Assembly: GCA_963706325.1 (NCBI GenBank)
Contig: CAVPLT010000004.1
Span: 416,001-480,000 of the forward strand
Origin: an uncultured Nitrospiraceae bacterium
GTDB lineage: Bacteria > Nitrospirota > Nitrospiria > Nitrospirales > Nitrospiraceae
DNA length: 64,000 nucleotides
Direction of reading: 5' to 3'
Part shown: positions 1 to 64,000 of the stretch, piece after piece
Layout: each line of letters begins with the position of its first letter
How positions within the stretch are numbered: position 1 is the stretch's first letter
Notes under the pieces: model-generated
What the model saw: the letters and a program-made list of their open reading frames with translations, nothing else
Told to the model about the DNA's origin: nothing
Databases searched by the model: none
Made by a program: the position numbers and the translations under genes

Positions 1-1433
1 GGCGGCTTCTGACGGTCAGGCTGGCGCGTGATGGTCCGGGTCGATGAGCGCGGGGGACGGCCAGCCATCTCGTCGGCAACCGCCCTGATACGATTAAAGA
101 TCAAGACGGCATCGTCTTCTTCCTTGTCGCCGGCTTCGACGATGGCGTTTACGGCCTGCTGTAGTCGGTCCATCCGCTCATCCGGGTGTGTCCATAGATA
201 CTGGAATCCCGCCTGATCCAACGGCCCGAGAAACCGCTGTACGTCGGACTTCGCGAGCAGCGCCGATCCAGGCGGAATCAACAGGCGAATACTCAATTGG
301 ACAGGGTCGGTCGCATCGATCAAGTCGTGCAGGTCCAGCATATCTAACATATGAAGATAATCGTCCAAACTGGTCCAGGGGGTGAAGGCCACCAGTGAGG
401 GGCGCAATGAGAGGTCGGCCTCGCGTAGAAAGCCGAGCGTCGTGGTGATGTCAGCCCCTGTATGCCCCTTGTGGAGTGTCTCCAACACATGGTCACTGAA
501 TGACTCCACTGCGGAGATGACGAACAGGCATCCTTGCGCGGCAAGTTCCGGTATGAGGGATCGGCGCTTTAGCAGGTGCTCGATCTTGGCGGTGACATCG
601 AAGGTCAGGCGGGGAAACTCCGCATGCATGGCGCGAACGATGCTCATGGAGTGCCCAGGACCGTTCAGAAAATCCGGGTCGCCGAAGGTGATGTGTGTGG
701 CGCCCGATCGCACCTGGCGTCGAATGTCTTCCAGGACGACGGGCTCCGGGACGAGGACGAAGCGCCCGTCATAGACCGGCACGATTGGGCAGTGGAGACA
801 ATGGTGGAGGCATCCGCGACTGGCCTCGACATAGCCGACCAACCGTTCCGTGCCGTTGTGCGCGAGTTGCGCATATTGGTCTAACATCGGCAATCCACTG
901 CGACTCGGAATCGGCGGTGGGGTGCTCGAGGTCGTTGCCGTGTAGACACGTTGCAATGAGGGAGCGGTGATCCGCTGTTGTGAACTGACCCCATTGAGAT
1001 GGTTGATCGTCTGTTCACAATCGAGGGCCTCAATCAGCGAGACCAACGGCAGATCGTACTCGCCGCCCACGACAGAATCGGCGAGGTGCTGGAGCAGGTA
1101 TTCCCCATTGATGGAAGCGTACAGCCCATAAAAACAGATATGGCAGGGCGGATTGATCCTGCGGATCAGCTCGGCGACCCGCACCCCAAGCCGGAGCGCC
1201 GTGTGCATGGGCACCGAGATGCCGACAAACCGCGCCAACCGAAAGGCTGACTCGTCGATGCTGTCCACGGCGATATCGAGGCCGACCGGCGCAAATCCGG
1301 CTTGTTCGAGAAATCCGATCGGCTGGGCGATGCCAAGGGGTTGATGACCCAGCTCGTAGCAGGAGACGAGCATGATCGCGCCCGGTTGTCTCAGCAACCG
1401 CCGTTCTGCTGCGCTGTCCGCGATTCGTCCCAT
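1..1433 (-). CDS. B12-binding radical SAM protein, CUAEP/CCAEP-tail-like family (3' end outside window)
   Basis: Not in the ORF track because it runs off the edge. Manual translation: MGRIADS...MLVSCYELGHQPLGIA, CxxxCxxC motif (VEASRGCLHHCLHCPI, ~785-830), HITFGDPDFLNGP, ends ...PDRQKPP at the window edge. Confidence 0.8.
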   Translation of the reverse strand, partial: MGRIADSAAERRLLRQPGAIMLVSCYELGHQPLGIAQPIGFLEQAGFAPVGLDIAVDSIDESAFRLARFVGISVPMHTALRLGVRVAELIRRINPPCHICFYGLYASINGEYLLQHLADSVVGGEYDLPLVSLIEALDCEQTINHLNGVSSQQRITAPSLQRVYTATTSSTPPPIPSRSGLPMLDQYAQLAHNGTERLVGYVEASRGCLHHCLHCPIVPVYDGRFVLVPEPVVLEDIRRQVRSGATHITFGDPDFLNGPGHSMSIVRAMHAEFPRLTFDVTAKIEHLLKRRSLIPELAAQGCLFVISAVESFSDHVLETLHKGHTGADITTTLGFLREADLSLRPSLVAFTPWTSLDDYLHMLDMLDLHDLIDATDPVQLSIRLLIPPGSALLAKSDVQRFLGPLDQAGFQYLWTHPDERMDRLQQAVNAIVEAGDKEEDDAVLIFNRIRAVADEMAGRPPRSSTRTITRQPDRQKP

Positions 1434-1616
1434 CGCACGATTCTCCCACTCAAGCCACGGCCACTCTAACTCACCCCCGAGAGTAGGCGCAATGTTTCGC
1501 AAGCAGGCGCTGGTTGAATCAGGTCGTTCCTTCTTCCATAATGGAGACCCCGATAGAAGCAGACGATTTCTCCCTTCCTCTTCCGACGGCCGTTGCGCAT
1601 CTCCTGTGGAGGACAT

Positions 1617-2303
1617 ATGAAGATTCTCCCTCTCGTCACCATCGTCATGGCGGCCGTTCTCAGTCTGAGCGTTCCCGGTTGCGCAAGTGGACCACGTGAG
1701 AAGAAGATCGAGTTTGTGTATCTCGCGCTTGGTGCCAGTGACGCAACGGGGGTAGGCGCCACGCCGCTGACTGAGGGGTACGTGTTTCTCGTCAAGCGGG
1801 AACTGGATCGGCGGATGCCCGGAGTGTTTTTGATCAATCTGGGTGTGCCGGGGGCGCGCATTGATCTCATCAAGGAACAGGTGCGCGTCGCGAAGCGCCT
1901 TGGCACCAAGGCGAATCTTGTCACGATCTGGACAGGGGCAAACGATCTCGTGCACGGCGATGACCCGAAGACATTTCGGCAGGATCTACGGTTCATTCTT
2001 CAGACGCTTCGGGAAGATGTCTCGCCAAACATCGTGATCGGTAATCTTCCCGATCTCACGCGGCTTCCTCGTTTTCAACGGGTCTCTGATCCACGCGTGA
2101 CTGTGGCCAGGGTCAATGCGTACAACGAAGCCATCGCGCAGGAAGCGCGCGACGTGAAGGCGTCAGTCGTCGACTTGTTCGCGCAACCGGTTCGCGAGGA
2201 ACTCATCTTTGACGTGGATGGTTTTCATCCGAATGACGCCGGCCATCGAGAAATCGCTCGGCTGTTTGTGCAGGCGATTTTCACGAAGCTGGGCGTGAAA
2301 TAG
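1617..2303 (+). CDS. SGNH/GDSL hydrolase family lipoprotein
   Basis: GGAGG RBS; lipobox-like VPGC; blocks LGASDATG, GAND, DGFHPN. Confidence 0.85.
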   Translation: MKILPLVTIVMAAVLSLSVPGCASGPREKKIEFVYLALGASDATGVGATPLTEGYVFLVKRELDRRMPGVFLINLGVPGARIDLIKEQVRVAKRLGTKANLVTIWTGANDLVHGDDPKTFRQDLRFILQTLREDVSPNIVIGNLPDLTRLPRFQRVSDPRVTVARVNAYNEAIAQEARDVKASVVDLFAQPVREELIFDVDGFHPNDAGHREIARLFVQAIFTKLGVK

Positions 2304-2310
2304 AGCGGGC

Positions 2311-2625
2311 ATGGAACACACAGGGTATAAAACGCTGGCAGAAGCTATTGAGGGACTGCGGCAAAATGGTTTTACGGCAAACTTTGAACTACTCGACAAG
2401 AAGTTCCGCGCCGTCGATAGCGGGGAGACATTCACGGCTGATCAACTCACGATCGTTGAGCATCACCGGTTTGAAGGAGCCAGTGATCCGGATGACATGG
2501 CTGTGTTGTATGCCATCGAGGCCTCGGACGGCACTCGCGGAACCATTGCCGATGCGTTCGGTCCTCAAGCGAATCCTGACCTCGGCGCGTTCCTCAAAAA
2601 TGTAACGATGCATGAGAGCCTCTAG
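2311..2625 (+). CDS. conserved small hypothetical protein (RFEGxSDPDD family)
   Basis: 104 aa; HRFEGASDPDDMAVLYAI motif. Confidence 0.7.
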   Translation: MEHTGYKTLAEAIEGLRQNGFTANFELLDKKFRAVDSGETFTADQLTIVEHHRFEGASDPDDMAVLYAIEASDGTRGTIADAFGPQANPDLGAFLKNVTMHESL

Positions 2626-2675
2626 CGCTGCTCACTCGGCCAGCCTTTTCTCCCATAAGTCTCGGTGACTGCGCG

Positions 2676-4571
2676 TCAAATCTCCAGTACCAGACCGATC
2701 TCTACAACCTGCTCTGCCGGCAGATGGAAATAGGAACTGGCTCGCTGGGTATTCCGTGACAGAACCACGAACAGTTTTTCTCTCCAGATCGCCATCCCTG
2801 GTTTCGGTGTCGCCAAGAAGGTGATCCTGCTCAGAAAGAACGTCGTGTCCTCGACGGGGAGGACGTGGCCGTGCGCCGCGAGCTGGGTGAGGACGCGCGG
2901 GATATCCGGTCTTTCCATGAACCCGCATCGGGCCACCACCTGAACCAGATTCTCTTGAATGACGGTAATGTCCAACAGTCCTCCTGACGGAACGAATGGC
3001 ACGTGCTCAGTCCGGACCGTGAGCAGATAGACCTGTTCGTGGAGTGATTTGTTGTGCCTGACGTTTTGCAGCAGGGCCGGGGGTGTGACATCCGGATACT
3101 GAGATAAAAAGACGGCGCGCCCGGCCGTTCGGCACTGAACCTTCGACAACACCTCATCGACGAATTGGCGTAGCGGAGGAAATTGCGCCCGAAGATGATC
3201 TGCCACGATAGCCCGACCTCGCGCCCAGGTGCTCATGACGGTAAAAATGGCCGCGCCAAGGAGCAGCGGGAACCATCCACCATGCGGAATCTTTTGAGCA
3301 TTCGCGAGAAAGAAGGCGAGATCGATGAGTAAGAAACCCCCGACCGCCAGAGCTGCCAGCGGCGCACTCCATTGCCAGTAAGTGTGGGCTACGCGATACA
3401 TGAGCAGCGTGGTGATGATCATGGAGCCCGAAACCGCGATGCCATAGGCTGCGGCGAGATTGCTGGATGAGCCGAATGAAAGAATCAAGCCCACGGTCCC
3501 GACGAACATCAACCAGTTCACGACCCCAAAGTAGATCTGGCCATGTTGCTCGGCGGACGTGTGGGTAATCCGAAGCGGCGGCAGATAACCGAGTTGCACG
3601 GCCTGCAATGTGAGCGAGAAGGCGCCGGACAGCATGGCCTGTGATGCGATCACGGTGGCGATGGTGGCCAGCGCGATCAGGGGATACAGCATCCAAGCCG
3701 GCGCCAGGTGATAAAACGGATTGGCGAGGGCCGCCGGGTCTCGCATCAGAAGTGCGCCCTGCCCGAAATATTGGAGCAGCAGCGCCGGCAACGCGACTGC
3801 AAACCAGCCCAGCTGGATTGGTCGACGGCCGAAATGGCCCATGTCGGCATAGAGCGCCTCGGCTCCCGTGAGCACAAGGAAGACACCGCCCATCACCAGA
3901 AAACCGATTCCCGAATGACGAATTAGGAATCGGATCCCATACAGCGGGTTGGCGGCGAGCAACACGTCGGGGGTCTGAATCAAACTGTAAAGCCCGAGCA
4001 GGGCCATCGCGGCAAACCAAACGACCATGATGGGGCCGAAGATACTTCCAATTTGTCCGGATCCCCGGCGCTGAATCGTGAACAGCAGTGCGACGAAGGC
4101 GACCGTAATGGGGAGGATGTAGGGATTGAAGAGATCCGTGGCCAACGTCAATCCCTCGACGGCGCTGAGCACGGAAATGGCCGGCGTGATAATGCCATCG
4201 CTGTAGAGAAAGGCCACGCCGATTAATCCGAAGGTCGCGACCAAGCTGAGGCCTTTGCGAAGGCTTACCGGGTGGGATCGCTGACTCAGCGCCATGAGCG
4301 CCAGCATGCCGCCTTCACCGTCGTTGTCGGCTTTCATCACAAACAAAAGGTATTTGATCGTGACGACAAGCACCAACGACCAGACAATCAGGGAGAGGAT
4401 GCCCAAGACGTTATCGGGGGTGACCGTCAACCCATGCGACTCGTGGAAACATTCCCGCAGCGCATACAGGGGGCTGGTTCCGATGTCGCCATACACCACT
4501 CCCATGGCGGCGACGGCAAGTGAGATGGGTGGGGAGGACTCATTGGTGTGCTTCGGCATGTGCTTTTTCAC
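2676..4571 (-). CDS. kup: KUP/HAK/KT potassium uptake protein
   Basis: GVVYGDIGTSPLYA, ADNDGEGG, GAEALYADMGHFG, VVEIG C-terminus. Confidence 0.97.
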   Translation of the reverse strand: MKKHMPKHTNESSPPISLAVAAMGVVYGDIGTSPLYALRECFHESHGLTVTPDNVLGILSLIVWSLVLVVTIKYLLFVMKADNDGEGGMLALMALSQRSHPVSLRKGLSLVATFGLIGVAFLYSDGIITPAISVLSAVEGLTLATDLFNPYILPITVAFVALLFTIQRRGSGQIGSIFGPIMVVWFAAMALLGLYSLIQTPDVLLAANPLYGIRFLIRHSGIGFLVMGGVFLVLTGAEALYADMGHFGRRPIQLGWFAVALPALLLQYFGQGALLMRDPAALANPFYHLAPAWMLYPLIALATIATVIASQAMLSGAFSLTLQAVQLGYLPPLRITHTSAEQHGQIYFGVVNWLMFVGTVGLILSFGSSSNLAAAYGIAVSGSMIITTLLMYRVAHTYWQWSAPLAALAVGGFLLIDLAFFLANAQKIPHGGWFPLLLGAAIFTVMSTWARGRAIVADHLRAQFPPLRQFVDEVLSKVQCRTAGRAVFLSQYPDVTPPALLQNVRHNKSLHEQVYLLTVRTEHVPFVPSGGLLDITVIQENLVQVVARCGFMERPDIPRVLTQLAAHGHVLPVEDTTFFLSRITFLATPKPGMAIWREKLFVVLSRNTQRASSYFHLPAEQVVEIGLVLEI

Positions 4572-4641
4572 ACCTACGGAGAGGGCCAGAGTAAGTGTTC
4601 CGGGACGCCTGCCGGGAATACGAGCAAGTCATTCAGGCGAA

Positions 4642-5754
4642 TCACTTGATGAGAAGGTCGCTCGGCTGGTCCTGAAATTCATCCTGATAAATACGAAACG
4701 TTTCTAACAGGACGGCCAGAATAATGGGACCTAGGAATAGACCGAGTAATCCGAACGAGGCCAGTCCACCCAGGGAGGCAAAGAACAGAAACAGCATCGG
4801 AAGCTGCGCCTTATTGCCGATGAGAAACGGTTGTAAGAGATTGTCCAGGAGCCCCACCAGTCCTGCGCCGATACCGATCATGATACAGCCCTTGAGGATC
4901 GAACCCGTCACGAACAGATAGATGGAGACGGGAATCCAAACCAGCGACGTGCCTCCGAACGGCAGCAGCGACAAGACAGCAGACAAGGCGCCCAGAAAAA
5001 TGGAGAAACGAACTCCGAGGAGCCAGTAACTTAGTCCGGCGGTCACACCTTGAGCGAGCGCCGTCAGCAATGTTCCCTGCATCACAGCACTGATGGTGCC
5101 GTCCAATCGTTCGAAAAGTTTTGTTTTATGTTGGGATTCCAGCGGAATGGCGGCATAAAAACTTTTGTAATAACGGTCACCGTCTCGAAAGAGGAAGAAA
5201 AGCGTGAAGACCATGACCAAAAAATCAGTCACAAACAGAAAGGCATTTTTGGCGAGGTCGGCGCCTTGTGCCAGGAGAAATGAGCTGACCACTTTCCCCC
5301 CTTCAATGACGGACGACTCAAGTTGTCCGCTGTTCGCCAAAATGAGGCGACCAAAGATATCTTGGCTGAACCGCCCGACGACCGGCAGTTGTGAGATGGC
5401 CACTCCCATTTCGTGCAATCGTCCGGCTCGAAACCATTGAACGACCGTGTCATAGGCCTGAGCGGCCTCGTTGATGCCCAGAAAAATCAAATAGACGGCC
5501 GGCAGCACCGCCATGGCCATGACCATGACCGTCATGATCGCTGCCGAGAGTTGCGGCCGACGATTGAGCCGGGTGAGAAGTTTTCGGTAGAGCGGATAAA
5601 ATGTTGTGGCCAGAATGAGCGCCCACATGATCGGGTAAAAAAACGGGCTGAGAATGACACCCAGCTGCCAGATGAGCAATAGCAGGATACAGAAAAACGT
5701 AAATGAAAATATTTGTTTGCGCGTCACGAATCCACCCGTGTGAAAGGCCTCCAT
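4642..5754 (-). CDS. AI-2E (PerM/YdiK) family transporter
   Basis: Multi-TM; LFFLFRDG, DNLLQP, GGLASFGLLGLFLGP. Confidence 0.9.
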   Translation of the reverse strand: MEAFHTGGFVTRKQIFSFTFFCILLLLIWQLGVILSPFFYPIMWALILATTFYPLYRKLLTRLNRRPQLSAAIMTVMVMAMAVLPAVYLIFLGINEAAQAYDTVVQWFRAGRLHEMGVAISQLPVVGRFSQDIFGRLILANSGQLESSVIEGGKVVSSFLLAQGADLAKNAFLFVTDFLVMVFTLFFLFRDGDRYYKSFYAAIPLESQHKTKLFERLDGTISAVMQGTLLTALAQGVTAGLSYWLLGVRFSIFLGALSAVLSLLPFGGTSLVWIPVSIYLFVTGSILKGCIMIGIGAGLVGLLDNLLQPFLIGNKAQLPMLFLFFASLGGLASFGLLGLFLGPIILAVLLETFRIYQDEFQDQPSDLLIK

Positions 5755-6031
5755 GGAGCAGCGCGATAAGCGCGTTTCTTTCCTATTCCAGGTGGCACTA
5801 TAGCATTTCCTGGATATGTAGGCGGATTCCGTTTTCCCTAGGTGGACTCTAAGCTGCCGCAGCCCTCTTGGGCCTGGAAGTTACCGCCCTCTTCTGCTAG
5901 ATTCCCGGACGGCCGGTGCGAACTTGCCATCGCATAGGCCAAATCTTTCGCCGTTACCTGATAAGAAAGCCTTTTGAGACCGGTGGATCGCCAACGGTCA
6001 CGCGTCGCTTTCGGAAAGCCTGACACAATAC

Positions 6032-8431
6032 ATGACTGCTTCAGCGACCCAGACCCTCTCAGCCTCCGCGCAGGCGACGATTGTGAACCTTATTGCCAAG
6101 GAACTCGGAGTCATGCCTCCGCAAGTGTCGGCGGCGGTGACATTGTTGGACGGTGGGGCCACGGTACCCTTCATTGCGCGGTATCGCAAAGAAGCCACCA
6201 ACAATCTCGACGATACCCATTTGCGTAACTTGGAAGAACGGCTGCTCTATCTGCGGGAACTGGAAGAGCGGCGCATGGTGATCCTGGCGTCGATTGAGGA
6301 GCAGGGCAAATTGACGGATGAGCTCCGGCGCGCCATCGGGCAAGCAGCCACTAAGCAGAGCGTGGAAGACATCTATTTGCCGTTCAAACCCAAGCGTCGT
6401 ACGAAGGCGCAGATCGCGCGAGAGGCGGGACTCGAACCGTTGGCCGACGCGCTCTTTGCCGATCCGACGCTCGATCCTGAGCAGGAAGCGGCCAAGTATG
6501 TGAGGGTGGCGCCGGCAGCCGAAGGGGTGGAGGCCATCAACGTTCCTGACGCGAAAGCCGCGCTTGAAGGAGCCCGCGATATTTTGGTGGAGCGATTTGC
6601 TGAAACGGCCGAATTGCTGGCCGTCCTGCGCGCGAAGCTGTGGAATGAAGGGATTGTGACTTGCACGGTCATGCCCGGTAAGGAAACGGCGGAAGAAGAG
6701 AAATTTCGCGATTATTATGCCTACTCAGAGACCATCCGTACGATTCCCTCCCATCGCGCCCTGGCGATGTTCCGCGGCCGCACGTTGGGGGTGCTGAAGA
6801 TCGATCTCGGCTTGGGCGAAAGCCTTGAAGCCGTCATGCCGCATCCCTGCGCCGGCATGATTGCGGCTCATTTTGGGATCGAGAACCGCGGCCGCCGCGC
6901 CGACAAATGGCTCACCGACCTTTGCTACTGGACCTGGCGGGTGAAGATGCAGGTGCATCTCAGCACCGAATTGCTGTTGCAGGTGCGTGAAGCGGCGGAA
7001 GCCGAAGCGATCAAAATTTTCGGGCGCAATCTCCATGAGTTGCTGCTGGCCGCACCCGCCGGCCCCAAAGCCGTGCTCGGACTGGATCCCGGTCTGCGTA
7101 CCGGCTGCAAAGTCGCGGTCGTGGATTCCACCGGGAAGCTGCTGGAGACCGCGACGATCTATCCGCATCAACCGCGTAACGACTGGCAAGGCTCGCTGTC
7201 GACGATCACGCAGTTAGTGGTTCGTCATGGGGTTCAACTGATCTCGATCGGCAATGGAACGGCCAGCCGTGAAACCGATAAGTTCGCAGTCGAGGTGATC
7301 AAGCTGGTGGCGGACAAGAAGCCGGAGCAGAAAGTGGCGAAGATCGTGGTGAGCGAAGCCGGCGCCTCCGTCTATTCGGCTTCGGCCTTTGCTGCGGCGG
7401 AGTTTCCAGCCTTGGACGTGAGCCTCCGCGGCGCCGTGTCGATCGCCAGGCGGCTGCAAGATCCGTTGGCCGAGTTGGTCAAGATCGATCCTAAATCGAT
7501 CGGCGTTGGTCAATATCAACACGATGTTAATCAACGTGCCCTGGCGCGATCGCTCGATGCCACCGTCGAAGACTGTGTGAATGCCGTGGGTGTCGACGTG
7601 AATACGGCCTCGTCCCCGCTCCTGGCCCGTGTGTCAGGCTTGAACCGCGTGTTGGCGCAAAACATCGTGGATTATCGCGATGCCCACGGCCCCTTCGTGA
7701 ATCGAGTCACGATTCGCAAGGTGCCGCGCTTGGGGGAAAAAACATTCGAGCAGGCGGCGGGTTTTCTGCGGATCAACGACGGCGACAATCCGTTGGATCG
7801 CTCTGCCGTTCACCCGGAAGCCTATCCGGTCGTGGAGCGGATTCTTACGCGGCTCGATAAAGGAATCGGTGAGGTGATGGGCCGCCCGGCGATGTTGAGA
7901 GGGCTCTCGCCAGCCGAATTCACTACTGAGACATTTGGACTGCCCACCGTGCGCGACATTCTTACGGAGTTGGAGAAACCCGGGCGCGATCCGCGGCCCG
8001 AATTCAAGACGGCGACCTTCCGGGATGGCGTGGAGTCGCTGACCGATTTACAGCCCGGCATGGTGCTCGAAGGCGTGGTTACCAATGTCGCGGCGTTCGG
8101 GGCGTTCGTGGATATCGGGGTACATCAGGACGGCCTGGTGCACGTGTCCGCGTTGGCGCACACCTTCGTCAAGGATCCCCACGAGGTCGTGAAGGCCGGC
8201 CAGATCGTTAAGGTCAAGGTGTTAACGGTCGATGTTCCGCGCCAGAGGATCTCTTTGACGATGCGCATCGACGACGCGCCGGTTGCGGCTTCGCCCTCAG
8301 AGCCTCGCGCCGGAGGTATGCGTGAGGCACGCGAGCGGCGTCCTTCCAATCAGCCGCTGGTGCACGTTCGGGAGCCGCAGCCCACTGGCGCGTTCGCATT
8401 AGCGCTGGCACGTGCAAAGCAGAAAAAGTAA
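6032..8431 (+). CDS. tex: Tex transcription accessory protein (S1 RNA-binding)
   Basis: [35 protein letters not shown]-terminal S1 domain. Confidence 0.97.
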
Positions 8432-8505
8432 GCGTCAGGCAGCTGGCAACATTCGTGCGCGACGACGAGCCTGCGGAAAAGGAAGGCGGATGGTGCAGCA
8501 TCCAG

Positions 8506-9108
8506 CTACGGTCTGACCTTGAAGAAATTCCCGCCTTTGAGCCGCTCGTCATCAGTACCCCATGAAATCTGCTTATCCAGCCGCGTGAGGAGCGGCACGT
8601 GTTTGGAGCAGTGGATGTACGCCTCTTCGACGGTGATGAGGATCCAGGCTTCAGCGCGGCGGCCACCCTTCATCTGAGCGGCCTCGGTCATGCCGGGCGG
8701 AGGGTTCGACAGGTTGACCGCCTCACTCGGATCCAGCACGCGGGCGCGCCCATTCACATGTAGTCCTACGGTCGTCTGATAGTAGTCGATAAACATCATG
8801 CCGATGTGCGGGTTTTCCAGGATATTCCCCACGCTGGCTAGCACGCCGTTGCCTCGATATTCCGGATAGGCAAGCGTGGTGTCATCCAGCACCTGCACGA
8901 ACCCAGGCGGGCCGGCTCGAAAGGAACTGTCACAGTTGCCGTGGGCATCGGCCGTCGCGATGAATGCCATTTCCATCCGTGCGATAAACTCCTGCATCGA
9001 GTGGTTCAGACGTGACAGCACCTGATTTGAATAAAACGCTGTCGCGCGACCGGACGTGCCGAATCGTTCCTGTGCCCGCTGTACGCCCAATAATCCAGGC
9101 CACGTCAT
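8506..9108 (-). CDS. pyridoxamine 5'-phosphate oxidase-like FMN-binding protein
   Basis: CDSSFRAGPPGFV, PEYRGNG, EAYIHCSK; RBS GAAGGAG before ATG 9108. Confidence 0.85.
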   Translation of the reverse strand: MTWPGLLGVQRAQERFGTSGRATAFYSNQVLSRLNHSMQEFIARMEMAFIATADAHGNCDSSFRAGPPGFVQVLDDTTLAYPEYRGNGVLASVGNILENPHIGMMFIDYYQTTVGLHVNGRARVLDPSEAVNLSNPPPGMTEAAQMKGGRRAEAWILITVEEAYIHCSKHVPLLTRLDKQISWGTDDERLKGGNFFKVRP

Positions 9109-9291
9109 ATCATTCGCTCCTTCACGATCATGACAGGGTATTACAATGCCGTGGTGATTGTCTCGCACCCGAGGTCACGCTGTCGATGGCTGGACCATGA
9201 GATCGGCGCGAGGCAGTATCCCCTCCAGTCTGCATCCAGCGTGAGCAGAGCCTAGAGAGAGTGGGGGCGGGGCGGTGTTGTAGGGCTGTCC

Positions 9292-9323
9292 GTGTAGGGA
9301 GCCTTCAGCGAGGCTCCCTGCAC
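9292..9323 (-). terminator. stem-loop downstream of the 9335 gene
   Basis: GTAGGGAGCCT...AGGCTCCCTGC inverted repeat just past the stop; no U-tract. Confidence 0.4.
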
Positions 9324-9334
9324 GAAGCAAGCGC

Positions 9335-9940
9335 TTACTTCATCTTCTTGGGATCTTGGTAGATCATAAGGTGAGCGTAGGGACTGCCGTCGAACATGAC
9401 GTAACTGCCTGACGGGTTCGGGGCCGTCGGCAGCTTGGTAGCCGCCGGATCGAACGGCCACATCACCATCCAGTGCGGCGGCTCTTTGACTACTTTCGCA
9501 CCACCCTCCTGCTGCATTACCACTTTGTGATTGTTCTCGAAATGTGACCCGCCACGCGCCATGTACGCAATGCCTGGGATGGTGTTAGACGGCTTTGGCG
9601 CATTGTTCATGATGTCGGTCATCCACTGGTGAGCCGCGCCGTCCATGCAAATGGGGTCCGGATCCGGCAGGTTCATCACTGTGGGGATGCAGGTAAAGCC
9701 GTTCTCGCTTTTCTTCACCTCGGTGAGTTTCCCGTCGGCTCCGAACACCATGACCCCGGCTTCGCCGGCGATGTGTTTCGGCGCCCCGCTGAGGGCCAGC
9801 GTTGTCTGTTCCTTCTCTGACATGGCCTTGACCTCCTTGACGGAGGCGCTTTTCTTCGATGACGCGTCGGCATTGGCTGACAGGCCTAATAGGCTGAACG
9901 GCACAATGATGAGCAGCGAGAGCAGGACGGGGGACATCAT
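9335..9940 (-). CDS. secreted Met/His/Cys-rich hypothetical protein
   Basis: AAGGAGG RBS, signal peptide, FTC...PICMD, PPHWMVM, YAHLMI. Confidence 0.75.
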   Translation of the reverse strand: MMSPVLLSLLIIVPFSLLGLSANADASSKKSASVKEVKAMSEKEQTTLALSGAPKHIAGEAGVMVFGADGKLTEVKKSENGFTCIPTVMNLPDPDPICMDGAAHQWMTDIMNNAPKPSNTIPGIAYMARGGSHFENNHKVVMQQEGGAKVVKEPPHWMVMWPFDPAATKLPTAPNPSGSYVMFDGSPYAHLMIYQDPKKMK

Positions 9941-10060
9941 GATGACCTCCTTGCTGAAGGGTAGATGGGCTGTGTTGAGGTCACTCATGCTAGCGCGTTT
10001 TACATAGGAAAGCTATGCCAGTCGCGGGCGACGAGGAACAAGGTATGGAACAGCGCCGCA

Positions 10061-11419
10061 TTAGTTGGAAGGGAGATAGGCCTTCAATTTGGTCAGCAGC
10101 GTCTTGTAATCGATCTGGAGGGTATGCGCGGCTTTGGTTTTGTTGCCGCCGCTGGCTTTTAGCACGCGTTCGATGTGGAGGCGTTCGATCTCCTCCAGTG
10201 GTAACTGCGTCTGATCGATGAAATGGGGGAATGCGGATGACGGCGGGAGCGCCTGTACGACTTCTTCGCGCGTGATCAGACCGGTGTTGAAGCCCAGGAG
10301 CACGATGCGTTCAATGACGTTGCGGAGTTCGCGAACATTGCCCGGCCAACCGTAGGTCGTCAGTAGTTGTAGGCTCTCTGTCGTGAGGGTCCGTGTCGCA
10401 GTCCCGGGGATCCGAAGGCTGTTCAGAATGTGGTTGCTGAGCGCGGGAAGATCCTCCTGTCGTTCCCGGAGCGGAGGAACCCGCAACGTAACAGTGTTGA
10501 TGCGATAGAGGAGATCGTCACGAAATCGACCTTGCAATACGAGTTCCTGCACATCTCGATTGGTCGCGCAGATGATGCGGACATCGGCGCGCAGGGTGCG
10601 TGTGCTGCCGACGGGGCGGTATTCGTTCCGATCGAGAAAGCGCAGCAGTCCCACCTGCATCGGTCCCGGCATCTCCCCGATCTCATCGAGAAACAGCGAC
10701 CCACCCTCGGCGGCGGCGATTAATCCCGGTTTGGCCGTGGCGGCTCCGGTGAATGCGCCCTTCTCGTATCCGAACAACTCGCTTTCCAATAATTCTCGAC
10801 TCACCGCTCCACAGTTGACGGCAAGGCAAGGACCAGGAGCTCTTCGACTGCGCGCGTGAAGCAGACGCGCGACGACTTCTTTTCCGGAGCCGGTTTCTCC
10901 TTGAATGAGCACCGGAGCTTGGGAAGGCGCCACTTGAGCGATTTGAGCGTCCAGCCTCCGCCATATGTCGCTCACACCCTCCACGATCGTATCCTGCCGA
11001 TAGCCTCCATGACGTGCCGCGAGATTCTCCCGTCGCAGCCCGCGAATCGCGCGGAGTTTTGCGAGCGCGGCCTTCACCGTTGCGCCGTCAAAGGGAGTAT
11101 CTTTGACAAGAAAGTCCCACGCGCCATCTTTGATAGCAGCGACGGCATCTTTCACGTCGCCATGGCCGGTCAATACGATCACATCCACATCAGGCTGATG
11201 GTCCTTCACCCAGCGCAACAGGGCTCGACCGTCGAGGCCGGGCATTCTGAGATCGGTGATCACGCAGTCGAACGAAGCATTGCGGAGTCGATCGAGGCCC
11301 TGTTCTCCGCTCCCCACGCTCTCCACTTCGCAGCCTTCTTCGCGGAGCGCCTGTTCTACGATCAGGCGGACAAATTCTTCATCGTCGATAGTTAGGATGT
11401 GCATGCCGTGGATGGTCAC
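10061..11419 (-). CDS. sigma54-dependent response regulator (REC-AAA+-Fis HTH)
   Basis: DLRMP receiver, GETGSGKE, GAFTGA, WPGNVREL. Confidence 0.95.
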   Translation of the reverse strand: MTIHGMHILTIDDEEFVRLIVEQALREEGCEVESVGSGEQGLDRLRNASFDCVITDLRMPGLDGRALLRWVKDHQPDVDVIVLTGHGDVKDAVAAIKDGAWDFLVKDTPFDGATVKAALAKLRAIRGLRRENLAARHGGYRQDTIVEGVSDIWRRLDAQIAQVAPSQAPVLIQGETGSGKEVVARLLHARSRRAPGPCLAVNCGAVSRELLESELFGYEKGAFTGAATAKPGLIAAAEGGSLFLDEIGEMPGPMQVGLLRFLDRNEYRPVGSTRTLRADVRIICATNRDVQELVLQGRFRDDLLYRINTVTLRVPPLRERQEDLPALSNHILNSLRIPGTATRTLTTESLQLLTTYGWPGNVRELRNVIERIVLLGFNTGLITREEVVQALPPSSAFPHFIDQTQLPLEEIERLHIERVLKASGGNKTKAAHTLQIDYKTLLTKLKAYLPSN

Positions 11420-13032
11420 AGAAGGGGTTTCAGGTCATTCCCCGAGAGTGATGGCCGAACTGCGCGAGCTTCGACGCGTTCGGGAAAGGCGATGAAGAAC
11501 TTGCTGCCCGCTCCCGGTGTGGATTCAGCCCAGGTTCGTCCGTAGTGTTTGTCCATGACGAGTTTCACAATCGCGAGCCCAACTCCCGTTCCTTCGTAAT
11601 CCTGAGGACCGTGTAGTCGCTCGAAGAGGCCGAAGATCTTGTCATGCTGCGATGCGTCGAATCCGATGCCATTGTCCTGGACCCAAAGAACGCGCTCCGT
11701 GACGGTCTGCGTTCCGCCGATCGTGATGGTGGGAGACCCGGTTCGGCGCGCGAATTTTGCGGCATTGTCGAGGAGATTGGCAATCGCCTGACGGACACTG
11801 ACCGGCTCGCCATAGAGATCGGCGAAGGGCAATTCAACGTGGACCTTCGGCTTTGGGCCCTGCAGGCCGCTGAATCGGTCGGTGAGAAGGGTGGTGATGA
11901 TCTCCAGAATGTTGAAGCGTTGGCGGGGCAGGTCCTGCTGCTCCAGCCGTGAATATTTGAGTAGAGCGTCGATCATGTGGGTGAGGCGTAGGGCGGAGCG
12001 ACGGATGATATCGATGTGATGACGGATTTCCGGGTCGTTGCCGTCGGCGAATCGTTTTTCAAGGAGGGAGGAGAAACCTTCGATTTCCCGGAGCGGGCCT
12101 TTGAGATCGTGTGCGACGGAATAGGTAAAGGCCTCGAGCTCTTTCGTCTTGCGGTTGGTCGCGGCCGTCTGTTCACGCAGGCTCGTGACCATGGAGGACA
12201 GGGAAGCAGCCAGCGTGCCGACTTCATCACGGCTGGGCCAGGCTTCGAATTGAGCCGTGAGGTCATGGTGGGCAACGCGGTCGGCCGTCACCGACAGTCG
12301 CTGGAGCGGCTGAGCGATCCGTCGATTGACCATGAGATAGATCAGGGCGATCACCAGCCCCAGCACGGTTACGAGGCCAAGCGCAATCAGCCGAGCCTGC
12401 TGCAGCAGCCGATCGCCTTCCACTTTCATTTCGACGTCGATGTCCGTGTGGGCCTGGACCAAGTGATCGAGATCTTCCATGAGTTGGGTCAACAAGATAT
12501 TGGCTTGGATGAAGGGGAGCCGGCTGTCTGCATCAACTGCCTGTGAATGTAAAGCGATCTCCTTCCGTAAGCCATTGAACTCCTGCAAGGCTTGATCGAT
12601 GTGAGCGATGGCTCCGTCCTCTTTCTCCACCAGGTCCACGCGCTCGTGCTGAGTCAACATACCGAATAGGATCGGATGCGTACGCGCTGCATGGGTAGAG
12701 CGATACAGCTCAAGTAACCGACGGAGTCGTTCGTCCTCGGCGGCCAGACGCGAGACGGCCTGATCCGTATCCGCCCCTTTCCCTTGCTCCAGAGAGCGAA
12801 GTGTCAGATCCATTTCGTAGACCGAGCGTTGCATGGTGGCCGCCGTGACGATGGCCGGCACGGTGATGCGTTTGTGGCGGTCGACGTAGCTATTGATGCG
12901 GCTGAGGTACAGCAGGAGAGCCGTAAGGCTCAACGCCAGTAGGCTGAGGATGACTCCGAAGGAGATGAAGAACTTCTGTCCGATCGAGCGGTCTTGGAGC
13001 CAGCGCATGCAGGCCTCGTGGTGAACAGCCAC
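11416..13032 (-). CDS. membrane sensor histidine kinase (periplasmic domain, HAMP, HisKA, HATPase)
   Basis: 2 TM, DEVGTLA HAMP, SVAHDLKGPL, NLLDNA, DNGIGF, GTGVGL; 4-nt overlap with the regulator. Confidence 0.95.
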   Translation of the reverse strand: MAVHHEACMRWLQDRSIGQKFFISFGVILSLLALSLTALLLYLSRINSYVDRHKRITVPAIVTAATMQRSVYEMDLTLRSLEQGKGADTDQAVSRLAAEDERLRRLLELYRSTHAARTHPILFGMLTQHERVDLVEKEDGAIAHIDQALQEFNGLRKEIALHSQAVDADSRLPFIQANILLTQLMEDLDHLVQAHTDIDVEMKVEGDRLLQQARLIALGLVTVLGLVIALIYLMVNRRIAQPLQRLSVTADRVAHHDLTAQFEAWPSRDEVGTLAASLSSMVTSLREQTAATNRKTKELEAFTYSVAHDLKGPLREIEGFSSLLEKRFADGNDPEIRHHIDIIRRSALRLTHMIDALLKYSRLEQQDLPRQRFNILEIITTLLTDRFSGLQGPKPKVHVELPFADLYGEPVSVRQAIANLLDNAAKFARRTGSPTITIGGTQTVTERVLWVQDNGIGFDASQHDKIFGLFERLHGPQDYEGTGVGLAIVKLVMDKHYGRTWAESTPGAGSKFFIAFPERVEARAVRPSLSGNDLKPLL

Positions 13033-13243
13033 CGTACCACAGAGACGTAGCCCCTGTCAGTCAGGTGCGGTGGCATTGAACGCGAATATCCTGCCGGAGA
13101 AATAACAACTGAGTGAAGTCCAACTACCAATCTCTGTCGCAAATTCCGAGGAGGCCTGTTGTCGTAGAAGCAATCAGCCAACAGAAGTAGCTGCACCAGC
13201 CGCACCATCGTTCAGTTGGTCGATGAAAGAGGCGAATTTTGAA

Positions 13244-13260
13244 AGGCATGGGTTCTGCAT
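13244..13260 (+). promoter_or_regulatory. putative sigma54 -24/-12 promoter
   Basis: AGGCATGGGTTCTGCAT: GG-N10-GC spacing, ~80 nt upstream of the Mop gene. Confidence 0.55.
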
Positions 13261-13338
13261 ACACATAGCCATCGTTGAGCGAATCACACATAACCGGGAA
13301 GGTCGGAAGGCCATTCCCACATACCCAGAGGAGGAGAC

Positions 13339-13554
13339 ATGTCCATCCAAGCCATCAACTCACGCAATCAGTTCAAAGGTACCATCAAGGAAATCGTTCC
13401 GGGGCCGGTGGTCTCCGAGGTCGATGTGGAAACTCCCGCCGGGATCGTGACGTCCGTGATCACCAGCCGGTCGATCTCGGATCTCCAATTGAGGGTCGGC
13501 AGCCAAGTGCTGGCGCTGGTCAAATCGACGGAGGTGTCGCTCGCGAAGGTGTAG
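13339..13554 (+). CDS. Mop/TOBE molbindin-like protein
   Basis: SRNQFKGTI, SVITSRS, ALVKSTEV; GAGGAG RBS. Confidence 0.9.
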   Translation: MSIQAINSRNQFKGTIKEIVPGPVVSEVDVETPAGIVTSVITSRSISDLQLRVGSQVLALVKSTEVSLAKV

Positions 13555-13772
13555 GGGCGAGGGTCATACACATGGACATCACTCATTATTTTCATCTGCC
13601 TCTGGTGACACCCAAAGGTTTTCCTGGTTGTCGATGCTTCGCCATTCCTCGGGGACGGTGCTGAGCCACCACATCTGACTCGTCAGCACCGTCCCGCGAC
13701 CGTTGTTCATCTATAGGAAATAGCAGATGGCACAAAGGTGCGATCCATTATTCATCTCCAAGCCCTTGCGAG

Positions 13773-14093
13773 GTGCACATGAATAGCCTTGTGGTAGGAG
13801 GTATAGCCAGACCGTTGGATCATGAATCGATCGATGAATGGATCGTCGAAACACTATGCCGGCGTGGGCCTCTGACGCTTGACTATCTTAATAGTCTGTT
13901 CCCGAAATTGGAGGAGGCGCGATTGTTGTTCGCCGTCGACCGTTTGAGTCGAGTCGGAAAAATCGTCATCGCTCCGCCCCACGGCGGGGACTACCTTATT
14001 TCCGCGAGACTGACTGAAGAGGTCGTGGCGGACCAAGGGGACAGCGGATCGTTCGTTAACTCACAAGAGCTGACGGTGGTTTGTACCCAATAA
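13773..14093 (+). CDS. hypothetical protein (possible winged-helix-like)
   Basis: ~105 aa ORF with GAGG RBS; start may be 13779. Confidence 0.5.
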   Translation: MHMNSLVVGGIARPLDHESIDEWIVETLCRRGPLTLDYLNSLFPKLEEARLLFAVDRLSRVGKIVIAPPHGGDYLISARLTEEVVADQGDSGSFVNSQELTVVCTQ

Positions 14094-14143
14094 GTCGAAG
14101 CAGTGGATGAATAGGCAGCGAAGCGTCCGAGTCGTCGCGGGAA

Positions 14144-14620
14144 GTGGTGCGTACCATGAAGTTCAACATTTATTTCGAGAGCCGAGGGCAAAGATCGCGT
14201 GATCTAACCTTGACTGTCGTCGAGGCTCCTGCGAGATCTGGGGTGCTGGAGTTCACTCTTTCCGGAGAGCTGCGGTATGTCGATCGCCAGGCCGTCCAGT
14301 GGCTGCAACTGGATGGTAGGTCCGGATGGGGTGTTGAGCGTGATGGTTGTGTGCAGCAAGCGTTGCCCGTCGAGGTTACCGATCTGTTCGAAGATCTCCT
14401 TCACATTGTCAGGGTGAGAACTGAAGGGTCAGATTGGCGGCGGATCGAGATTACCAGCCTGATTCGCGGGCCCTCGCATCGTCTTATATTGAGAGGATTC
14501 GGTATTCCAGACAGGCGAGGGATCACCGAGGCGCGAATTGTGATGACAGTTGAGGAGGCTCGCTTTGATCAGGCGCCTCAGCCGGTGTCGTGGGCAGCAG
14601 CGGGCGAGGATATTGTCTGA
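14144..14620 (+). CDS. hypothetical protein
   Basis: 158 aa ORF co-directional with neighbours. Confidence 0.5.
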   Translation: MVRTMKFNIYFESRGQRSRDLTLTVVEAPARSGVLEFTLSGELRYVDRQAVQWLQLDGRSGWGVERDGCVQQALPVEVTDLFEDLLHIVRVRTEGSDWRRIEITSLIRGPSHRLILRGFGIPDRRGITEARIVMTVEEARFDQAPQPVSWAAAGEDIV

Positions 14621-14652
14621 GGGCTTCGTCAGGTCCTGCAATGGAGGTGAGC

Positions 14653-15120
14653 ATGAAACGTATCGGAGACCCCGCACTGACTTTTCGGTTTCCGGTCATC
14701 ATTGATGGCGGCTTGGCGTCGATCGATCCTGCCCAATTGCTAGGCCAATGGGTGGCATTGTGCTTTCTGCCTCATCTGGGGGGAGTGGAGATCGATTTGC
14801 TGGATCGCCAAGGACAGGCGATGGAAGATCTGGGCGCGTTGTTGCTCGTGGTCTCACTGGAGACGCAAGCGCTGCAGCGAGAGGAGTGCCTTCGTATCGG
14901 TGCTGTGCATTTTACTCTGCTCGGTGATCCACTCAAGCGACTTCGGCGACTGTATGGTGGCGTGACCACTCAGTTATGGGGACGAGCGCAGACATTTTTG
15001 ATTGATCCGGAGGGACGATTACGGTTTCCGCTGGTGCACAGTCTCAGCGAGCAGGGGATGGGAGTGCTGACGGAATCGCTGCAAGCCCACCAAGATCAGG
15101 AGATCGCAGCACTGCTGTGA
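14653..15120 (+). CDS. AhpC/TSA (redoxin)-fold protein lacking the canonical peroxidatic Cys motif
   Basis: GQWVALCF, FTLLGDP, TFLIDPEGRLR; GGAGG RBS. Confidence 0.65.
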   Translation: MKRIGDPALTFRFPVIIDGGLASIDPAQLLGQWVALCFLPHLGGVEIDLLDRQGQAMEDLGALLLVVSLETQALQREECLRIGAVHFTLLGDPLKRLRRLYGGVTTQLWGRAQTFLIDPEGRLRFPLVHSLSEQGMGVLTESLQAHQDQEIAALL

Positions 15121-15534
15121 GGGCGGCCGCACCCTCCGACGTCGACGGAGTGCGGTAAAAGAGGATGCGAGATAATGGTCACGCTGCTGGCGGACCCTGT
15201 CATGAGCCTCGTGCAAGGCAAGCGGTGCCGGCGCGCTGCTATTCTAGAGGGGCATAGAGCCGGCTAAAGGTCAGTGCCTGGGCGTTGTCGATTCGCAACT
15301 GGTGCGTGCTTGTGTGGCTCGTGCTGAAACGAAAGATGTTACACGATCTTACTTAATGAGTCTTCAAAGATCGGCTCGCCTATTCAAAGCTACTGGCCGT
15401 AATTATAACCGTCTGTCTGCTCTGATTTATGCTCGATCTGTCGGCCCACCTCGCCTATAAACTTCGGAACTGTAGGCCAATAGATCGGTAGGCATAGTCG
15501 ACGCAGTGAACAGCACGTCGCACATGTCATCCGC

Positions 15535-15759
15535 TTAGGCCAGGAAATCCCGACCCGCTCGGTTTGCTGTATCCTTCCATAGCCTCTCAACAAATCGCCG
15601 GGCCAACCTGGTGCCCTGCGCCCGTTGAAATGCTCGCCGACGGTGGATCGGATTCATCTTCAGGTACCATCGTACAGTTTCTTCCGGTCTCCTCATGCGA
15701 GGGGTCGGGTACAACCTGCGATCAGGACCCTCGTCTGGAAACAGATTATTCTGGCTCAT
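15535..15759 (-). CDS. small basic hypothetical protein
   Basis: 74 aa with GAAGGGA RBS; no recognisable motif. Confidence 0.3.
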   Translation of the reverse strand: MSQNNLFPDEGPDRRLYPTPRMRRPEETVRWYLKMNPIHRRRAFQRAQGTRLARRFVERLWKDTANRAGRDFLA

Positions 15760-16338
15760 TGTTCCCTTCCGGTGAGACAACCGATTGTCGGTGCCGCCCT
15801 CCGGCACCATCGGCACATCACCCTTCTAAAAAGACGTTTCTGACTGAGACCCCGCATCGGGAAGGACCGCATAGGTTCATTGTTCCTTCGTAACGAGGAC
15901 CATGTCGTCGCACTGTATCCGCCTCATGCATCCTGAGGGGGAATGAGCGGGCGGGGGGCTTCAAGAGGAAAGAAGGCGCCGCCCAGGGAGTGGGGAGGGC
16001 AGGCCCACTCCTGTGCCGATGAATGGACATCGGCTGCGCGTAGAAGTCGCAGTATGCAACTGCAGTCGCCGTGCCAAGGACATCTTTGTGATTTCAGCGA
16101 AACCTGGCGTGCTAATTCGTGCCCAGCAGCAATTGTTGCTGGGCGACTGTTGGGGAATCTGCAGAATGAAGGGGAAGACTTCGTGCAGGAGACTGATCGT
16201 TATGCGGAGGTGTTGCGATTCTGCCGTGGTTGATGCTTTGAGATTCTTGCGCGCGTTAATGGAGCGAAGCACGGAGCGGCGCACGCCCTGTCGGAGTCCA
16301 TCGCGCGCGAGCGTTATCGTTGGGTAAGGTAAGTCCGG

Positions 16339-17094
16339 TTATGATTCTTGTTGTATTTTGATCATGCGGCCGGCCAATAGGTTGGCCGGAATCGCGATAT
16401 CCATTTTTGCAGGCCGTGGCTGCTTTCTGCAGGCCATCATCTTGACGAAGGTATCCTTGTCGACGGAAAGGTTCAGCCGCTCGTTGAATTGCTTTTCCTC
16501 GCGGATGGTGGAAGACACCCGGCCGTTGTAATCGTGGCCGGGGTACAGGATCGTGTCGTCGGGGAATGTGAATAGTTTCCCGCGCACGGATTCGAACAGC
16601 TTCTCCGCTGAGCCGCCCTGCAGATCCGTCCGGCCGTTTCCTCGGATGAAGAGGGCATCGCCTGTGAACAGAGCGCCGGGTAACACATAGCTAGTGCAGC
16701 TGTCCGTGTGACCAGGGGTGGCCAGCGCTTTCATTACGCTGTTGCCGAAGCCCAGCTCTTGCCCATCGTGCAGAAACATGTCCGCACCGGTGACCACGCC
16801 TTCCGCGCCGCCTCCATAGACGATGCGCGCATCGAGGCGATCCTTGATCAGTGAGGCGCCGGTGATATGGTCGGCGTGAACATGCGTTTCTAGGACAAAA
16901 AGAAGCGTCAAGCACAGTTCGCGGGCGATGGTAAGATCGCGGTCGACATTTTCAATGACGGGATCGACAATGACGGCCTGTCCTGACTCTCGGTCGTAGA
17001 TGATATAGGTACGACTTTCAGCCCTGTCGTCGATGTCTTGCTTCTGGTTCACATCCGCCAGAACGGTGACGACATAGGTCTCACTGAGGGCCAT
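16339..17094 (-). CDS. ETHE1-like persulfide (sulfur) dioxygenase, MBL fold
   Basis: LETHVHADHITG, TPGHT, FTGD...GRTD, YPGHDY, EEKQFNERL. Confidence 0.88.
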   Translation of the reverse strand: MALSETYVVTVLADVNQKQDIDDRAESRTYIIYDRESGQAVIVDPVIENVDRDLTIARELCLTLLFVLETHVHADHITGASLIKDRLDARIVYGGGAEGVVTGADMFLHDGQELGFGNSVMKALATPGHTDSCTSYVLPGALFTGDALFIRGNGRTDLQGGSAEKLFESVRGKLFTFPDDTILYPGHDYNGRVSSTIREEKQFNERLNLSVDKDTFVKMMACRKQPRPAKMDIAIPANLLAGRMIKIQQES

Positions 17095-17350
17095 GACGTG
17101 CACTCCTTAGGCGTTTTCAAGTTTTACGGACATTCGCAACGCCCAGGAGTACCGCGTCGTAGGCATAATTGTCCAGATTGCGGATGAGTCGGCATGGGCA
17201 TTGGGATTTCAGGCATCCGCATTGAATCGGCTACGGATGAGTCGCAGCCTAACCGGCTGAGGCCGACCTGGAGAGAAAAAGGATTCGCATGGTTCGAGTC
17301 ATTGGCTCACATGGCAGATTTGTCGAGGGGAGTTCAGCGGTTGCGCGAGG

Positions 17351-17740
17351 CTAGGACTGCGCCTCGCCTTGCCACAGCAGGTCATACCCCAGTTCCTTCG
17401 TGTCGGAGCAGAGCGCCGAGACCTTGGCGAACGTGTCTCGGAACAGTTGGTTGGCGTGGGATTGTTCGTGCTCCTCAAATGAGCGCCAATAGGTCACGAT
17501 CACATAGTGCTCGGCGGACTCTCTTGACGTATTGAGAGAGCCTTCGTCGGAGACGAAGCCGGAGAACTTGAACACTTGTCCGGCTATGAACCCGCCTTTG
17601 TCTCCGCCATAGGTCTCCTTGACGACACTGCACATTTGACCAACGGCCAGCTCCACATCATCAAAAGTCACGCCCGGTTTCAGAGTGACGCTGTTGAATA
17701 ACATTTTGGCGCCGAAGGGGATCGTAATCGGTCCGAACAT
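17351..17740 (-). CDS. 129-aa dimeric alpha/beta-barrel protein resembling one domain of sulfur oxygenase reductase
   Basis: GGAGG RBS; VGQMC37SV, YW-x5-H91-x3-H95, E116-x2-Y. Confidence 0.6.
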   Translation of the reverse strand: MFGPITIPFGAKMLFNSVTLKPGVTFDDVELAVGQMCSVVKETYGGDKGGFIAGQVFKFSGFVSDEGSLNTSRESAEHYVIVTYWRSFEEHEQSHANQLFRDTFAKVSALCSDTKELGYDLLWQGEAQS

Positions 17741-17818
17741 GGCAGCCTCCGAAGATCGAATGGATAGAACCATGCTGTGGGTAGCGAATGCAGTTTTTTT
17801 CTGAAAGCTGATTCTACC

Positions 17819-18796
17819 CTAAATCCTCGGTTGGTGGATCGCGTCGATCAAATGTTTGGGCTCAACGGTGGTATTACGCATTTGTGCTTGGAGCACATTG
17901 CTGCCTGGCGGCACGCTGTAGGTCAACCAGACATTCCCTCCAATGATCGATCCTTTACCGATGGTTATGCGGCCTAGGATTGTCGCGCCTGCATAGATCA
18001 CTACGTCGTCCTCGACGATCGGATGGCGGGCGTTGCCTTTGAGCAGCATGCCATTGTCACCTTCCTGAAATCGTTTTGCGCCGAGGGTGACGGCTTGATA
18101 GAGCCGCACGCGCTCGCCGATGATCGTGGTTTCGCCGATTACGACGCCGGTGCCGTGATCGATGAAAAAATAGCCTCCGATGGTCGCGGCCGGGTGAATG
18201 TCGATCCCCGTTGTGGAATGCGCGATATCGGAGATGAGACGCGCCGGCAGGCGCGCGCCCAACTCGTAGAGCGCGTGCGCGACGCGGTAGTAAATGACGG
18301 CGGTCATGCCGGGATAACAAAGCAGAATTTCGGAAGAACTGGTGGCCGCGGGATCTCCCTGGTAGGCCGCTTGCAAATCAGTGAAGAGCCGCGCACGAAT
18401 GGTCGGGAGCTGCGCCGCGAACTTGCTCGTGATGTCGATGGCCTTCTGTATCGAGGGGGCCTCGTCCTGCTCATCCTGTGCCGATATGAAGAGGAGTCCC
18501 CGGCGAACTTGATCCTGCAACATACCCAGTGTCAGGTGTAATTGGTCGCCGACAAAAAAGTCGATGTTCGACTCATTCACGTCCGATCGGCCGTAATGAC
18601 TGGGGAACAGGACGGCGCACACACCATCCAAGACTTCCATCAATGCTTTGCGGGACGGCAATTCACGCATACGGCCTTGATGGCGCACATTATGCTCGAC
18701 TTCACGCGAGTGCCGCAGCTCTTCCACGACCTGGTCGATATTCCAGGTCGATGGCGTTGCCGCCAGAGGTTGAATCGAGTTCCGGTCCATGAACAT
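17819..18796 (-). CDS. cysE: serine O-acetyltransferase (SrpH/EpsC type)
   Basis: GDPAA, GIDIHP, FIDHGTGVVIGET, RHPIVED hexapeptide repeats. Confidence 0.95.
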   Translation of the reverse strand: MFMDRNSIQPLAATPSTWNIDQVVEELRHSREVEHNVRHQGRMRELPSRKALMEVLDGVCAVLFPSHYGRSDVNESNIDFFVGDQLHLTLGMLQDQVRRGLLFISAQDEQDEAPSIQKAIDITSKFAAQLPTIRARLFTDLQAAYQGDPAATSSSEILLCYPGMTAVIYYRVAHALYELGARLPARLISDIAHSTTGIDIHPAATIGGYFFIDHGTGVVIGETTIIGERVRLYQAVTLGAKRFQEGDNGMLLKGNARHPIVEDDVVIYAGATILGRITIGKGSIIGGNVWLTYSVPPGSNVLQAQMRNTTVEPKHLIDAIHQPRI

Positions 18797-18824
18797 TCTG
18801 CCCTTTCAGTCCAGCCTGTTCGGC

Positions 18825-20603
18825 CTAATATCTCTTGAGTTGATGCAGGGCACCCACTAAGGCGTCAATTTCATCGTGTGTGTTGTAGAAAGCCAGCGAG
18901 GGGCGCACCGTGCCCTCCAATCCGTACCGCCGTACTGCCGGTTGGGCGCAGTGATGACCCGCACGGACTGCGATGCCATGTTGGTCCAGATGCCGGGCGA
19001 CTTGTTCAATAGAAAGGCCTTCCATTACGAAGGACAGAACGCTGGCCTTTGAGGCCGCGGTCCCGATAGGGCGTAGACCCCGAACCGACGAGAGGGCGTC
19101 AGTGGCGTACAGGAGCAACTCGTGTTCGTAGGCTGCGATGGCAGGCATCCCTACCTGGCTCAGGTAGTCGATGGCGACTCCAAGACCGATGACTTCGGCG
19201 ATAGCCGGCGTGCCCGCCTCGAATTTCTGAGGACTGCTTTGATAGGTCGTTTTTTGAAAAGACACATCCTTGATCATATTCCCACCGCCCTGCCAGGGAG
19301 GCATGGCTTCGAGCAGGTCGGCCTTCCCGTATAGCACGCCGATTCCGGTCGGTCCGAAGATCTTGTGGCCTGAAAACGTAAAAAAATCACAGTTCATTGC
19401 CCTGACGTCGATTGGCATGTGGGGCGTCGATTGCGCGCCGTCCACCAAGACGGGCACTCCCTGCGCATGGGCCATCGCAATCAGCTGTTCGACAGGGTTG
19501 ACGGTCCCCAAGGCATTGGACACTTGTGTGATGGCCACCAATTTGGTACGAGGGCCCAGGAGAGCTGCGAACTCATCGAGCAGCAATTCGCCTGCATCGT
19601 TGATCGGCGCGACCCGAAGCGTTGCGCCGGCCTGCTCTGCCAGCATTTGCCAGGGTACGATGTTCGCGTGATGTTCCATCGCAGTGAGGAGGATTTCATC
19701 ACCTCGGCCGACGTGAGCCCGCCCATAAGTCTGCGCCAACAAGTTAATGGCTTCGGTGGTCCCCCGAGCAAAGACGATCTCCTTCGAATCCGCAGCGCCG
19801 ATGAATCGCCGCACCTTGTCTCGTCCGCCTTCGTACAAATCGGTCGAATGTTGCGCCAAGGTGTGGGCGCCCCGGTGGATGTTGGAGTAGTCCCGGCTGT
19901 AAAATTTTGACGTGGCGTCGATTACGGCCTGCGGTTTCTGTGTCGTGGCTGCATTGTCCAGCCAGATAAGCGGTTTCCCGTTTACGTGGCGTTGCAACAG
20001 CGGAAAGTCCCGTCTGATGGCATCGATGTTCAGCGAAGATAGATTCAACCCATGCTTTGGAACGGGCGTAGCCTGCGGTGCTCTATGCGTGGCTCCATGA
20101 GATCCGCGCAGGAAATAGAAATCCGGGGTAAACAGGTCCTCATGGTGCTGCGAAGCAAATCCGAGGTCGGTGCTTTTTGCCCAATAGGGATCGGTGTGAC
20201 CGTTGCGTTCCCCATGTGGCTGGACGGGTGACGAGGCATGTCTATGGGTCTCGCCGCCGCCGTTGCATCGTGGCTCGCCGAAGGGATGGGTTTCGCTGGA
20301 GTTGTGGTCATGCCCACCCGATCCTGTGCCGGACCCCGCTGCCAGGGGGCCTTGTAGTCCAGGGTGCACAGGGGGGTGGGTGTCTGGTGTCGCGGATGGA
20401 TAGCCACCAGCTAGGCCCGGATACTGCGGTGTGCCCGTTGGAACCGCGGAGGCAAAGCTTTCTTCCCTTATCCCGTGCTGAAGAGCCGTCGGGTGAGACC
20501 CCTCGGCTGATTCCGCAAAGAATTCGTTTGCTAGCTTGGTGAGCAGCTCTGTGCCGAATGGATCAGGGCCGATACCCGTCATATTGTCCGGTGCTTGTGT
20601 CAT
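18825..20603 (-). CDS. cysteine desulfurase (SufS-like) with disordered N-terminal encapsulin cargo-loading region
   Basis: LDNAATTQKP, FSGHK (PLP Lys), RAGHHCAQP; ~190-aa Pro/Gly/His-rich N-extension with LTKLANEFF. Confidence 0.95.
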   Translation of the reverse strand: MTQAPDNMTGIGPDPFGTELLTKLANEFFAESAEGSHPTALQHGIREESFASAVPTGTPQYPGLAGGYPSATPDTHPPVHPGLQGPLAAGSGTGSGGHDHNSSETHPFGEPRCNGGGETHRHASSPVQPHGERNGHTDPYWAKSTDLGFASQHHEDLFTPDFYFLRGSHGATHRAPQATPVPKHGLNLSSLNIDAIRRDFPLLQRHVNGKPLIWLDNAATTQKPQAVIDATSKFYSRDYSNIHRGAHTLAQHSTDLYEGGRDKVRRFIGAADSKEIVFARGTTEAINLLAQTYGRAHVGRGDEILLTAMEHHANIVPWQMLAEQAGATLRVAPINDAGELLLDEFAALLGPRTKLVAITQVSNALGTVNPVEQLIAMAHAQGVPVLVDGAQSTPHMPIDVRAMNCDFFTFSGHKIFGPTGIGVLYGKADLLEAMPPWQGGGNMIKDVSFQKTTYQSSPQKFEAGTPAIAEVIGLGVAIDYLSQVGMPAIAAYEHELLLYATDALSSVRGLRPIGTAASKASVLSFVMEGLSIEQVARHLDQHGIAVRAGHHCAQPAVRRYGLEGTVRPSLAFYNTHDEIDALVGALHQLKRY

Positions 20604-20607
20604 CGCA

Positions 20608-21579
20608 TCACCTCTTCGGATAGACATAGTCGTGGTAGAAGTTCACGGATACGTTATCCAGACGCGCGATGGCATCTTCTGTTAGCACCGCGGTTGAGAA
20701 ATAGCGAGTCACGAGATGTGAGGCAATGCCGTGCTCATTCGTTCCCATGTAACGGATGGAAAGACCCGGCTCGACTTCTCCCGTTACCCCGCCCTTTTGC
20801 AAGCCGACGACACCTTGCTGTGGTTCACCGACGCGCAGGAGGAGGATGCTGGTCTTGCCTCCCTTGTCGATTTCCAATTTGTTGCTTGGAAGTAAGGGAA
20901 TTCCACGCCATGTTATGAATGGGGAACCGTAAAAATTCACGGTGGGTGGCGGCACCCCTCGCCTGGTCGCTTCACGACCGAAGGCGGCGATGGCTTTGGG
21001 GTGGGCAAGGAAGAACGCGGGTTTTTTCCATACCAGGCTTAGAAGCTCGTCGAAGTCATCTGGCGTGGGTGTGCCTTTCCGGCTGTTGATCCGTTGTCCC
21101 GGTACGACTTCCTTCAAGAGCCCGAAGTTCGGATGGTTAATCAACTCCCACTCCTCTTGCTCCTTAACCGCTTCTACCGTTAGCCGCACTTGCTCCCGCA
21201 ACTGATCGATGCGATTGCTGTACAGATCCGTCACGCGGGTATGGGTGTGGACAACTGTCTGGATACTACTGAGATGATATTCACGTGGATTCACTTCATA
21301 ATCGACAAAGGCCGTGGGGAGCTTTGGTTCGCCGCCATCGACGGTCAGCAGGTCGACATGCTCTTCTCCAAAATCGTTCTCCGGCGTGCCTTTAGCTGCC
21401 TTCGCCACCCTGTTCACGCGATAGACTCCGCCATCGATATTCACCCAGGGGAGAAGTTTGCGCAGCCACCGCGGGGTGATCTGCACCATCTGTGGAACTG
21501 TGACCGTCGCGGTTGCCAGATTGCGCGCTGCTTTGGCGCTCAAACTCTGTTGTCCTGATGCACTGGATCGTTCGCTCAT
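20608..21579 (-). CDS. family 2A encapsulin shell protein (SrpI/MMP-I type)
   Basis: AARNLAT...PQM..ITPRWL..LPW, YRVNR, DYE.NPREY, TRVTDLY, FGLL; ~323 aa without a cNMP-binding insertion. Confidence 0.93.
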   Translation of the reverse strand: MSERSSASGQQSLSAKAARNLATATVTVPQMVQITPRWLRKLLPWVNIDGGVYRVNRVAKAAKGTPENDFGEEHVDLLTVDGGEPKLPTAFVDYEVNPREYHLSSIQTVVHTHTRVTDLYSNRIDQLREQVRLTVEAVKEQEEWELINHPNFGLLKEVVPGQRINSRKGTPTPDDFDELLSLVWKKPAFFLAHPKAIAAFGREATRRGVPPPTVNFYGSPFITWRGIPLLPSNKLEIDKGGKTSILLLRVGEPQQGVVGLQKGGVTGEVEPGLSIRYMGTNEHGIASHLVTRYFSTAVLTEDAIARLDNVSVNFYHDYVYPKR

Positions 21580-21706
21580 CGTGTCGTCCTTTCCATGGTG
21601 TTGGGCAGGTGCCCTGAAATCGTTCACTCACTACGCTTCTTGGCCCACGTCCTCACGTGATGCCCTCCAAGAATCCGGCATGGTCTGGGGCGGCTCGGTC
21701 GCCCGA

Positions 21707-22222
21707 TTATGGCTTCATCCCGTGCCCAGGAATAATCGTGAAGACACGCCGGTCGAAGCGCAGGATTCCGCTGTGTATGAGATGTTTTCTGGCAAAATAG
21801 CAGGCGTCGTTGATGAGAAATTTCGCCGGAAAATTATCCACTCCATCGATCACCACCGAATAATTACGAACAAGATCCAAAGCGTTGGCGGCCATAAACC
21901 GATCCTCAAACAGCACCACTTTGACGTCCGGATTCAGTGCCTCGATCTTTTCCTTGGCCGAGAGGACCTTGGGGCGTCCCACATCGGGCGTGTGATGAAT
22001 GACCTGTCGCTGAAGATTGGAGAGATCAACGACGTCGTTGTCGATCAGTCCGATGGTGCCCACGCCGGCTGCAGCCAGGTACAGAGCTGCCGGTGAACCG
22101 AGGCCACCGGCGCCGACGATCAGAATGCTTGCCTGCGAGATTTTGTTTTGCCCCTTGCCTCCCACCTCCGGAAGCAAGATGTGGCGGCTATATCGGGTGA
22201 TTTGTTCGTCGAAAAAATTCAT
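21707..22222 (-). pseudogene. moeB: C-terminally truncated MoeB/ThiF sulfur-carrier adenylyltransferase
   Basis: RYSRHILL, GAGGLGSP, SNLQRQ present; stops at 171 aa before the CxxC Zn motifs and active Cys. Confidence 0.75.
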
Positions 22223-22283
22223 ATGTCGCTTTCATCTGCATGCCAGTCATCAGCCTGGAGCTGACGGCTGAGAGCGTTCCTAC

Positions 22284-23213
22284 TTAGATATTGAAATATT
22301 TCTCCATGCTGATGTATCGCTCGCCCGTATCGCAGATCACCGTCACCACGCTTTTACCTGGACCGAGTTCCTGTGCCAGCTTCTGGGCGGCATAGACGTT
22401 TGCGCCGGACGAGATGCCTCCCAGGAGGCCCTCTTTCTTTGCCAGGAGCTTGGCGGTCTGGTGGGCCTCATTGTCGGTGACCGTGATCACCCGATCGAGG
22501 ATCTTCTGATTCAACACCTGCGGGATAAACCCCGCGCCGATGCCCTGAATTTTGTGGGGGCCTGGCGCGCCGCCTGAGAGAAGCGGAGATCCGCTCGGCT
22601 CCACCGCAACGATGTGAATGTGTGGATTGCGTTCCTTGAACACTTCCCCGCAGCCGGTGATGGTCCCGCCTGTGCCCACCCCCGCGACGAAGGCGTCGAA
22701 CCGGCCGTCCAGGGCCTCCCAAATCTCCACGGCCGTCGTCTGCCTATGCGCAGCCGGATTAGCTGGATTGGAAAACTGGTCGGGCATGAAGCAAGAGGGA
22801 TGCTGCGACACAATCTGCTCCGCTTCCTTGATAGACCCTTTCATGCCATCGGCGGCGGAGGTCAGCACCAATTGCGCGCCATACGATGAGAGGAGGCTCG
22901 CGCGCTCCGCGCTCATGCTCTCCGGCATCACCAGGATCACCGGATACCCACGGACTGCCGCGATGAGCGAGAGGCCGATCCCGGTATTTCCGCTGGTCGA
23001 CTCGACGATCGTCGTGCCGGGTTTGAGCCGACCGCTTCGTTCCGCTTCACTGATCATGCTGAGGCAGATTCGGTCCTTGACGCTTCCCCCAGGGTTGGAG
23101 AATTCGACCTTGGCATAGATAGTCGCCCCGCCCGCTGGCGAGAGCCGGTTCAGTCGAATCAGCGGCGTGCGACCGACCAGGTGTGTAATGTTCGGTTGTG
23201 CTCGCTGCGTCAC
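22284..23213 (-). CDS. cysK: cysteine synthase
   Basis: PGGSVKDR, STSGNTG, GVGTGGT, HKIQGIGAGF, DTGERY. Confidence 0.95.
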   Translation of the reverse strand: MTQRAQPNITHLVGRTPLIRLNRLSPAGGATIYAKVEFSNPGGSVKDRICLSMISEAERSGRLKPGTTIVESTSGNTGIGLSLIAAVRGYPVILVMPESMSAERASLLSSYGAQLVLTSAADGMKGSIKEAEQIVSQHPSCFMPDQFSNPANPAAHRQTTAVEIWEALDGRFDAFVAGVGTGGTITGCGEVFKERNPHIHIVAVEPSGSPLLSGGAPGPHKIQGIGAGFIPQVLNQKILDRVITVTDNEAHQTAKLLAKKEGLLGGISSGANVYAAQKLAQELGPGKSVVTVICDTGERYISMEKYFNI

Positions 23214-23410
23214 CGGCCACCGCCCATGTAAAAGAGAAATTCCAGACGGTCGCCAGGCCGCAGCGGTGTAGAGCGCAACTGATCACGTTCGATCAGCGTC
23301 TCGTTCAATTCTACGGCGACCATCTGCGGGTCGATTTGTTTCGCCTTCAACGCGTCCAGTACGACTGACCCCTGGATCTCTTCTGATTTTCCATTGATCT
23401 CAACGAACAT
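23210..23410 (-). CDS. thiS: ThiS/MoaD-type sulfur carrier protein
   Basis: 66 aa, VAVELN, C-terminus FYMGGGR. Confidence 0.85.
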   Translation of the reverse strand: MFVEINGKSEEIQGSVVLDALKAKQIDPQMVAVELNETLIERDQLRSTPLRPGDRLEFLFYMGGGR

Positions 23411-23447
23411 AACCTCGGTTCTCCAATCGGTAGGGAGTGCCGTCCAT

Positions 23448-23867
23448 TCAAATGAACAACGAGGTCTCGGCGCCGGCTGTCAGTGCCAGAATCGCCGGCA
23501 ATCCCATGACGCTGTCAACCTGCTTCGTGACGGCGTCCGCGCTCACACCCATGTATTCAAGGCCCGCGCTGCAGGCCACCAGTCGGAAGTCACCGACCGC
23601 TCGGGCTTCCTGGAACATCTCAGACACGCGCGGGACTTTCTTTTCCTTCAGCAGCCGACGGACTTGCTCCGCAGATGCCTCATGCTCGGATGAAAAGTCG
23701 ACCTCATCGATTCGTCCTTCCGCCAGTTTACGAATCGTCCAGAAGAGCAGCACCACCGTGACGTCTTTTCCCATCGCGGCCGCAGTCAGTCCCAACGTGC
23801 CGACCTGGTGGAGGGTGTCGTAGGTGGCGTTGTGCGCAAAGATCACGAAACGTGGTTTCTGTGTCAT
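23448..23867 (-). CDS. DsrE/DsrF/DrsH-like sulfur relay protein
   Basis: [27 protein letters not shown] overlap with the upstream gene. Confidence 0.8.
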
Positions 23868-24946
23868 GACGCAACCTTCTGCGAGCCGAGCCGTCCGTAC
23901 CGGATCAGCCGATCGCGGACGATATTGCGGCTGATGCCGAGGAGTCGGGCGGTCCGGAGTTGATTCCGATCGCAATACTCGTACGCGGCATGAAAAATCG
24001 TGTCATCAATCAGTTGATACAGCTGAGGCCGTTCTTCCTGGAACAACTGCTGCAAGGTATCGGTGAGGGCAACCAGTGACCGGCCGGCCGTCTCTGCCCC
24101 GACTGCGACGTGAGGGCGTGAGCTTGGCAAACGCAGATCCGCCGGGCTGATTTCTGTGCCCGGGCAGACTACCAACGCGTGATGAATCGTATTTTCAAGC
24201 TCGCGGATATTGCCCGGCCAAGGGTAGGTAAGCAGTCGGTCTGTGGCTTCCGCCGAGAGTCGGGCATCTGTAAAACCCAGTCGGGGCCCGTATATCGAGA
24301 GGAAATAGTGAGCCAACGGCAGAATGTCGCCGGGACGCTCTCGCAACGGCGGGAGGTTCACGGTGGCGACATGCAGTCGATAGTATAGATCCTCGCGGAA
24401 CCGTCCTGCCGCCACGGCTTCGTCGAGGTTCACGTTCGTCGCCGCGATCAATCGCACATCGATGGCAATCGGTTGGCGTGATCCGATGCGTACCACCTCC
24501 CGCTCCTGGATCACCCGCAGCAGTTTGGCTTGAAGCGTCAGCGGGAGATCGCCGATTTCATCCAGAAACAACGACCCGCCCTCGGCGGTTTCGAACCAGC
24601 CGGCCTTGGTGGTGATGGCGCCGGTAAAAGCGCCGCGTTCATGACCGAAGAGTTCGCTTTCCATCAGGGACTCAGTGATCGCCGCGCAGTTGACCGCCAC
24701 GAACGGACCGGTGCGTCGAGCACTGAGTTCGTGAATGTGGCGCGCGATCAGCTCCTTGCCGGTGCCGGTTTCGCCGATAATGAGCGCCGTGGCCTGGCTG
24801 GGGGCAATCCGCTGAACCAGCTCCAGGAGGGCCTTTGATTTGTCGTCTTCGAAAACCAGGCAACTCGCCCTGATCGAAAGGGCGAGCGTTGTCGGGTCGG
24901 AAGCGGCTAATACCTTTAGCGCGCGTTGGCTGTTCGTCGTGGTCAC
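23864..24946 (-). CDS. SfnR-like sigma54 enhancer-binding protein without a receiver domain
   Basis: [12 protein letters not shown]-terminus, [22 protein letters not shown]-terminal HTH; GTG start with AAAGGA RBS. Confidence 0.85.
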
Positions 24947-24962
24947 GTTGTCCTTTCTGGCC

Positions 24963-26030
24963 CTATTCGACCGGCTCGGGAAACACGCGAAGCGACTTCG
25001 GCCGGATGAACACACGTTCGCCGGTGCTGAGGGCAAGATCCCGCCATTGTTCCTGGCTGACCTCCCCTTCGATTACCTCGCCGTTGTCGGTCCGTATCAT
25101 TTCCAATCGGGCGACGGCTCCCACTGGTTGTATTCGACCGACGGTGGCCTCGATGGCCCCGGTTCCATCGGAGAGGCGGTGGAGATCGATTTCATGCGGC
25201 CGCACATAACCGATCGCCGGCCCATCAGAAATGCCGCCTTGCTCGCGAAGCGCCAGGTCGAGATCCCCGACCTGCACCCGGCCTTCATGGACCCGGCCGT
25301 GAAACAGATTCACGCCGCCCAGAAAGTCATAGACGAACGGGCTGGCTGGATGTTCATAGACCTCCTCGGGAGTTCCGATCTGTTCGATACGTCCCTTATT
25401 CATGACGACCACCCGATCCGCCACCTCCAGGGCCTCGTCTTGATCATGGGTCACGAAGACGCTGGTCACGTGGAGGTTCGTGTGAAGTCGCCGGAGCCAG
25501 CGCCGGAGTTCCTTGCGGACCTTGGCATCGAGCGCGCCGAAGGGCTCATCGAGCAAGAGGACCGTCGGCTCGACGGCCAATGCGCGCGCGAGGGCGACTC
25601 GTTGGCGTTGCCCTCCAGATAGTTGTCGTGGATAACGATCTCCCAACCACTCCAGCTGCACAAGTTTGAGTAATTCACGCACCTTGGCGTCGATGGTGTC
25701 CTTGGGTGGCCGCGTGGCTCTCGACCTCACCCTCAGACCGAACGCGACATTCTCAAAAACGGTCATATGACGAAACAGGGCGTAATGCTGAAAGACGAAC
25801 CCCACGCCACGTTCGCCAATATGGCGATCGGTGACTTCCTGATCGTTGAGCAGAATCGAACCGGTCGTCGGGCCCTCCAAGCCGGCCAAGATTCTCAGCA
25901 GGGTGGTCTTGCCGCATCCCGAAGGCCCAAGCAGGGCAATCAGCTCACCGGTGTTGACGCGCAGATTGATCTCCTGCAGCGCGGTAAAGGTTCGGAAGGT
26001 CTTCGTCACGTTGCGTACTTCGATGCTCAT
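24963..26030 (-). CDS. cysA: sulfate/thiosulfate ABC ATPase
   Basis: [43 protein letters not shown]. Confidence 0.95.
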
Positions 26031-26902
26031 GGACGGTGCTCCTTCTGTTCAGCCGACGAAGTCCATTCCACCAGGCTCTTGGCGGCCAAGGTGACCACAG
26101 ACAGCAACGCCAGCAGTGAGGCGACTGCAAAGGCGGCCACATCGTTGTATTCGTTGTAGAGAATCTCGACGTGGAGCGGCATCGTATTGGTTTCGCCGCG
26201 AATATGCCCGGATACGACGGACACCGCTCCGAATTCTCCCATCGCTCGTGCATTGCAAAGAATGACGCCGTAGAGCAGGCTCCATTTGATTGACGGGAGC
26301 GTCACGCGCCAGAAGGTTTGCCAGCCGGTTGCGCCTAGCACGAGCGCCGCTTCTTCCTCGTCCTTGCCTTGCGCTTGCATGAGCGGAATCAGTTCGCGTG
26401 CGATAAAGGGAAACGTGACAAAGATGGTAGCCAGCACGATGCCCGGCACCGCGAAGATGATCTTGATATCGTGCGCGGCGAGCCAGGGCCCGAGGGCACC
26501 TTGCAAGCCAAAGAGCAGCACATAGATCAATCCCGCGACCACCGGTGACACGGAGAAGGGAAGATCGATCAAGGTGATAAGACCTGCTTGCCCCAAAATT
26601 CGAATTTGGCAATGGCCCATGCGGCCGAAATGCCGAAGACGACATTCAGCGGGAGGGCAATGGCCGCCGCCAAAAGCGTGAGCTGAATGGCGGCGATCGC
26701 ATCCGGGTCTTGAAACGAGGCCAGGTAGGTGCCAAGGCCATGCTTCAGCGCTTCGAACAGGATGGCCGCGAGCGGCACGAACAGAAATAGGCCCAGGAAT
26801 GCCAACGAAACCACGATTAGCCCCAGCGGACGAGGGCCGGCTCGGCCCGGTCGAGGCGATACGGGGAACTCTTTTCTCTAGGCTCAAGACACCGGTGGTC
26901 AT
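26027..26902 (-). CDS. cysW: sulfate ABC permease CysW (apparent frameshifts ~26845, ~26822, ~26582)
   Basis: [29 protein letters not shown]-terminal part split across frames. Confidence 0.85.
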
Positions 26903-26919
26903 ATTCCCTCCAAGTCCGT

Positions 26920-27756
26920 TCAGAATGCTTCCTGCCGTCTGCCACTCCACCACTGCAGTCCGTTGATGAGTAGGAGCAGAATGAACGAAGCCACCAGCAT
27001 CACGACCGCAATGGCCGTGGCGCCGGCATAATCGTATTGTTCCAGTTTCGTGATGATGAGCAGCGGCGTGATTTCCGTTCGCATCGGCATGTTGCCGGAG
27101 ATGAAGACGACGGAGCCGTATTCTCCGACCGCTCGGGCGAAGGCCAACGTAAAGCCGGTCAGCAGGGCCGGCAACACTTCCGGAAAGATCACCTCGGTGA
27201 AGGTTTTCCAGCGGTTGGCTCCCAGCTGGCGGCGGCCTCTTCGATCTCCTTCTCGAGATCTTGCAGCACCGGTTGGACAGTCCGCACCACGAAGGGTAAG
27301 CCGATAAAGGTCAGGGCTACCAGAACTCCCAACGGTGTAAAGGCGACTTTGATCCCCAGCGGTTCCAGATACTGCCCGATCCATCCGTTGACCGAATAGA
27401 TGGCGGTCAGCGCGATTCCGGCAACGGCCGTCGGAAGGGCAAAGGGCAGATCGACGAGCGCGTCCACGAGCTTCTTGCCGGGAAACGAGTATCGCACGAG
27501 GACCCAGGCCATGATCGACGCCGAAGACCGCATTGATGAGGGCGGCCAGAAAGGAGGCCCCAAACGTGAGCTGGTAGGAAGCGACCGTCCGAGGGTCTGC
27601 GACGGCCGACCAGAACTGGTCCCAGCTCAGGGTGGACGTCTTGACGAACAGACCGGTCAACGGGATCAGCACGATCAGGCTGAGGTAGAACAGCGTGAAT
27701 CCGAGCGTGAGGCCGAATCCGGGAAGCACGCTAGGTTGTTTCAAGACGGTTGACAT
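26920..27756 (-). CDS. cysT: sulfate ABC permease CysT (compensating frameshifts ~27519, ~27225)
   Basis: [10 protein letters not shown]-terminus; [13 protein letters not shown] in the alternate frame 27189-27563; [11 protein letters not shown]. Confidence 0.85.
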
Positions 27757-27781
27757 GATCTCTCCTTCTGATGCCTGTTGC

Positions 27782-27804
27782 GCCGGTCACTGGAGGTGAC
27801 CGGC
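27782..27804 (-). terminator. intergenic hairpin between sbp and cysT
   Basis: GCCGGTCAC-TGGAG-GTGACCGGC, perfect 9-bp stem. Confidence 0.5.
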
Positions 27805-27832
27805 ATTCATCACTACGACCTGCCGGCTGCGC

Positions 27833-28864
27833 TCATTTTCTGGTACGCGAAATCTCCTGATAGATCTGGTCGAACAATCCCCCGTCGGCAAAATGGACCT
27901 TGTTGGCTTTGTGCCAGTCGCCGACGATGTCCTTGAGGGTGAAGAGCGTCACCTTAGGAAACTGATCGGCATATTTGGCGGCCACTGCCGCCGATTGTGG
28001 ACGATAGTAATGTTTGGCCGCGATCTCTTGCCCTTCTTCGGAGTAGAGATATTCGAGATAGGCTTGAGCGACTTCTTTTGTGCCCTTCTTGTCCGCCACC
28101 TTGTCCACGACGCTCACGGTGGGCTCTGCGAGAATGCTGGTCGGCGGCACCACGATCTCGAATTTGTCTTTGCTCAATTCGGTTCCGCCCAAGAGGATCT
28201 CGTTTTCCCAATTGATGAGCACATCGCCGATGCCCCGCTCCACGAAGGTGGTCGTGGCGCCCCGCGCGCCGGAGTCGAGCACCGGCACGTTCCGATAGAG
28301 GCGGGAGAGAAAATCCCTGGCGGCGGTTTCATCGCCGCCGAATTTCTTGAGCGCATAGCCCCAGGCGCCTAGATAGTTCCAGCGTGCGCTGCCCGAAGTT
28401 TTCGGGTTGGGTGTGATGACGGAGACGCCGGGCTTGACCAGGTCGTCCCAGTCCTTGATGCCTTTGGGATTCCCTTTGCGGACCAGAAAAATGATGGTCG
28501 AGGTGTAGGGTGCGCTGTTATGGGGTAGCCGAGCTTGCCAATTTGCAGGGAGCAAAGCCGATTTTTCGGCGATGGCATCGACATCGTGCGCCAGCGCCAG
28601 CGTCACGACGTCAGCTTGCAGCCCGTCGATGACGGCCCGCGCCTGTTTGCTCGATCCACCGTGGGATTGCTTGATGGCAATCGTTTGACCGGTTTTCGTC
28701 TTCCATTCTTTGATGAAGGCGGTGTTGAACTCCTGATACAGCTCCCTTGTCGGGTCGTACGACACGTTCAGCAATGACACTGTCTCTGCCGCATCAACCG
28801 GTGCAAATGCGGCCAGAACTACCACTACCGACAATGAACTGATCACCTGTTTGAACGTCATCAT
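27833..28864 (-). CDS. sbp: sulfate-binding periplasmic protein
   Basis: [33 protein letters not shown]. Confidence 0.95.
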
Positions 28865-29041
28865 GATCTCCTTGGTTCCGACTGAGGTATGTTTGTTCGA
28901 TCAGGTCCACGACCTGTGTACAGTCTCCTGATCGAAGGTGTTCGAGAGAAAAAGGTCGCTTCGATGGTCAACAGTGATCTGGCGTGCACATGCCTGAGCA
29001 TGAGCGGGCATTGAATAGAATCGTTGCCCGATTGAGTCGGT

Positions 29042-30076
29042 TCATTTTGCTTGCCCCACTTCCTCTACGGCTTTCGTCCAGGCCCCTTGCGGACTGAACA
29101 GTGCCGCGAAGATCTGGTCCCACCCTCCAAGGTCTCCGATCGTGAACACATGGGGAGGGTGGGTGAAGGCGGCGGCCGAGGTCTTCACCACGTTCTCGTT
29201 TGTCGGGCGAAAACCGAACTCAACGAAGGCCTGTTGGGCTTCCTCGCCGTTCAGAAAGAGCACGAATGCATCGGCAAGGTCCCGGACATGATGACGGTCG
29301 GCGTTCCGATCGACGACCGCGATGGGGTTTTCGACCACAACGGTCTCAGCAGGAAAGATCAACTCATAAGGGCGCCCCTGTTTGATCCGCGGCAGTAATT
29401 CGTTTTCATAGGTGACAATGACGTCGCCCACGCCGCGCTCGAAGGTCGTGACGGATTCGCGACCGCTCTTATCCATGACTTTGACGTTCCGTTGCACCCG
29501 TTTGACGAGATCGACGGCGTGCTGATCGACCGCGGAGCCGGCAAGACCTTTTTGCTTTCCCTGGTTGAGGCCCGCGCCGTAGATCGCAATCACATCCCAC
29601 ATCGCTCCTCCGGAGGTTTTCGGACTGGGATAGAGGACTTCGACACCGGGCTTGGTGAGATCCTCCCAACCGTGAATGGCCTTGGGATTTCCTTTTCGAA
29701 CACCCAATGCGACGATTGAAGTCGTCACGATGCCTTTTTGAGCGCCTTGCTTCCAGTCGTAGGTCACGAGACCGGCCTTCACCAGTTGATGGAGATCGCT
29801 TTCCAACGACAGCGCCGCGATGTCCGCATCGAGGCCCCCCACAATCGCGCGCGCTTGCGCGCCCGATGCGGCAAAGGAGCTTCGAATCTGAATCGTTTCC
29901 CCTGTCTTCTGTTTCCACTGCTGGACGAAGGCAGGGATGATTCGTTTCTCGTAGGCTTCCTTCGGCACGCTGTAGGCGGCGAGCAGGAGTTCTCTAGTGT
30001 CAGCCCCGGCGATGGCCGGCAGGATCGTGAAAAAAGATATCAGCGCCGTGAGGCGGGTGATGGTTCTGGCGTTCAT
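29042..30076 (-). CDS. second, divergent sulfate/thiosulfate-binding protein (Sbp/CysP family)
   Basis: SFAASGAQARA, PSPKTSGGAMW, TYENE, GGWD. Confidence 0.88.
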   Translation of the reverse strand: MNARTITRLTALISFFTILPAIAGADTRELLLAAYSVPKEAYEKRIIPAFVQQWKQKTGETIQIRSSFAASGAQARAIVGGLDADIAALSLESDLHQLVKAGLVTYDWKQGAQKGIVTTSIVALGVRKGNPKAIHGWEDLTKPGVEVLYPSPKTSGGAMWDVIAIYGAGLNQGKQKGLAGSAVDQHAVDLVKRVQRNVKVMDKSGRESVTTFERGVGDVIVTYENELLPRIKQGRPYELIFPAETVVVENPIAVVDRNADRHHVRDLADAFVLFLNGEEAQQAFVEFGFRPTNENVVKTSAAAFTHPPHVFTIGDLGGWDQIFAALFSPQGAWTKAVEEVGQAK

Positions 30077-30121
30077 GGTGATACAGACTCCTGTGATGCG
30101 TAAAAAAATATCCGTCGCTGA

Positions 30122-30424
30122 CTATTTCCTGTCGAGCCAGTGCATGAGGTCGAGTGGCCGGTGATCGACTGCCTCGACTTGACGCCCTCGTTTCTGGAAG
30201 AAGACGGGAAGCCCGCGGCGTGTCGCTTCGGTCCGAACTTTTCTTGCCAGGGTGTGGTTCACGCGATCCAGCACGACCACCACGGCTTCCGTGTCCTTGG
30301 GAATGGACTTTGTCAGGTCTCGAGTCTTGCGCCCGCTCCAATGTTCGACGCATCCATGGCCGCCGGCGTGCGCCCGCTGTGTGATCGCATCCACCGAATC
30401 GCCACCGACGACCAAGATCGACAT
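30122..30424 (-). CDS. DUF2325-like protein
   Basis: MSILVVGGD, HWSGRK, DRVNHTL. Confidence 0.75.
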   Translation of the reverse strand: MSILVVGGDSVDAITQRAHAGGHGCVEHWSGRKTRDLTKSIPKDTEAVVVVLDRVNHTLARKVRTEATRRGLPVFFQKRGRQVEAVDHRPLDLMHWLDRK

Positions 30425-30448
30425 GGAACTCCTTTCTTCCTCGAATCC

Positions 30449-31183
30449 TTACGGATGGGGTTGAGAAACTTCTTTGTTTCGATCCAAGCCAGGTTGGGCC
30501 GGCATATTGCTCAGGGCATCGCGATATCGAATCTGCAGTTCCTCACGCTGATCAGGCGCGAACAGGCTGCCGGCGGACCTCACTTTTGCGAGGTATTCTT
30601 CCGGTTCGAAGGTCACGTCGAATTCCGCGGAGGCCTCGGGCACGTTAGGCAGTTGGCGTTCGTATTTGCCGATATCCGGCCCGGGACCATGCTGGTCGTG
30701 GGCTTCGCTGAGGGAGAGATAAAGAATCTCGTCCCTTACCGAGATCCAACCGGTGGTTGTTTCTTCATTGCCTTGATCGGTTGGATGGCTCAGATGGAAA
30801 TAGATACGTTCTGACGGTGCCGCTTGCGCCAATGCCTTAGAGAGAGGATAGGCTAGGATGTTGATTTCCTCATCTCGAAAGACCCTGCGCCGGTCCGATG
30901 GGCCGGCAAAGAGTCGATGAAGAGCGTTGCGACGTTCCCATGACCTCACCCCGCGCAGCAAGGTGCCGACTTCAGTCGCCGTGAGTGAAGCCGGGTGGGT
31001 ATTGGAGGTCGAGTCAGGGTCCGGCTCGAGCAACACGGTGTTCAAGCCAGATTGATGAATGGTCTTCTTGGGTGGCAACGGCTTGCTTGCGCATCCAGCG
31101 AGCAGGGATAGTCCCACAATTATTGCACTCACGCGGAGAGACCATGTAATTGATGGATTTTGATTCTTTTGGACCGACTTCAT
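30449..31183 (-). CDS. lipoprotein, paralog of 37744-38421
   Basis: LAGC lipobox; HPASLTATEVGTLLRG, ERIYF, TGWISVRD. Confidence 0.8.
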   Translation of the reverse strand: MKSVQKNQNPSITWSLRVSAIIVGLSLLAGCASKPLPPKKTIHQSGLNTVLLEPDPDSTSNTHPASLTATEVGTLLRGVRSWERRNALHRLFAGPSDRRRVFRDEEINILAYPLSKALAQAAPSERIYFHLSHPTDQGNEETTTGWISVRDEILYLSLSEAHDQHGPGPDIGKYERQLPNVPEASAEFDVTFEPEEYLAKVRSAGSLFAPDQREELQIRYRDALSNMPAQPGLDRNKEVSQPHP

Positions 31184-32004
31184 CGCTGTCCCTCCTGGGT
31201 CTGAGCCACGCCTGCATCGGAAGATACGCGGTCAAACCCGTATTGTTGTAAGAGTTCCTGCACCGGGGGTGTGAGCAAGAACTGGACAAAATCACCGGCC
31301 CCCGAGATATTTTTAGCGGTCCATGGAAGCGCGACTCCGTACTGGACCGGTTCATGCGATTCAACCGGGGTGGTATCCAATATGCGGACTTTCTTGCTTA
31401 AGGCCGCATCCGTTCGATAGACAATGCCGACCTCGGCTTCGCCATTCGCGACGAGATCCAATACGGCTCGGGAGTGCTCGCCAAAGACATATTGGGATTT
31501 GAGCTTAGGCTCCAGTTGACTACTTTTCAAAAACTGCGCCGCGACTTTTCCTACAGAGGATGTTTTCGGATCACCTATGGCCAGTCGCCGAACCGAGGCG
31601 CTGTGTAGATCCTGAATGGATGTGATTGAAGCGGGGAGGGTCGCGCCGGTTATCAACACCAGCGAGGTGCCGGCATAGATGCGTTTGCTGCCATCTAGGA
31701 TCAGCCCTTTCTTCTGGAGCTGATCAATCTCGTCGACCAATGAGGGTAGAAACACATCGACCGGGGCACCCTGTTCAATTTGATTCCGCAACGTTTGGGA
31801 AGGTCCATAAATAATTCGAAGATTCGTCTCCGGATACTGTGTTTCATAGAGCGGGAGGACCTTTCGAAAGGCTTCCCTCAGACTGTTCGCGGCGACGATG
31901 GTCAGGGTTTCCGGCTGTGCCTGCGCGGGCTGCAGAGTCCACCCGGATATGACTAGGGCGCTCACAATAAAGGCTATTCCCAATAAACGGTTTCGTGCTC
32001 GCAT
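31180..32004 (-). CDS. modA: ModA-family oxyanion-binding protein
   Basis: VAANSL, QIEQGAPVDVF, GEAEVGIVYRTDA, QYGF. Confidence 0.85.
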   Translation of the reverse strand: MRARNRLLGIAFIVSALVISGWTLQPAQAQPETLTIVAANSLREAFRKVLPLYETQYPETNLRIIYGPSQTLRNQIEQGAPVDVFLPSLVDEIDQLQKKGLILDGSKRIYAGTSLVLITGATLPASITSIQDLHSASVRRLAIGDPKTSSVGKVAAQFLKSSQLEPKLKSQYVFGEHSRAVLDLVANGEAEVGIVYRTDAALSKKVRILDTTPVESHEPVQYGVALPWTAKNISGAGDFVQFLLTPPVQELLQQYGFDRVSSDAGVAQTQEGQR

Positions 32005-32043
32005 GATGTCCTCCTGGTAGTCCCGATAACCTGCCATGGCCTG

Positions 32044-33660
32044 TTAGAAGTAGAACTGGTATTGCACATTGATTCGATTCTCAATCAGATCGTGACCAAA
32101 TCCTGGAAGGCTTTCAAACGGGAACCGATCGGGTGCGCGTCCACCGCTTCCCATGGTGATATTAGAGTAATCGACCACGAGTCGGTTGTTGTAGGTGCCG
32201 TCAAAGCTATAGCTGAGGGCGGCGCCGAATTCTTTCATCAGATCGTTGACCTGTTTGGTGGACGGATCCATGAATCCGTACCGAAAGGCAAGCTCCAACT
32301 TGCGGGGGATGATGTATTTGCCGACCTGCGCGTACCACCCGTAGGCTTGGCCAAGTTCGACCGGTGGCCCAAGGATAACATTGGTTGCCGGGTCGAATGC
32401 GATGGATTGACCGTCACTATTCCGCACCCGTTGATGACGGTAATAACCTTCAGCCTGGAACGCCCATCCCTGATACTTGGCGATGAAATCAACTTCGTAG
32501 GTCTGGAAGTCGTAGATACCACCTGCGAGCAGCCGGCCGTTATAGGCCTTAGTGACTGCCTGGCGATAGGCTCGATCGACAATGTCTGAGCGGATCGAAC
32601 TGAGATAGTTCTGAGCCGGATTGTACGCATATCCGAACGCAATGGCGGACTGTGGGGTGCGCGAATTTAGAATATCGCCTTGGCCGTATCCCGGATTGCC
32701 GGCGATTTTATAGAGGAATCTGGCGGTGTACAACATTTCGCCCGTCATGATGCGGGTGTCATAGTTAAACGTTCGTCGTTGTGAACTGGGAAGGCTCGCA
32801 TTGTTCGGAAGTGCCTGACTGACCGCGGTGCCTTCTCGCGCGAGGTTTGATCCGGCCCCGCCCCAGATACCGATGGCATAGTTGAATTTATAACGGTCTT
32901 CATCGCTCAGAATGGCGATTCCGATGTCGCGGCTGTTCACTTGATTTGCGGCGAACGCTCTCTGGACATTCAGGTTGTCCGCGAAGGTCGAGGTGGCGAT
33001 CGAGCTGATAAGCGCGCGGTTAAACCAGACTCGTTGTTGACCGACTTGGATTGTCGCCCATGGGATATGCCAAGAGGAAATGTATCCGTCGAGAAGGGCC
33101 GCTCGTCCGCTGCCCCCTTCTTGATTCCAAGCCGTCTGATCGAACGCCACGGAGAAGTTGTAGCGAAGGTCCGGATCGAAGGCGTATCCCAGGAATTGAA
33201 GCCGAGTGCGGGGGACCGTGAATTGACTCGAATCGCTCTGGTATCTGATGGCACGATACTCCACCTGGCCTCCCAGAATTTCTGGATTTCTCGAGTCTCC
33301 GATCGAGCCCCATGCAGAATTATAGTTGCTATGGGTATAACGAACCTGGGTCAGTAGTCGAAGTTTCAACAAGAACTTTGACCCGACGCGGAAGTTCAGT
33401 CCATTGTTGACATCGATCGTGAAGTTCGGTTTCGCCGCATACTCTTTTGTCTCGATGACTTTCAGCCCTCGCTCGTATTCCTGCTGCGTGATGATACCTT
33501 TGAGATAGAGATACTTCAGTCCAGGGTCTTCTCCCGAAACGTACTCCCATTTTCCGTCCTTCTTGACCAGCTGACCTTCCTCCACTGCCTGAGCGGAGGG
33601 TGCCGCTCCAGCAATCAGAGCGGCAAGGCCGGTCAGAACAACCATTGCAAAGATTTTCAT
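32044..33660 (-). CDS. anion-selective porin-like outer-membrane protein (OprO/P-like)
   Basis: Signal peptide, RTRLQFLG, QVGQ, RDIG, terminal aromatic QYQFYF. Confidence 0.8.
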   Translation of the reverse strand: MKIFAMVVLTGLAALIAGAAPSAQAVEEGQLVKKDGKWEYVSGEDPGLKYLYLKGIITQQEYERGLKVIETKEYAAKPNFTIDVNNGLNFRVGSKFLLKLRLLTQVRYTHSNYNSAWGSIGDSRNPEILGGQVEYRAIRYQSDSSQFTVPRTRLQFLGYAFDPDLRYNFSVAFDQTAWNQEGGSGRAALLDGYISSWHIPWATIQVGQQRVWFNRALISSIATSTFADNLNVQRAFAANQVNSRDIGIAILSDEDRYKFNYAIGIWGGAGSNLAREGTAVSQALPNNASLPSSQRRTFNYDTRIMTGEMLYTARFLYKIAGNPGYGQGDILNSRTPQSAIAFGYAYNPAQNYLSSIRSDIVDRAYRQAVTKAYNGRLLAGGIYDFQTYEVDFIAKYQGWAFQAEGYYRHQRVRNSDGQSIAFDPATNVILGPPVELGQAYGWYAQVGKYIIPRKLELAFRYGFMDPSTKQVNDLMKEFGAALSYSFDGTYNNRLVVDYSNITMGSGGRAPDRFPFESLPGFGHDLIENRINVQYQFYF

Positions 33661-33736
33661 TACTGAGACTCCCGGTTGAATGTGAACAATGAAAGCACTT
33701 CCAGTAAAGATGAGGCTTCTAGATCCTCCTACGATC

Positions 33737-33801
33737 AATGTATTTTAAACATCTGTAATCCGATGAGGTATCAAATACATTAACTTGAATAATATTGTCA
33801 A
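33737..33801 (-). promoter_or_regulatory. AT-rich promoter region of the left (sulfate) arm
   Basis: TTGACA at 33801-33796; AATGTAT...ATACATT inverted repeat. Confidence 0.4.
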
Positions 33802-34998
33802 CAATAAACTTTTAATTATTATCAGCATGGAAAATTTCTTCTAAACCCTGCGAGTGTCGAGACTTCCTGAAAAGAGCACGTCGTATGCCGACTGCGTATG
33901 CACTGTTCGGGAAGGCGAAACCCACTCGTTCTTCCGCGAAAAGAGAGCTTTGCTCAGCGGCATTGGGGAAGTGCACCACAACTAAAGACTGAGTCTCTGA
34001 TGGGGATGCGATTGACAGGGTGGCTTGTGAAACAGTAGCCCCTCTACAAAACCTGACTGACGTAATTTCTGTTACTCGCTCAGTCGTCCCTCGTGCGTGA
34101 CTGCTTGCCTTGTGACGGGACTTCCTAGCCCAGCCTCCGTATTAGCTAATTCTGGATTTTGGCAAACTCTGTTAAATACCTGAGATAAGGCAAAGGGCGT
34201 GGAACGGGTTGCCTCCTTGCTTAATATAGGAGAGGGTGGACGCATCGCCGCGATCGTCCTATGTTGGATGAGGGTGCGCTACTCCCTCGCACAAGCTATC
34301 ACCCATTGCGAAGAGCTCTTTCAATGATTCGGTCTTCGAGCGACAGGTTATGAACTCATTGAGTGCGCCAGCATGCCCCTCGGCGGTCTGGAGTGGGGGA
34401 CGATAACGCGCAGTAATCGTGGCCGCAACTGAGAGTTACCGGAGAAACGACGGCATCACGTGAATAGCGTCCGGGAGAATAGGCACCAGCACGCGGTCCC
34501 AGGCATGCGGCGCCCGGTTCAGCCAACTAATTCTCTGCGTTCTCATGAGGGTCGTGAATTGGCCGAGAATGTTGACGAGGATTGCATTGTTGGGTCGCGT
34601 TGCCGGAACGACTCGCGCGGGCGAAGTGTTAACACTCATCACTTCTGGTGAATACGGGGACTCCAGGCACATCTCGCGGAGCGACTGTGAGCGTGACGTG
34701 GTGACCGAGGTCGAGGGGACTTGCAAGGCCCTTGACTCCTCGTTGCCATTGATGAAATTCAAAAATGATGGCGATCCAACACCCCTGTCTGCGACCGCGT
34801 AAAAATCAAATCCTGCCGTGACGCGTTGACAGACATGTTGGAAAAGGATAGATGGGCCTTTCATGGAGAGATTGTGCGCATGAAATTTTAAAATGTGAAG
34901 GAGTGGAAATTATGAGCCCTCTAGCATAAAAACCCAGGAAGGCTGATGCCCGAGGGGAGTCGCACCAATGTTTAGAAACGTAGGGAAGGATAATCTGA

Positions 34999-35394
34999 AT
35001 GCGTTCGAAGGTACTCCCTTGGATATGTATTGTGGCGGTAATGCTGGTAGCCGGCTGCGGGCTTTCGAAATTAACGATCTATCCGGGGACTGCCTTGACA
35101 CCTGATCTGCATGAGGAGGGCATGCTGAGCCTCGGTCAGGTAGAAACCTGCCGAGGAGCATTTTGCCCGTCGAGGGATGGGGAAGGTGGCCAGGAGTGGC
35201 CGTTGGCATTATCATCCGTTCCGCCCGCCGCTACGTACTATGCTGCCCTTAGGAAGCGAGGAGCGACTCAGTACCGTGTGCCAGAGCAAGATGTGCGGCT
35301 CGGAGAAGTGACGGTGAAGTATTACGTCGAACTTGACGGCACGATTGTGGGTTGGACAGCCAAGGCGCTAGCTGGGAAGCAAACCAAGCCGTAG
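34999..35394 (+). CDS. lipoprotein of unknown function
   Basis: VAGC lipobox. Confidence 0.65.
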   Translation: MRSKVLPWICIVAVMLVAGCGLSKLTIYPGTALTPDLHEEGMLSLGQVETCRGAFCPSRDGEGGQEWPLALSSVPPAATYYAALRKRGATQYRVPEQDVRLGEVTVKYYVELDGTIVGWTAKALAGKQTKP

Positions 35395-35514
35395 AAGACG
35401 GTCTTGTCTCCTCACTAACCGGATGGTTTTAAGTAACTTCTGTGGCGAAGGCGTTGCGGCACTGACTCCCACATTCCGGTTTCGCAGTTCTTTTTTTGGG
35501 GGCCAGGGTCATCG

Positions 35515-35556
35515 ATTACATAATAATTGACACAATGTAATGTATCATGATATCAC
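35515..35556 (+). promoter_or_regulatory. sigma70-like promoter overlapped by an inverted repeat
   Basis: TTGACA 35527-35532 inside ATTACAT-N13-ATGTAAT. Confidence 0.5.
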
Positions 35557-35566
35557 CCCTGCCGCT

Positions 35567-36760
35567 ATGAGTGAAAAAAGCAAAGCCGAACCGGCCTCGA
35601 ATGTCGTCAATTCTCTGCGCGCGTTACGTATGGCAAAAGGCTTGTCTCAGGGCCAACTCGCCGACGGAGCACTGATCACCCGCCAGGCCGTGTGCGCTAT
35701 CGAAGCCGATCAATACTTGCCGACGACGGCCGTCGCGCTGCGGCTTGCCAGCGTGTTGGGATGTCATGTGGAAGATATCTTCAGTCTCAAAACGACCGGC
35801 GAGTTGATCGAAGGTGAGTGGGTCTGGCCCGGCATGGTCGCCTCAGCCGTTCAGCCCCGCACTAGGGTCAAGGTGGCCAAGATCGAGGATCGATATGTCG
35901 TCCGGCCCGTCGCGGCCTTGGGTGAAATCTTGAATTACACCGTCCCTGCAGACGGTCTCATCATCGGCAAGGCCGGGTCCGGCGTGCGCTCAGCCAAGTC
36001 CGACCGCCGTGTGCTGGTACGTTTGCTACGTGAGCGGCAGATTGTGGAACGAGAAATTGCGGTCGCCGGCTGTGATCCGGCCATCAATTTGGCGAGTGAG
36101 TATCTCCATAGGCACAAGGACACTTCGACGGTCGTAGGCTGGTCGATGGGAAGCGCGGCGGCGTTGGATGCGCTCAAGCGCAAAGAAGTGCACATGGCGG
36201 GATTGCATATCCTGGATGCGAAGACAGGTGAGTCGAACTTGCCATATCTCCGTCGTCACCTGCAAGGAGACGACTATATCGTCGTCACCTTTGCCGCATG
36301 GGAAGAGGGACTCATCGTACGCGAAGGCAATCCCAAGCGTATTCGCGGGGTGGATGACCTAGTTCGTCCGAACGTGGTGCTGGTAAACCGTGAAGAAGGC
36401 GCCGCAGCCAGAATGCTGCTGGATCAACGTCTCCTGACATTGGGCATCGACGGTACCGGGCTGAAGGGGTACGGTTTGAATGTCAGCTCGCATTTCGAGG
36501 TCGCGCGGCATATTGCCGAAGGCCAGGCCGATGCCGGCATCGGCGTACGATCCGCCGCTCAGATTTTCGGCCTCGATTTCATTCCGTTGCAGCAGGCCCG
36601 CTACGATCTCGTCCTTCCGAAGCGCTATTTGGCTAGTCATCCTGGGCTGTCCCATCTTCTCGACGCGATCGCCAGCCGGCAGTTCCGCACGGAGGTGGAA
36701 GCGTTGGGCGGTTACGACATGACAGAAACAGGGAAGGTGCGTAACCTTCGCGCCGGATAG
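35567..36760 (+). CDS. XRE-HTH / periplasmic-binding-fold (molybdate-type PBP) transcriptional regulator
   Basis: LSQGQLA..ITRQAVCAIE...P HTH; AGCDPA, GSAAAL, VNREEG, ADAGIG, YDL, LGGYD. Confidence 0.85.
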   Translation: MSEKSKAEPASNVVNSLRALRMAKGLSQGQLADGALITRQAVCAIEADQYLPTTAVALRLASVLGCHVEDIFSLKTTGELIEGEWVWPGMVASAVQPRTRVKVAKIEDRYVVRPVAALGEILNYTVPADGLIIGKAGSGVRSAKSDRRVLVRLLRERQIVEREIAVAGCDPAINLASEYLHRHKDTSTVVGWSMGSAAALDALKRKEVHMAGLHILDAKTGESNLPYLRRHLQGDDYIVVTFAAWEEGLIVREGNPKRIRGVDDLVRPNVVLVNREEGAAARMLLDQRLLTLGIDGTGLKGYGLNVSSHFEVARHIAEGQADAGIGVRSAAQIFGLDFIPLQQARYDLVLPKRYLASHPGLSHLLDAIASRQFRTEVEALGGYDMTETGKVRNLRAG

Positions 36761-36824
36761 CGGCGGCGTTTGTGGCAGCTGCATGGGTGTGAAACGACAT
36801 TATATTTCCAAGGTGAGGATATTT

Positions 36825-37667
36825 ATGAAGAGCCATGCTCGGGTTCGGAATGTGATCGGGACCTTTCTCGCTTTGTTCGTTTTCGGCACATTCGCAGTGG
36901 ATCTACAGGCCACCCCTGCCGAAGCCGGTGAGACATTCGTCATCGCGGCTTCCCCGAGCTTGAAAAATGTCTTGGAACGGCTTGGCGATGGGTTTGAAAA
37001 AAGCCACCCCGGCGTGCATGTGCAGATCTACTTCGATTCCGGTTTGGCCCTCCGGCAAACCATCGCCGGCATGGAGAACAGCATGGTGGGCCGATATTTC
37101 ATCGGAACCGGTCCCATCAATCTTATCGCGCCGGGAGGCGATGAGTTGATCTCCCGTCTGGAGGCAAAGTACTACGTGTTGCCCTCTACGAAGCGGCCCT
37201 ATGCGGTGGATCAATTGGTGGTCGTCGTGCCTGAATCGCTGGTTGAGGCGCCTGACTCTCTCGAAGCCATTCGTCGAGGTACAGTTCGTCTGGCGGTGGC
37301 CGATCCGTCCCGTACTCGGTTGGGCACGCAGACCGGCGACATGCTCAGGTCTCTCGGTCTTGATGAGGCTCTTAAGGGACGTCTGGATCTGGCGACGGAT
37401 TCCCACGGCGTAATCGATCATGTCCTCAGCGGGCAGGCGGATGCCGGCATCATCTTTGGTCATGAGGCCGTGCGGGCACAGGAAAGGCTGCGGGTCACGA
37501 CCATCATAGAGACAGGGTATAGCCAAACGGTTCATTCCATGGTGATGGAGCGGTATTGCCCCGATCGTCCTCTATGCGAGGAGTTCCTGACCTTCATTCA
37601 AGGCGCCGAAGGGCAGGCCATTGTGCGGCAGGCTGGACATGCAGTACCCGCGGGCAAGCTGAAGTAA
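36825..37667 (+). CDS. divergent ModA-like substrate-binding protein
   Basis: Signal peptide, AASPSL, LAVADP, SGQADAGIIF. Confidence 0.75.
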   Translation: MKSHARVRNVIGTFLALFVFGTFAVDLQATPAEAGETFVIAASPSLKNVLERLGDGFEKSHPGVHVQIYFDSGLALRQTIAGMENSMVGRYFIGTGPINLIAPGGDELISRLEAKYYVLPSTKRPYAVDQLVVVVPESLVEAPDSLEAIRRGTVRLAVADPSRTRLGTQTGDMLRSLGLDEALKGRLDLATDSHGVIDHVLSGQADAGIIFGHEAVRAQERLRVTTIIETGYSQTVHSMVMERYCPDRPLCEEFLTFIQGAEGQAIVRQAGHAVPAGKLK

Positions 37668-37743
37668 TTTTTTGCCTGGCCCGCAAGTATACTTAAATTT
37701 ATTTATACTAAACAGTAACTCAGAGTCTTTGTAAGGAGGAGCG

Positions 37744-38421
37744 ATGAGGGAAGGAAGCGTCGGGATAGGTTGGAAACGCGTCGGAATGCTCGCGTGCGTC
37801 ATCGCCTGGATCGCGGGAATCACCACGACAGGGTGCGCGAGGTTGCCGTACACAACCAAGACGGTTCACGAGGACGAGCGAATCGTCGTCAATGTGCAGC
37901 GGGAGGTTGAGCCACAGACCTACTCCCATCCGATACAACTGACGAGCACTGAGGTGGTCGCCCTTCTAAGGGGCTTCTCGGTCCGCGAACAACAGCGCCT
38001 GCCCCTGCGCTGGTTCGCCGAAGAACTTCCACCGAAGCCACTGTTCCGCCTGGACGAACTTGAAGCTCTCGCACCTCACCTTGCAGATGCGCTCCAGCAG
38101 TTGGGGCCGAACGAACGTGCGCATTTCGAGGTCCGCGGGCCGGGAAATAACCCTCGATACGGCCGTGATACCGTGTCGGGATGGATGGCGGTCCGTGATC
38201 CCTATCTGTACCTGAAGGTCGAATACTTTCACAATCAAATCCCTATCCGGAAATCAGATAACTACGATTACAACTATCCGCTGACCCCCCCCACGCCGAA
38301 GAATTACATTCTCTACTTCGAGCCGGGCCGCTTCTGGCTTGCCGACGACAAAGGAACCAGAGCCGTCGACTATCGGCAATTCCTCAAATCTGGACAGTCC
38401 GGCGGCACCACCACGCGCTGA
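37744..38421 (+). CDS. lipoprotein, paralog of 30449-31183
   Basis: TTGC lipobox; HPIQLTSTEVVALLRG, SGWMAVRD. Confidence 0.8.
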   Translation: MREGSVGIGWKRVGMLACVIAWIAGITTTGCARLPYTTKTVHEDERIVVNVQREVEPQTYSHPIQLTSTEVVALLRGFSVREQQRLPLRWFAEELPPKPLFRLDELEALAPHLADALQQLGPNERAHFEVRGPGNNPRYGRDTVSGWMAVRDPYLYLKVEYFHNQIPIRKSDNYDYNYPLTPPTPKNYILYFEPGRFWLADDKGTRAVDYRQFLKSGQSGGTTTR

Positions 38422-38503
38422 TATCCAGCGGGCGATCGGGCCTTGGTCAGCCAGGATTAAAAATTAGGTAAACATAGTTATAAAACTACAGGGAAAGGCA
38501 TTC

Positions 38504-40234
38504 ATGAATACACGATGGCGATCGGTGCATCTTCATTCCGACTTGGTCGGCCTCGAGAAAATTATCTTTCCAGTGATGCTGGTATGTGTGCTGCTGTTCG
38601 GCTATTCGTCCCCAGGGTTAGCAGCCGAGGTCGGCAAACTGGTGGAGAAGGACGGCAAGTACGTGTTTGTGGAAAGTATGGATCCGTCGATGAGACTCCT
38701 GCTGGAGCGTTCGGTGAAGAGCGGCATGATCACGCAGGAAGAATATAACAAAGTCGTTCAGGATTCCGAAGAGCGCTCGCAGCTGCTCGCGCCGAGTTTT
38801 AAGGGCTGGTATGACCGCGGATTTAACCTCTCATTTAACGACAATGCTTTTTTTCTGAAGATCAGGTTTCGGGCGCAGCTTCGTTTCACCGAGCGGATTC
38901 GAAACGATGCCTGGCGCAATCCCGGTGAAGCCAAAAACTTCCCGGAGTTGCTCGGGGTGTTCGGAGACTATCGGGCCAATCGTTCAGAAAACTACGCATC
39001 TACATTCAATATACGGCGAATGCGGTTCTATTTCATGGGCCATTTGTTTGATCCGGACTTTAAATACTACATTCAATTCCGCTCAGAGACCGCAGAAAAT
39101 GCGCAGACCCCCGGAGCTCTCTCGCTGCTGGACATGAATTTCACGTCCACGCATTTTAAATGGGCGAATGTTCAGTTGGGTCAATACAAAGTCTATTTCA
39201 ACCGGTCACAGATCAACTCCACTGCGTCTATGCAGTTTGCAGACCGATCCTTGGTCCAAGATGCTTTTACCGCGAGCGGTTTGGATCGGCGCGATATCGG
39301 TATCACGATCATGAACGATGAGGAGTTGTTTCCGATTAATTATTACTTTGGCGTGTTCAACGGCGCCGGCCCTAGCTTCAATCGGCTCGGATCATTTGGG
39401 TCTGAACAAGCTACAGAGGGTTGTCCCGGAGGACAAACCAGCGGAAATCCGTTTCCTTCACCTGCGAGCTGCCCGGCTAATCAGCGCAATTTAAATGCCA
39501 ATACTCGCTTCGATGTCGACCGACTTCTGTACGTCGCCCGCTTAAGTTGGAATATCTTGGGACGAGCTGGTTACGGCGAAGGGGATCTGGCTTATTCTGA
39601 AAAGCCGCAATTAGCAATTGGAGGCGGTTTCGCCTGGAATCCCGCGGTTAATACAAGTTCAGATAACGCATTCGTCGGTCTGGACTTGGCCAACTTGAAC
39701 ATCAGGCGACAACTGGCCGCGTTTGGTAACGGCCGGCAATTAGGCATCGGAATCGTGGATTATGCCACTTATGCGATAGATGGCGCATTTAAGTATCGAG
39801 GATTTTCCCTGCAGGGAGAAGCGTACTTTAAAAATATCAACCGGCATGAGAAAGGGTTGCCTTGTATGAATGCGGCCTGTACGGCCACTGCACCCAATAC
39901 GTTCGGCAATGCCACGGGTTTTTATGTGCAATCCGGCTATTATCTGATTCCCCGCACTCTGGAGCTCGCTGGTCGCTTTTCCTATTGGGACCCGGACACC
40001 CATTCGGCCAATGACTTGATTAGACAAACTGACGCGTCAATAAATTGGTTCTTGAACGGGACCTATGACCATCAAATCATGGTGACTTATAGCAACACTC
40101 AGTTCGGAACCGGTGGGTATGCCATAGGCCGTAGCAATCCACTTCCTCCCGGCTCAGGGACGGTTCCTTTAGATGCGGTGGGTGGAACCTTGATCGAACA
40201 TGCGATTCGGATGCAGTACCAAATCTTCTTTTAG
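38504..40234 (+). CDS. anion-selective porin-like protein, paralog of 32044-33660
   Basis: RRMRFYFMGHLFDPD, GQYKV, RDIG, terminal QYQIFF. Confidence 0.8.
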   Translation: MNTRWRSVHLHSDLVGLEKIIFPVMLVCVLLFGYSSPGLAAEVGKLVEKDGKYVFVESMDPSMRLLLERSVKSGMITQEEYNKVVQDSEERSQLLAPSFKGWYDRGFNLSFNDNAFFLKIRFRAQLRFTERIRNDAWRNPGEAKNFPELLGVFGDYRANRSENYASTFNIRRMRFYFMGHLFDPDFKYYIQFRSETAENAQTPGALSLLDMNFTSTHFKWANVQLGQYKVYFNRSQINSTASMQFADRSLVQDAFTASGLDRRDIGITIMNDEELFPINYYFGVFNGAGPSFNRLGSFGSEQATEGCPGGQTSGNPFPSPASCPANQRNLNANTRFDVDRLLYVARLSWNILGRAGYGEGDLAYSEKPQLAIGGGFAWNPAVNTSSDNAFVGLDLANLNIRRQLAAFGNGRQLGIGIVDYATYAIDGAFKYRGFSLQGEAYFKNINRHEKGLPCMNAACTATAPNTFGNATGFYVQSGYYLIPRTLELAGRFSYWDPDTHSANDLIRQTDASINWFLNGTYDHQIMVTYSNTQFGTGGYAIGRSNPLPPGSGTVPLDAVGGTLIEHAIRMQYQIFF

Positions 40235-40256
40235 TCTATAGAGAGGAGAACACATC

Positions 40257-41090
40257 ATGGTGATCCCAGACAACGAGACGCATGCCAGCGTTGGGGCGCG
40301 AAGGAGCGTCGGCGATGGGTTGGGAACAACGGCAGCCTTATCGATGCACTCGTGGGTCAACATGATTCCCGGTCAGGTCAGCGCAATCCACCGGGGCCTG
40401 CTGAACGTGGGGATTCGCGTGCGTATTGGAGAACGGACGGATCTCCGGGTTCGATGGCCATTGGGCTTCCATGTGAGGTCTGAATCGGTGCATGGCGTAT
40501 CGGTCAAGGCAGCAATTCCAGTGGAGGCGATCCATCTTGAATCCGGTTATTTCAGATTGGGAAAGCGACGCTGGAATCGGTGGGTCGGACGAATTACGTT
40601 TGTCGAGAGGCTGCAAGATAGACGGGTTGTCTCGGTGAACCTCCATAACGATCCGGTCACGCTCAAGTGCTGCGGCTCGATGACAGGGTTGAATTGGGTG
40701 CCTCAGGTCTGGGACACCGTGAACATCGTCGTGGACCCCACGAAAATCAGCCTCGATGTCAGCCTGAAGATCGATGATACGTCGAACGTCAGCCATGACC
40801 GGGAAACGTTCGACCCCTGTCGAGATGCGCGAGTCTGGATGAGAGCGCAGGTGACGGAAGTCGCAGAGGCGTCAGAGGGTAGGTTTCTCTCACTCCTGAT
40901 AGGGACGGCGCGAGTCTCCGTGTTTATCGGTCGGGAGGAGGACAGTTTTGGCCGGTGGAACTCCGGAATGACTCTCGACATTCATGTCGGACGGTATGAC
41001 GCATGGCTCAAGCCCTGCCGCAGTGATTGTGCACCCGTCTTGTGTGGGTTACTCTATCTTGACTCTCATTCTCTTGCAGCCGGACGATAG
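40257..41090 (+). CDS. hypothetical protein with TOBE/OB-like repeats
   Basis: NMIPGQV and NRWVGRI segments resemble TOBE strands. Confidence 0.5.
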   Translation: MVIPDNETHASVGARRSVGDGLGTTAALSMHSWVNMIPGQVSAIHRGLLNVGIRVRIGERTDLRVRWPLGFHVRSESVHGVSVKAAIPVEAIHLESGYFRLGKRRWNRWVGRITFVERLQDRRVVSVNLHNDPVTLKCCGSMTGLNWVPQVWDTVNIVVDPTKISLDVSLKIDDTSNVSHDRETFDPCRDARVWMRAQVTEVAEASEGRFLSLLIGTARVSVFIGREEDSFGRWNSGMTLDIHVGRYDAWLKPCRSDCAPVLCGLLYLDSHSLAAGR

Positions 41091-41156
41091 GGGGTCTGCA
41101 CGCATCTGCAATTGTCAGGGTGTATTCGCGGTCTTATGATGAAAGGAGTATCACCT

Positions 41157-41957
41157 GTGCGTTTGGGCAACTCTATACGAAGGATGTGGGTCACGGGCTG
41201 GATGTTGGCGCTCGTTGTGGCGGCAACCTCTGTCGGCGGAATGTCTGTCGTTCGCGCTGACGAGGTGACTGTGGCGGCCGCGTCCGACCTCAACTTCGCC
41301 ATCAAAGAATTGATTGCGGAGTATGAGAAGCAGAGCGGACACCATGTGAAACTCTCGCTCGGTTCGTCCGGAAATTTCTATGCGCAACTTCAGCAAGGAG
41401 CGCCGTTCGATCTGTATTTTTCGGCGGACATTGGTTATCCCAAGAAACTGGAAGAAGCCGGCCTCACGGTGCCGGGGACGCTCTATCGATACGCGATCGG
41501 CCGTGTGGTGCTCTGGGTGCCGAAGAGTTCATCGCTTGATGTCGCGAAGGGGCTCGGGGTGCTTCGAGATCCGGGGATTCGGAAAATTGCCATTGCCAAT
41601 CCCAAGCATGCGCCGTATGGTCGTGCGGCGGTGGCGGCAATGGAACATCAGCAGGTCTATGATGATGTAAAGGATCGGCTCGTGCTGGGCGAAAATATTT
41701 CACAAGCGGCGCAGTTCATCGAATCCGGCGCCTGCGATGTGGGAATTATCGCCTTGTCGTTAGCGATGGCTCCGGCAATGAAGAGCGCCGGAACTTATTG
41801 GGAAATTCCTGCGGATAACCATTCACCACTGGAACAGGGGGCGGTCATTATGAAACAGTCCAAGAAGCAGGAGATCGCCAGACAGTTCCTAGAATTCATG
41901 AAAGGTGCGCGAGGTCAGGAGATCATGACTCGTTATGGATTCACATTACCGAGTTGA
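41157..41957 (+). CDS. modA: molybdate ABC substrate-binding protein (canonical; start uncertain, 41112-41157)
   Basis: AAASDL, GSSG, GAPFDLYFSAD, ANPKHAPYG, GENISQA. Confidence 0.95.
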   Translation: MRLGNSIRRMWVTGWMLALVVAATSVGGMSVVRADEVTVAAASDLNFAIKELIAEYEKQSGHHVKLSLGSSGNFYAQLQQGAPFDLYFSADIGYPKKLEEAGLTVPGTLYRYAIGRVVLWVPKSSSLDVAKGLGVLRDPGIRKIAIANPKHAPYGRAAVAAMEHQQVYDDVKDRLVLGENISQAAQFIESGACDVGIIALSLAMAPAMKSAGTYWEIPADNHSPLEQGAVIMKQSKKQEIARQFLEFMKGARGQEIMTRYGFTLPS

Positions 41958-42276
41958 TCGTGCGATACGATGTGTCTATTCCCTTCTGCTGGTCATAGGA
42001 GCCGGCTGCTCGGAAGCGGTCATGATGAGCCAGGAGTCAGATCATGGCGGGGTGGTCACCTATGTCTTTAAGCAGGACCGCGGCGGTCCCATGGGGTCGC
42101 AATATCGAAGGGAGGCGCTGGATGCGATGCAGACAAAGTGCGGAAGGGGAGCTCGGGTTATTCGTGAAGGCGAGGTCCAGGGTTACACCAGTGCAGGAAT
42201 GGGCACGGTGGAAGGAACGGAGGACGAGGAGCGAGGAAGGCGCTGGGGAATTCAGTTCGAATGCAAAGGAGAGTGA
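41935..42276 (+). CDS. small lipoprotein
   Basis: GAGC lipobox; ends IQFECKGE; start uncertain. Confidence 0.6.
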   Translation: MDSHYRVDRAIRCVYSLLLVIGAGCSEAVMMSQESDHGGVVTYVFKQDRGGPMGSQYRREALDAMQTKCGRGARVIREGEVQGYTSAGMGTVEGTEDEERGRRWGIQFECKGE

Positions 42277-42325
42277 CAATCACGATGGAACGGCTGTTCC
42301 TCAGCCGTAGCAGAAGGGGGATCTG

Positions 42326-42529
42326 ATGAAGCTGAGCGCGAGAAATCAATTTCAAGGCCACGTTGTTCGAATCACCGAAGGTCAGGCAATGGCAGAAGTT
42401 GTGGTGAAAGTGGGCGCCTTAGAATTCGTGTCGGCGATTACCGAAGGTTCCGTTAAGACCATGGGCATCAAGGTCGGCGATGCCGTGACGGTTGCGGTGA
42501 AAGCGACCGACGTCATCGTCGGAAAATAA
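42326..42529 (+). CDS. Mop/TOBE molbindin
   Basis: MKLSARNQFQG, SAIT..S, VKATDV. Confidence 0.93.
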   Translation: MKLSARNQFQGHVVRITEGQAMAEVVVKVGALEFVSAITEGSVKTMGIKVGDAVTVAVKATDVIVGK

Positions 42530-42606
42530 CCTTCTTCGAGAGTCAGTCAGAGGTTGTCTCCGGTAGGAACAGATCCGGTTCATCCATACCGGCTGTGGAC
42601 GAGCAC

Positions 42607-43283
42607 ATGAACTGGATCGCAATTTGGGTGACGTTCAAGTTGGCTGCGCTCACGGCGCTGATCCTCTTGGTTGTCGGACTGCCGATCGCTTATTGGGTCA
42701 GTTTTTCGCGCAGGCGCTGGAAGTTTATCGTGGAATCGGTGGTGGCACTGCCGCTGGTGCTGCCGCCGACCGTGCTTGGGTTTTATATTCTCGTCGCGAT
42801 TGGTCCGCACAGCCCCTTCGGACGGTTTTATAACGAGCTCGTCGGGCACCCGCTGCCCTTTCACCTTCGAAGGCCTCCTGCTCGCCTCCATTCTCTACAG
42901 CCTTCCGTTTGCGGTGCAACCGTTTGTCGCGGCGTTCGAGCAGGTCGATCGGCGATTGATCGAGGCCTCGTGGACGTTAGGGGTGTCCAAACTCAACACA
43001 TTTTTCAAGCTCATCATGCCTTTGTCCAAAGCAGGATTGGTGACCGGCGCGGTGCTGAGTTTTGCTCATACCATGGGTGAGTTCGGAGTCGTATTGATGG
43101 TCGGAGGTAACCTCGAAGGCGAGACGCGCACGGTGTCTATCGACATCTATGATGAAGTGCAGGCCTTGAATTATGCCGGGGCGGCCAAGACCTGCGCTCT
43201 TTCTTCTGATCGTTTCCTATGCCGTCTTGCTCCTGGTGTATGCCGTCAATCGGAATGTCTGGGCAGCATGGCCGCAGAAATAG
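42607..43283 (+). CDS. modB: molybdate ABC permease (frameshifts ~42860, ~43192)
   Basis: LPLVLPPTVLGF, SLPFAVQP, FAHTMGEFG in successive frames. Confidence 0.85.
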
Positions 43284-44363
43284 ACATCAATATCGTCAAG
43301 ACGTTCTCCGGTCGCGCGCCGATTCGGGCTCGGATTCGATACCCGGTTGAAGCCTCGACGGTGTTGATATTGTTCGGTCCTTCTGGGTCCGGCAAGACAA
43401 CGATTCTCCGTTGCGTGGCAGGACTCGAATGGCCGGAAGAAGGCACCATTCAGTTTGTCTCGAGAACGTGGCTGGATACGGCATCTGGAATCAAGATCGT
43501 TCCACAAGATCGACATATCGGCTATATGCCCAGGACTATGCGCTGTTTCCGACCTATACGGTGGCGGGCAATATCGCCTATGGGCTCAGCCACTTGTCGA
43601 CCCAGGACCGCAGGAAACGCGTGGACGAGATGCTGGATCTGTTTCAGTTGCGCGGCTTTGAGTCGGCCATGCCGCGTGAACTCTCCGGTGGACAACAACA
43701 ACGAGTGGCGCTTAGCCCGAGCGGTCGCGCCGCGACCGCTGTTGCTGCTCTTGGATGAGCCGCTCTCCGCACTGGACGCGCCGACTCGGGTGCACCTGAG
43801 AGATGAACTGCGGAGGCTTCTTCAAGCAATTGTCGCTCTGCCGTCAATCATTGTGACGCATGATTGGGCGGAAGCCCTGACGATGGGCGATGTGATGGCT
43901 GTCATCAGCGCGGGGAATGTGCTTGCAGGTGGGAAGGCCGATCGAGGTATTCAGTCGTCCGCATAATGCGGATGTTGCGCGCGTCGTTGGAATCGAGACG
44001 GTTGTGAAGGGGCGGGTGATCGGATCAGCGGACGGCATGGTGCGCGTGAATGTGAACGGTACGACCTTGACGGCCGTTGCAGCGGAGTCAGAAGGATCGG
44101 AAGTATTCGTCTGTATTCGATCAGAAGATGTTGTGTTGGAACGAGGTGTCACGGGGAGCAGCGCGCGGAATCATCTTGTCGGGACTGTCACTTCGATCAC
44201 GCTGCTCGGAGCGTTAGCGCGTGTCACGATCGATTGCGATTTTCCGCTTGTTGCCATGGTCACTCGCTCGACTGTGGACGAGTTCGGGCTCGTATTGGGT
44301 GTTTCCGTAGGAGCCGCAATTAAAGCCGGAGCGATCCATTTGGTATCGAGGCGAGGCGCGTAG
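43268..44363 (+). CDS. modC: molybdate ABC ATPase (several frameshifts ~43528-43925)
   Basis: GPSGSGKT, QDYALFP, LSGGQQQRVAL, LLLDEP, C-terminal TOBE SSARNHL, in different frames. Confidence 0.85.
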
Positions 44364-44418
44364 AGAGTGGCAATGGGAGTGGTCGGCACTGGATCTGGAT
44401 GAAGTAACGGTGCTGCGC

Positions 44419-45165
44419 CTAGAACGCTCCGGTGATGCTTGCCCCAAACTTGTCCCGCACAATGGGAGTGGCCTCTTCGATGTTCAGCTTCTTTTGGAGC
44501 ACATGGGCGACTGAGCGCATTTTGTACATTCGAGGCTGCTTGGTTTTCCCCTGCTCAGTGACCAGCACGTCCGCGACGCAGAGATAGGTAATGTCCTCGC
44601 TCTGTTGCGGTTGTGTCATCCCTGGATAGCCGCCTCGGCCGCTCATTGCCATCCGCATCATGGCATTGATGTCGGGCATCGCTCCGCCTCCCATCGCCAT
44701 TCCGCGCATTGCTTGGGCGTTCATGCCGTTGCCCGCCATTCCACCGAACATGCCGTTCATGGCATCCATGTCGAGTCCACCCGCGTTCATGAGCGGCGTC
44801 CCTCCGCTGCCGATGCCCGCGCCGAATCCAGCCTTTGCAACCGTCTCTGGTTTCACCCCATCCCCCGCCTTGTGACAATACACCACCTGGGTCTGCAGCC
44901 AGTAGGCCGCTTCTAGCGGATCCTTGACGACTTGGTATCCCTTGGCGCTCAGTCTGGCAGAAATATCCGAAGGGGTCGCGTCCTGGTTCTCAGAGGTGTT
45001 GCGGATTTGCACATAGATGGTACGCGCGGCACTCGGCGGCAGGAGGATGGAAGTGTCGTTGACCAGTCCGGTGCGTAAAACGTTGCTGCACCCGGTGATC
45101 AACGATAGGCCGACAAGTAGACAGGCTGTGCTGCAGTACAGATTTCTGTTCCTTGGGTGGTTCAT
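44419..45165 (-). CDS. TraT-like outer-membrane lipoprotein with a Met/Gly-rich insert
   Basis: ITGC lipobox, IYVQIRNTS, AKGYQVVKDP..AAYWLQ, ADV. Confidence 0.75.
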   Translation of the reverse strand: MNHPRNRNLYCSTACLLVGLSLITGCSNVLRTGLVNDTSILLPPSAARTIYVQIRNTSENQDATPSDISARLSAKGYQVVKDPLEAAYWLQTQVVYCHKAGDGVKPETVAKAGFGAGIGSGGTPLMNAGGLDMDAMNGMFGGMAGNGMNAQAMRGMAMGGGAMPDINAMMRMAMSGRGGYPGMTQPQQSEDITYLCVADVLVTEQGKTKQPRMYKMRSVAHVLQKKLNIEEATPIVRDKFGASITGAF

Positions 45166-45171
45166 CGGAAT

Positions 45172-45903
45172 TCAGAAATGGCCCGCCACTGACGCACTGA
45201 GTCGCTGTTGCACCAACGGGGTGGCTTCCTGATCATTAAGTTTCTTCTGGTGCACGCTCGCCGCGAGACGAGTTTGGTAGACACCCGAAGGAGGCGACGT
45301 ACCGAGCTGTGAAACGGGAAGCCCCCCACCCGTAATCGCCAATTCTGTAATTTGGAGATCCGCCACGCAGGCGTAATTGATATTCTCATTGGCATCGGGT
45401 CGTGACGGTCCGCCGAACATATTGCCCACGGCGTTTCCAATTCCCTCGGCGGCATTGAGTCCCATGCTGGCGGCCCCTCCAAGGAGCGCGCCCTGCGGAC
45501 CCGCCATGCTGGCCATGCCCGTCAGACCGTGCAGGCCCGAGATGATGGAACTACCGATTCCCGATCCATAACCACCGGCAACCATGTCCTCAACCGGAAG
45601 CTCAACCTTCGTTTGGTTGCAATAGACGATGTTTGTCAGCACCACATAGGCTGCGGTCTGAGGATCCCGTACGATCTGGTAACCCTTCGCGCTCAGGCGC
45701 GATTCCAGATCATTTAGCGAGACATCCTGATTGTCGGAAGAATTGCGATTCTGCAGGAAGACCGTTCGCGCTGTTGAGGGTGGCAACATGATGCTGTTGC
45801 TGGCCAGTAGATCAGTGTCCCGAACATTGGCGGCGCAGCCAGCCAGTAGGAGGGTCGCTGCCAGAAATCCGAGGAAGGAACCTGGAGCCATCTCTAGTTT
45901 CAT
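45172..45903 (-). CDS. TraT-like outer-membrane lipoprotein
   Basis: LAGC lipobox, RNSSD, AKGYQIVRDP, glycine zipper, ADLQITE, YQTR. Confidence 0.8.
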   Translation of the reverse strand: MKLEMAPGSFLGFLAATLLLAGCAANVRDTDLLASNSIMLPPSTARTVFLQNRNSSDNQDVSLNDLESRLSAKGYQIVRDPQTAAYVVLTNIVYCNQTKVELPVEDMVAGGYGSGIGSSIISGLHGLTGMASMAGPQGALLGGAASMGLNAAEGIGNAVGNMFGGPSRPDANENINYACVADLQITELAITGGGLPVSQLGTSPPSGVYQTRLAASVHQKKLNDQEATPLVQQRLSASVAGHF

Positions 45904-46385
45904 GGGAAGTGCGGGGCTGCTGCTTAAAAGAGAGTCGCGGCGGGATTCTAGGTGAACGCCGTGAGTGTTTGCAATCATGAAAGTCATGAAATTTTGAAAT
46001 TCCGCGGCCAAATCCTGCTACGGAACATCTCCCCAATATCTGTGGATATCCCTGTTGATACTGTCCATGCCAACTGCCAACACTCACGCCAATTCAAGCC
46101 GAATAGCATGTTGCCTATTTTTTAAGCATAGAGAATCGGATCGGTTACCACCACAATATCTGGTAGGTCTCTTCTTGGCTGTATGTATTAGCATTCAGTT
46201 TATGGACATCTAGCATTGTTAGAGGAGGCTGCCTGTGGATAGGAACGTAATTTTTAGCGATCATCAAAATCTCTCTTGACTTATACACAGAAATTTCTCG
46301 TCCTTGAGAATGTTTGTATCGAAATACGAAGAAAGACCGCTCTGCGAAAGGCGGTCCAAACTGTCAAGAAAGAAGTGAAATCCAC

Positions 46386-46425
46386 TTGACATGCGACAGA
46401 CGGCCATGTAACCATTGGTTACATG
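46386..46425 (+). promoter_or_regulatory. -35 box and palindromic operator overlapping the repressor start codon
   Basis: TTGACA 46386-46391; CATGTAACCA-T-TGGTTACATG 46405-46425. Confidence 0.7.
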
Positions 46426-46974
46426 ATGACAGCCATTCAATTCCGTCGCATTCGAGAAGAACTAGGGATGACGCAAGAGCAATTGGCCCTGGAGCTTCGT
46501 ACGACGCGTGTGTCTATTGCCCGTTATGAATCAGGGATGCGACGGATCGGCGGCGCAGTGCAGGTAGCGATCACGCAGCTTGGGAGGAGGGTTGAAATTC
46601 CTATGGCCGGAGTGGTTGCGGCCGGGGTGCCGATTGAACCGGTTACTCAATCGGAATGGGTGGAAGTGCCACCTAGCATGGTGAGATACGGTGAAACGTT
46701 CGCACTCCGTGTGAAAGGGAATTCCATGATCGAAGACGGCATCCTTTCCGGCGATGTGGTGGTGGTGCGGAAACAACCGACCGCGCAAAACGGTCAGACA
46801 GTGGTGGCACTAGTGAACCGGGAAGCGACCATCAAAACCTACTTCAAGCGTGAACACCACATTGAACTCCATCCTGCCAATGCCGCGATGCAGCCATTCG
46901 TGGTCACACCTGCGGACGAATTTGCTATCGAGGGTGTGCTTGTCGGCGTGATTCGACATTGCGATAACACGTAA
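46423..46974 (+). CDS. XRE-HTH + S24 peptidase (LexA/CI-like) repressor
   Basis: MTQEQLA...ARYESG HTH; VAAG cleavage site, GNSM Ser, ATIK Lys. Confidence 0.9.
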   Translation: MMTAIQFRRIREELGMTQEQLALELRTTRVSIARYESGMRRIGGAVQVAITQLGRRVEIPMAGVVAAGVPIEPVTQSEWVEVPPSMVRYGETFALRVKGNSMIEDGILSGDVVVVRKQPTAQNGQTVVALVNREATIKTYFKREHHIELHPANAAMQPFVVTPADEFAIEGVLVGVIRHCDNT

Positions 46975-46989
46975 TTCAAGGAGGGCACG

Positions 46990-47238
46990 GTGATGACTCA
47001 TCAGCAGCAGGTCATGGTTGAGCGTGTGGATGAACTGGAGCGGATGATCGTCCGCCTGAACGGACGCATCGTGGAACTACAACGGGAACTCAAGCACAGC
47101 AAGAGTGCGGCGTTTACAGGCGGGGCTAACGGCTCGCGGTTGCGAACCTTTTTGGGCGGAATCAAACCGGTTATTCTGAATACAACTCCCATCCGAGAGA
47201 ACAGGAGGGTCCAACGCCATGATCTCTGTCTCTTCTGA
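46990..47238 (+). CDS. small coiled-coil protein
   Basis: AAGGAGG RBS; heptad pattern. Confidence 0.45.
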   Translation: MMTHQQQVMVERVDELERMIVRLNGRIVELQRELKHSKSAAFTGGANGSRLRTFLGGIKPVILNTTPIRENRRVQRHDLCLF

Positions 47239-47401
47239 CATCGATACCACGACTGCTGGTTACTGCGCCGATTGTGGCAAGATTGTGATGCGGCGAACCC
47301 CGCTCTTCGACGAGCAGGTTAAAGTGACGCGGGAAGTCTGTATCCGTTGCCTCGTATTGGCCTATCAACGGCGGCAGTTTGAGTCGGGCTGTTGCGGGTA
47401 A
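47219..47401 (+). CDS. small CxxC-CxxC zinc-ribbon-like protein
   Basis: AGGAGG RBS; CADC...CIRC, C-terminal GCCG. Confidence 0.5.
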   Translation: MISVSSDIDTTTAGYCADCGKIVMRRTPLFDEQVKVTREVCIRCLVLAYQRRQFESGCCG

Positions 47402-48098
47402 AACCACAGTTTTTGGCGCAACGGGTGCCCTTTGCAAGCCGAGGCGAGGCATGGGTGTACCTGCGGCACGACCATGAGCCGCTGATCCGACTAGAATTCA
47501 GGTGTAATGTTTTCATGTTCCATTCGGAGATTCAACTAATCATGAGCTTTATGAGCGGGTACGCTTCTCCATTTTTGGTGGCCGTTGGTTTGGGAGGGAC
47601 GTTCTCAAAGCAGGTCAACTATTGCCAACCTGGCGCGGCTGGCATTTCAGCCGACAGGGCAGCAGCGTGTTAAAAGCGGCGGCTGGCACAAAGGCTCGTC
47701 AGGTAGTTGAAGCGCTGTACTTCATCATGGCTAGCCGGTCCGATCTGGCTAATCGAAGTATCGTCTCTGCTATGGCAGCTAATGAAAGAATCTGCGGTTG
47801 GCAACTGGAGGCAGATTGCCTCGCGGTTGACCATGGAGCAAGTGATGGAAGAACGCTTTGCCGATACCTATCACGCTCTCTGGAGCGAAACGATCCATCT
47901 CTAATGGCAGGCAGTTACTTCCGGTAAGAGCATGTGAGAGGAGACTTCAGCTCGGCACGGTGGAGAGCGTGACCAAAACCGGAATTGTTTAGCCGAACCG
48001 GGAGAAAAATCTGAACGCCCGACTGACATTGCCCGGCTGCTCCATCCTTGTCCTTGACGCGGGATTCGAGAAGACATAGACTCGGATCACGACCGCAC

Positions 48099-48175
48099 GG
48101 GAATGGGGCGCTCCCGAGAACCGCCGAAAGGCTGATGGCTCCTACTGCACACACTTGCGGTAGGGGCTTTTTTGT
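48099..48175 (+). ncRNA. fluoride riboswitch (crcB motif) with intrinsic terminator
   Basis: GGGAATGGGGCGCTCCC-GAGAACC-GCCGAAAGGC-TGATGGCTCCTAC, then an overlapping hairpin and T-run, directly upstream of crcB. Confidence 0.88.
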
Positions 48176-48208
48176 TGCCCTGTCGCTGACCAGAAAGGAC
48201 GAGAGGGC

Positions 48209-48643
48209 ATGGATAACTTGTTCACTTGTGTATTGTTGGCGCTCGGCGGAGGGTTAGGAACCGTGGCACGCTATGGCCTCTCGCTTTGGGCGATGCCGAT
48301 GAGCCAGCGCCTGCCGTGCGGCACGTTACTGATCAATATCCTCGGCTCGTTGCTCATTGGGTTCTTTGGGACGCTCACGCTTGCGGACGGGAAGTATCCC
48401 GTCTCGGAGCAGCTGCGTCTCTTCATCATGGTCGGGGTCTGTGGGGGCTTTACGACGTTCTCGGCATTCAGTCTGCAAACGCTCGACCTCTTACGCTCGG
48501 GAGCGTGGATGCGGGCAACACTGAATATCCTGCTCTCAGTCGGCCTCTGCGTAGGCGCCGTCGCCGTCGGCCATCTGGTCGCGGCCTCCTTCAACGGCGG
48601 CACACCTCGAATTGCGCAACTCGATATTGAAGAAGAGGCGTAA
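48209..48643 (+). CDS. crcB: fluoride channel Fluc/CrcB
   Basis: GGGLGTVARY, GTLLINILGS, GVCGGFTTFSAF. Confidence 0.95.
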   Translation: MDNLFTCVLLALGGGLGTVARYGLSLWAMPMSQRLPCGTLLINILGSLLIGFFGTLTLADGKYPVSEQLRLFIMVGVCGGFTTFSAFSLQTLDLLRSGAWMRATLNILLSVGLCVGAVAVGHLVAASFNGGTPRIAQLDIEEEA

Positions 48644-48949
48644 CAGCCGATCTCGGTGTAAAACCTGGAAACCATTAAGGCCAGCTCTCGCGCGCTGCAA
48701 GTCGCAGCATAAAAAGCTTTCGCTCATCAAGTATTGAGGCGTGGGCCTATCAGCGGTCGCAGGCTGCCAAAGAAACCGCACCCGATGCCATGTCCGCTCA
48801 GACGTTATATCGTTTGCCGCCCTGCCATCACGCCCGGAAACCGTCGAGGCAACGACAGTGCTCCTGACATCCACATTGATGAGAGAGCTGCGATCCTGCC
48901 ATTTTCAACAACCGGTGGCGCTCCAATGAACAGCAATCCGCACCATTTC

Positions 48950-49108
48950 TTATGGGTGAGACGCGTTCGCCTGACTAAGGATTTTCTCTGCCTGGCTGAC
49001 GCAACGATTCTTCTCCGCACATTCCTGCTGTAGCTGTTGAGCAGTTTTTAGACGAGTAATAATCTTGCCTAACTGCGGGTCGTAAACGCGTTCGCCTTCG
49101 GTGGGCAT
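48950..49108 (-). CDS. 52-aa hypothetical protein (paralog at 53240)
   Basis: GGAGG RBS, upstream sigma54 motif, similarity to the 53240 ORF. Confidence 0.5.
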   Translation of the reverse strand: MPTEGERVYDPQLGKIITRLKTAQQLQQECAEKNRCVSQAEKILSQANASHP

Positions 49109-49300
49109 ACATTCTACCTCCGTTAGGGAATCACCCCACCAGCTGGCCATTCCGGGCGCTTCCAGATAATCCTACTTGTGCTTACTCAGGCCATCAATGT
49201 TCTGAGATGCACGAGTGATCCCAAACACAAGAGCAGGGTGAGGATCGCGAGAGTATTCACGGTTGCCGGCTCCTTCCTTCGATTGCCGTCCCCTAAGGTC

Positions 49301-49316
49301 AGCAATAGGCGTACCA
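49301..49316 (-). promoter_or_regulatory. putative sigma54 promoter
   Basis: TGGTACGCCTATTGCT, near-consensus GG-N10-GC. Confidence 0.6.
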
Positions 49317-49859
49317 AGGGAACTCGGTTAGACGTATGTGTCGTCACGCCATGAGCTGCGAGATTTTACCGGGTTAGCCGTGGTGGAAGAGTGGAGATCA
49401 ATTGCTGGTTGAAGGAAGGTTATCCAAAGCGATACGGGACATGTGTGATTGGATACTGGACGCTGAGTGAGCGTGCTGAGGGAAGGACGGGAAGAAAGCC
49501 TATGTAGAATGAGAGGGAGTGTTCGTAATGTGGGGAGCCACAGTGGCGCCCGCGCCTAGCGACGCAGCCTGCAACCGATCAAACAGGGCCTGGATCGTGT
49601 GCGGGGCATTCGTTCTCCGTGCCATCGTGTATGGCTTCCTCCGACGAACTGACGAGACAGGGGTGAAAACCATGAGTCGACTTAGGAAGGGGCCGGTCCG
49701 GAATGCTTTTGGGGTGTTGCGTGCGATATGAGTGATGCTGGTCTGCATTGGGGGGTGACTTGGCGTGTCAAATGTGTATCACCGATACATCCGTAGCTGC
49801 GGTCTGAGATGAAGTGGTGGGCGAAGGGATAGGAAGCGTCCGCCGGCTGTCACATCTAC

Positions 49860-50486
49860 TTACGCTAAGCGCGTCTGCGGAACATCGATGCCTAGTAACT
49901 GTCTGATCTTTGGAGATGCGTACGTCGACGCGACCGGAATGCGGACTAACGGAATGCCAACTTGTTTCAGGACGGACGCGACGAAGATATCGCGTTTTAC
50001 ACCGTCTTCCAGATCATGAGAACGGTCATCCAATTCGATGACGGCCTGCGGTTTCAGCGTCATCGGATCTACCAATACAAAATCGACCCGCTTGAGACTA
50101 ATTCTGTTTCGAACAATGGTAGCCAAACGCTTGTCGTCGGTCGCCGTATCGATCATGGTCCACAACGGGAGTTGAGTAAATATAATGTACCGTGTTCCGA
50201 GGGCGTCCTGAAGCGCCCGAAAGAACTTTGTCTCAGTGGCCGTGAGCAGTGGACGGCGGGTCAACGTATCCACTTCATACGGGTCGCTAGCACCATCTTT
50301 GAGCATGGTCACACGCACATCGGCTCTGTGGCTCGGATTCAATCCTCGCTTACGCCGTGCGTTCATCCAGGCTCGCCCTATTATAGTGAGGCCGGTCACA
50401 ACGATGAGCTCAGCAATCAACATGTAAAAAGAGAGCGGAAGGATACTCACTGTTTTGACCGCCCAACTGTAGCGGACTAGCTCCAT
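49860..50486 (-). CDS. DUF2726 domain membrane protein
   Basis: LLTATE..FF, KRVDFVLVD, IELDDRSH, KRDIFV. Confidence 0.85.
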   Translation of the reverse strand: MELVRYSWAVKTVSILPLSFYMLIAELIVVTGLTIIGRAWMNARRKRGLNPSHRADVRVTMLKDGASDPYEVDTLTRRPLLTATETKFFRALQDALGTRYIIFTQLPLWTMIDTATDDKRLATIVRNRISLKRVDFVLVDPMTLKPQAVIELDDRSHDLEDGVKRDIFVASVLKQVGIPLVRIPVASTYASPKIRQLLGIDVPQTRLA

Positions 50487-50905
50487 ACGTCAATCAATAC
50501 CCACAAGCGGGTTTTCATTCTTAGGCGCCGAGCTAGGGAGGATCCGAGCGGCTTGCTGACTGAATGGCTTACAGAAGTGTTTCCCTTGACACTTGAAGAG
50601 GCCATTAGCAAGGCATCAGTCCTCTTTCACCAAGCTTGGATTGACTGTCGGCTTCGCTCGTGCTGGCGATATGCTCACTTGAGTCCGTCGGCATCCACTG
50701 CATCACGTTGAGAAGATCGCTGCGTTCGGCAAGGTGATAAGCCAGGGGGGTCCAGCAAGCACAGCCAGTGCCTTCACAGGTGGACAATCGAACGAGGAAG
50801 GACGAAACCTATGGCGCGCTGCAGCCCATGGTTAGGTTCCAACCGTGACCGGAACCGTGACAGAGGCCATCCAGGTATGGGCAGTTGAGTGATAAGTTGC
50901 AAAAT

Positions 50906-50927
50906 TTATTGGTGGCGGTGAACCGGA
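50906..50927. repeat. direct repeat of the tRNA-Met 3' end (att-like)
   Basis: TTATTGGTGGCGGTGA(A/C)CCGGA matches 53845-53866 at 21/22 nt. Confidence 0.75.
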
Positions 50928-51654
50928 ACAAATATTATTTTGGTCCTAAAATTCGCGTTCCCCTGCGGCAGAATCATGCTATGGCCTGAGCGTGGAGGAG
51001 TGAAAGAAGTGCTGAGAAGCCTTGTCTAGGCGTCAGTTAAGCCCCTGGATGGCGGCGGTTCCGGTTGGGGCGGTCCCCTGAAGGGCAACCCTTCTTCGAA
51101 CTACACTTTCTGTGCTGCCAGTAATCTCCGACTCTTTTGGAGGGCCCGCTGGGATTCCATGAATAAGCGATCCGACTGCCGATCCTGTTCGAGGAATCGA
51201 TTCCACAACTGCTGGCATTGCGCTTCAAACGCTCTCACCCTACCAACATGGTTGGCGCTGCGGTGTCGTCCTCCTGCTGTTCCATCACCGGCTCTCGGTT
51301 AGCAGCTTCTCAGATGCGAGGGGTGAGCGCTTCGCATGGAGTACCAATGGCGTCTGGAGGAATTTCTTCAGACCCGTCCGGCCCTCTCCGTCGTCAGCCA
51401 GTATCATGCGGATACCTTACCGTCCGACATACTGCGGCAAGGGTGTTGACCCATCCATCGTTCTACATCAACGAGACCCTGTCTCGGGTCAACCCGCAGT
51501 AGGTGGAGCGTGAAGCTCTCGAAAGTTCGGTTTTGGGTGGGACGATCCGGGGGTTATGCCAGACGTAGCACCGATTCCTTGAGCCTCTGTCTGCCATGGC
51601 CATACTAGTGGAAATATCGTTTTATGGCTGGCGAGCCTGGATTGTTGCGCCAAA

Positions 51655-52718
51655 TCACGAGACGTATCGTGTGGGGGACATTACCGTTCCAGTCTTTCCG
51701 TGATTCTTGCAAACGCGGTTTGTGCTCACCGGCAATAGACGTGGGTCGGGACGGCAGTTCACCGACTCCCCCGGGGCGTGAAGGTAATCTGAGGATCGAC
51801 GCTGTTCCAGGTCCTGGATGTATTCCTGCATCGCCAGAGGCAACTCGGCTCGATCTCAAAGGCCTGAGTGCAAGCGATGGGTAAGATGGTGCAGATGGAC
51901 TCCTACGTGCGAGAGATCCGTCGGATTGAAGGCAATCCTTCGAGGACATGGGCGCTCAGCCGTTCTCCATGCTCGAGGGCCGAGAGTTCCCATATCAACA
52001 CAGCCATGCGTTGTCTGTACTCCTCCTCTAAATCACGCGCGACGCCTTCCCGGACGTCTTGCTCCATAGAGAGCAGACGTCCGCTCAGCACCTGCAACTC
52101 GTGCTGGCTTTCCCGTAGGGCTCTCTCGTGGGCTTGTAATCGAGTTTCAGCCACCCGGCGTTCGGTAATATCGGTGGCTGCAAGACGAAGATGCTGAGTG
52201 CCCTCCGAGGGGCCGACTAGGCACATGTTCACCAACGCGGTCCTCACGCCGTCTTTATGACGCAGTGTGACCTCGTAGGTGAGCGGCTCCGACCGTTGAA
52301 ACGAGGTCCGCAACACCTCCATAAACTCTGGTGCCTGGTCTGCATCCACAAACTCGTATAGGCGTCGCCCCACGAGGACCGCCCGCGTCGCACCCAGCAA
52401 ACGCTCCGTTGCCTCATTCACTTGTTTGATCCGTAATTGTCGATCCAAGGTAAGGTTCGCCGAGGGCGCCCCTTCATAGAGATCGTAATATTGATCCCGG
52501 CTTTCTTCGGCTTCCTGCTGAGCTCGGCGGAGCTCTTCATTTTGCAGTTCCAGTTCAATCTGGTGAATGCGGAGCTCGTGGACCAATGCCTGCACATTCT
52601 CAGAGGTAAGGCTGGGGATGGCTTTTGCGATGAGATTCCCGAGGCTCCCTTCCGCCCTCTTGCGTAGCGCCGCCGAAGTTTCCGACTGTTTCTCTGTCGA
52701 CGCTTTCCTGCGAGCCAT
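51655..52718 (-). pseudogene. decayed PAS / HisKA_3-type sensor kinase
   Basis: HELRIHQIELELQNEEL, PAS, DITERR, VARDL; continues after a frameshift and stop as HLTHRLHSGL*...LAMQEYI; no ATPase domain. Confidence 0.65.
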
Positions 52719-52840
52719 TGAACCTCTAAGACTTGCGTCATCGCTGTATCAGTCTGCGTTTATATTGACAGCGCGCTTTAGGAGATGCTCCGCATCGGCA
52801 GTGTCAATGAACTCCGCCCCTGAGGCATGCGACTTATCGA

Positions 52841-53050
52841 CTAGGTGTACTTGATGGGAAGAGACTTGCTCCACGGGCGCTTTGACTGAGATAGGGTCTT
52901 TACGTATTCAGCGATGAGGTCGCACTCTTCCTGGGTCAGATCCGGCTTGAGAAGGATCGGAGACAATAGGGCCTCTGTCGCTAGAATAAAATCTTCGATC
53001 TCCTTCCTGACCGACACTGGACGTAAACTGGACGCCGCCGCAACTTCCAT
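52841..53050 (-). CDS. small hypothetical protein
   Basis: AGGAGG RBS before MEVAAA; 69 aa. Confidence 0.5.
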   Translation of the reverse strand: MEVAAASSLRPVSVRKEIEDFILATEALLSPILLKPDLTQEECDLIAEYVKTLSQSKRPWSKSLPIKYT

Positions 53051-53589
53051 AGTGCACCTCCTCCTCTTGTGACTGCCCTGTATGGTCGGGCATACAGTAC
53101 CCAATGTTACAGGACTAGGTCAATCCCTAGGCATTGTGATCCATTAGACCTACGTGGGCAAAACCATGCCGGGAAGGTTTGGCCGTCAAACATTCTTATG
53201 TTGCTCAATAGGTTGGAAGAACCACTGCGCCATCAATCAGTGGCTGAGGGCAACTACGAGCCAGTGTTAGGCAGGGTCATTACTCGTCTCAAAAAGAGTG
53301 CTCCGCAAACACGGCATGAGTGTGACGTGAATGATCACTGCATCAGACAGGCGGAGAGACCTGTTTACGCAGGAAGGGCTGGCCGTGTTCAGGCAAGAAG
53401 TTATCTGGCTATTGGCGGAGCAGAGACGTACACGAAAAGCCAGAGCTGGCGGAAGCGAAGGCCAGGCTAGAAATAGTCGAGTCGGAAATTGGTCACATTA
53501 TGACAGCTCTCAAAGTCGGTAGCGGGACAGTAAGCACCAAAACAGCATTGGAAGAGTCTGAGAGGGAATGAGCGCAACTGACACAGACC

Positions 53590-53848
53590 TTGCAGAGTCG
53601 GAACACGATCCTCGACAAGGTAGCCACGCTTCTGCCCGATATGGCCAGCCGGTTCAAGAAATTAGTAGACGGTGTTGCTATTGTGACCCAGCAGCAGGTG
53701 GATAAAGCCCGAGGGATTTTGAAAGGGCTGGCAGGGGAGCACATTTCGCTCCATCCCTCTGCAGATGGCACCGAACGCTTCCTTACTGCGGAGTTACCTG
53801 GGGATTACTCGGGCCTCGTGGGCCTCGTTTCTCGGCAGAAATTATTAT
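53590..53848 (+). pseudogene. C-terminal remnant of an integrative-element recombinase reading into the tRNA
   Basis: VDKARGILKGL...ISLHP...LVAVTRIE; frame runs into the tRNA 3' end as is typical of large serine recombinases; no catalytic domain. Confidence 0.5.
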
Positions 53849-53924
53849 TGGTGGCGGTGACCCGGATTGAACGGGTGACCCGCGGCTTATGAGTCCGCTG
53901 CTCTGCCAACTGAGCTACACCGCC
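53849..53924 (-). tRNA. tRNA-Met(CAT), elongator type
   Basis: GGCGGTG TA GCTC AGTTGGCA GAGC A GCGGA CTCATAA GCCGC GGGTC ACCCG TTCAATC CGGGT CACCGCC A CCA; Ile2 not fully excluded. Confidence 0.93.
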
Positions 53925-54339
53925 ACGGCACAGGGGCTGCTTGATGAAGTGAACCGCAATAATAGCTGAAGCAGAGTTGAAGTGTCTACCGATCGTCCAT
54001 CAAAAACCTGCCTGTTCTCGCGAAAGATTATTGGGGTTCTACGCACATCGCACCCCAATATCAATGTGCATGTCGCCGCATGACTGCATTCCGCCTCCGT
54101 TTCCCGGTTGATCATTTCTGACGTATCTGCGGGATCACGGCCTCGGTCTTTTGTTTTGTCGTTCGATGTAGCCTGTTTCGCATTCAGTTGAGTATTAACG
54201 ACAGGAAGTGGTTCATCTGTGTGAGCTGAGCTCATCGTATTGATGACATTCTGCCGGATCAGATAGAACAAACAGGTTGGACTCGATAGACTGGCTGACA
54301 GGCAGGGCTCCCGCGAGAATAAACTCACGATGCGGCGAA

Positions 54340-54977
54340 CTTCGATACAAGCGAATTCCTCCATTATATTGCCCACGACTTTCAGCAACCGGCCAGACGG
54401 GCATTCGCCTATGCCGTGAAACTCGCCAATGTACTGGGCACCGGACCGCATACTCTGCACGTGATCAGGCATTGCCCGAGTCATTGGGCGTATCCTACAA
54501 CAGCCTTACCTGAACCCGCTCAAGACTTCTGTCATGCTGGAATTGGGACGGCTGTCGAGATTGGCGAAGGAAGCCGGAATCTATGCGGAACCTCACCTTT
54601 CTTTTCGGTGAACCGAGCGATCGCATTCTGCAGTCCACGGCTCGTTTCCATGCGGGGCTTCTAGTCATGGGAACTCACGGCCGCGCTGGCTGGGATCGAT
54701 TGCGGCTCCGCAGTGAGCCAGAACCGGTTGTCCGGAAAGCTCGTTGCCCTGTGCTGACGTTGCAGGAGCTAGTGGCCCGAGACTCATTTCGACGCCATGC
54801 AAGGGTTAAACTGAATCGATTCCTCCTGGCGACGGAGTGGAAATCATTCTAAACCAGTCGGCTGAATGGCAGGCAGACGTCATCGCCGTCGGCTCTCAAG
54901 GCCGTCGCGGACTGTCCCGCTTGTTGTTGGGAAGTGTGGCGAAGGTGCTGTTGAGGCGATCCGGTTGCCTGTATTGA
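54340..54977 (+). pseudogene. fragmented tandem universal stress protein
   Basis: DFQQPARRAFAYAVKLA, LLVMGTHGRAGW...VVRKARCPVL, VGSQGRRGLSRLLLGSVA in different frames. Confidence 0.7.
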
Positions 54978-55046
54978 TCGCCCCAAAATAGCTCTCGCCG
55001 AAACCGTCTCGCGATCGCCGACAGGATCGTTGAAGAAAGAGGCGTT

Positions 55047-55349
55047 ATGGCAACCTTGTTCATCGCGTTGGTATTCGCACTCATCATTGCGTTATTCGCG
55101 CTTCAAAACACCGCTATGGTGACCGTACGTTTTTTGTCGTGGGAGCATGAGGCATCGGTCGTGCTGGTAGTGATTGGAGCGGCATGTTTTGGCGCAGCAT
55201 TGGCATTTGCCGCTTCACTCGGCCACCGCTTTCGGCAGACGAGGGAAATGCGCCGCCTCGGTGATACCGTTCATTCGCAGGCTGAAAGAATCCGTCAGCT
55301 GGACTCACATGCGCAAGAAGGACAGGCTTCCTTTCCTCCAGACTTTTAG
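55047..55349 (+). CDS. LapA (DUF1049) family membrane protein
   Basis: FALQNTAMVTVRFL, 2 TM, coiled tail. Confidence 0.85.
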   Translation: MATLFIALVFALIIALFALQNTAMVTVRFLSWEHEASVVLVVIGAACFGAALAFAASLGHRFRQTREMRRLGDTVHSQAERIRQLDSHAQEGQASFPPDF

Positions 55350-55529
55350 GAGTCTGTCCGAGTAATGCCGTTCTACTACGGCAAATGCTCTGCAGCGATT
55401 TGCGTCGTTCTCGGCTCGAAAAAATCAACGTACGTCAGTGAATACGCTTCCGGTTTTTTCGAGCCGCAGCCTCGCATCTACCAGCAGCTCCTTCGCCTCG
55501 CAACGAAGGATTACTCGGACAGACTCCTA
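55347..55529. mobile_element. MITE-like element, 183 bp
   Basis: Perfect 20-bp terminal inverted repeats TAGGAGTCTGTCCGAGTAAT / ATTACTCGGACAGACTCCTA; internal hairpin; no transposase. Confidence 0.8.
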
Positions 55530-55669
55530 GCGATACACAGACGGTCTGGATTGCATTCGAGCCTATCGATCGGGCATTTTATCGATGAGCCAGGAAGACG
55601 GAATCATAACTTCCGGCAAATGTTCCCCTATGATGGTTTTTATCCGTTTACTCAAGCTGAAGGAGCAAC

Positions 55670-55765
55670 ATGGAATCCTTCGCGGTACTTGGCCTGCTCG
55701 CCCTGATCATCGGCATCATCGGACTCGTCGTGCTCATGAAGGGGAAAAAAAAGAGAATCCGCTGA
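55670..55765 (+). CDS. 31-aa single-TM small protein
   Basis: AAGGAG RBS; MESFAVLGLLALIIGIIGLVVLMKGKKKRIR. Confidence 0.55.
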   Translation: MESFAVLGLLALIIGIIGLVVLMKGKKKRIR

Positions 55766-56288
55766 ACAGATGCACTGACGTTGTGCTTCTGCCGCAACGG
55801 CGTAAGGGGTCCGTCATGAGGTCTGCTCGGTATGATGGCACCTTTTCGAATTTTTCTGCGCTGCCGCGTGGTGGCGAAGGAAAGAAAGGGAGGGACTCGA
55901 GGTGGGCCAAGGATTCTCCCTTCCGAGAAAGTCGTCGCGGATTCCACCTGTAATCTAGTCGACCGGAAAAATCCGGCCTGCATTGCGTCTACACCCCCTC
56001 CCTCGTGCAAATAAGCGATCCCTGCCTTCCGTCTCAATGATCAGAATCCATACCTCCGGCAAGACTGATACAGCGACTGGGGCTTTGCCCAGTGTTGATT
56101 GAGATCAGTAACGCCATACTAGTGAAGGCCTCATGACTCGCTGGGAGTGACGCCTCCTGCGGTCCTTCGGTCGTGTGGTGACCTGTGCCGAATGCCAGAC
56201 TAGAGAGGATAAATCAACGATATTGTCGGTGCCGACTGCAGAGGGTCGTTAAAAAACTAGGTGAGTATGTCTAACCAGGAGAGACGCC

Positions 56289-56684
56289 ATGGCCAACATC
56301 ATTATTCATCTCGCTACGGCCTCAGCTGTGCTTATTGGCGGCGGGAGCTCGGCCGGTTGGGCGCAGGTTGTGAAGGTGCAACACTCCGTCCCTTACGAGT
56401 CCGTGACGGAATCCGAACGACTGTACCAGGAAGATCGGGCGGAGACCATTCGCGGGGTGGTTGAAAGCCTCGATACGGTCACGATGCGGGAAGGCGCGCT
56501 GTTTAGACAGCTTCGCCTTAAGGTCGGTGATGATACGCTCGTGGTCCATTTAGGGCCGCAATGGTTTATGGAACAACAGGTTCAGCGCCTTCAACTGGAT
56601 GTGGGCCGAGAAGTCGAAGTGCAGCGGGTCTCGGGAGATGGTGAATGGCAAACCGGTGGTGGTCGCTGCGGAAATCCGAAATGA
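56289..56684 (+). CDS. secreted OB-fold-like protein, probable 3' frameshift
   Basis: Signal peptide, ETIRGVV, VHLGPQWF. Confidence 0.5.
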   Translation: MANIIIHLATASAVLIGGGSSAGWAQVVKVQHSVPYESVTESERLYQEDRAETIRGVVESLDTVTMREGALFRQLRLKVGDDTLVVHLGPQWFMEQQVQRLQLDVGREVEVQRVSGDGEWQTGGGRCGNPK

Positions 56685-56771
56685 TCGTCGGGATAAGCAA
56701 TTGAGGCTGCGTCATCCGAGCGGCGTCCCTGTGTGGGCCGGCAGCGAGTACATGCGCTGAAGGATGTTTCC

Positions 56772-57790
56772 ATGATCAAAACCTTTGTCATTCTGGGAGC
56801 CTCCGGAGATTTGACGGCTCGGTTTCTTTGCCGGCCTTGACCTGTCTCATGGCGCTGGAAAACTACCGAAAGGCTTCCGTGTGATCGGCCTCGCCCGCGA
56901 TCTCTGGAACACAGAAACATTTCGGCAGCACCCCGGAGAAAAGATGGCACGGGCAGCGCCCGGCACCTCAGCGGAATTGCTTGATGCCATCCTCCGGATC
57001 AGCGAGTATCATCATGTCGATGTGATGAACCACAGTCAGCTGGGCAGGTGCCTGAATGCGGTCAAGGAGCCGCTTCTCGTCTATCTCGCACTCCCGCCGT
57101 CGCTGTTCAAACCGACGATCGAGACGTTGGCGAGGCTCGACCTGCCTCGGGGCACCAAAATGATATTGGAGAAGCCGTTCGACGAAAACCGGGTTTCCGC
57201 ACAAGACCTGAACCGATTGCTGCATGAATCGTTTCCCGAACGGGATGTCTTTCGGCTGGATCATTTTCTGGGCAAGCAGACGGTGCAAAACATCCTGGGT
57301 CTCCGCGTTGCCAACCGCGTCTTCGAACCGCTTTGGAATTATCAGCATATTGAGCGTGTAGAGATCATCCGGGATGAGACTCTCACGGCCGCCGGTCGGG
57401 CGTCTTCCTATGACACGACCGGCGCGCTACGCGACACGATCCAGAATCACCTGCACCGCCCGCAATTGATCCACTTTGCAGTCACGAAGCGTGCGTTCAT
57501 CCAGCGAGTGGAACGGCTCCATCCCGATCACAGCCAGCAACTGGTGGGCGGCCTCGACCCCGAGGCGCGACGCTGCTCAAGCCAAGTGAGACGTTATTCA
57601 ATAGGTAGGTCTCATTCGGCTCTCACTGCATCACGAAATTTGGACAACATTGAATGAGACCTTGGCTTGGTACGGCGCTGTCCCGACGCAGGCGTCGAGC
57701 TGGCTCCAGAAGCCTGACGCGTCCGGACCATGGATCGCGCTTGACATAGAACTGCCGATAGATAACGTTCTGTTGAACCTGGACCGTTTC
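56772..57790 (+). pseudogene. zwf: glucose-6-phosphate dehydrogenase pseudogene
   Basis: ILGASGDLT, then after a frameshift LEKPF, RLDHFLGK, GALRDTIQNHL; C-terminal half largely missing. Confidence 0.85.
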
Positions 57791-57836
57791 CCCGAAACGC
57801 CAGCGAGTAACCAGTCAATAAAAGGAGGCCTGTATT

Positions 57837-58763
57837 ATGAGCGGACTGTCATTGGAGAATGCCCTTCCCTGGCTCCTCAGCATGGCCGCGACAGTGGGGA
57901 TAGCCAGTCTGCGTGTCGGCCTGGTGCTGCTGCTCGGCTACCTGGGGATCAGGTTCGTCCGTCTTGGAGTGCAACAACTGGAGCGCGTGATCATTTTGGC
58001 GAGTGATGCCAAGGATCAGCAGTCCGGAACCGCCCTGAAACGGGCAGCGACGTTGACGGGAATTCTTAGAACGATCGCTCTGACGGCAATCTGGGCGATC
58101 GTTGTGATCGAATCGCTCCAGCTGGTCGGGATAAACATCGCGCCGATCCTGGCCGGCGCAGGTATTCTCGGCTTGGCTGTGGGTTTCGGGGCGCAGAATC
58201 TGGTGCGAGACCTCATCAGCGGGTTTTTCATCATTCTCGAAGATCAGATCAGGCTGGGAGATGTTGCCGTCATCAACGGGACCGGCGGACATGTGGAAAC
58301 CATCACGTTCAGGACCATTTCATTGCGTGATTTCTCCGGAGTCGTGCATATCTTTCCCAATGGCGGCATCTCTACTCTCTCCAACATGACCAAGGAGTGG
58401 TCGGCATTCGTGCTGGATATGGGTGTCGGCTACAATGAGGACACAGACCGAGTGGTTGAGGTGATGAAGGCGGTCGGTGATGATCTCCGCCAGGATCGGC
58501 TATTCGGTCCGACGATAATCGAGCCGATCGAAGTCGTGGGAGTGGAGAACTTTAGCGAATCCGCCGTGGTGCTTCGTGCGCGCATTAAAACGAAGCCGCT
58601 GGAACAGTGGAACATCGGTCGTGAGTATCGGCGTCGCTTGAAGAAGGCCTTTGATGTGCAAGGAATCGAGATTCCCTTTCCGCATCAGACCATACGAATG
58701 GGGACATCTACAGGACCGTTCAAGGTTGAGTTGGTCGCCGGATTAAGTAGCGCGCAGTCTTAA
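57837..58763 (+). CDS. small-conductance mechanosensitive channel (MscS family)
   Basis: GLAVGFGAQNLVRD, G.VE.I..R, IFPNG, IEIPFP. Confidence 0.93.
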   Translation: MSGLSLENALPWLLSMAATVGIASLRVGLVLLLGYLGIRFVRLGVQQLERVIILASDAKDQQSGTALKRAATLTGILRTIALTAIWAIVVIESLQLVGINIAPILAGAGILGLAVGFGAQNLVRDLISGFFIILEDQIRLGDVAVINGTGGHVETITFRTISLRDFSGVVHIFPNGGISTLSNMTKEWSAFVLDMGVGYNEDTDRVVEVMKAVGDDLRQDRLFGPTIIEPIEVVGVENFSESAVVLRARIKTKPLEQWNIGREYRRRLKKAFDVQGIEIPFPHQTIRMGTSTGPFKVELVAGLSSAQS

Positions 58764-59531
58764 CCCTGATTGTCAGCTGGGCTTAAGGCACCTCGTTCTT
58801 GCTTATTTATCCATTTACCTCCCGCTGAACAATTCCCTACGGCAGGGTAGGAGAGTCACCCCCCTGAAGGCCCGCTTCCCTGCGGTCCCGGCAAGGGAGG
58901 TCTGGTGACGCCGAATTCTTTGAACCATTGCTCCATTCATTGTCTCGCAGAAGTGCAGAATGCATTTGCCAATCCTACACCAAGACATTGGCGTACGAAG
59001 CTCCCGTACTGCGGCACTTTATGGCGCGAGTCGAAGAGCGCGCTCCTACATAGAATATTGCGCTTGAGCTTAATGGTGGTGATCTGCCGCTCGGTTCCAC
59101 GCGGCTCCTCTAAGCTGGCTCCTCGATGGTGCCCGCGCACGCCTACTCCTTCCTAGCAACGTTCCATTCAACCGCATGAGAGCGACAGAGGCTGATTTGC
59201 CTTCCATACTACGATCTACTCCTAAGTAATTGTGTTTCGGTCTGTCCAGTGGGCTTCAGACGTTAAGCCCGACGAAAAAAATCTGTGGCTAGGAGTAATT
59301 TGTTCCGAGACATGTTATAAGCAACTCCTTCGCAGCCCATATTCCCCCCTGAGATACGTATTGCATGGCTCGGCTCGACGGCCGGAAAAGCGGCATGTTT
59401 CTTCGCAAGCGCGATCTGCATGGGGTATGGCAGGTGGAGTGATCATGGACGGTCATGGTAGCCAGAGGATTGTACGGGCACTGATTTGATGGACTCATGT
59501 GCCTCGTCATCAAGAAGGAGGGAAGGCCTTG

Positions 59532-61334
59532 ATGGCTTGCGTGAAAGAGATTGCAGAACATGAAGTCGTAAACGAAGCGCCGACAATGATCGATGCTTCG
59601 ATTCGCGGCGATAGTAGGATCGCAGGGGGCAGGGCAAGAAGACAGCGGCGATGGCACCGAAGCGGCATAGTCCTTCTGAGTGGCTTGCTATGGATGACGG
59701 CAGCGCCGGTCTTGTCACAACTCATTCCATTACCACCTAAGCCACCTCAATTGCCCACGGTTCCGCCGCCCGTCCAGCCCCCAGGCCTCGAGCTGCCTTC
59801 ACCGCGCCCTCCCAGTGATCCCGGTACCGCAGTGACAGGTCCAAAAATCATGGTTAAGGACATTCACGTCGCCGGGAGTACAGCCTTTACGCCTCAGCAA
59901 CTGGCCGAAGTTACGGCGCCCTATAAGAACCGCGAGTTGACGGCTGAAGACCTGGAAGCCTTACGGCTGGGCCTTACGTATTTCTATATCAATCATGGAT
60001 ATGTCACCTCAGGGGCTGTGGTTCCGGAACAGGATGTTGCCGACGGCGTTTTGACGATGCAGATCATCGAGGGCAAGATCACAGCAGTGAATGTCGAAGA
60101 CACCAAATGGTTTCGACCCGGCTACTTTCAAAGCCGTATCAACCTGGCGGCTGGGCCTCCATTGAACGTGGGAGAGTTGGAAGATCGCTTGCGGATCATC
60201 CAGTCCAATCCGCGCATCGAACGAATCAATGCCGAACTGCTACCTGGATTGGCCATCGGGGAAAATACCCTCAATGTGAAAGTAAAGGAAGTGAATCCGT
60301 TGAAGGCCTGGCTGGAGTTTAACAACTATCAGTCTCCAGTCGTGGGCGCGGAGCAAGGGTTTGTGACCCTCGCCCATCGGAATCTCTTGGGTTTTGGTGA
60401 CACGTTGAGTCTGCAGTATGGCCGATCCGCTGGCGTGAATCCGATGCTGAACTTTCGATATGAAATTCCAGTAAGCCCTCGGGATACGACCGTTGCCTTT
60501 CAGTACCGTCGTTTCGATTTTGCTGTGAAGGAAGCGCCTTTTGACTCCTTGGATATCGAGAATAAGGCGCAAATATTCGGGATTTCCGTTAGACATCCCG
60601 TGTACCGAACCGTCGATCAGGAATTTGCCCTTTCGCTGACGGGAGAGCATGAGCGTAACGAAAGTTTTCTGGGTGGCGTCCCAACCGAATTAATCGCCGG
60701 TTCCCCCGGCGGCCTATTTCGCGTGACGGCCCTGCGTTTCGGTCAGGAGTATGTCAAACGCACCCCTGAGCAGATATTCTCGGCCCTCTCTCGACTTTCG
60801 GTCGGAGTAGGAGCGATCGGAGCCACTGCCAACGGTGACCCAAATTTACCGGATGCGCGGTTCTTTTCCTGGTTAGGCGAGGCACAATATACTCGCCAGC
60901 TGCCGTTTTGGCGGACGCTCCTGGTTAGCCGAGGAGTCGTGCAATTGTCGAACGATCACCTCTTTCCCCTTGAGCAAATCGCGGTAGGAGGACGCTACAG
61001 CGTCCGTGGGTATCGAGAATTCACTCTTATCCGTGACAATGCCGCCATGGGATCAATCGAGGCGCGGGTGCCTGTCTATACGACCAAGGCAGGTGTCGAT
61101 TCTGTCTTTCTGGCGCCGTTCTTTGATTTTGGTCATGGGTGGCAGACCACCGTGGCGACCCCTGGCACGCCTCCTAAAACATTAGCCAGCGTTGGTATTG
61201 GAGCCATCTGGAATTTTTGGCGTGGCAGTCATTTCGAAATCTATTACGGAAAACAGTTGAAACGGTACGATACCGGCGGCGACAACCTTCAGGATCACGG
61301 CATCCATCTGCAAGTGGTCGTGGAGGCGTTCTGA
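59532..61334 (+). CDS. TpsB (ShlB/FhaC/HecB) two-partner secretion transporter; start uncertain
   Basis: POTRA (YINHGYVTS, IIEG), GGRYSVRGY, C-terminal F. Confidence 0.92.
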   Translation: MACVKEIAEHEVVNEAPTMIDASIRGDSRIAGGRARRQRRWHRSGIVLLSGLLWMTAAPVLSQLIPLPPKPPQLPTVPPPVQPPGLELPSPRPPSDPGTAVTGPKIMVKDIHVAGSTAFTPQQLAEVTAPYKNRELTAEDLEALRLGLTYFYINHGYVTSGAVVPEQDVADGVLTMQIIEGKITAVNVEDTKWFRPGYFQSRINLAAGPPLNVGELEDRLRIIQSNPRIERINAELLPGLAIGENTLNVKVKEVNPLKAWLEFNNYQSPVVGAEQGFVTLAHRNLLGFGDTLSLQYGRSAGVNPMLNFRYEIPVSPRDTTVAFQYRRFDFAVKEAPFDSLDIENKAQIFGISVRHPVYRTVDQEFALSLTGEHERNESFLGGVPTELIAGSPGGLFRVTALRFGQEYVKRTPEQIFSALSRLSVGVGAIGATANGDPNLPDARFFSWLGEAQYTRQLPFWRTLLVSRGVVQLSNDHLFPLEQIAVGGRYSVRGYREFTLIRDNAAMGSIEARVPVYTTKAGVDSVFLAPFFDFGHGWQTTVATPGTPPKTLASVGIGAIWNFWRGSHFEIYYGKQLKRYDTGGDNLQDHGIHLQVVVEAF

Positions 61335-61431
61335 CGACGGGTTCTACTTTGGGATTTTTCGCCGGTTGAAGTTGTGCCCTGTTTAGGGTAAGAGAGGGGC
61401 CGTTCTCTCTTACCTCTTGAGGAGAATTACC

Positions 61432-62715
61432 ATGACGCGTGACTGTGCAAGGCCATCGGCAGTAACCCGTGGATTGTTCGCTTTTCTATTCTGTGTGGCG
61501 GGTGCCGCTTCAATTGCCCATGCGCAGTCGACGAACATTGTCGCAACTCCCCCGGGCGCTGGCGGACTGGGCACCTCCCTTAACACCTCGGGCAATACGA
61601 CAAATATCACCGGTGGAACGAGACCAAGTGGCGGCCCTAATCTATTTCATAGTTTCAACCAGTTTTCGGTAGGGACGGGAGACGTCGCGGCGTTTGTGAA
61701 TCCTGGCGGGGTGTCCAACGTCATCAGTCGTGTGATCGGAGGATCGCCGTCGAATATTTACGGAACTGTTCAAGCACTCAATGCCAACCTGTTTTTTCTC
61801 AATCCATCTGGTATCGTGTTCGGTCCCGCCGCACATCTCAACGTATCGGGGTCTGCCTATTTCAGCACAGCTCAGCAGCTGCGGTTAGGCGATAATGGCG
61901 TGTTCACTGCCAACCGCAATTTACTGGCCCTGGATACCACGCTTTCGTCTAGCGCACCCGCTGCATTCGGTTTTCTGGGTCAGGGACCCTACGGCTCGAT
62001 TATCCTGACCTCTTCCAGCACTCTCCTGCAAGCCAATGCGGTGGTCGGATTGGTGGGGGGACCTATTCAAATTAACGGCTCGAAAATTACCGCCCAGCGC
62101 ATCATTGTCGGCAGTACCAGTTCTCCAGGTGAAATCAGCGCACAGCCTGTGGTTGGAAATCCATTTGCCGGCGCTTCAGGAACGGGGGTCGTGCAGGCGC
62201 TACCAGGGACGCTTCTCATTGCGGGGGGCGGAGGAGTCATCCCCGCGTCGGTGGATTTATTGCCGGGCAATATTACGGTGCCCAGCGGGGCCCAGGTGAA
62301 TACGACGACCAACCCGATCACCCAACGAGTCACCCAGATTCAAGTGGTACAAATCCCAGGACAAAGCCTGGGAGCTCTTCCTGCTCTTCCGACTGCCACC
62401 GCGGGGGTAAATCCAATTTTCAATCCAGTCGATCCAGTGGTGTTTCTCAATCGTGCCGCGACTCTACTCCCGCAGCAAAAACCGGCACCTCCAGCTCCCT
62501 TGTTAGCCAGCCGATGCGCCTCACAGAAGGATAGCCAGTTCAGCAGCCTGGTCCAAGCCCCGCGCGATGTGACGCCGTCGCAGCCGGGCGTTGCGTTGAC
62601 GACACCGGCGGTTCTGCAGGAAGTGGACGCGGAATCGCAGTCCTCCGTCAAGCAAACGGCGCAGGGAATCGGTATTCCTTCCGCACAATCGGTCGAACCA
62701 TGGCAGGGATGCTAG
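61432..62715 (+). CDS. short TpsA / filamentous-haemagglutinin N-terminal domain protein
   Basis: Signal peptide, NLFHSFNQF, NVISRV, FFLNPSGIVFG. Confidence 0.9.
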   Translation: MTRDCARPSAVTRGLFAFLFCVAGAASIAHAQSTNIVATPPGAGGLGTSLNTSGNTTNITGGTRPSGGPNLFHSFNQFSVGTGDVAAFVNPGGVSNVISRVIGGSPSNIYGTVQALNANLFFLNPSGIVFGPAAHLNVSGSAYFSTAQQLRLGDNGVFTANRNLLALDTTLSSSAPAAFGFLGQGPYGSIILTSSSTLLQANAVVGLVGGPIQINGSKITAQRIIVGSTSSPGEISAQPVVGNPFAGASGTGVVQALPGTLLIAGGGGVIPASVDLLPGNITVPSGAQVNTTTNPITQRVTQIQVVQIPGQSLGALPALPTATAGVNPIFNPVDPVVFLNRAATLLPQQKPAPPAPLLASRCASQKDSQFSSLVQAPRDVTPSQPGVALTTPAVLQEVDAESQSSVKQTAQGIGIPSAQSVEPWQGC

Positions 62716-62733
62716 CCCGCTCAGGAGGACGTC

Positions 62734-64000
62734 ATGCCAATGAAGAAGAGGAATGGCACTCGCGGCGACGTGAAGGGCGGTGAGATTATGTGGACCCTCG
62801 GTCTCAGAAATGTGCTCGCCACGCCTCTGAAGACTCTCCGCCTTGGGTTCGGCCTACTTATAGTCAGTTGGGCGGCTGTGCCCGCATTTGGGACAATGCT
62901 GAACTCATCGGCCTCCTCACCGGCGCAAGAAATGCGGGAGGGACGTGCACGATTTGAACAGGGCGGATTTGCTCAAGCTGCGATACATTGGATGACGGCA
63001 GCCCGGCTCTATGAAGAGCGCGAACAACCTAAGGAACAGTGCCAGGCCTTGATCAATTTGTCACATGCGCTCCAGCAGGAAGGGCAGATTCGGCGGGCAC
63101 AGAGTACCTTACAGACGGCGCTTACGCTTTCGGAGCGTATCGGGAATCGGTTGCTGACGGCGATTATCCTGGGTCAACTGGGCAGCACGTCGCACGTCCT
63201 GGGAAAAGAGGAATCCGCGACGGAACATTTGACGAAAGCATTGGCACTGGCGCGTGAGGAGCAGAATCCCGCTTTGGTCGCGGGAGTGCTTAACGATTTG
63301 GGCAATGCGCTTGTAGCCCGCCGGCAGTTCGCAGAGGCCATCGATGTCTATACGGAAAGCCGTAACCTTGCGCGTGAAACCAATCAGGCGGCTCTTGCAG
63401 TCACCGCGCAAATCAATGGTGCTGCTGCGTTGGTGCAGGATCAACAATTGACCGAGGCGCAGCGACAATTGGATCAAGCCATGTCGGAGGCACAAGCCTT
63501 GCCGGACAGTCAGGCAAAGACGGCAGGGCTCCTCAATATCGGTTTGGGGTACCAAGATTTGCACTCGGCTGTGACGGCAGCGCGACAGGGCTCGCAGGGT
63601 GACCGTCAACTGGCAGGAAGGAAGCAGGATTCGAATAGCCCTGCCGGGCGTGGAGGGGTGGCCTCGTCGTCGAGTCCCGGACTGCTTAGGCAATCGTCCG
63701 AGGCATTGACGGCTGCCGGTGAAGTGGCCACGAGAACCGGCGATGCACGCGGCCAATCCTACGCCTGGGGGTATCAGGGGGAACTGCTTGAAAAAGAACA
63801 CCGAAACACTGAAGCGTTGGAAGCCTCGCGAAAAGCTACCTTTGCCGCTCAGAAAGTCAATGCGCCGGAATCACTTTATAGATGGCAGTGGCAGACTGCA
63901 CGGTTACTGAGAACCGCTGGCAAGGAGGATGAGGCGCTGGCCGCCTATCAGCGTGCTGTCACATTATTGAAACCGATTCGCTTCGAGTATTCCGTCGGCT
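62734..64000 (+). CDS. TPR-repeat protein, probably CHAT-domain type (partial)
   Basis: AGGAGG RBS; open to the window end; LNDLGNAL, LLNIGL, SYAWGYQG, ESLYRWQWQTARL. Confidence 0.75.
   Translation, partial: MPMKKRNGTRGDVKGGEIMWTLGLRNVLATPLKTLRLGFGLLIVSWAAVPAFGTMLNSSASSPAQEMREGRARFEQGGFAQAAIHWMTAARLYEEREQPKEQCQALINLSHALQQEGQIRRAQSTLQTALTLSERIGNRLLTAIILGQLGSTSHVLGKEESATEHLTKALALAREEQNPALVAGVLNDLGNALVARRQFAEAIDVYTESRNLARETNQAALAVTAQINGAAALVQDQQLTEAQRQLDQAMSEAQALPDSQAKTAGLLNIGLGYQDLHSAVTAARQGSQGDRQLAGRKQDSNSPAGRGGVASSSSPGLLRQSSEALTAAGEVATRTGDARGQSYAWGYQGELLEKEHRNTEALEASRKATFAAQKVNAPESLYRWQWQTARLLRTAGKEDEALAAYQRAVTLLKPIRFEYSVG

Follow-up and report, generated by a model that had tools for sequence, protein, structure and literature searches.

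A family 2A encapsulin operon with an appended single-domain relative of the SOR catalytic half in a Nitrospiraceae genome

The 64,000-nucleotide stretch of Nitrospiraceae DNA analysed here (the window) carries a sulfur island with, judged from sequence, an unexceptional family 2A operon of encapsulin, cysteine desulfurase and serine acetyltransferase genes, followed by a gene for a 129-aa protein. The product of this last gene, described as SOR-like in the earlier note, is no sulfur oxygenase reductase (SOR): it is a single-domain protein, predicted to form homodimers, that is related to the catalytic half of that enzyme. We propose, with a probability of about 60%, that the locus combines a known compartment with an appended, probably iron-dependent sulfane-sulfur enzyme that works outside the shell.

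The five co-directional genes of the earlier note (encapsulin, desulfurase, acetyltransferase, 129-aa protein and dioxygenase) are all present and intact on the minus strand, and both their identities and the common sulfur theme hold. Read from encapsulin to dioxygenase, the intergenic gaps are 4, 28, 78 and 256 bp. The five genes close a longer island of sulfate-uptake and cysteine-synthesis genes on this strand (sbp, sbp, cysTWA, sigma-54 activator, dsrE, cysK and truncated moeB), with the family 2A operon at its end; these upstream genes had been omitted from the first description. The sulfate-transport segment, at 24963 to 30076, consists of the ABC transporter genes cysA, cysW and cysT (five single-base indels by comparison with three relatives) and the genes for two sulfate-binding proteins (NF008105, TIGR00968, TIGR00971). 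They are followed by genes for a sigma-54-dependent activator without a receiver domain (23864 to 25036; PF00158, E 6e-71), a DsrE/DsrF-like sulfur-carrier protein whose real start is probably internal (23448 to 23975; PF13686, E 5e-8), cysteine synthase A (CysK; 22284 to 23213; TIGR01139, 441 bits against a cut-off of 351) and a MoeB/ThiF-type E1 protein whose gene has lost ∼330 bp compared with relatives, so that the chain stops after residue 165 (21707 to 22222). The dsrE gene lies upstream of the shell gene in nine of ten other encapsulin loci of the family, the contig of the tenth ending first. Promoter and terminator scans performed at chance level (6 sites against 6.5 expected and 11 against 15, respectively), and a scan with a sigma-54 consensus detected no site upstream of the cassette.

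The shell protein (20608 to 21579, minus strand) comprises 323 residues from the ATG at 21579, for which a ribosome-binding site was located, or 339 from an upstream GTG at 21627. It scores 461.5 bits with NF041162 (cut-off 380), matches PF19307 at E 1.3e-105 and gives no match to cNMP-binding families, as expected of an SrpI-type family 2A shell lacking the cNMP-binding insertion. The 2B model also exceeds its cut-off (460 against 400), but on positions 198–449 in two stretches. The adjacent gene (18825 to 20603, minus strand; alternative ATG at 20627) encodes a SufS-class cysteine desulfurase that scores 773.7 bits with NF041166, just below the cut-off of 800, and 558 bits with TIGR01979 (cut-off 475). 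Its N-terminal loading extension of ∼200 residues contains LTKLANEFF and PDFYFLRG, loading motifs of a type described in PMC8049743, and GHK and HHCAQP were found as well, the catalytic domain beginning at about residue 200. The third gene (17819 to 18796, minus strand) encodes an EpsC/SrpH-like serine O-acetyltransferase (NF041874, 163.4 bits against 150; PF00132, PF06426). This order of encapsulin, desulfurase and acetyltransferase has already been described (PMC10836720). None of the genome's eight rhodanese matches lies within the 64-kb window, in agreement with the earlier note; that note had regarded a rhodanese as the usual companion, however, and since the published co-occurrence is only 48.7% (PMC8049743, supplement 2) its absence here is unremarkable, about half of family 2A operons lacking one.

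The 129-aa protein (17351 to 17740, minus strand) is predicted to form a ferredoxin-like alpha+beta barrel and contains Cys37, His91, His95 and Glu116. A SOR is a two-domain chain of ∼310 residues that passes PF07682 and NF047630 and, using O2, disproportionates S0 to sulfite, thiosulfate and sulfide; the window protein is less than half that length, gives no match by itself to the SOR models and stops where the SOR chimney segment (125–152) starts. The link to SOR emerges through family profiles only. NF047630 is matched by 25 of 39 family members at E≤0.1, the window protein not among them, and the best member scores (E 9.5e-5 with the Pfam and 1.5e-5 with the NCBIfam model) are both below cut-off. 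A PDB search with the single sequence returned a chance match only and one with a first family profile returned nothing, while the top PDB match of a broader profile was the N-terminal domain of the SOR 6m35 (residues 6–107, E 8.2e-5). C-terminal matches to triosephosphate isomerase, interleaved at E 0.002–0.4 in the latter search, were taken as noise. Within this profile His91 and His95 align with the SOR iron ligands His86 and His90, and Glu116 aligns with the third ligand, Glu114, through a distant member (P0205) whose HxxxH motif and Glu match H86, H90 and E114. The invariant Cys37 occupies the same helix and a similar context as SOR Cys31, but the HMMER alignment places the two one column apart. 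Cys37, His91 and His95 are retained in all 120 close and all 118 near-full-length distant-clade homologues, and Glu116 in 119 and 117 of these; the four are kept in only 22–26 of 29 near-full-length divergent representatives. At the four matching positions of SOR, alanine mutants abolish activity, and Cys31 has been observed as a persulfide (PMC7398979). Hence the SOR resemblance in the earlier note stands in a stronger form than a glance at the sequence offers as regards these essential residues. Among 8,000 scored candidates, three matched as longer forms of the family, all apparent chimeras or frameshifts (weak evidence), and the PF07682 cut-off was not exceeded in any of 151 genomes of the phylum. 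Our literature search found no papers on this family, members of which are often mislabelled ‘ligand-binding protein SH3’.

The structural model of the protein has a pLDDT of 88.5. Its predicted homodimer scores 0.86 compared with 0.01 for the best control, a mark that 20 of 30 true dimers reach but only 1 of 23 monomers does, with contacts that agree by 96% between runs and a pLDDT of at least 87; Cys37 sits at the interface in this model. In a structural search, generic ABM-fold monooxygenases (best Z 13.6) ranked above SOR, where 6qpa was matched with Z 10.2 and an rmsd of 3.5 over 124 aligned residues, onto its non-catalytic C-terminal half. SOR was absent among the matches listed by Foldseek and by a second structural alignment, and the ESM Atlas gave only ABM clusters and clusters of the family itself, either unnamed or labelled ‘SH3’. 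A role as a second cargo was rejected because there is no disordered extension (pLDDT of at least 80 in every 10-residue block) and because the desulfurase is the sole cargo reported for the Acinetobacter system (PMC10836720).

The ABM folds at the head of the structural scores, and a heme-oxygenase model weakly matched by 5 of 39 family members, bear on an unlikely but serious alternative, that the small gene is free-standing, was inserted a single time at the island's end and is functionally unrelated to the shell, its product serving in general sulfide or polysulfide stress or as a non-sulfur ABM-type enzyme (a cofactor-free or heme-degrading monooxygenase). The distribution of the gene within the family also favours this view. 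It is carried by 68 of 201 Nitrospiraceae genomes, and 61 of these 68 have no shell; it was not nearby in seven of ten other encapsulin loci; nine of the 11 island copies fall on one branch of a quick tree (130 columns, with 6 of 82 loci left out because the pattern missed them); and at loci L001 and L002 it remains although the shell block has been deleted. Against it, the SOR model is matched by five times as many members as the heme-oxygenase model, the Cys and 2-His-1-Glu set is near-invariant, and the small gene tracks sulfur oxidation genes, being found in 54 of the 121 genomes that have dsrA and/or soxB but in 2 of the 178 that have neither (299 genomes of one proteobacterial class, in which kin are not independent and Fisher p-values therefore overstate the association). 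As neither dsrA nor soxB was found in the host, this association leaves the presence of the gene in 68 of 201 Nitrospiraceae genomes unexplained. Members of at least two genera, moreover, retain the co-directional position 78 bp behind the acetyltransferase gene.

The co-occurrence survey suggested in the earlier note gave a divided answer for the small gene. It directly follows the acetyltransferase gene in three of the ten other family loci and adjoins the shell operon in 4 of 11 encapsulin-bearing family genomes, the window included, mostly in one clade; among 80 loci picked by the small protein, which may overlap with the ten shell loci, four are shell-linked. Across the genomes of the family its association with the shell is weak, the gene occurring in 6 of 10 that have a shell and in 61 of 190 that have none (p 0.09; related genomes are not independent), and it is found in none of four shell genomes of the proteobacterial sample. 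Over 160 loci its immediate neighbours are mostly unrelated to sulfur. A neighbour family found at 60 of 80 loci by a first clustering was rejected as an artefact of antisense ORFs chained together. The tie of the small gene to the shell is lineage-limited.

For a compartment with an appended enzyme outside the shell, we propose the following sequence of events. By analogy with characterised homologues of the observed genes, imported sulfate would be used by the serine acetyltransferase and CysK to make cysteine, from which the encapsulated desulfurase would strip sulfur that is deposited as S0 in the shell, expected to be of the T=1 type of its family. A free-standing half-SOR gene may have become the last gene of the operon in one Nitrospiraceae lineage. 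Its product, most likely a soluble homodimer from its residues, fold and dimer model, would, as in SOR, bind mononuclear iron via His91, His95 and Glu116 and take up sulfane sulfur on Cys37. Its substrate would be persulfide or polysulfide in solution outside the shell, which it could either detoxify or return as sulfide and sulfite. The dioxygenase gene probably came to lie downstream of the half-SOR gene recently, within a lineage of narrower extent, and would encode a general sulfane-sulfur scavenger not dedicated to the compartment. A bolder version, which we consider quite unlikely, is that the 129-aa protein is a minimal homodimeric SOR, the unfused ancestral form. In these Nitrospira it would have been recruited to the encapsulin operon, where it would convert the sulfane sulfur that escapes from the shell to sulfide and sulfite, for CysK and the acetyltransferase of the island to re-fix as cysteine.

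It is less probable still that the small protein substitutes for a rhodanese, mainly as a sulfur acceptor or carrier whose Cys37 would be loaded with a persulfide at or near the shell pore, for transfer to DsrE, the ThiS/MoeB system or CysK, the iron site being secondary. The Cys31 persulfide of SOR, the lack of a rhodanese in the window, the genes for DsrE, MoeB and CysK just upstream and the proposal of rhodanese as sulfur remobiliser in other operons (PMC10836720, PMC10925157) are in its favour. However, conservation is as high at the three iron-ligand positions as at the Cys, Cys37 lies at the modelled dimer interface, and most family shell loci lack the small gene, DsrE being the better-conserved carrier candidate.

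The dioxygenase gene (16339 to 17094, minus strand) is separated from the small gene by a 256-bp spacer (17095 to 17350) in which no terminator-like or sigma-70-like site was called. It encodes a type I (ETHE1-like) persulfide dioxygenase of a Nitrospira clade (best PDB match 4ysb, E 3e-61) with the THxHADH motif and the His/His/Asp iron ligands H74, H132 and D149; aligned to 4ysb and 5ve3, its 47-residue-spaced motif set is THVHADHIT, H132, D149, R158, D160, H190, Y192 and R209. In the glutathione-binding set R139, Y173, R190, P211 and K212 (A. caldus numbering), R158, Y192, R209 and P231 are kept, Ala232 stands at the K212 position and the next residue is a Lys. The host genome (96% complete) gave no match to gshA, gshB, GCS2 or bshC, so that the persulfide substrate of the enzyme is uncertain. 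Because, in addition, glutathione failed to dissolve the shell sulfur (PMC10836720), a canonical dioxygenase route to that sulfur is doubtful. Eight of the ten other shell genomes carry the dioxygenase, compared with 35 of 190 without a shell (kin not being independent), but it is unlinked in all eight and near the shell in none of the ten loci, nor is it beside the shell in the four shell-linked loci among the 80 picked by the small protein. The one further pairing with the small gene that was observed, at L002, involves a broken dioxygenase and lacks a shell. The dioxygenase is a local neighbour and not a conserved cassette part, and the extended five-gene cassette of the earlier note recurs neither in the ten other shell loci nor in 80 + 80 loci picked by the small protein. 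A single operon of all five genes, whose SOR-like protein and dioxygenase would jointly remobilise shell S0 to sulfite and sulfide, is, despite the co-directional intact genes, the spacer with no terminator-like site called, the intact iron ligands and the genome-level co-occurrence of dioxygenase and shell, very improbable and unsupported as a conserved module, given the missing linkage, the lack of glutathione or bacillithiol synthesis matches, the altered Lys212 position, the absence of both essential Acidithiobacillus surface cysteines and a 6-Å pore that keeps out proteins and glutathione (PMC10836720).

The release of stored sulfur from desulfurase encapsulins is described as an unknown process (PMC10836720, PMC10925157), and the small gene provides an experimentally accessible candidate for recycling that sulfur. 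A strongly conserved protein with the SOR catalytic residue set shares a predicted operon with a defined S0 source in a host without Dsr or Sox, and a single heterologous expression can therefore probe both activity and sulfur release. Even if the shell link is accidental, the family would be a small soluble candidate sulfur enzyme present in 45% of the sampled sulfur oxidisers. Were the minimal-SOR reading true, encapsulin-stored sulfur would have its first demonstrated remobilising enzyme, and many Dsr/Sox sulfur oxidisers a missing S0-activating one. The dioxygenase clade, in a host without detectable glutathione synthesis, poses a separate question about substrate.

The closest family 2A systems are SrpI/CyD of Synechococcus elongatus PCC 7942 (PMC8049743) and the operon of Acinetobacter baumannii 118362 (PMC10836720). 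They share with the window a shell without a cNMP-binding domain, an adjoining desulfurase with a long loading extension and both motifs, an adjoining serine acetyltransferase, and the ABC-transporter and cysteine-synthase neighbours of the published neighbourhood table (PMC8049743). The window differs in the DsrE, MoeB and sigma-54 activator genes upstream, in having no linked rhodanese, as in about half of such operons, and in the half-SOR gene at the end, followed in this genome by the dioxygenase. PF07682, PF03992 and PF00753 are all missing from the published top-neighbour table of family 2A encapsulins, which lists only families above ∼22% and places 82.5% under ‘no Pfam’. The window dioxygenase shares with the type I enzymes of human (ETHE1, 4chl), Myxococcus xanthus (4ysb) and Acidithiobacillus caldus (PMC6060420) the THxHADH motif, the 2-His-1-Asp iron ligands, the equivalents of R139, D141, H171, Y173 and R190, and a single-domain length with no rhodanese fusion. 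It is set apart by a distinct N-terminus, by Gly and Ala in place of the essential surface cysteines C87 and C224 of the A. caldus enzyme, and by Ala at the K212 equivalent, found in all seven aligned Nitrospira-clade enzymes. The dimeric barrels of the ABM superfamily (RslO4 7bio, SnoaB 3kg0, IsdG/IsdI and CT0912 3gn6) are the best structural matches of the small protein (Z 13.6 and 13.2) and have the same size and dimer type; however, identity is 10–20%, only 94–107 residues align compared with 124 for SOR and 116 for CT0912, and in sequence profiles the Cys/His/His/Glu set points to SOR. SOR (PF07682, NF047630; 6m35, 2cb2, 6qpa) and the small protein are both ferredoxin-like alpha+beta barrels with a TFW/TYW-x-HxxxH helix, a downstream Glu at matching spacing and, to within one alignment column, an upstream Cys at matching spacing. 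The small protein, at 129 residues compared with ∼310, falls below both curated cut-offs, has only one Cys (C111) near the SOR C101/C104 region and lacks counterparts to the chimney segment and the second domain, from which the hollow SOR 24-mer is built. Its predicted homodimer would rebuild the eight-stranded barrel that SOR makes from two fused domains, with two potential active sites per barrel where SOR has one.

We propose, with a probability of about 0.6, that this region encodes a sulfur-storing encapsulin shell with a small protein related to sulfur oxygenase reductase (SOR) that acts outside the shell, an accompanying dioxygenase being a loose add-on. The co-directional run of five genes described in an earlier note was recovered in full, with all five open reading frames (ORFs) intact on the minus strand and each preceded by a plausible ribosome-binding site. 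The shell gene (21579-20608) passes the family 2A model. The cargo cysteine desulfurase (20603-18825) scores 773.7 bits against a cargo-model cut-off of 800 and has a long extension and both loading motifs known from SrpI cargo (PMC8049743). These are followed by a serine acetyltransferase (18796-17819), which passes NF041874, a 129-residue small protein (17740-17351) and an ETHE1-like dioxygenase of the metallo-beta-lactamase fold (17094-16339). The intergenic gaps are 4, 28 and 78 bp, then 256 bp between the small gene and the dioxygenase gene. The absence of rhodanese remarked on in the same note also held, as none of the eight rhodanese matches in the genome falls inside the window; among 1,273 published 2A loci, only 48.7% include a rhodanese (PMC8049743, supplement 2).

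Upstream of the shell, on the same strand, lies an island comprising a truncated moeB, cysK, a dsrE-like gene, a sigma-54 activator, cysAWT and genes for two sulfate-binding proteins, and the nearest named homologues come from Nitrospira and Nitrospiraceae. The sigma-54 activator (23864-25036, minus strand), which presumably resembles SfnR-type sulfate-starvation activators, has no receiver domain, lies within the island and is conserved at most family shell loci. moeB (21707-22222, minus strand), a 278-residue gene in relatives, ends after residue 165 through a ∼330-bp deletion. cysT and cysW (26030-27756, minus strand) carry five single-base indels relative to three relatives, near 27516, 27224, 26846, 26825 and 26578; these stem either from mistakes in the assembly or from a sulfate transporter that is decaying in this genome. 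By the look of their translations, the sulfate genes are flanked (30449-44000) by two divergent sets of molybdate-type binding proteins, porin-like proteins and a helix-turn-helix/periplasmic-binding regulator, and an outer-membrane transporter-like ORF followed by one with a haemagglutinin-like N-terminal domain (59499-62715, plus strand) resembles a two-partner secretion pair. A second cluster elsewhere in the genome (G000:C4:624300-629800, minus strand) contains ThiS-like, cysK, moeB, threonine-synthase-like, MoaD-like, second moeB and JAMM-like ORFs, named beyond cysK and moeB from the look of their translations, and is a probable sulfur-carrier route.

Among 201 Nitrospiraceae genomes, the shell occurs in 11, the small gene in 68 and both in 7. 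Shell neighbourhoods in the 10 other shell genomes were surveyed over ∼9.5 kb per side (one contig offered only 5.6 kb); desulfurase and acetyltransferase follow the shell in all 10 and dsrE precedes it in 9. The co-occurrence of a SOR-like gene and a dioxygenase with 2A shells, raised in the earlier note, extended to the small gene at 3 of these 10 loci and to the dioxygenase at none. When loci were chosen by the small gene, the best 80 of 542, which may overlap the family sample, had the shell in 4 and the dioxygenase in 1, while in a proteobacterial sample the shell was found in 4 of 301 genomes, none of these four having the small gene. Nine of 11 island-type copies of the small gene fall on one branch of a quick tree (SH-aLRT 87, not starred), and therefore the link to the shell is likely to have had one origin or a few. 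In two close relatives the shell block has been deleted and the small gene retained, in one of them (L002) with a broken dioxygenase gene directly behind it. That the small gene is simply a hitch-hiker at the island is rather unlikely. Genes for a histidine kinase and a response regulator (10061-13032, minus strand) follow the island as a pair, and the same holds at most related loci, whether or not they have a shell.

The small protein matched no Pfam or NCBIfam model above cut-off. A protein search gave 3,495 relatives among 3,498 candidates. A more distant clade, in Thioalkalivibrio, Thiolapillus, Thermocrinis and others, is labelled 'ligand-binding protein SH3'. A member of this clade matched SOR (6m35) at E 0.002, with its HxxxH motif and Glu falling on His86, His90 and Glu114. 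The best PDB match of a 39-sequence profile from both clades was SOR residues 6-107 (E 8.2e-5), and 25 of the 39 members hit the SOR model of NCBIfam with E values of 0.1 or below, five hitting a heme oxygenase model. Cys37, His91 and His95 are present in 120/120 close homologues (Glu116 in 119) and in 118/118 near-full-length members of the distant clade, of 119 fetched (Glu116 in 117); 29 near-full-length sequences of 150 divergent representatives keep Cys37 in 23, His91 in 26, His95 in 24 and Glu116 in 22. Alanine mutants of SOR Cys31, His86, His90 and Glu114 are inactive (PMC7398979). Cys37 is the likely but unproven equivalent of Cys31, because the HMMER alignment places it one column away; in SOR the distance from the Cys to the iron is 9.5-13 angstrom.

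An AlphaFold model of the small protein is a ferredoxin-like domain (pLDDT 88.5). Its best structural matches are ABM-type (dimeric-barrel) proteins (Z 13.6); SOR 6qpa aligns at Z 10.2 and rmsd 3.5 over 124/129 residues, onto its C-terminal half, the widest coverage among the matches listed. Modelled as two copies together with iron, the protein scored 0.86 and the best control 0.01, with runs agreeing in 96% of contacts, on a scale whose dimer mark is reached by 20/30 true dimers and 1/23 monomers and where likeness to solved barrels may help. The small protein is therefore like one half of SOR in predicted fold and residue set, and outside the SOR family by length and score. That it is a pure carrier is improbable.

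An association of this SOR-like protein with sulfur-oxidation genes is seen in 299 genomes sampled from the class of a betaproteobacterium (the central genome and one unscored genome removed): it occurs in 54 of the 121 that carry dsrA, soxB or both versus 2 of the 178 that carry neither, a large contrast with an untrustworthy p-value since the genomes include kin and are not independent. Carriers divide into 47/85 with both genes, 3/7 with dsrA only and 4/29 with soxB only. Neither gene was found in the host genome. The neighbourhood evidence for a sulfur role is weaker than this distribution: among 80 distant-clade loci from metagenomes, the gene after the small gene encodes ATP sulfurylase in five (L109, L110, L112, L115 and L179) and a sulfur globule protein in one (L129), the other neighbours being mostly housekeeping genes (77 of 104 neighbour representatives scanned), and in 80 Nitrospira-rich loci the largest neighbour family reaches at most 15 loci. 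Single instances include a half-SOR gene convergent with soxB (G416:C96:292-2528) and one following a 2-thiouracil desulfurase gene (L069).

The dioxygenase is nearest to type I persulfide dioxygenases (4ysb, E 3e-61), with the iron ligands and most residues of the second sphere conserved. Unlike the Acidithiobacillus enzyme (PMC6060420), it lacks the two essential surface cysteines and has Ala at the equivalent of Lys212. A Nitrospira clade of such enzymes (16339-17094 and L189-L207) shares an altered glutathione site, with an invariant Ala at the Lys212 position and no C-terminal Cys. No match to gshA, gshB, GCS2 or bshC was found in the 96%-complete host genome, in which controls were detected. 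The dioxygenase occurs in 44/201 family genomes in varied surroundings; among the other 10 shell genomes, 8 carry one, unlinked in every case. Its enrichment by genome, 8/10 with a shell versus 35/190 among family genomes without one, is the only result favouring a functional tie to the shell. Neither the small protein nor the dioxygenase is expected to reach luminal sulfur directly, because the Acinetobacter shell has pores of at most 6 angstrom, and stored S0 is not reduced by 10 mM glutathione (PMC10836720). The full five-gene circuit of the earlier note is improbable.

In the proposed shell with an external SOR-like partner, gene content, residue conservation, distribution and the predicted fold and dimer are what the analysis shows, and the chemistry is drawn from homologues and SOR. 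Sulfate would be imported and its sulfur incorporated into cysteine, then freed by desulfuration and stored in the shell as S0. Outside it, the small protein may bind iron and act on soluble sulfane sulfur through a persulfide on Cys37, yielding sulfide and sulfite that could be re-used by CysK and assimilatory reduction.

Our literature search, with most subscription papers beyond its reach, found nothing on encapsulin, desulfurase and SOR together or on 'ligand-binding protein SH3', and, in listings and abstract openings, nothing on single-domain SOR or Nitrospira 2A encapsulins; the supplements of PMC10836720 (1,462 operons) may list these loci. The only new element is that a half-SOR is coupled to a desulfurase encapsulin, in a lineage whose members are not sulfur oxidisers.

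Follow-up and report, generated by a model that had tools for sequence, protein, structure and literature searches.

A 129-residue Nitrospiraceae protein as a probable remote homologue of the catalytic half of sulfur oxygenase reductase and a candidate small sulfur enzyme

Sulfur oxygenase reductase (SOR) is considered a specialised enzyme of a small number of thermophiles and sulfur oxidisers, and to our knowledge it is known only as a duplicated-domain enzyme of about 310 residues that builds a 24-mer sphere; the sulfur metabolism of nitrifiers and soil bacteria is usually ignored. Among the ABM proteins (PF03992; SnoaB 3kg0, RslO4 7bio, ActVA-Orf6 1lq9, IsdG 1xbw), IsdG carries an Asn/Trp/His triad with a Trp-to-His spacing of 10, and we know of no cofactor-free or heme ABM enzyme with an invariant cysteine together with an H-x3-H...E set. 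One SOR chain, at about 300-320 residues, contains two fused ferredoxin-like halves that make an 8-stranded barrel, and the chains assemble into a hollow homo-24-mer; in StSOR, the substitutions H86A, H90A, E114A and C31A are reported to abolish both activities (PMC7398979). The protein described here, in contrast, has 129 residues, one such half and four strands, and lacks both the chimney helix-loop (125-152) and the C-terminal half of SOR.

The gene lies on the minus strand at 17351..17740 of the window, the whole 64,000-nt stretch of DNA from an uncultured Nitrospiraceae bacterium that was analysed. On that strand the span is translated into 129 residues followed by a stop (TAG, 17353-17351); read on the plus strand, it holds three stops. 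The mechanically called ORF extends to an ATG at 17773 (140 residues); because the homologues are about 130 residues long and begin with MFGPITIP, and because a Shine-Dalgarno-like GGAGG, read directly, stands on the minus strand at 17746..17750, 5 nt before the ATG at 17740, the latter is taken as the true start. The gene is real and no chance ORF, given 3495 related 90%-clusters and an AlphaFold model with a mean pLDDT of 87.7.

A serine O-acetyltransferase gene (CysE, 17819..18796, minus strand; TIGR01172, E 5.6e-49) lies 78 nt upstream and an ETHE1-type persulfide dioxygenase gene (16339..17094, minus strand) 247-256 nt downstream; the best solved relatives of the latter product are 4ysb (E 3.2e-61) and human ETHE1 4chl (E 1.8e-55), with glyoxalase II at about 1e-15 to 1e-21. 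CysE is the last recognised gene of an encapsulin operon, which also comprises, on the minus strand, a family 2A encapsulin shell (20608-21627; NF041162, E 9.7e-139) and its cysteine desulfurase cargo (18825-20627; NF041166, E 2e-232, 773.7 bits, just under the 800-bit cut-off). Together with a sulfate ABC transporter and ThiS/ThiF/CysK these genes form a local cluster of sulfur-starvation type, at the edge of which the 129-residue protein is encoded; the family as a whole has no tie to such a cluster. The placement between CysE and persulfide dioxygenase noted in the sequence-only reading is thus correct for this genome but peculiar to it, since among 80 related loci the encapsulin operon was found at 1, CysE at 2 and persulfide dioxygenase at none. 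No Rfam match was found within 12000-36000. A sigma-54 promoter search gave 63 matches versus 65 expected by chance, none of them in the two intergenic regions near the gene, and the gaps that separate the ORF from CysE and from the persulfide dioxygenase gene contain nothing resembling a sigma-70 promoter or a terminator. In one RNA run, which had a small word share, a single 212-nt contig covered only part of cysE (18235-18446) and none of the ORF.

The motifs on which a likeness to SOR had been proposed are all present in the translation: N16-SVT-L20-K21, T25-F26, VGQMC37SV, G50-F51, YW85RSFEEH91EQSH95 and E116-LG-Y119, with 54 residues from C37 to H91 and the pattern W85-x5-H91-x3-H95. The SOR residues given for comparison likewise proved accurate, as StSOR (6m35) has C31, W80-x5-H86-x3-H90 and E114-PL-Y117 (our alignment and PMC7398979); the positions of C31 and H86, in an alignment counted from residue 6, give a spacing of 55. 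Software alignment paired the four claimed active-site residues with their SOR counterparts. On the minus strand, the Cys37 codon (17630..17632) aligns with Cys31, the essential, persulfide-carrying cysteine of SOR, the H91-E-Q-S-H95 segment (17456..17470) with the iron ligands His86 and His90, and the Glu116 codon (17393..17395), within an E-x2-Y motif, with the iron ligand Glu114. In hhalign, pairs were formed by N16 with Asn, C37 with Cys31, G50/F51 with Gly/Phe, T83 with Thr, W85 with Trp, H91 with His86, H95 with His90 and C111 with Cys101, and, in the A3 alignment, also by the glutamate with Glu114 and the tyrosine with Tyr/Phe. HMMER placed C37 one residue off Cys31, whereas hhalign (A4, A3) set cysteine to cysteine. 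Where SOR has the Cys101/Cys104 pair, the 129-residue protein has one cysteine, C111 (codon 17408..17410, minus strand), which pairs with the Cys101 equivalent in hhalign or adjoins Cys104 in HMMER. The aligned and conserved features comprise N, C31, G-F, T-x-W, H86-x3-H90 and E114-x2-Y, with a possible counterpart of a cysteine in the C101/C104 region.

Three family profiles (A2, A3 and A4) were searched against all PDB sequences (177,635 distinct), and these PDB-wide searches served as the control for the hhalign comparison described below. The top match was SOR 6m35 with all three profiles (E 0.0032, 3.2e-5 and 3e-4 for A2, A3 and A4, respectively), and A3 aligned to it over profile positions 14-136 and SOR residues 6-130 (domain E 7e-4). 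ABM structures, of which the PDB holds many, received no score apart from IsdG, at E 0.47 with A3. Plasmodium triosephosphate isomerase appeared at E 0.006-0.03 with the same profiles and therefore marks the noise level, within which SORs other than 6m35 fall. When the 129-residue sequence was searched singly against the PDB, the match was a chance one, to aristolochene synthase (E 1.4). Aligned by hhalign to 12 true bacterial SORs (alignment A5), A4 gave a probability of 72.7% (P 3.2e-5, 91 columns), A2 63.3% (P 6.9e-5) and A3 47.0% (P 2e-4, 115 columns); all three profiles matched the N-terminal half of SOR only.

The Pfam SOR model (PF07682) did not match the protein, nor anything in its own genome, at E <= 10. 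It matched 4 of 24 family members at that threshold, the best being P0206 (E 9.5e-5, model positions 34-117), whose 21.8 bits lie below the cut-off of 25; in a six-frame scan of 401 genomes it gave 7 matches below the cut-off, 5 of which were genes of this family. A custom HMM of the SOR N-terminal half ranked the ORF first among 35,540 six-frame ORFs of the genome, at an E-value of only 0.76, with the next ORFs at 1.2 and 1.4. We regard the protein as a probable, distant homologue, in a single domain, of the catalytic N-terminal half of SOR, with a putative Fe/Cys site. Of the earlier proposal of a half-size SOR-like protein, the profile link stands (SOR first with all three profiles, hhalign P from 3.2e-5 to 2e-4), but neither structure (see below) nor the Pfam SOR model bore it out.

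The family is large and unnamed. Nitrospira supplies most of its 3495 matching clusters, and the gene is present in at least 583 species genomes: of 599 pattern matches obtained there, 583 encode a relative. A sister subfamily B (719 clusters), 31-41% identical to subfamily A, has source names that include Thermocrinis, Thioalkalivibrio, Thiolapillus, Thiotrichales and Chromatiales, which are sulfur oxidisers; unlike those of SOR, the carriers of the family include mesophilic nitrite oxidisers and soil Burkholderiales besides sulfur oxidisers. Distribution is patchy: of 10 further genomes from the genus, 3 have the family, and of 301 from the phylum, 27 do. Counting true SORs, 8 of 13 SOR-bearing genomes carry the family compared with 65 of 387 without SOR, a co-occurrence confounded by the relatedness of the genomes. 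We found no paper describing the protein, and the expectation that automated annotation would leave it hypothetical was borne out; the homologue source names read "hypothetical protein", with "heme-degrading monooxygenase HmoA", from one source, in 2 of 120 among the matches listed. In the ESM Atlas, only clusters of the protein's own kind and ABM-like ones were matched. In 13 related genomes, only six heterogeneous ABM genes were found. A search for longer forms, in which only 8000 word-sharing candidates were scored and whose null is accordingly weak, returned six proteins that look like gene-call fusions, none convincing and none with rhodanese or SOR.

The four residues claimed as the active site are near-invariant in both subfamilies. 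C37, H91 and H95 occur in 121/121 and E116 in 120/121 subfamily A proteins, and the corresponding counts in subfamily B are 119/119 and 118/119. C37, F51, G54, T83, W85, E116, Y119 and W123 are invariant across the two subfamilies, in which H91 and H95 reach at least 90%, and C37 is invariant in every set counted. C111 is present in all 121 subfamily A proteins and in 108 of 119 from subfamily B, the other 11 having alanine. Among 13 diverse full-length 50%-cluster representatives, some of which look frameshifted, H91 was found in 10 and H95 in 8.

The AlphaFold model has the order beta-alpha-beta-beta-alpha-alpha-beta, with four strands, and its fold as modelled is the generic ABM or dimeric alpha-beta barrel, ferredoxin-like; this ferredoxin-like half-barrel is itself a likeness to SOR. 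The earlier suggestion of a homo-oligomer agrees with a predicted homodimer that scored 0.66 (three runs: 0.66, 0.66 and 0.70) versus 0.00 for the best control; among solved homo-pairs 20 of 30 attain this mark, and among single chains 1 of 23, although this pass may reflect likeness to ABM proteins because ABM dimers have already been solved. At least 95% of contacts are shared among the runs, the partner pLDDT is at least 80, and beta4 of one copy is predicted to pair with beta2 of the other; this sheet-to-sheet homodimer, modelled as a dimeric barrel, is a further likeness to ABM proteins, as are fold and size class, whereas the beta2-beta3 loop (residues 59-77) is longer than theirs.

Structure searches, from which a match to SOR might have been expected on the sequence-only reading, returned the ABM barrel instead. 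Foldseek gave ABM/DABB proteins and no SOR among the best 50 listed, with IsdI first (E 2.9e-6). In VIA-align the best ABM match to the 129-residue model reached Z 13.6 (rmsd 1.8, 98 aligned), whereas SOR 6qpa stood at rank 38 (Z 10.2, rmsd 3.4, 123 aligned) through residues 148-311, the non-catalytic half; with a subfamily B model, SOR stood at rank 25 (Z 10.9, rmsd 2.8, 120 aligned), again through the C-terminal half (residues 125-302). Structure was set aside as a discriminator of SOR, both programs having returned the generic barrel for both models. CT0912 of Chlorobium tepidum (3gn6), likewise from a sulfur bacterium, was matched with Z 9.7 (rmsd 2.2, 116 aligned) and Z 9.1 (rmsd 2.2, 118 aligned), and 13 of 24 family members match the Pfam model CT0912-like_C (PF22087) at E <= 10 (best 5.1e-4); CT0912 differs in being a two-domain protein of about 300 residues, and its own sequence was absent from the PDB searches with A2 and A3 at E <= 10.

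The best explanation, to which we give a probability of roughly 40%, is that the protein is a small Fe/Cys enzyme of SOR type that oxidises sulfane sulfur. It would be cytoplasmic, and two copies of its ferredoxin-like (ABM) fold are predicted to associate, sheet against sheet, in an 8-stranded barrel like the one that a single SOR chain makes with its two halves. By alignment with SOR, the 2-His-1-carboxylate site formed by H91, H95 and E116 most likely binds a mononuclear non-heme iron, and C37, with assistance from C111, is the most likely carrier of sulfane sulfur, in persulfide or polysulfide form. The most likely reaction would use O2 to oxidise, and possibly also disproportionate, sulfane sulfur that is either bound to cysteine or in solution, yielding sulfite and possibly sulfide. 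Such a protein would perform SOR chemistry in a small and soluble form that needs no compartment, and its function would overlap that of persulfide dioxygenase; the ETHE1-type enzymes (4chl, 4ysb) resemble it in the proposed chemistry, in which mononuclear non-heme iron and O2 convert sulfane sulfur to sulfite, but have an unrelated metallo-beta-lactamase fold and would be functional analogues only. In this Nitrospira its products, sulfite or sulfide, may be returned to cysteine synthesis. Sulfur-oxygenase activity is plausible, and the protein is a good candidate for a new small sulfur enzyme. If the family is active, SOR-type sulfur chemistry needs no compartment, SOR would be shown to have arisen when a dimeric barrel was duplicated and fused, and an overlooked sulfur-oxidising or sulfane-detoxifying enzyme of nitrifiers and soil bacteria would be represented by thousands of sequence clusters.

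The cysteine and the His/Glu set could instead serve binding alone, in a non-catalytic iron- or sulfane-sulfur-binding protein such as a persulfide carrier, a sensor or a protein-quality-control stress protein; we regard this as unlikely. Such a role would suit an accessory, patchily distributed family with no conserved operon of sulfur-oxidation enzymes, as well as its neighbours: the commonest in subfamily B are a DegP-like protease, directly behind which the gene lies at 8 of 20 loci, and HSP20, nearby at 6 of 20, and a DsrC/TusE-like gene stands divergently upstream at 5 of 80 subfamily A loci. However, no DNA-binding or partner domain is present, and very strong purifying selection has preserved the whole catalytic set of SOR, three metal ligands and a cysteine, in two subfamilies as diverged as A and B, a pattern more typical of an enzyme.

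A SOR-lineage Fe/Cys enzyme acting on a substrate other than S0 or persulfide, for example a low-molecular-weight thiol, a sulfinate or an organosulfur compound, would account equally for the homology and the active-site conservation, and it draws on the missing segment 125-152, the "chimney" of the SOR 24-mer; because the protein ends near residue 129 without that segment, substrate access must differ from that in SOR. We consider this improbable, since nothing positive points to any particular alternative substrate, and the co-occurrence with true SOR and the naming in sulfur oxidisers fit inorganic sulfur better.

Comparably improbable, in our judgement, is an ordinary ABM enzyme with a function unrelated to SOR, either a cofactor-independent mono-oxygenase or a heme degrader of IsdG/HmoA type in which N16, W85 and H95 would form the Asn/Trp/His triad. 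Of the Pfam models, ABM scores best against the single sequence (17.0 bits, E 0.007), and at E <= 10 it recognises 14 of 24 members, though the best member, at 19.7 bits, also stays below the cut-off of 23.1; IsdI leads the Foldseek matches, SnoaB and RslO4 lead in VIA-align (Z 13.5-13.9, rmsd 1.8-3.0 and 97-106 aligned over both models), and two homologues bear the HmoA name mentioned above. The triad itself has no discriminating power, because SOR has the same Asn, Trp and His positions. Such an enzyme would leave the invariance of C37, E116 and Y119 and the second histidine, H91, unexplained; the A3 profile favours SOR over IsdG and other ABM structures, and no heme- or iron-uptake genes were found in the neighbourhoods examined.

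That the family makes up a hitherto unrecognised class of small enzymes, sulfur oxygenases or oxygenase-reductases, and represents a pre-duplication form of SOR recruited here for encapsulin sulfur, is a bolder proposition and a very doubtful one. It would make such enzymes widespread in mesophiles (nitrite-oxidising Nitrospira, soil and groundwater Burkholderiales and many sulfur oxidisers), and the protein, with persulfide dioxygenase, would turn encapsulin-stored elemental sulfur back into sulfite and sulfide for cysteine synthesis; if true, it would supply an exit route for encapsulin sulfur, a point left open by a 2024 paper (PMC10836720). At this locus the gene is paired with both a sulfur-storing encapsulin and persulfide dioxygenase, which suggests such a route of stored-sulfur remobilisation, though the pairing is rare. 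A role as encapsulin accessory gene or cargo was rejected on the linkage at 1 of 80 loci, the shell missing from 4 of the 5 other family-carrying genomes and the lack of a disordered cargo-type extension.

Gene context across the family gives no pointer to sulfur. In subfamily A, where neighbours were called crudely as the longest non-overlapping ORFs, a conserved operon partner was sought and rejected, the largest neighbour clusters covering only 15 of 80 loci; YchJ-like and aldehyde dehydrogenase genes are the commonest, followed by formyltransferase, HNH, ODP and NnrS. Several of the neighbour ORFs with "0 families" are probably antisense artefacts.

On the minus strand, 17351-17740 encodes 129 residues followed by a stop, and the plus strand carries three stops across the same interval. 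The longest mechanically called ORF begins at an upstream ATG (17773) and comprises 140 residues; the start was assigned to ATG 17740, because homologues are ~130 residues long with the N-terminus MFGPITIP, and because GGAGG precedes this codon (17750-17746). The gene is real, and its translation contains every motif quoted in the sequence-only reading at the residue number given (N16, L20-K21, C37, H91, H95 and E116-x2-Y119).

That reading had likened the protein to sulfur oxygenase reductase (SOR). Profiles of subfamily A (the window protein and its close relatives), of its sister subfamily B (type protein P0206) and of both combined were searched against 177,635 distinct PDB sequences, and StSOR (6m35) was the top match for all three (E values of 0.0032, 3.2e-5 and 3e-4). 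The best domain of the 3.2e-5 profile (E 7e-4) aligned profile positions 14-136 with SOR residues 6-130, the whole catalytic half, pairing an asparagine with N9, a tryptophan with W80, two histidines with H86 and H90, a glutamate with E114 and a tyrosine with Y117; the cysteine falls one residue before C31. His86, His90 and Glu114 are described as the iron ligands of StSOR, and H86A, H90A, E114A and C31A as abolishing both activities, with C101A and C104A lowering them about tenfold (PMC7398979). Since Plasmodium triosephosphate isomerase reached E 0.006-0.03 with the same family profiles, matches at E of ~0.01, including those to other SOR entries, were regarded as noise.

The Pfam SOR model, PF07682, matched 4 of 24 family members at E ≤ 10, best of all P0206 (E 9.5e-5, 21.8 bits against a cut-off of 25, model positions 34-117); the window protein gave no match at this threshold. 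A six-frame scan of 401 genomes with PF07682 returned 13 true SORs and seven matches under the cut-off, five of the latter inside genes of the half-size family. When aligned by hhalign to 12 true SORs translated from the scanned genomes, the combined family gave a probability of 72.7% (P 3.2e-5, 91 columns), subfamily A 63.3% (P 6.9e-5) and subfamily B 47.0% (P 2e-4, 115 columns). All three alignments were confined to the SOR N-terminal half; they match the cysteine and the two histidines to their SOR counterparts and C111 to the first Cys of the SOR pair, and the subfamily B alignment also matches Glu to Glu. An HMM made from the first 150 (N-terminal) columns of the SOR alignment ranked the window ORF first among 35,540 six-frame ORFs of its genome, yet at an E value of 0.76 (next, 1.2 and 1.4), and a C-terminal-half HMM did not find it among these ORFs. 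The 12 bacterial SORs (loci L133-L144) themselves form two groups, 31-34% identical to one another, with PF07682 E values of ~1e-135 to 1e-145 and ~1e-60 to 1e-64; the Cys, His, His, Glu set is retained in both, and the C-terminal third of the second group differs.

Conservation of the proposed catalytic residues, put forward as a check in the sequence-only reading, was near-complete in both subfamilies. Across the 29 proteins of the combined alignment, C37, F51, G54, T83, W85, E116, Y119 and W123 were invariant and H91 and H95 were at least 90% conserved. Residues were then counted after hmmalign of three protein sets. All 121 subfamily A members, which are closely related and therefore a weak test, had C37, H91, H95 and C111, and 120 had E116 (one Asp); the 119 members of subfamily B all had C37, H91 and H95, with E116 in 118 (one Asp) and C111 in 108 (11 Ala). 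Only 13 of 150 representatives at 50% clustering covered the whole domain; among these, C37 and E116 were kept in 13, C111 in 11, H91 in 10 and H95 in eight, and several of the deviating representatives look frameshifted or degenerate.

Structure searches did not single out SOR, and an ordinary ABM or heme enzyme is one alternative. The best Pfam matches of the window protein were ABM (E 0.007, 17.0 bits against a cut-off of 23.1), af470-like monooxygenase (E 0.021) and CT0912-like_C (E 0.061). The structures nearest to its model (pLDDT 87.7) were ordinary ABM/DABB proteins; Foldseek returned these at E of about 3e-6, with no SOR among the matches listed. By VIA-align, RslO4 scored Z 13.6 (rmsd 1.8, 98 aligned), whereas HnSOR (6qpa) ranked 38th (Z 10.2, rmsd 3.4, 123 aligned) and was aligned through residues 148-311, its non-catalytic half; for the subfamily B model (pLDDT 85.4), a SOR ranked 25th (Z 10.9, rmsd 2.8, 120 aligned, chain 125-302). 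Conversely, none of the many ABM proteins in the PDB scored with the profile that found SOR at 3.2e-5, save IsdG at E 0.47. Profile searches and hhalign support the proposed kinship with the SOR N-terminal half; in structure searches the best matches are generic ABM barrels. Given the profile methods, and given that the aligned catalytic residues are all present and nearly invariant, we consider the window protein to be probably (about 70%) a single-domain homologue of the SOR catalytic half.

Modeling indicates a homodimer-type ABM-fold protein, in line with the homo-oligomer suggested earlier. Two-copy prediction scored 0.66 (runs of 0.66, 0.66 and 0.70) against 0.00 for the best control; among reference cases, 20 of 30 solved homo-pairs attained that mark, as did one of 23 single chains. 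At least 95% of contacts agreed between runs, and partner pLDDT was at least 80. The predicted interface joins beta4 (119-125) of one copy to beta2 (53-60) of its partner and includes the N-terminal arm (1-9). Such an arrangement is typical of ABM dimers, and the prediction may echo those already solved. The SOR monomer is described as an 8-stranded barrel (PMC7398979), and the model supports the idea that two copies would rebuild it.

Slightly more likely than not, the protein would bind iron through H91, H95 and E116 and use C37 for sulfane sulfur. Tentatively, the likeliest specific function would be O2-dependent oxidation or disproportionation of sulfane sulfur; an Fe/Cys enzyme acting on another substrate would account for the same conserved residues. 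By its length, its domain number and the model cut-off, the protein lies outside the SOR family as defined; it may well work like SOR. A full-text literature search found no publication on a half-size or single-domain SOR relative or on the present family; the 'sor-like genes' mentioned in PMC7398979 are full-length genes.

The flanks were as first described, with profile and PDB matches identifying a serine acetyltransferase on one side and a persulfide dioxygenase on the other. The CysE gene (17819-18796) lies 78 nt upstream, followed by a family 2A encapsulin cargo cysteine desulfurase with an N-terminal extension of ~200 residues (18825-20627; NF041166, E 2e-232) and the family 2A shell protein (20608-21627; NF041162, E 9.7e-139). 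Desulfurase encapsulins are reported to hold elemental sulfur whose remobilization route is described as open (PMC10836720), and their usual accessory genes are given as rhodanese and serine acetyltransferase (PMC10836720, PMC8346489). About 250 nt downstream, a metallo-beta-lactamase-fold protein has as its best solved relatives 4ysb (E 3.2e-61), BpPRF (E 1.5e-56) and human persulfide dioxygenase ETHE1 (E 1.8e-55), with glyoxalase II far behind (E 1e-15 to 1e-21).

As a clue to function, this context is weak. By tblastn of the window neighbors against the 80 best related loci, the encapsulin, its cargo and the ThiS/CysK/ThiF/DsrE set were found in one (L017, where CysE and the SOR-like gene are separated by a sigma-54 activator), CysE in two and persulfide dioxygenase in none; YchJ-like and aldehyde dehydrogenase genes occurred in 15 each and a divergent DsrC-like gene in five. 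The closest relative among the matches listed (L001, 95% identical) has neither persulfide dioxygenase nor CysE within 2.7 kb upstream and 8 kb downstream, and the shell gene is missing from four of five other carrier genomes. In subfamily B, the gene directly follows a DegP-like protease in 8 of 20 loci and has HSP20 nearby in 6 of 20, neighbors that hint at a stress regulon more than at an operon for sulfur oxidation; a binding or stress protein is a further alternative.

A homologue search (E ≤ 0.001) recovered 3495 clusters, and clustering at 50% gave 234 representatives, many of them fragments; at least 583 of 599 pattern matches in one-genome-per-species contigs encode a relative. Among the matches listed (120 of the 3495 clusters), proteins are 73-96% identical and 127-168 residues long, and those named are Nitrospira or Nitrospiraceae 'hypothetical protein', as predicted, apart from two called 'heme-degrading monooxygenase HmoA'. 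Subfamily B (719 clusters) comprises proteins of ~150 residues that carry an additional helix at the C-terminus and share 31-41% identity with the window protein; they are annotated as hypothetical or 'ligand-binding protein SH3', and among their named sources are Thermocrinis, Thioalkalivibrio, Thiolapillus, Thiotrichales, Thioalkalispiraceae and Chromatiales. The window genome has a single copy of the family and no true SOR by PF07682 scan. The family is a patchily distributed accessory gene, carried by 27 of 301 genomes of the phylum sample, all within two families of the same order (16/50 and 10/24), and by 3 of 10 other genomes of the genus. Among 400 sampled genomes of one class, which contains a Burkholderiales MAG and which we take to be Gammaproteobacteria in GTDB, 73 have one or both subfamilies. 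The family is present in 8 of 13 genomes with a true SOR versus 65 of 387 without, a comparison confounded by the shared ancestry of sulfur oxidizers. Four genomes of this class (G062, G170, G287, G362) have both subfamilies; true SORs occur in G062 and G170 as well, so the forms coexist rather than replace one another.

The best 80 loci (72-95% identity) are titled Nitrospira/Nitrospirales and Burkholderiales/Betaproteobacteria. Subfamily A genes on the latter contigs (L014, L019, L055 and others) are 73-78% identical to the Nitrospira protein, a level unusually high across phyla and suggestive of horizontal transfer or of mis-binning of the contigs. What this window contributes is the Nitrospira/Burkholderiales subfamily, the negative findings for structure and synteny, and the rare adjacency to a sulfur-storing encapsulin and persulfide dioxygenase.

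The encapsulin genes belong to a long same-strand sulfur-assimilation cluster (18825-30076, minus strand). Upstream of the shell it continues with genes resembling ThiF, CysK/PALP, ThiS and DsrE, a sigma-54 activator that lacks a receiver domain, and an ABC transporter of the sulfate type (two binding proteins, two permeases and a CysA-like ATPase); shell, cargo and CysE follow ThiF, and the order from DsrE to CysE is kept in L017 at 59-80% identity. The ThiF-like ORF (21707-22222, minus strand) looks truncated by ~80 codons in this genome, because its 171 residues match only positions 1-158 of a 238-position Pfam model and because the ThiF and encapsulin starts lie 595 nt apart, versus 837 nt in L017. 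Neither strand of the roughly 1.2 kb downstream of the persulfide dioxygenase gene (15121-16338) holds an ORF longer than 109 residues, and Rfam gave no match there; a sigma-54-like site with one mismatch lies within (16076-16062, minus strand). On the plus strand, 13773-15120 carries ORFs of 106 and 158 residues without a Pfam family, then an AhpC/TSA-type peroxiredoxin; the 106-residue ORF and the peroxiredoxin are also found in L017 (43% identity), downstream of its SOR-like family gene.
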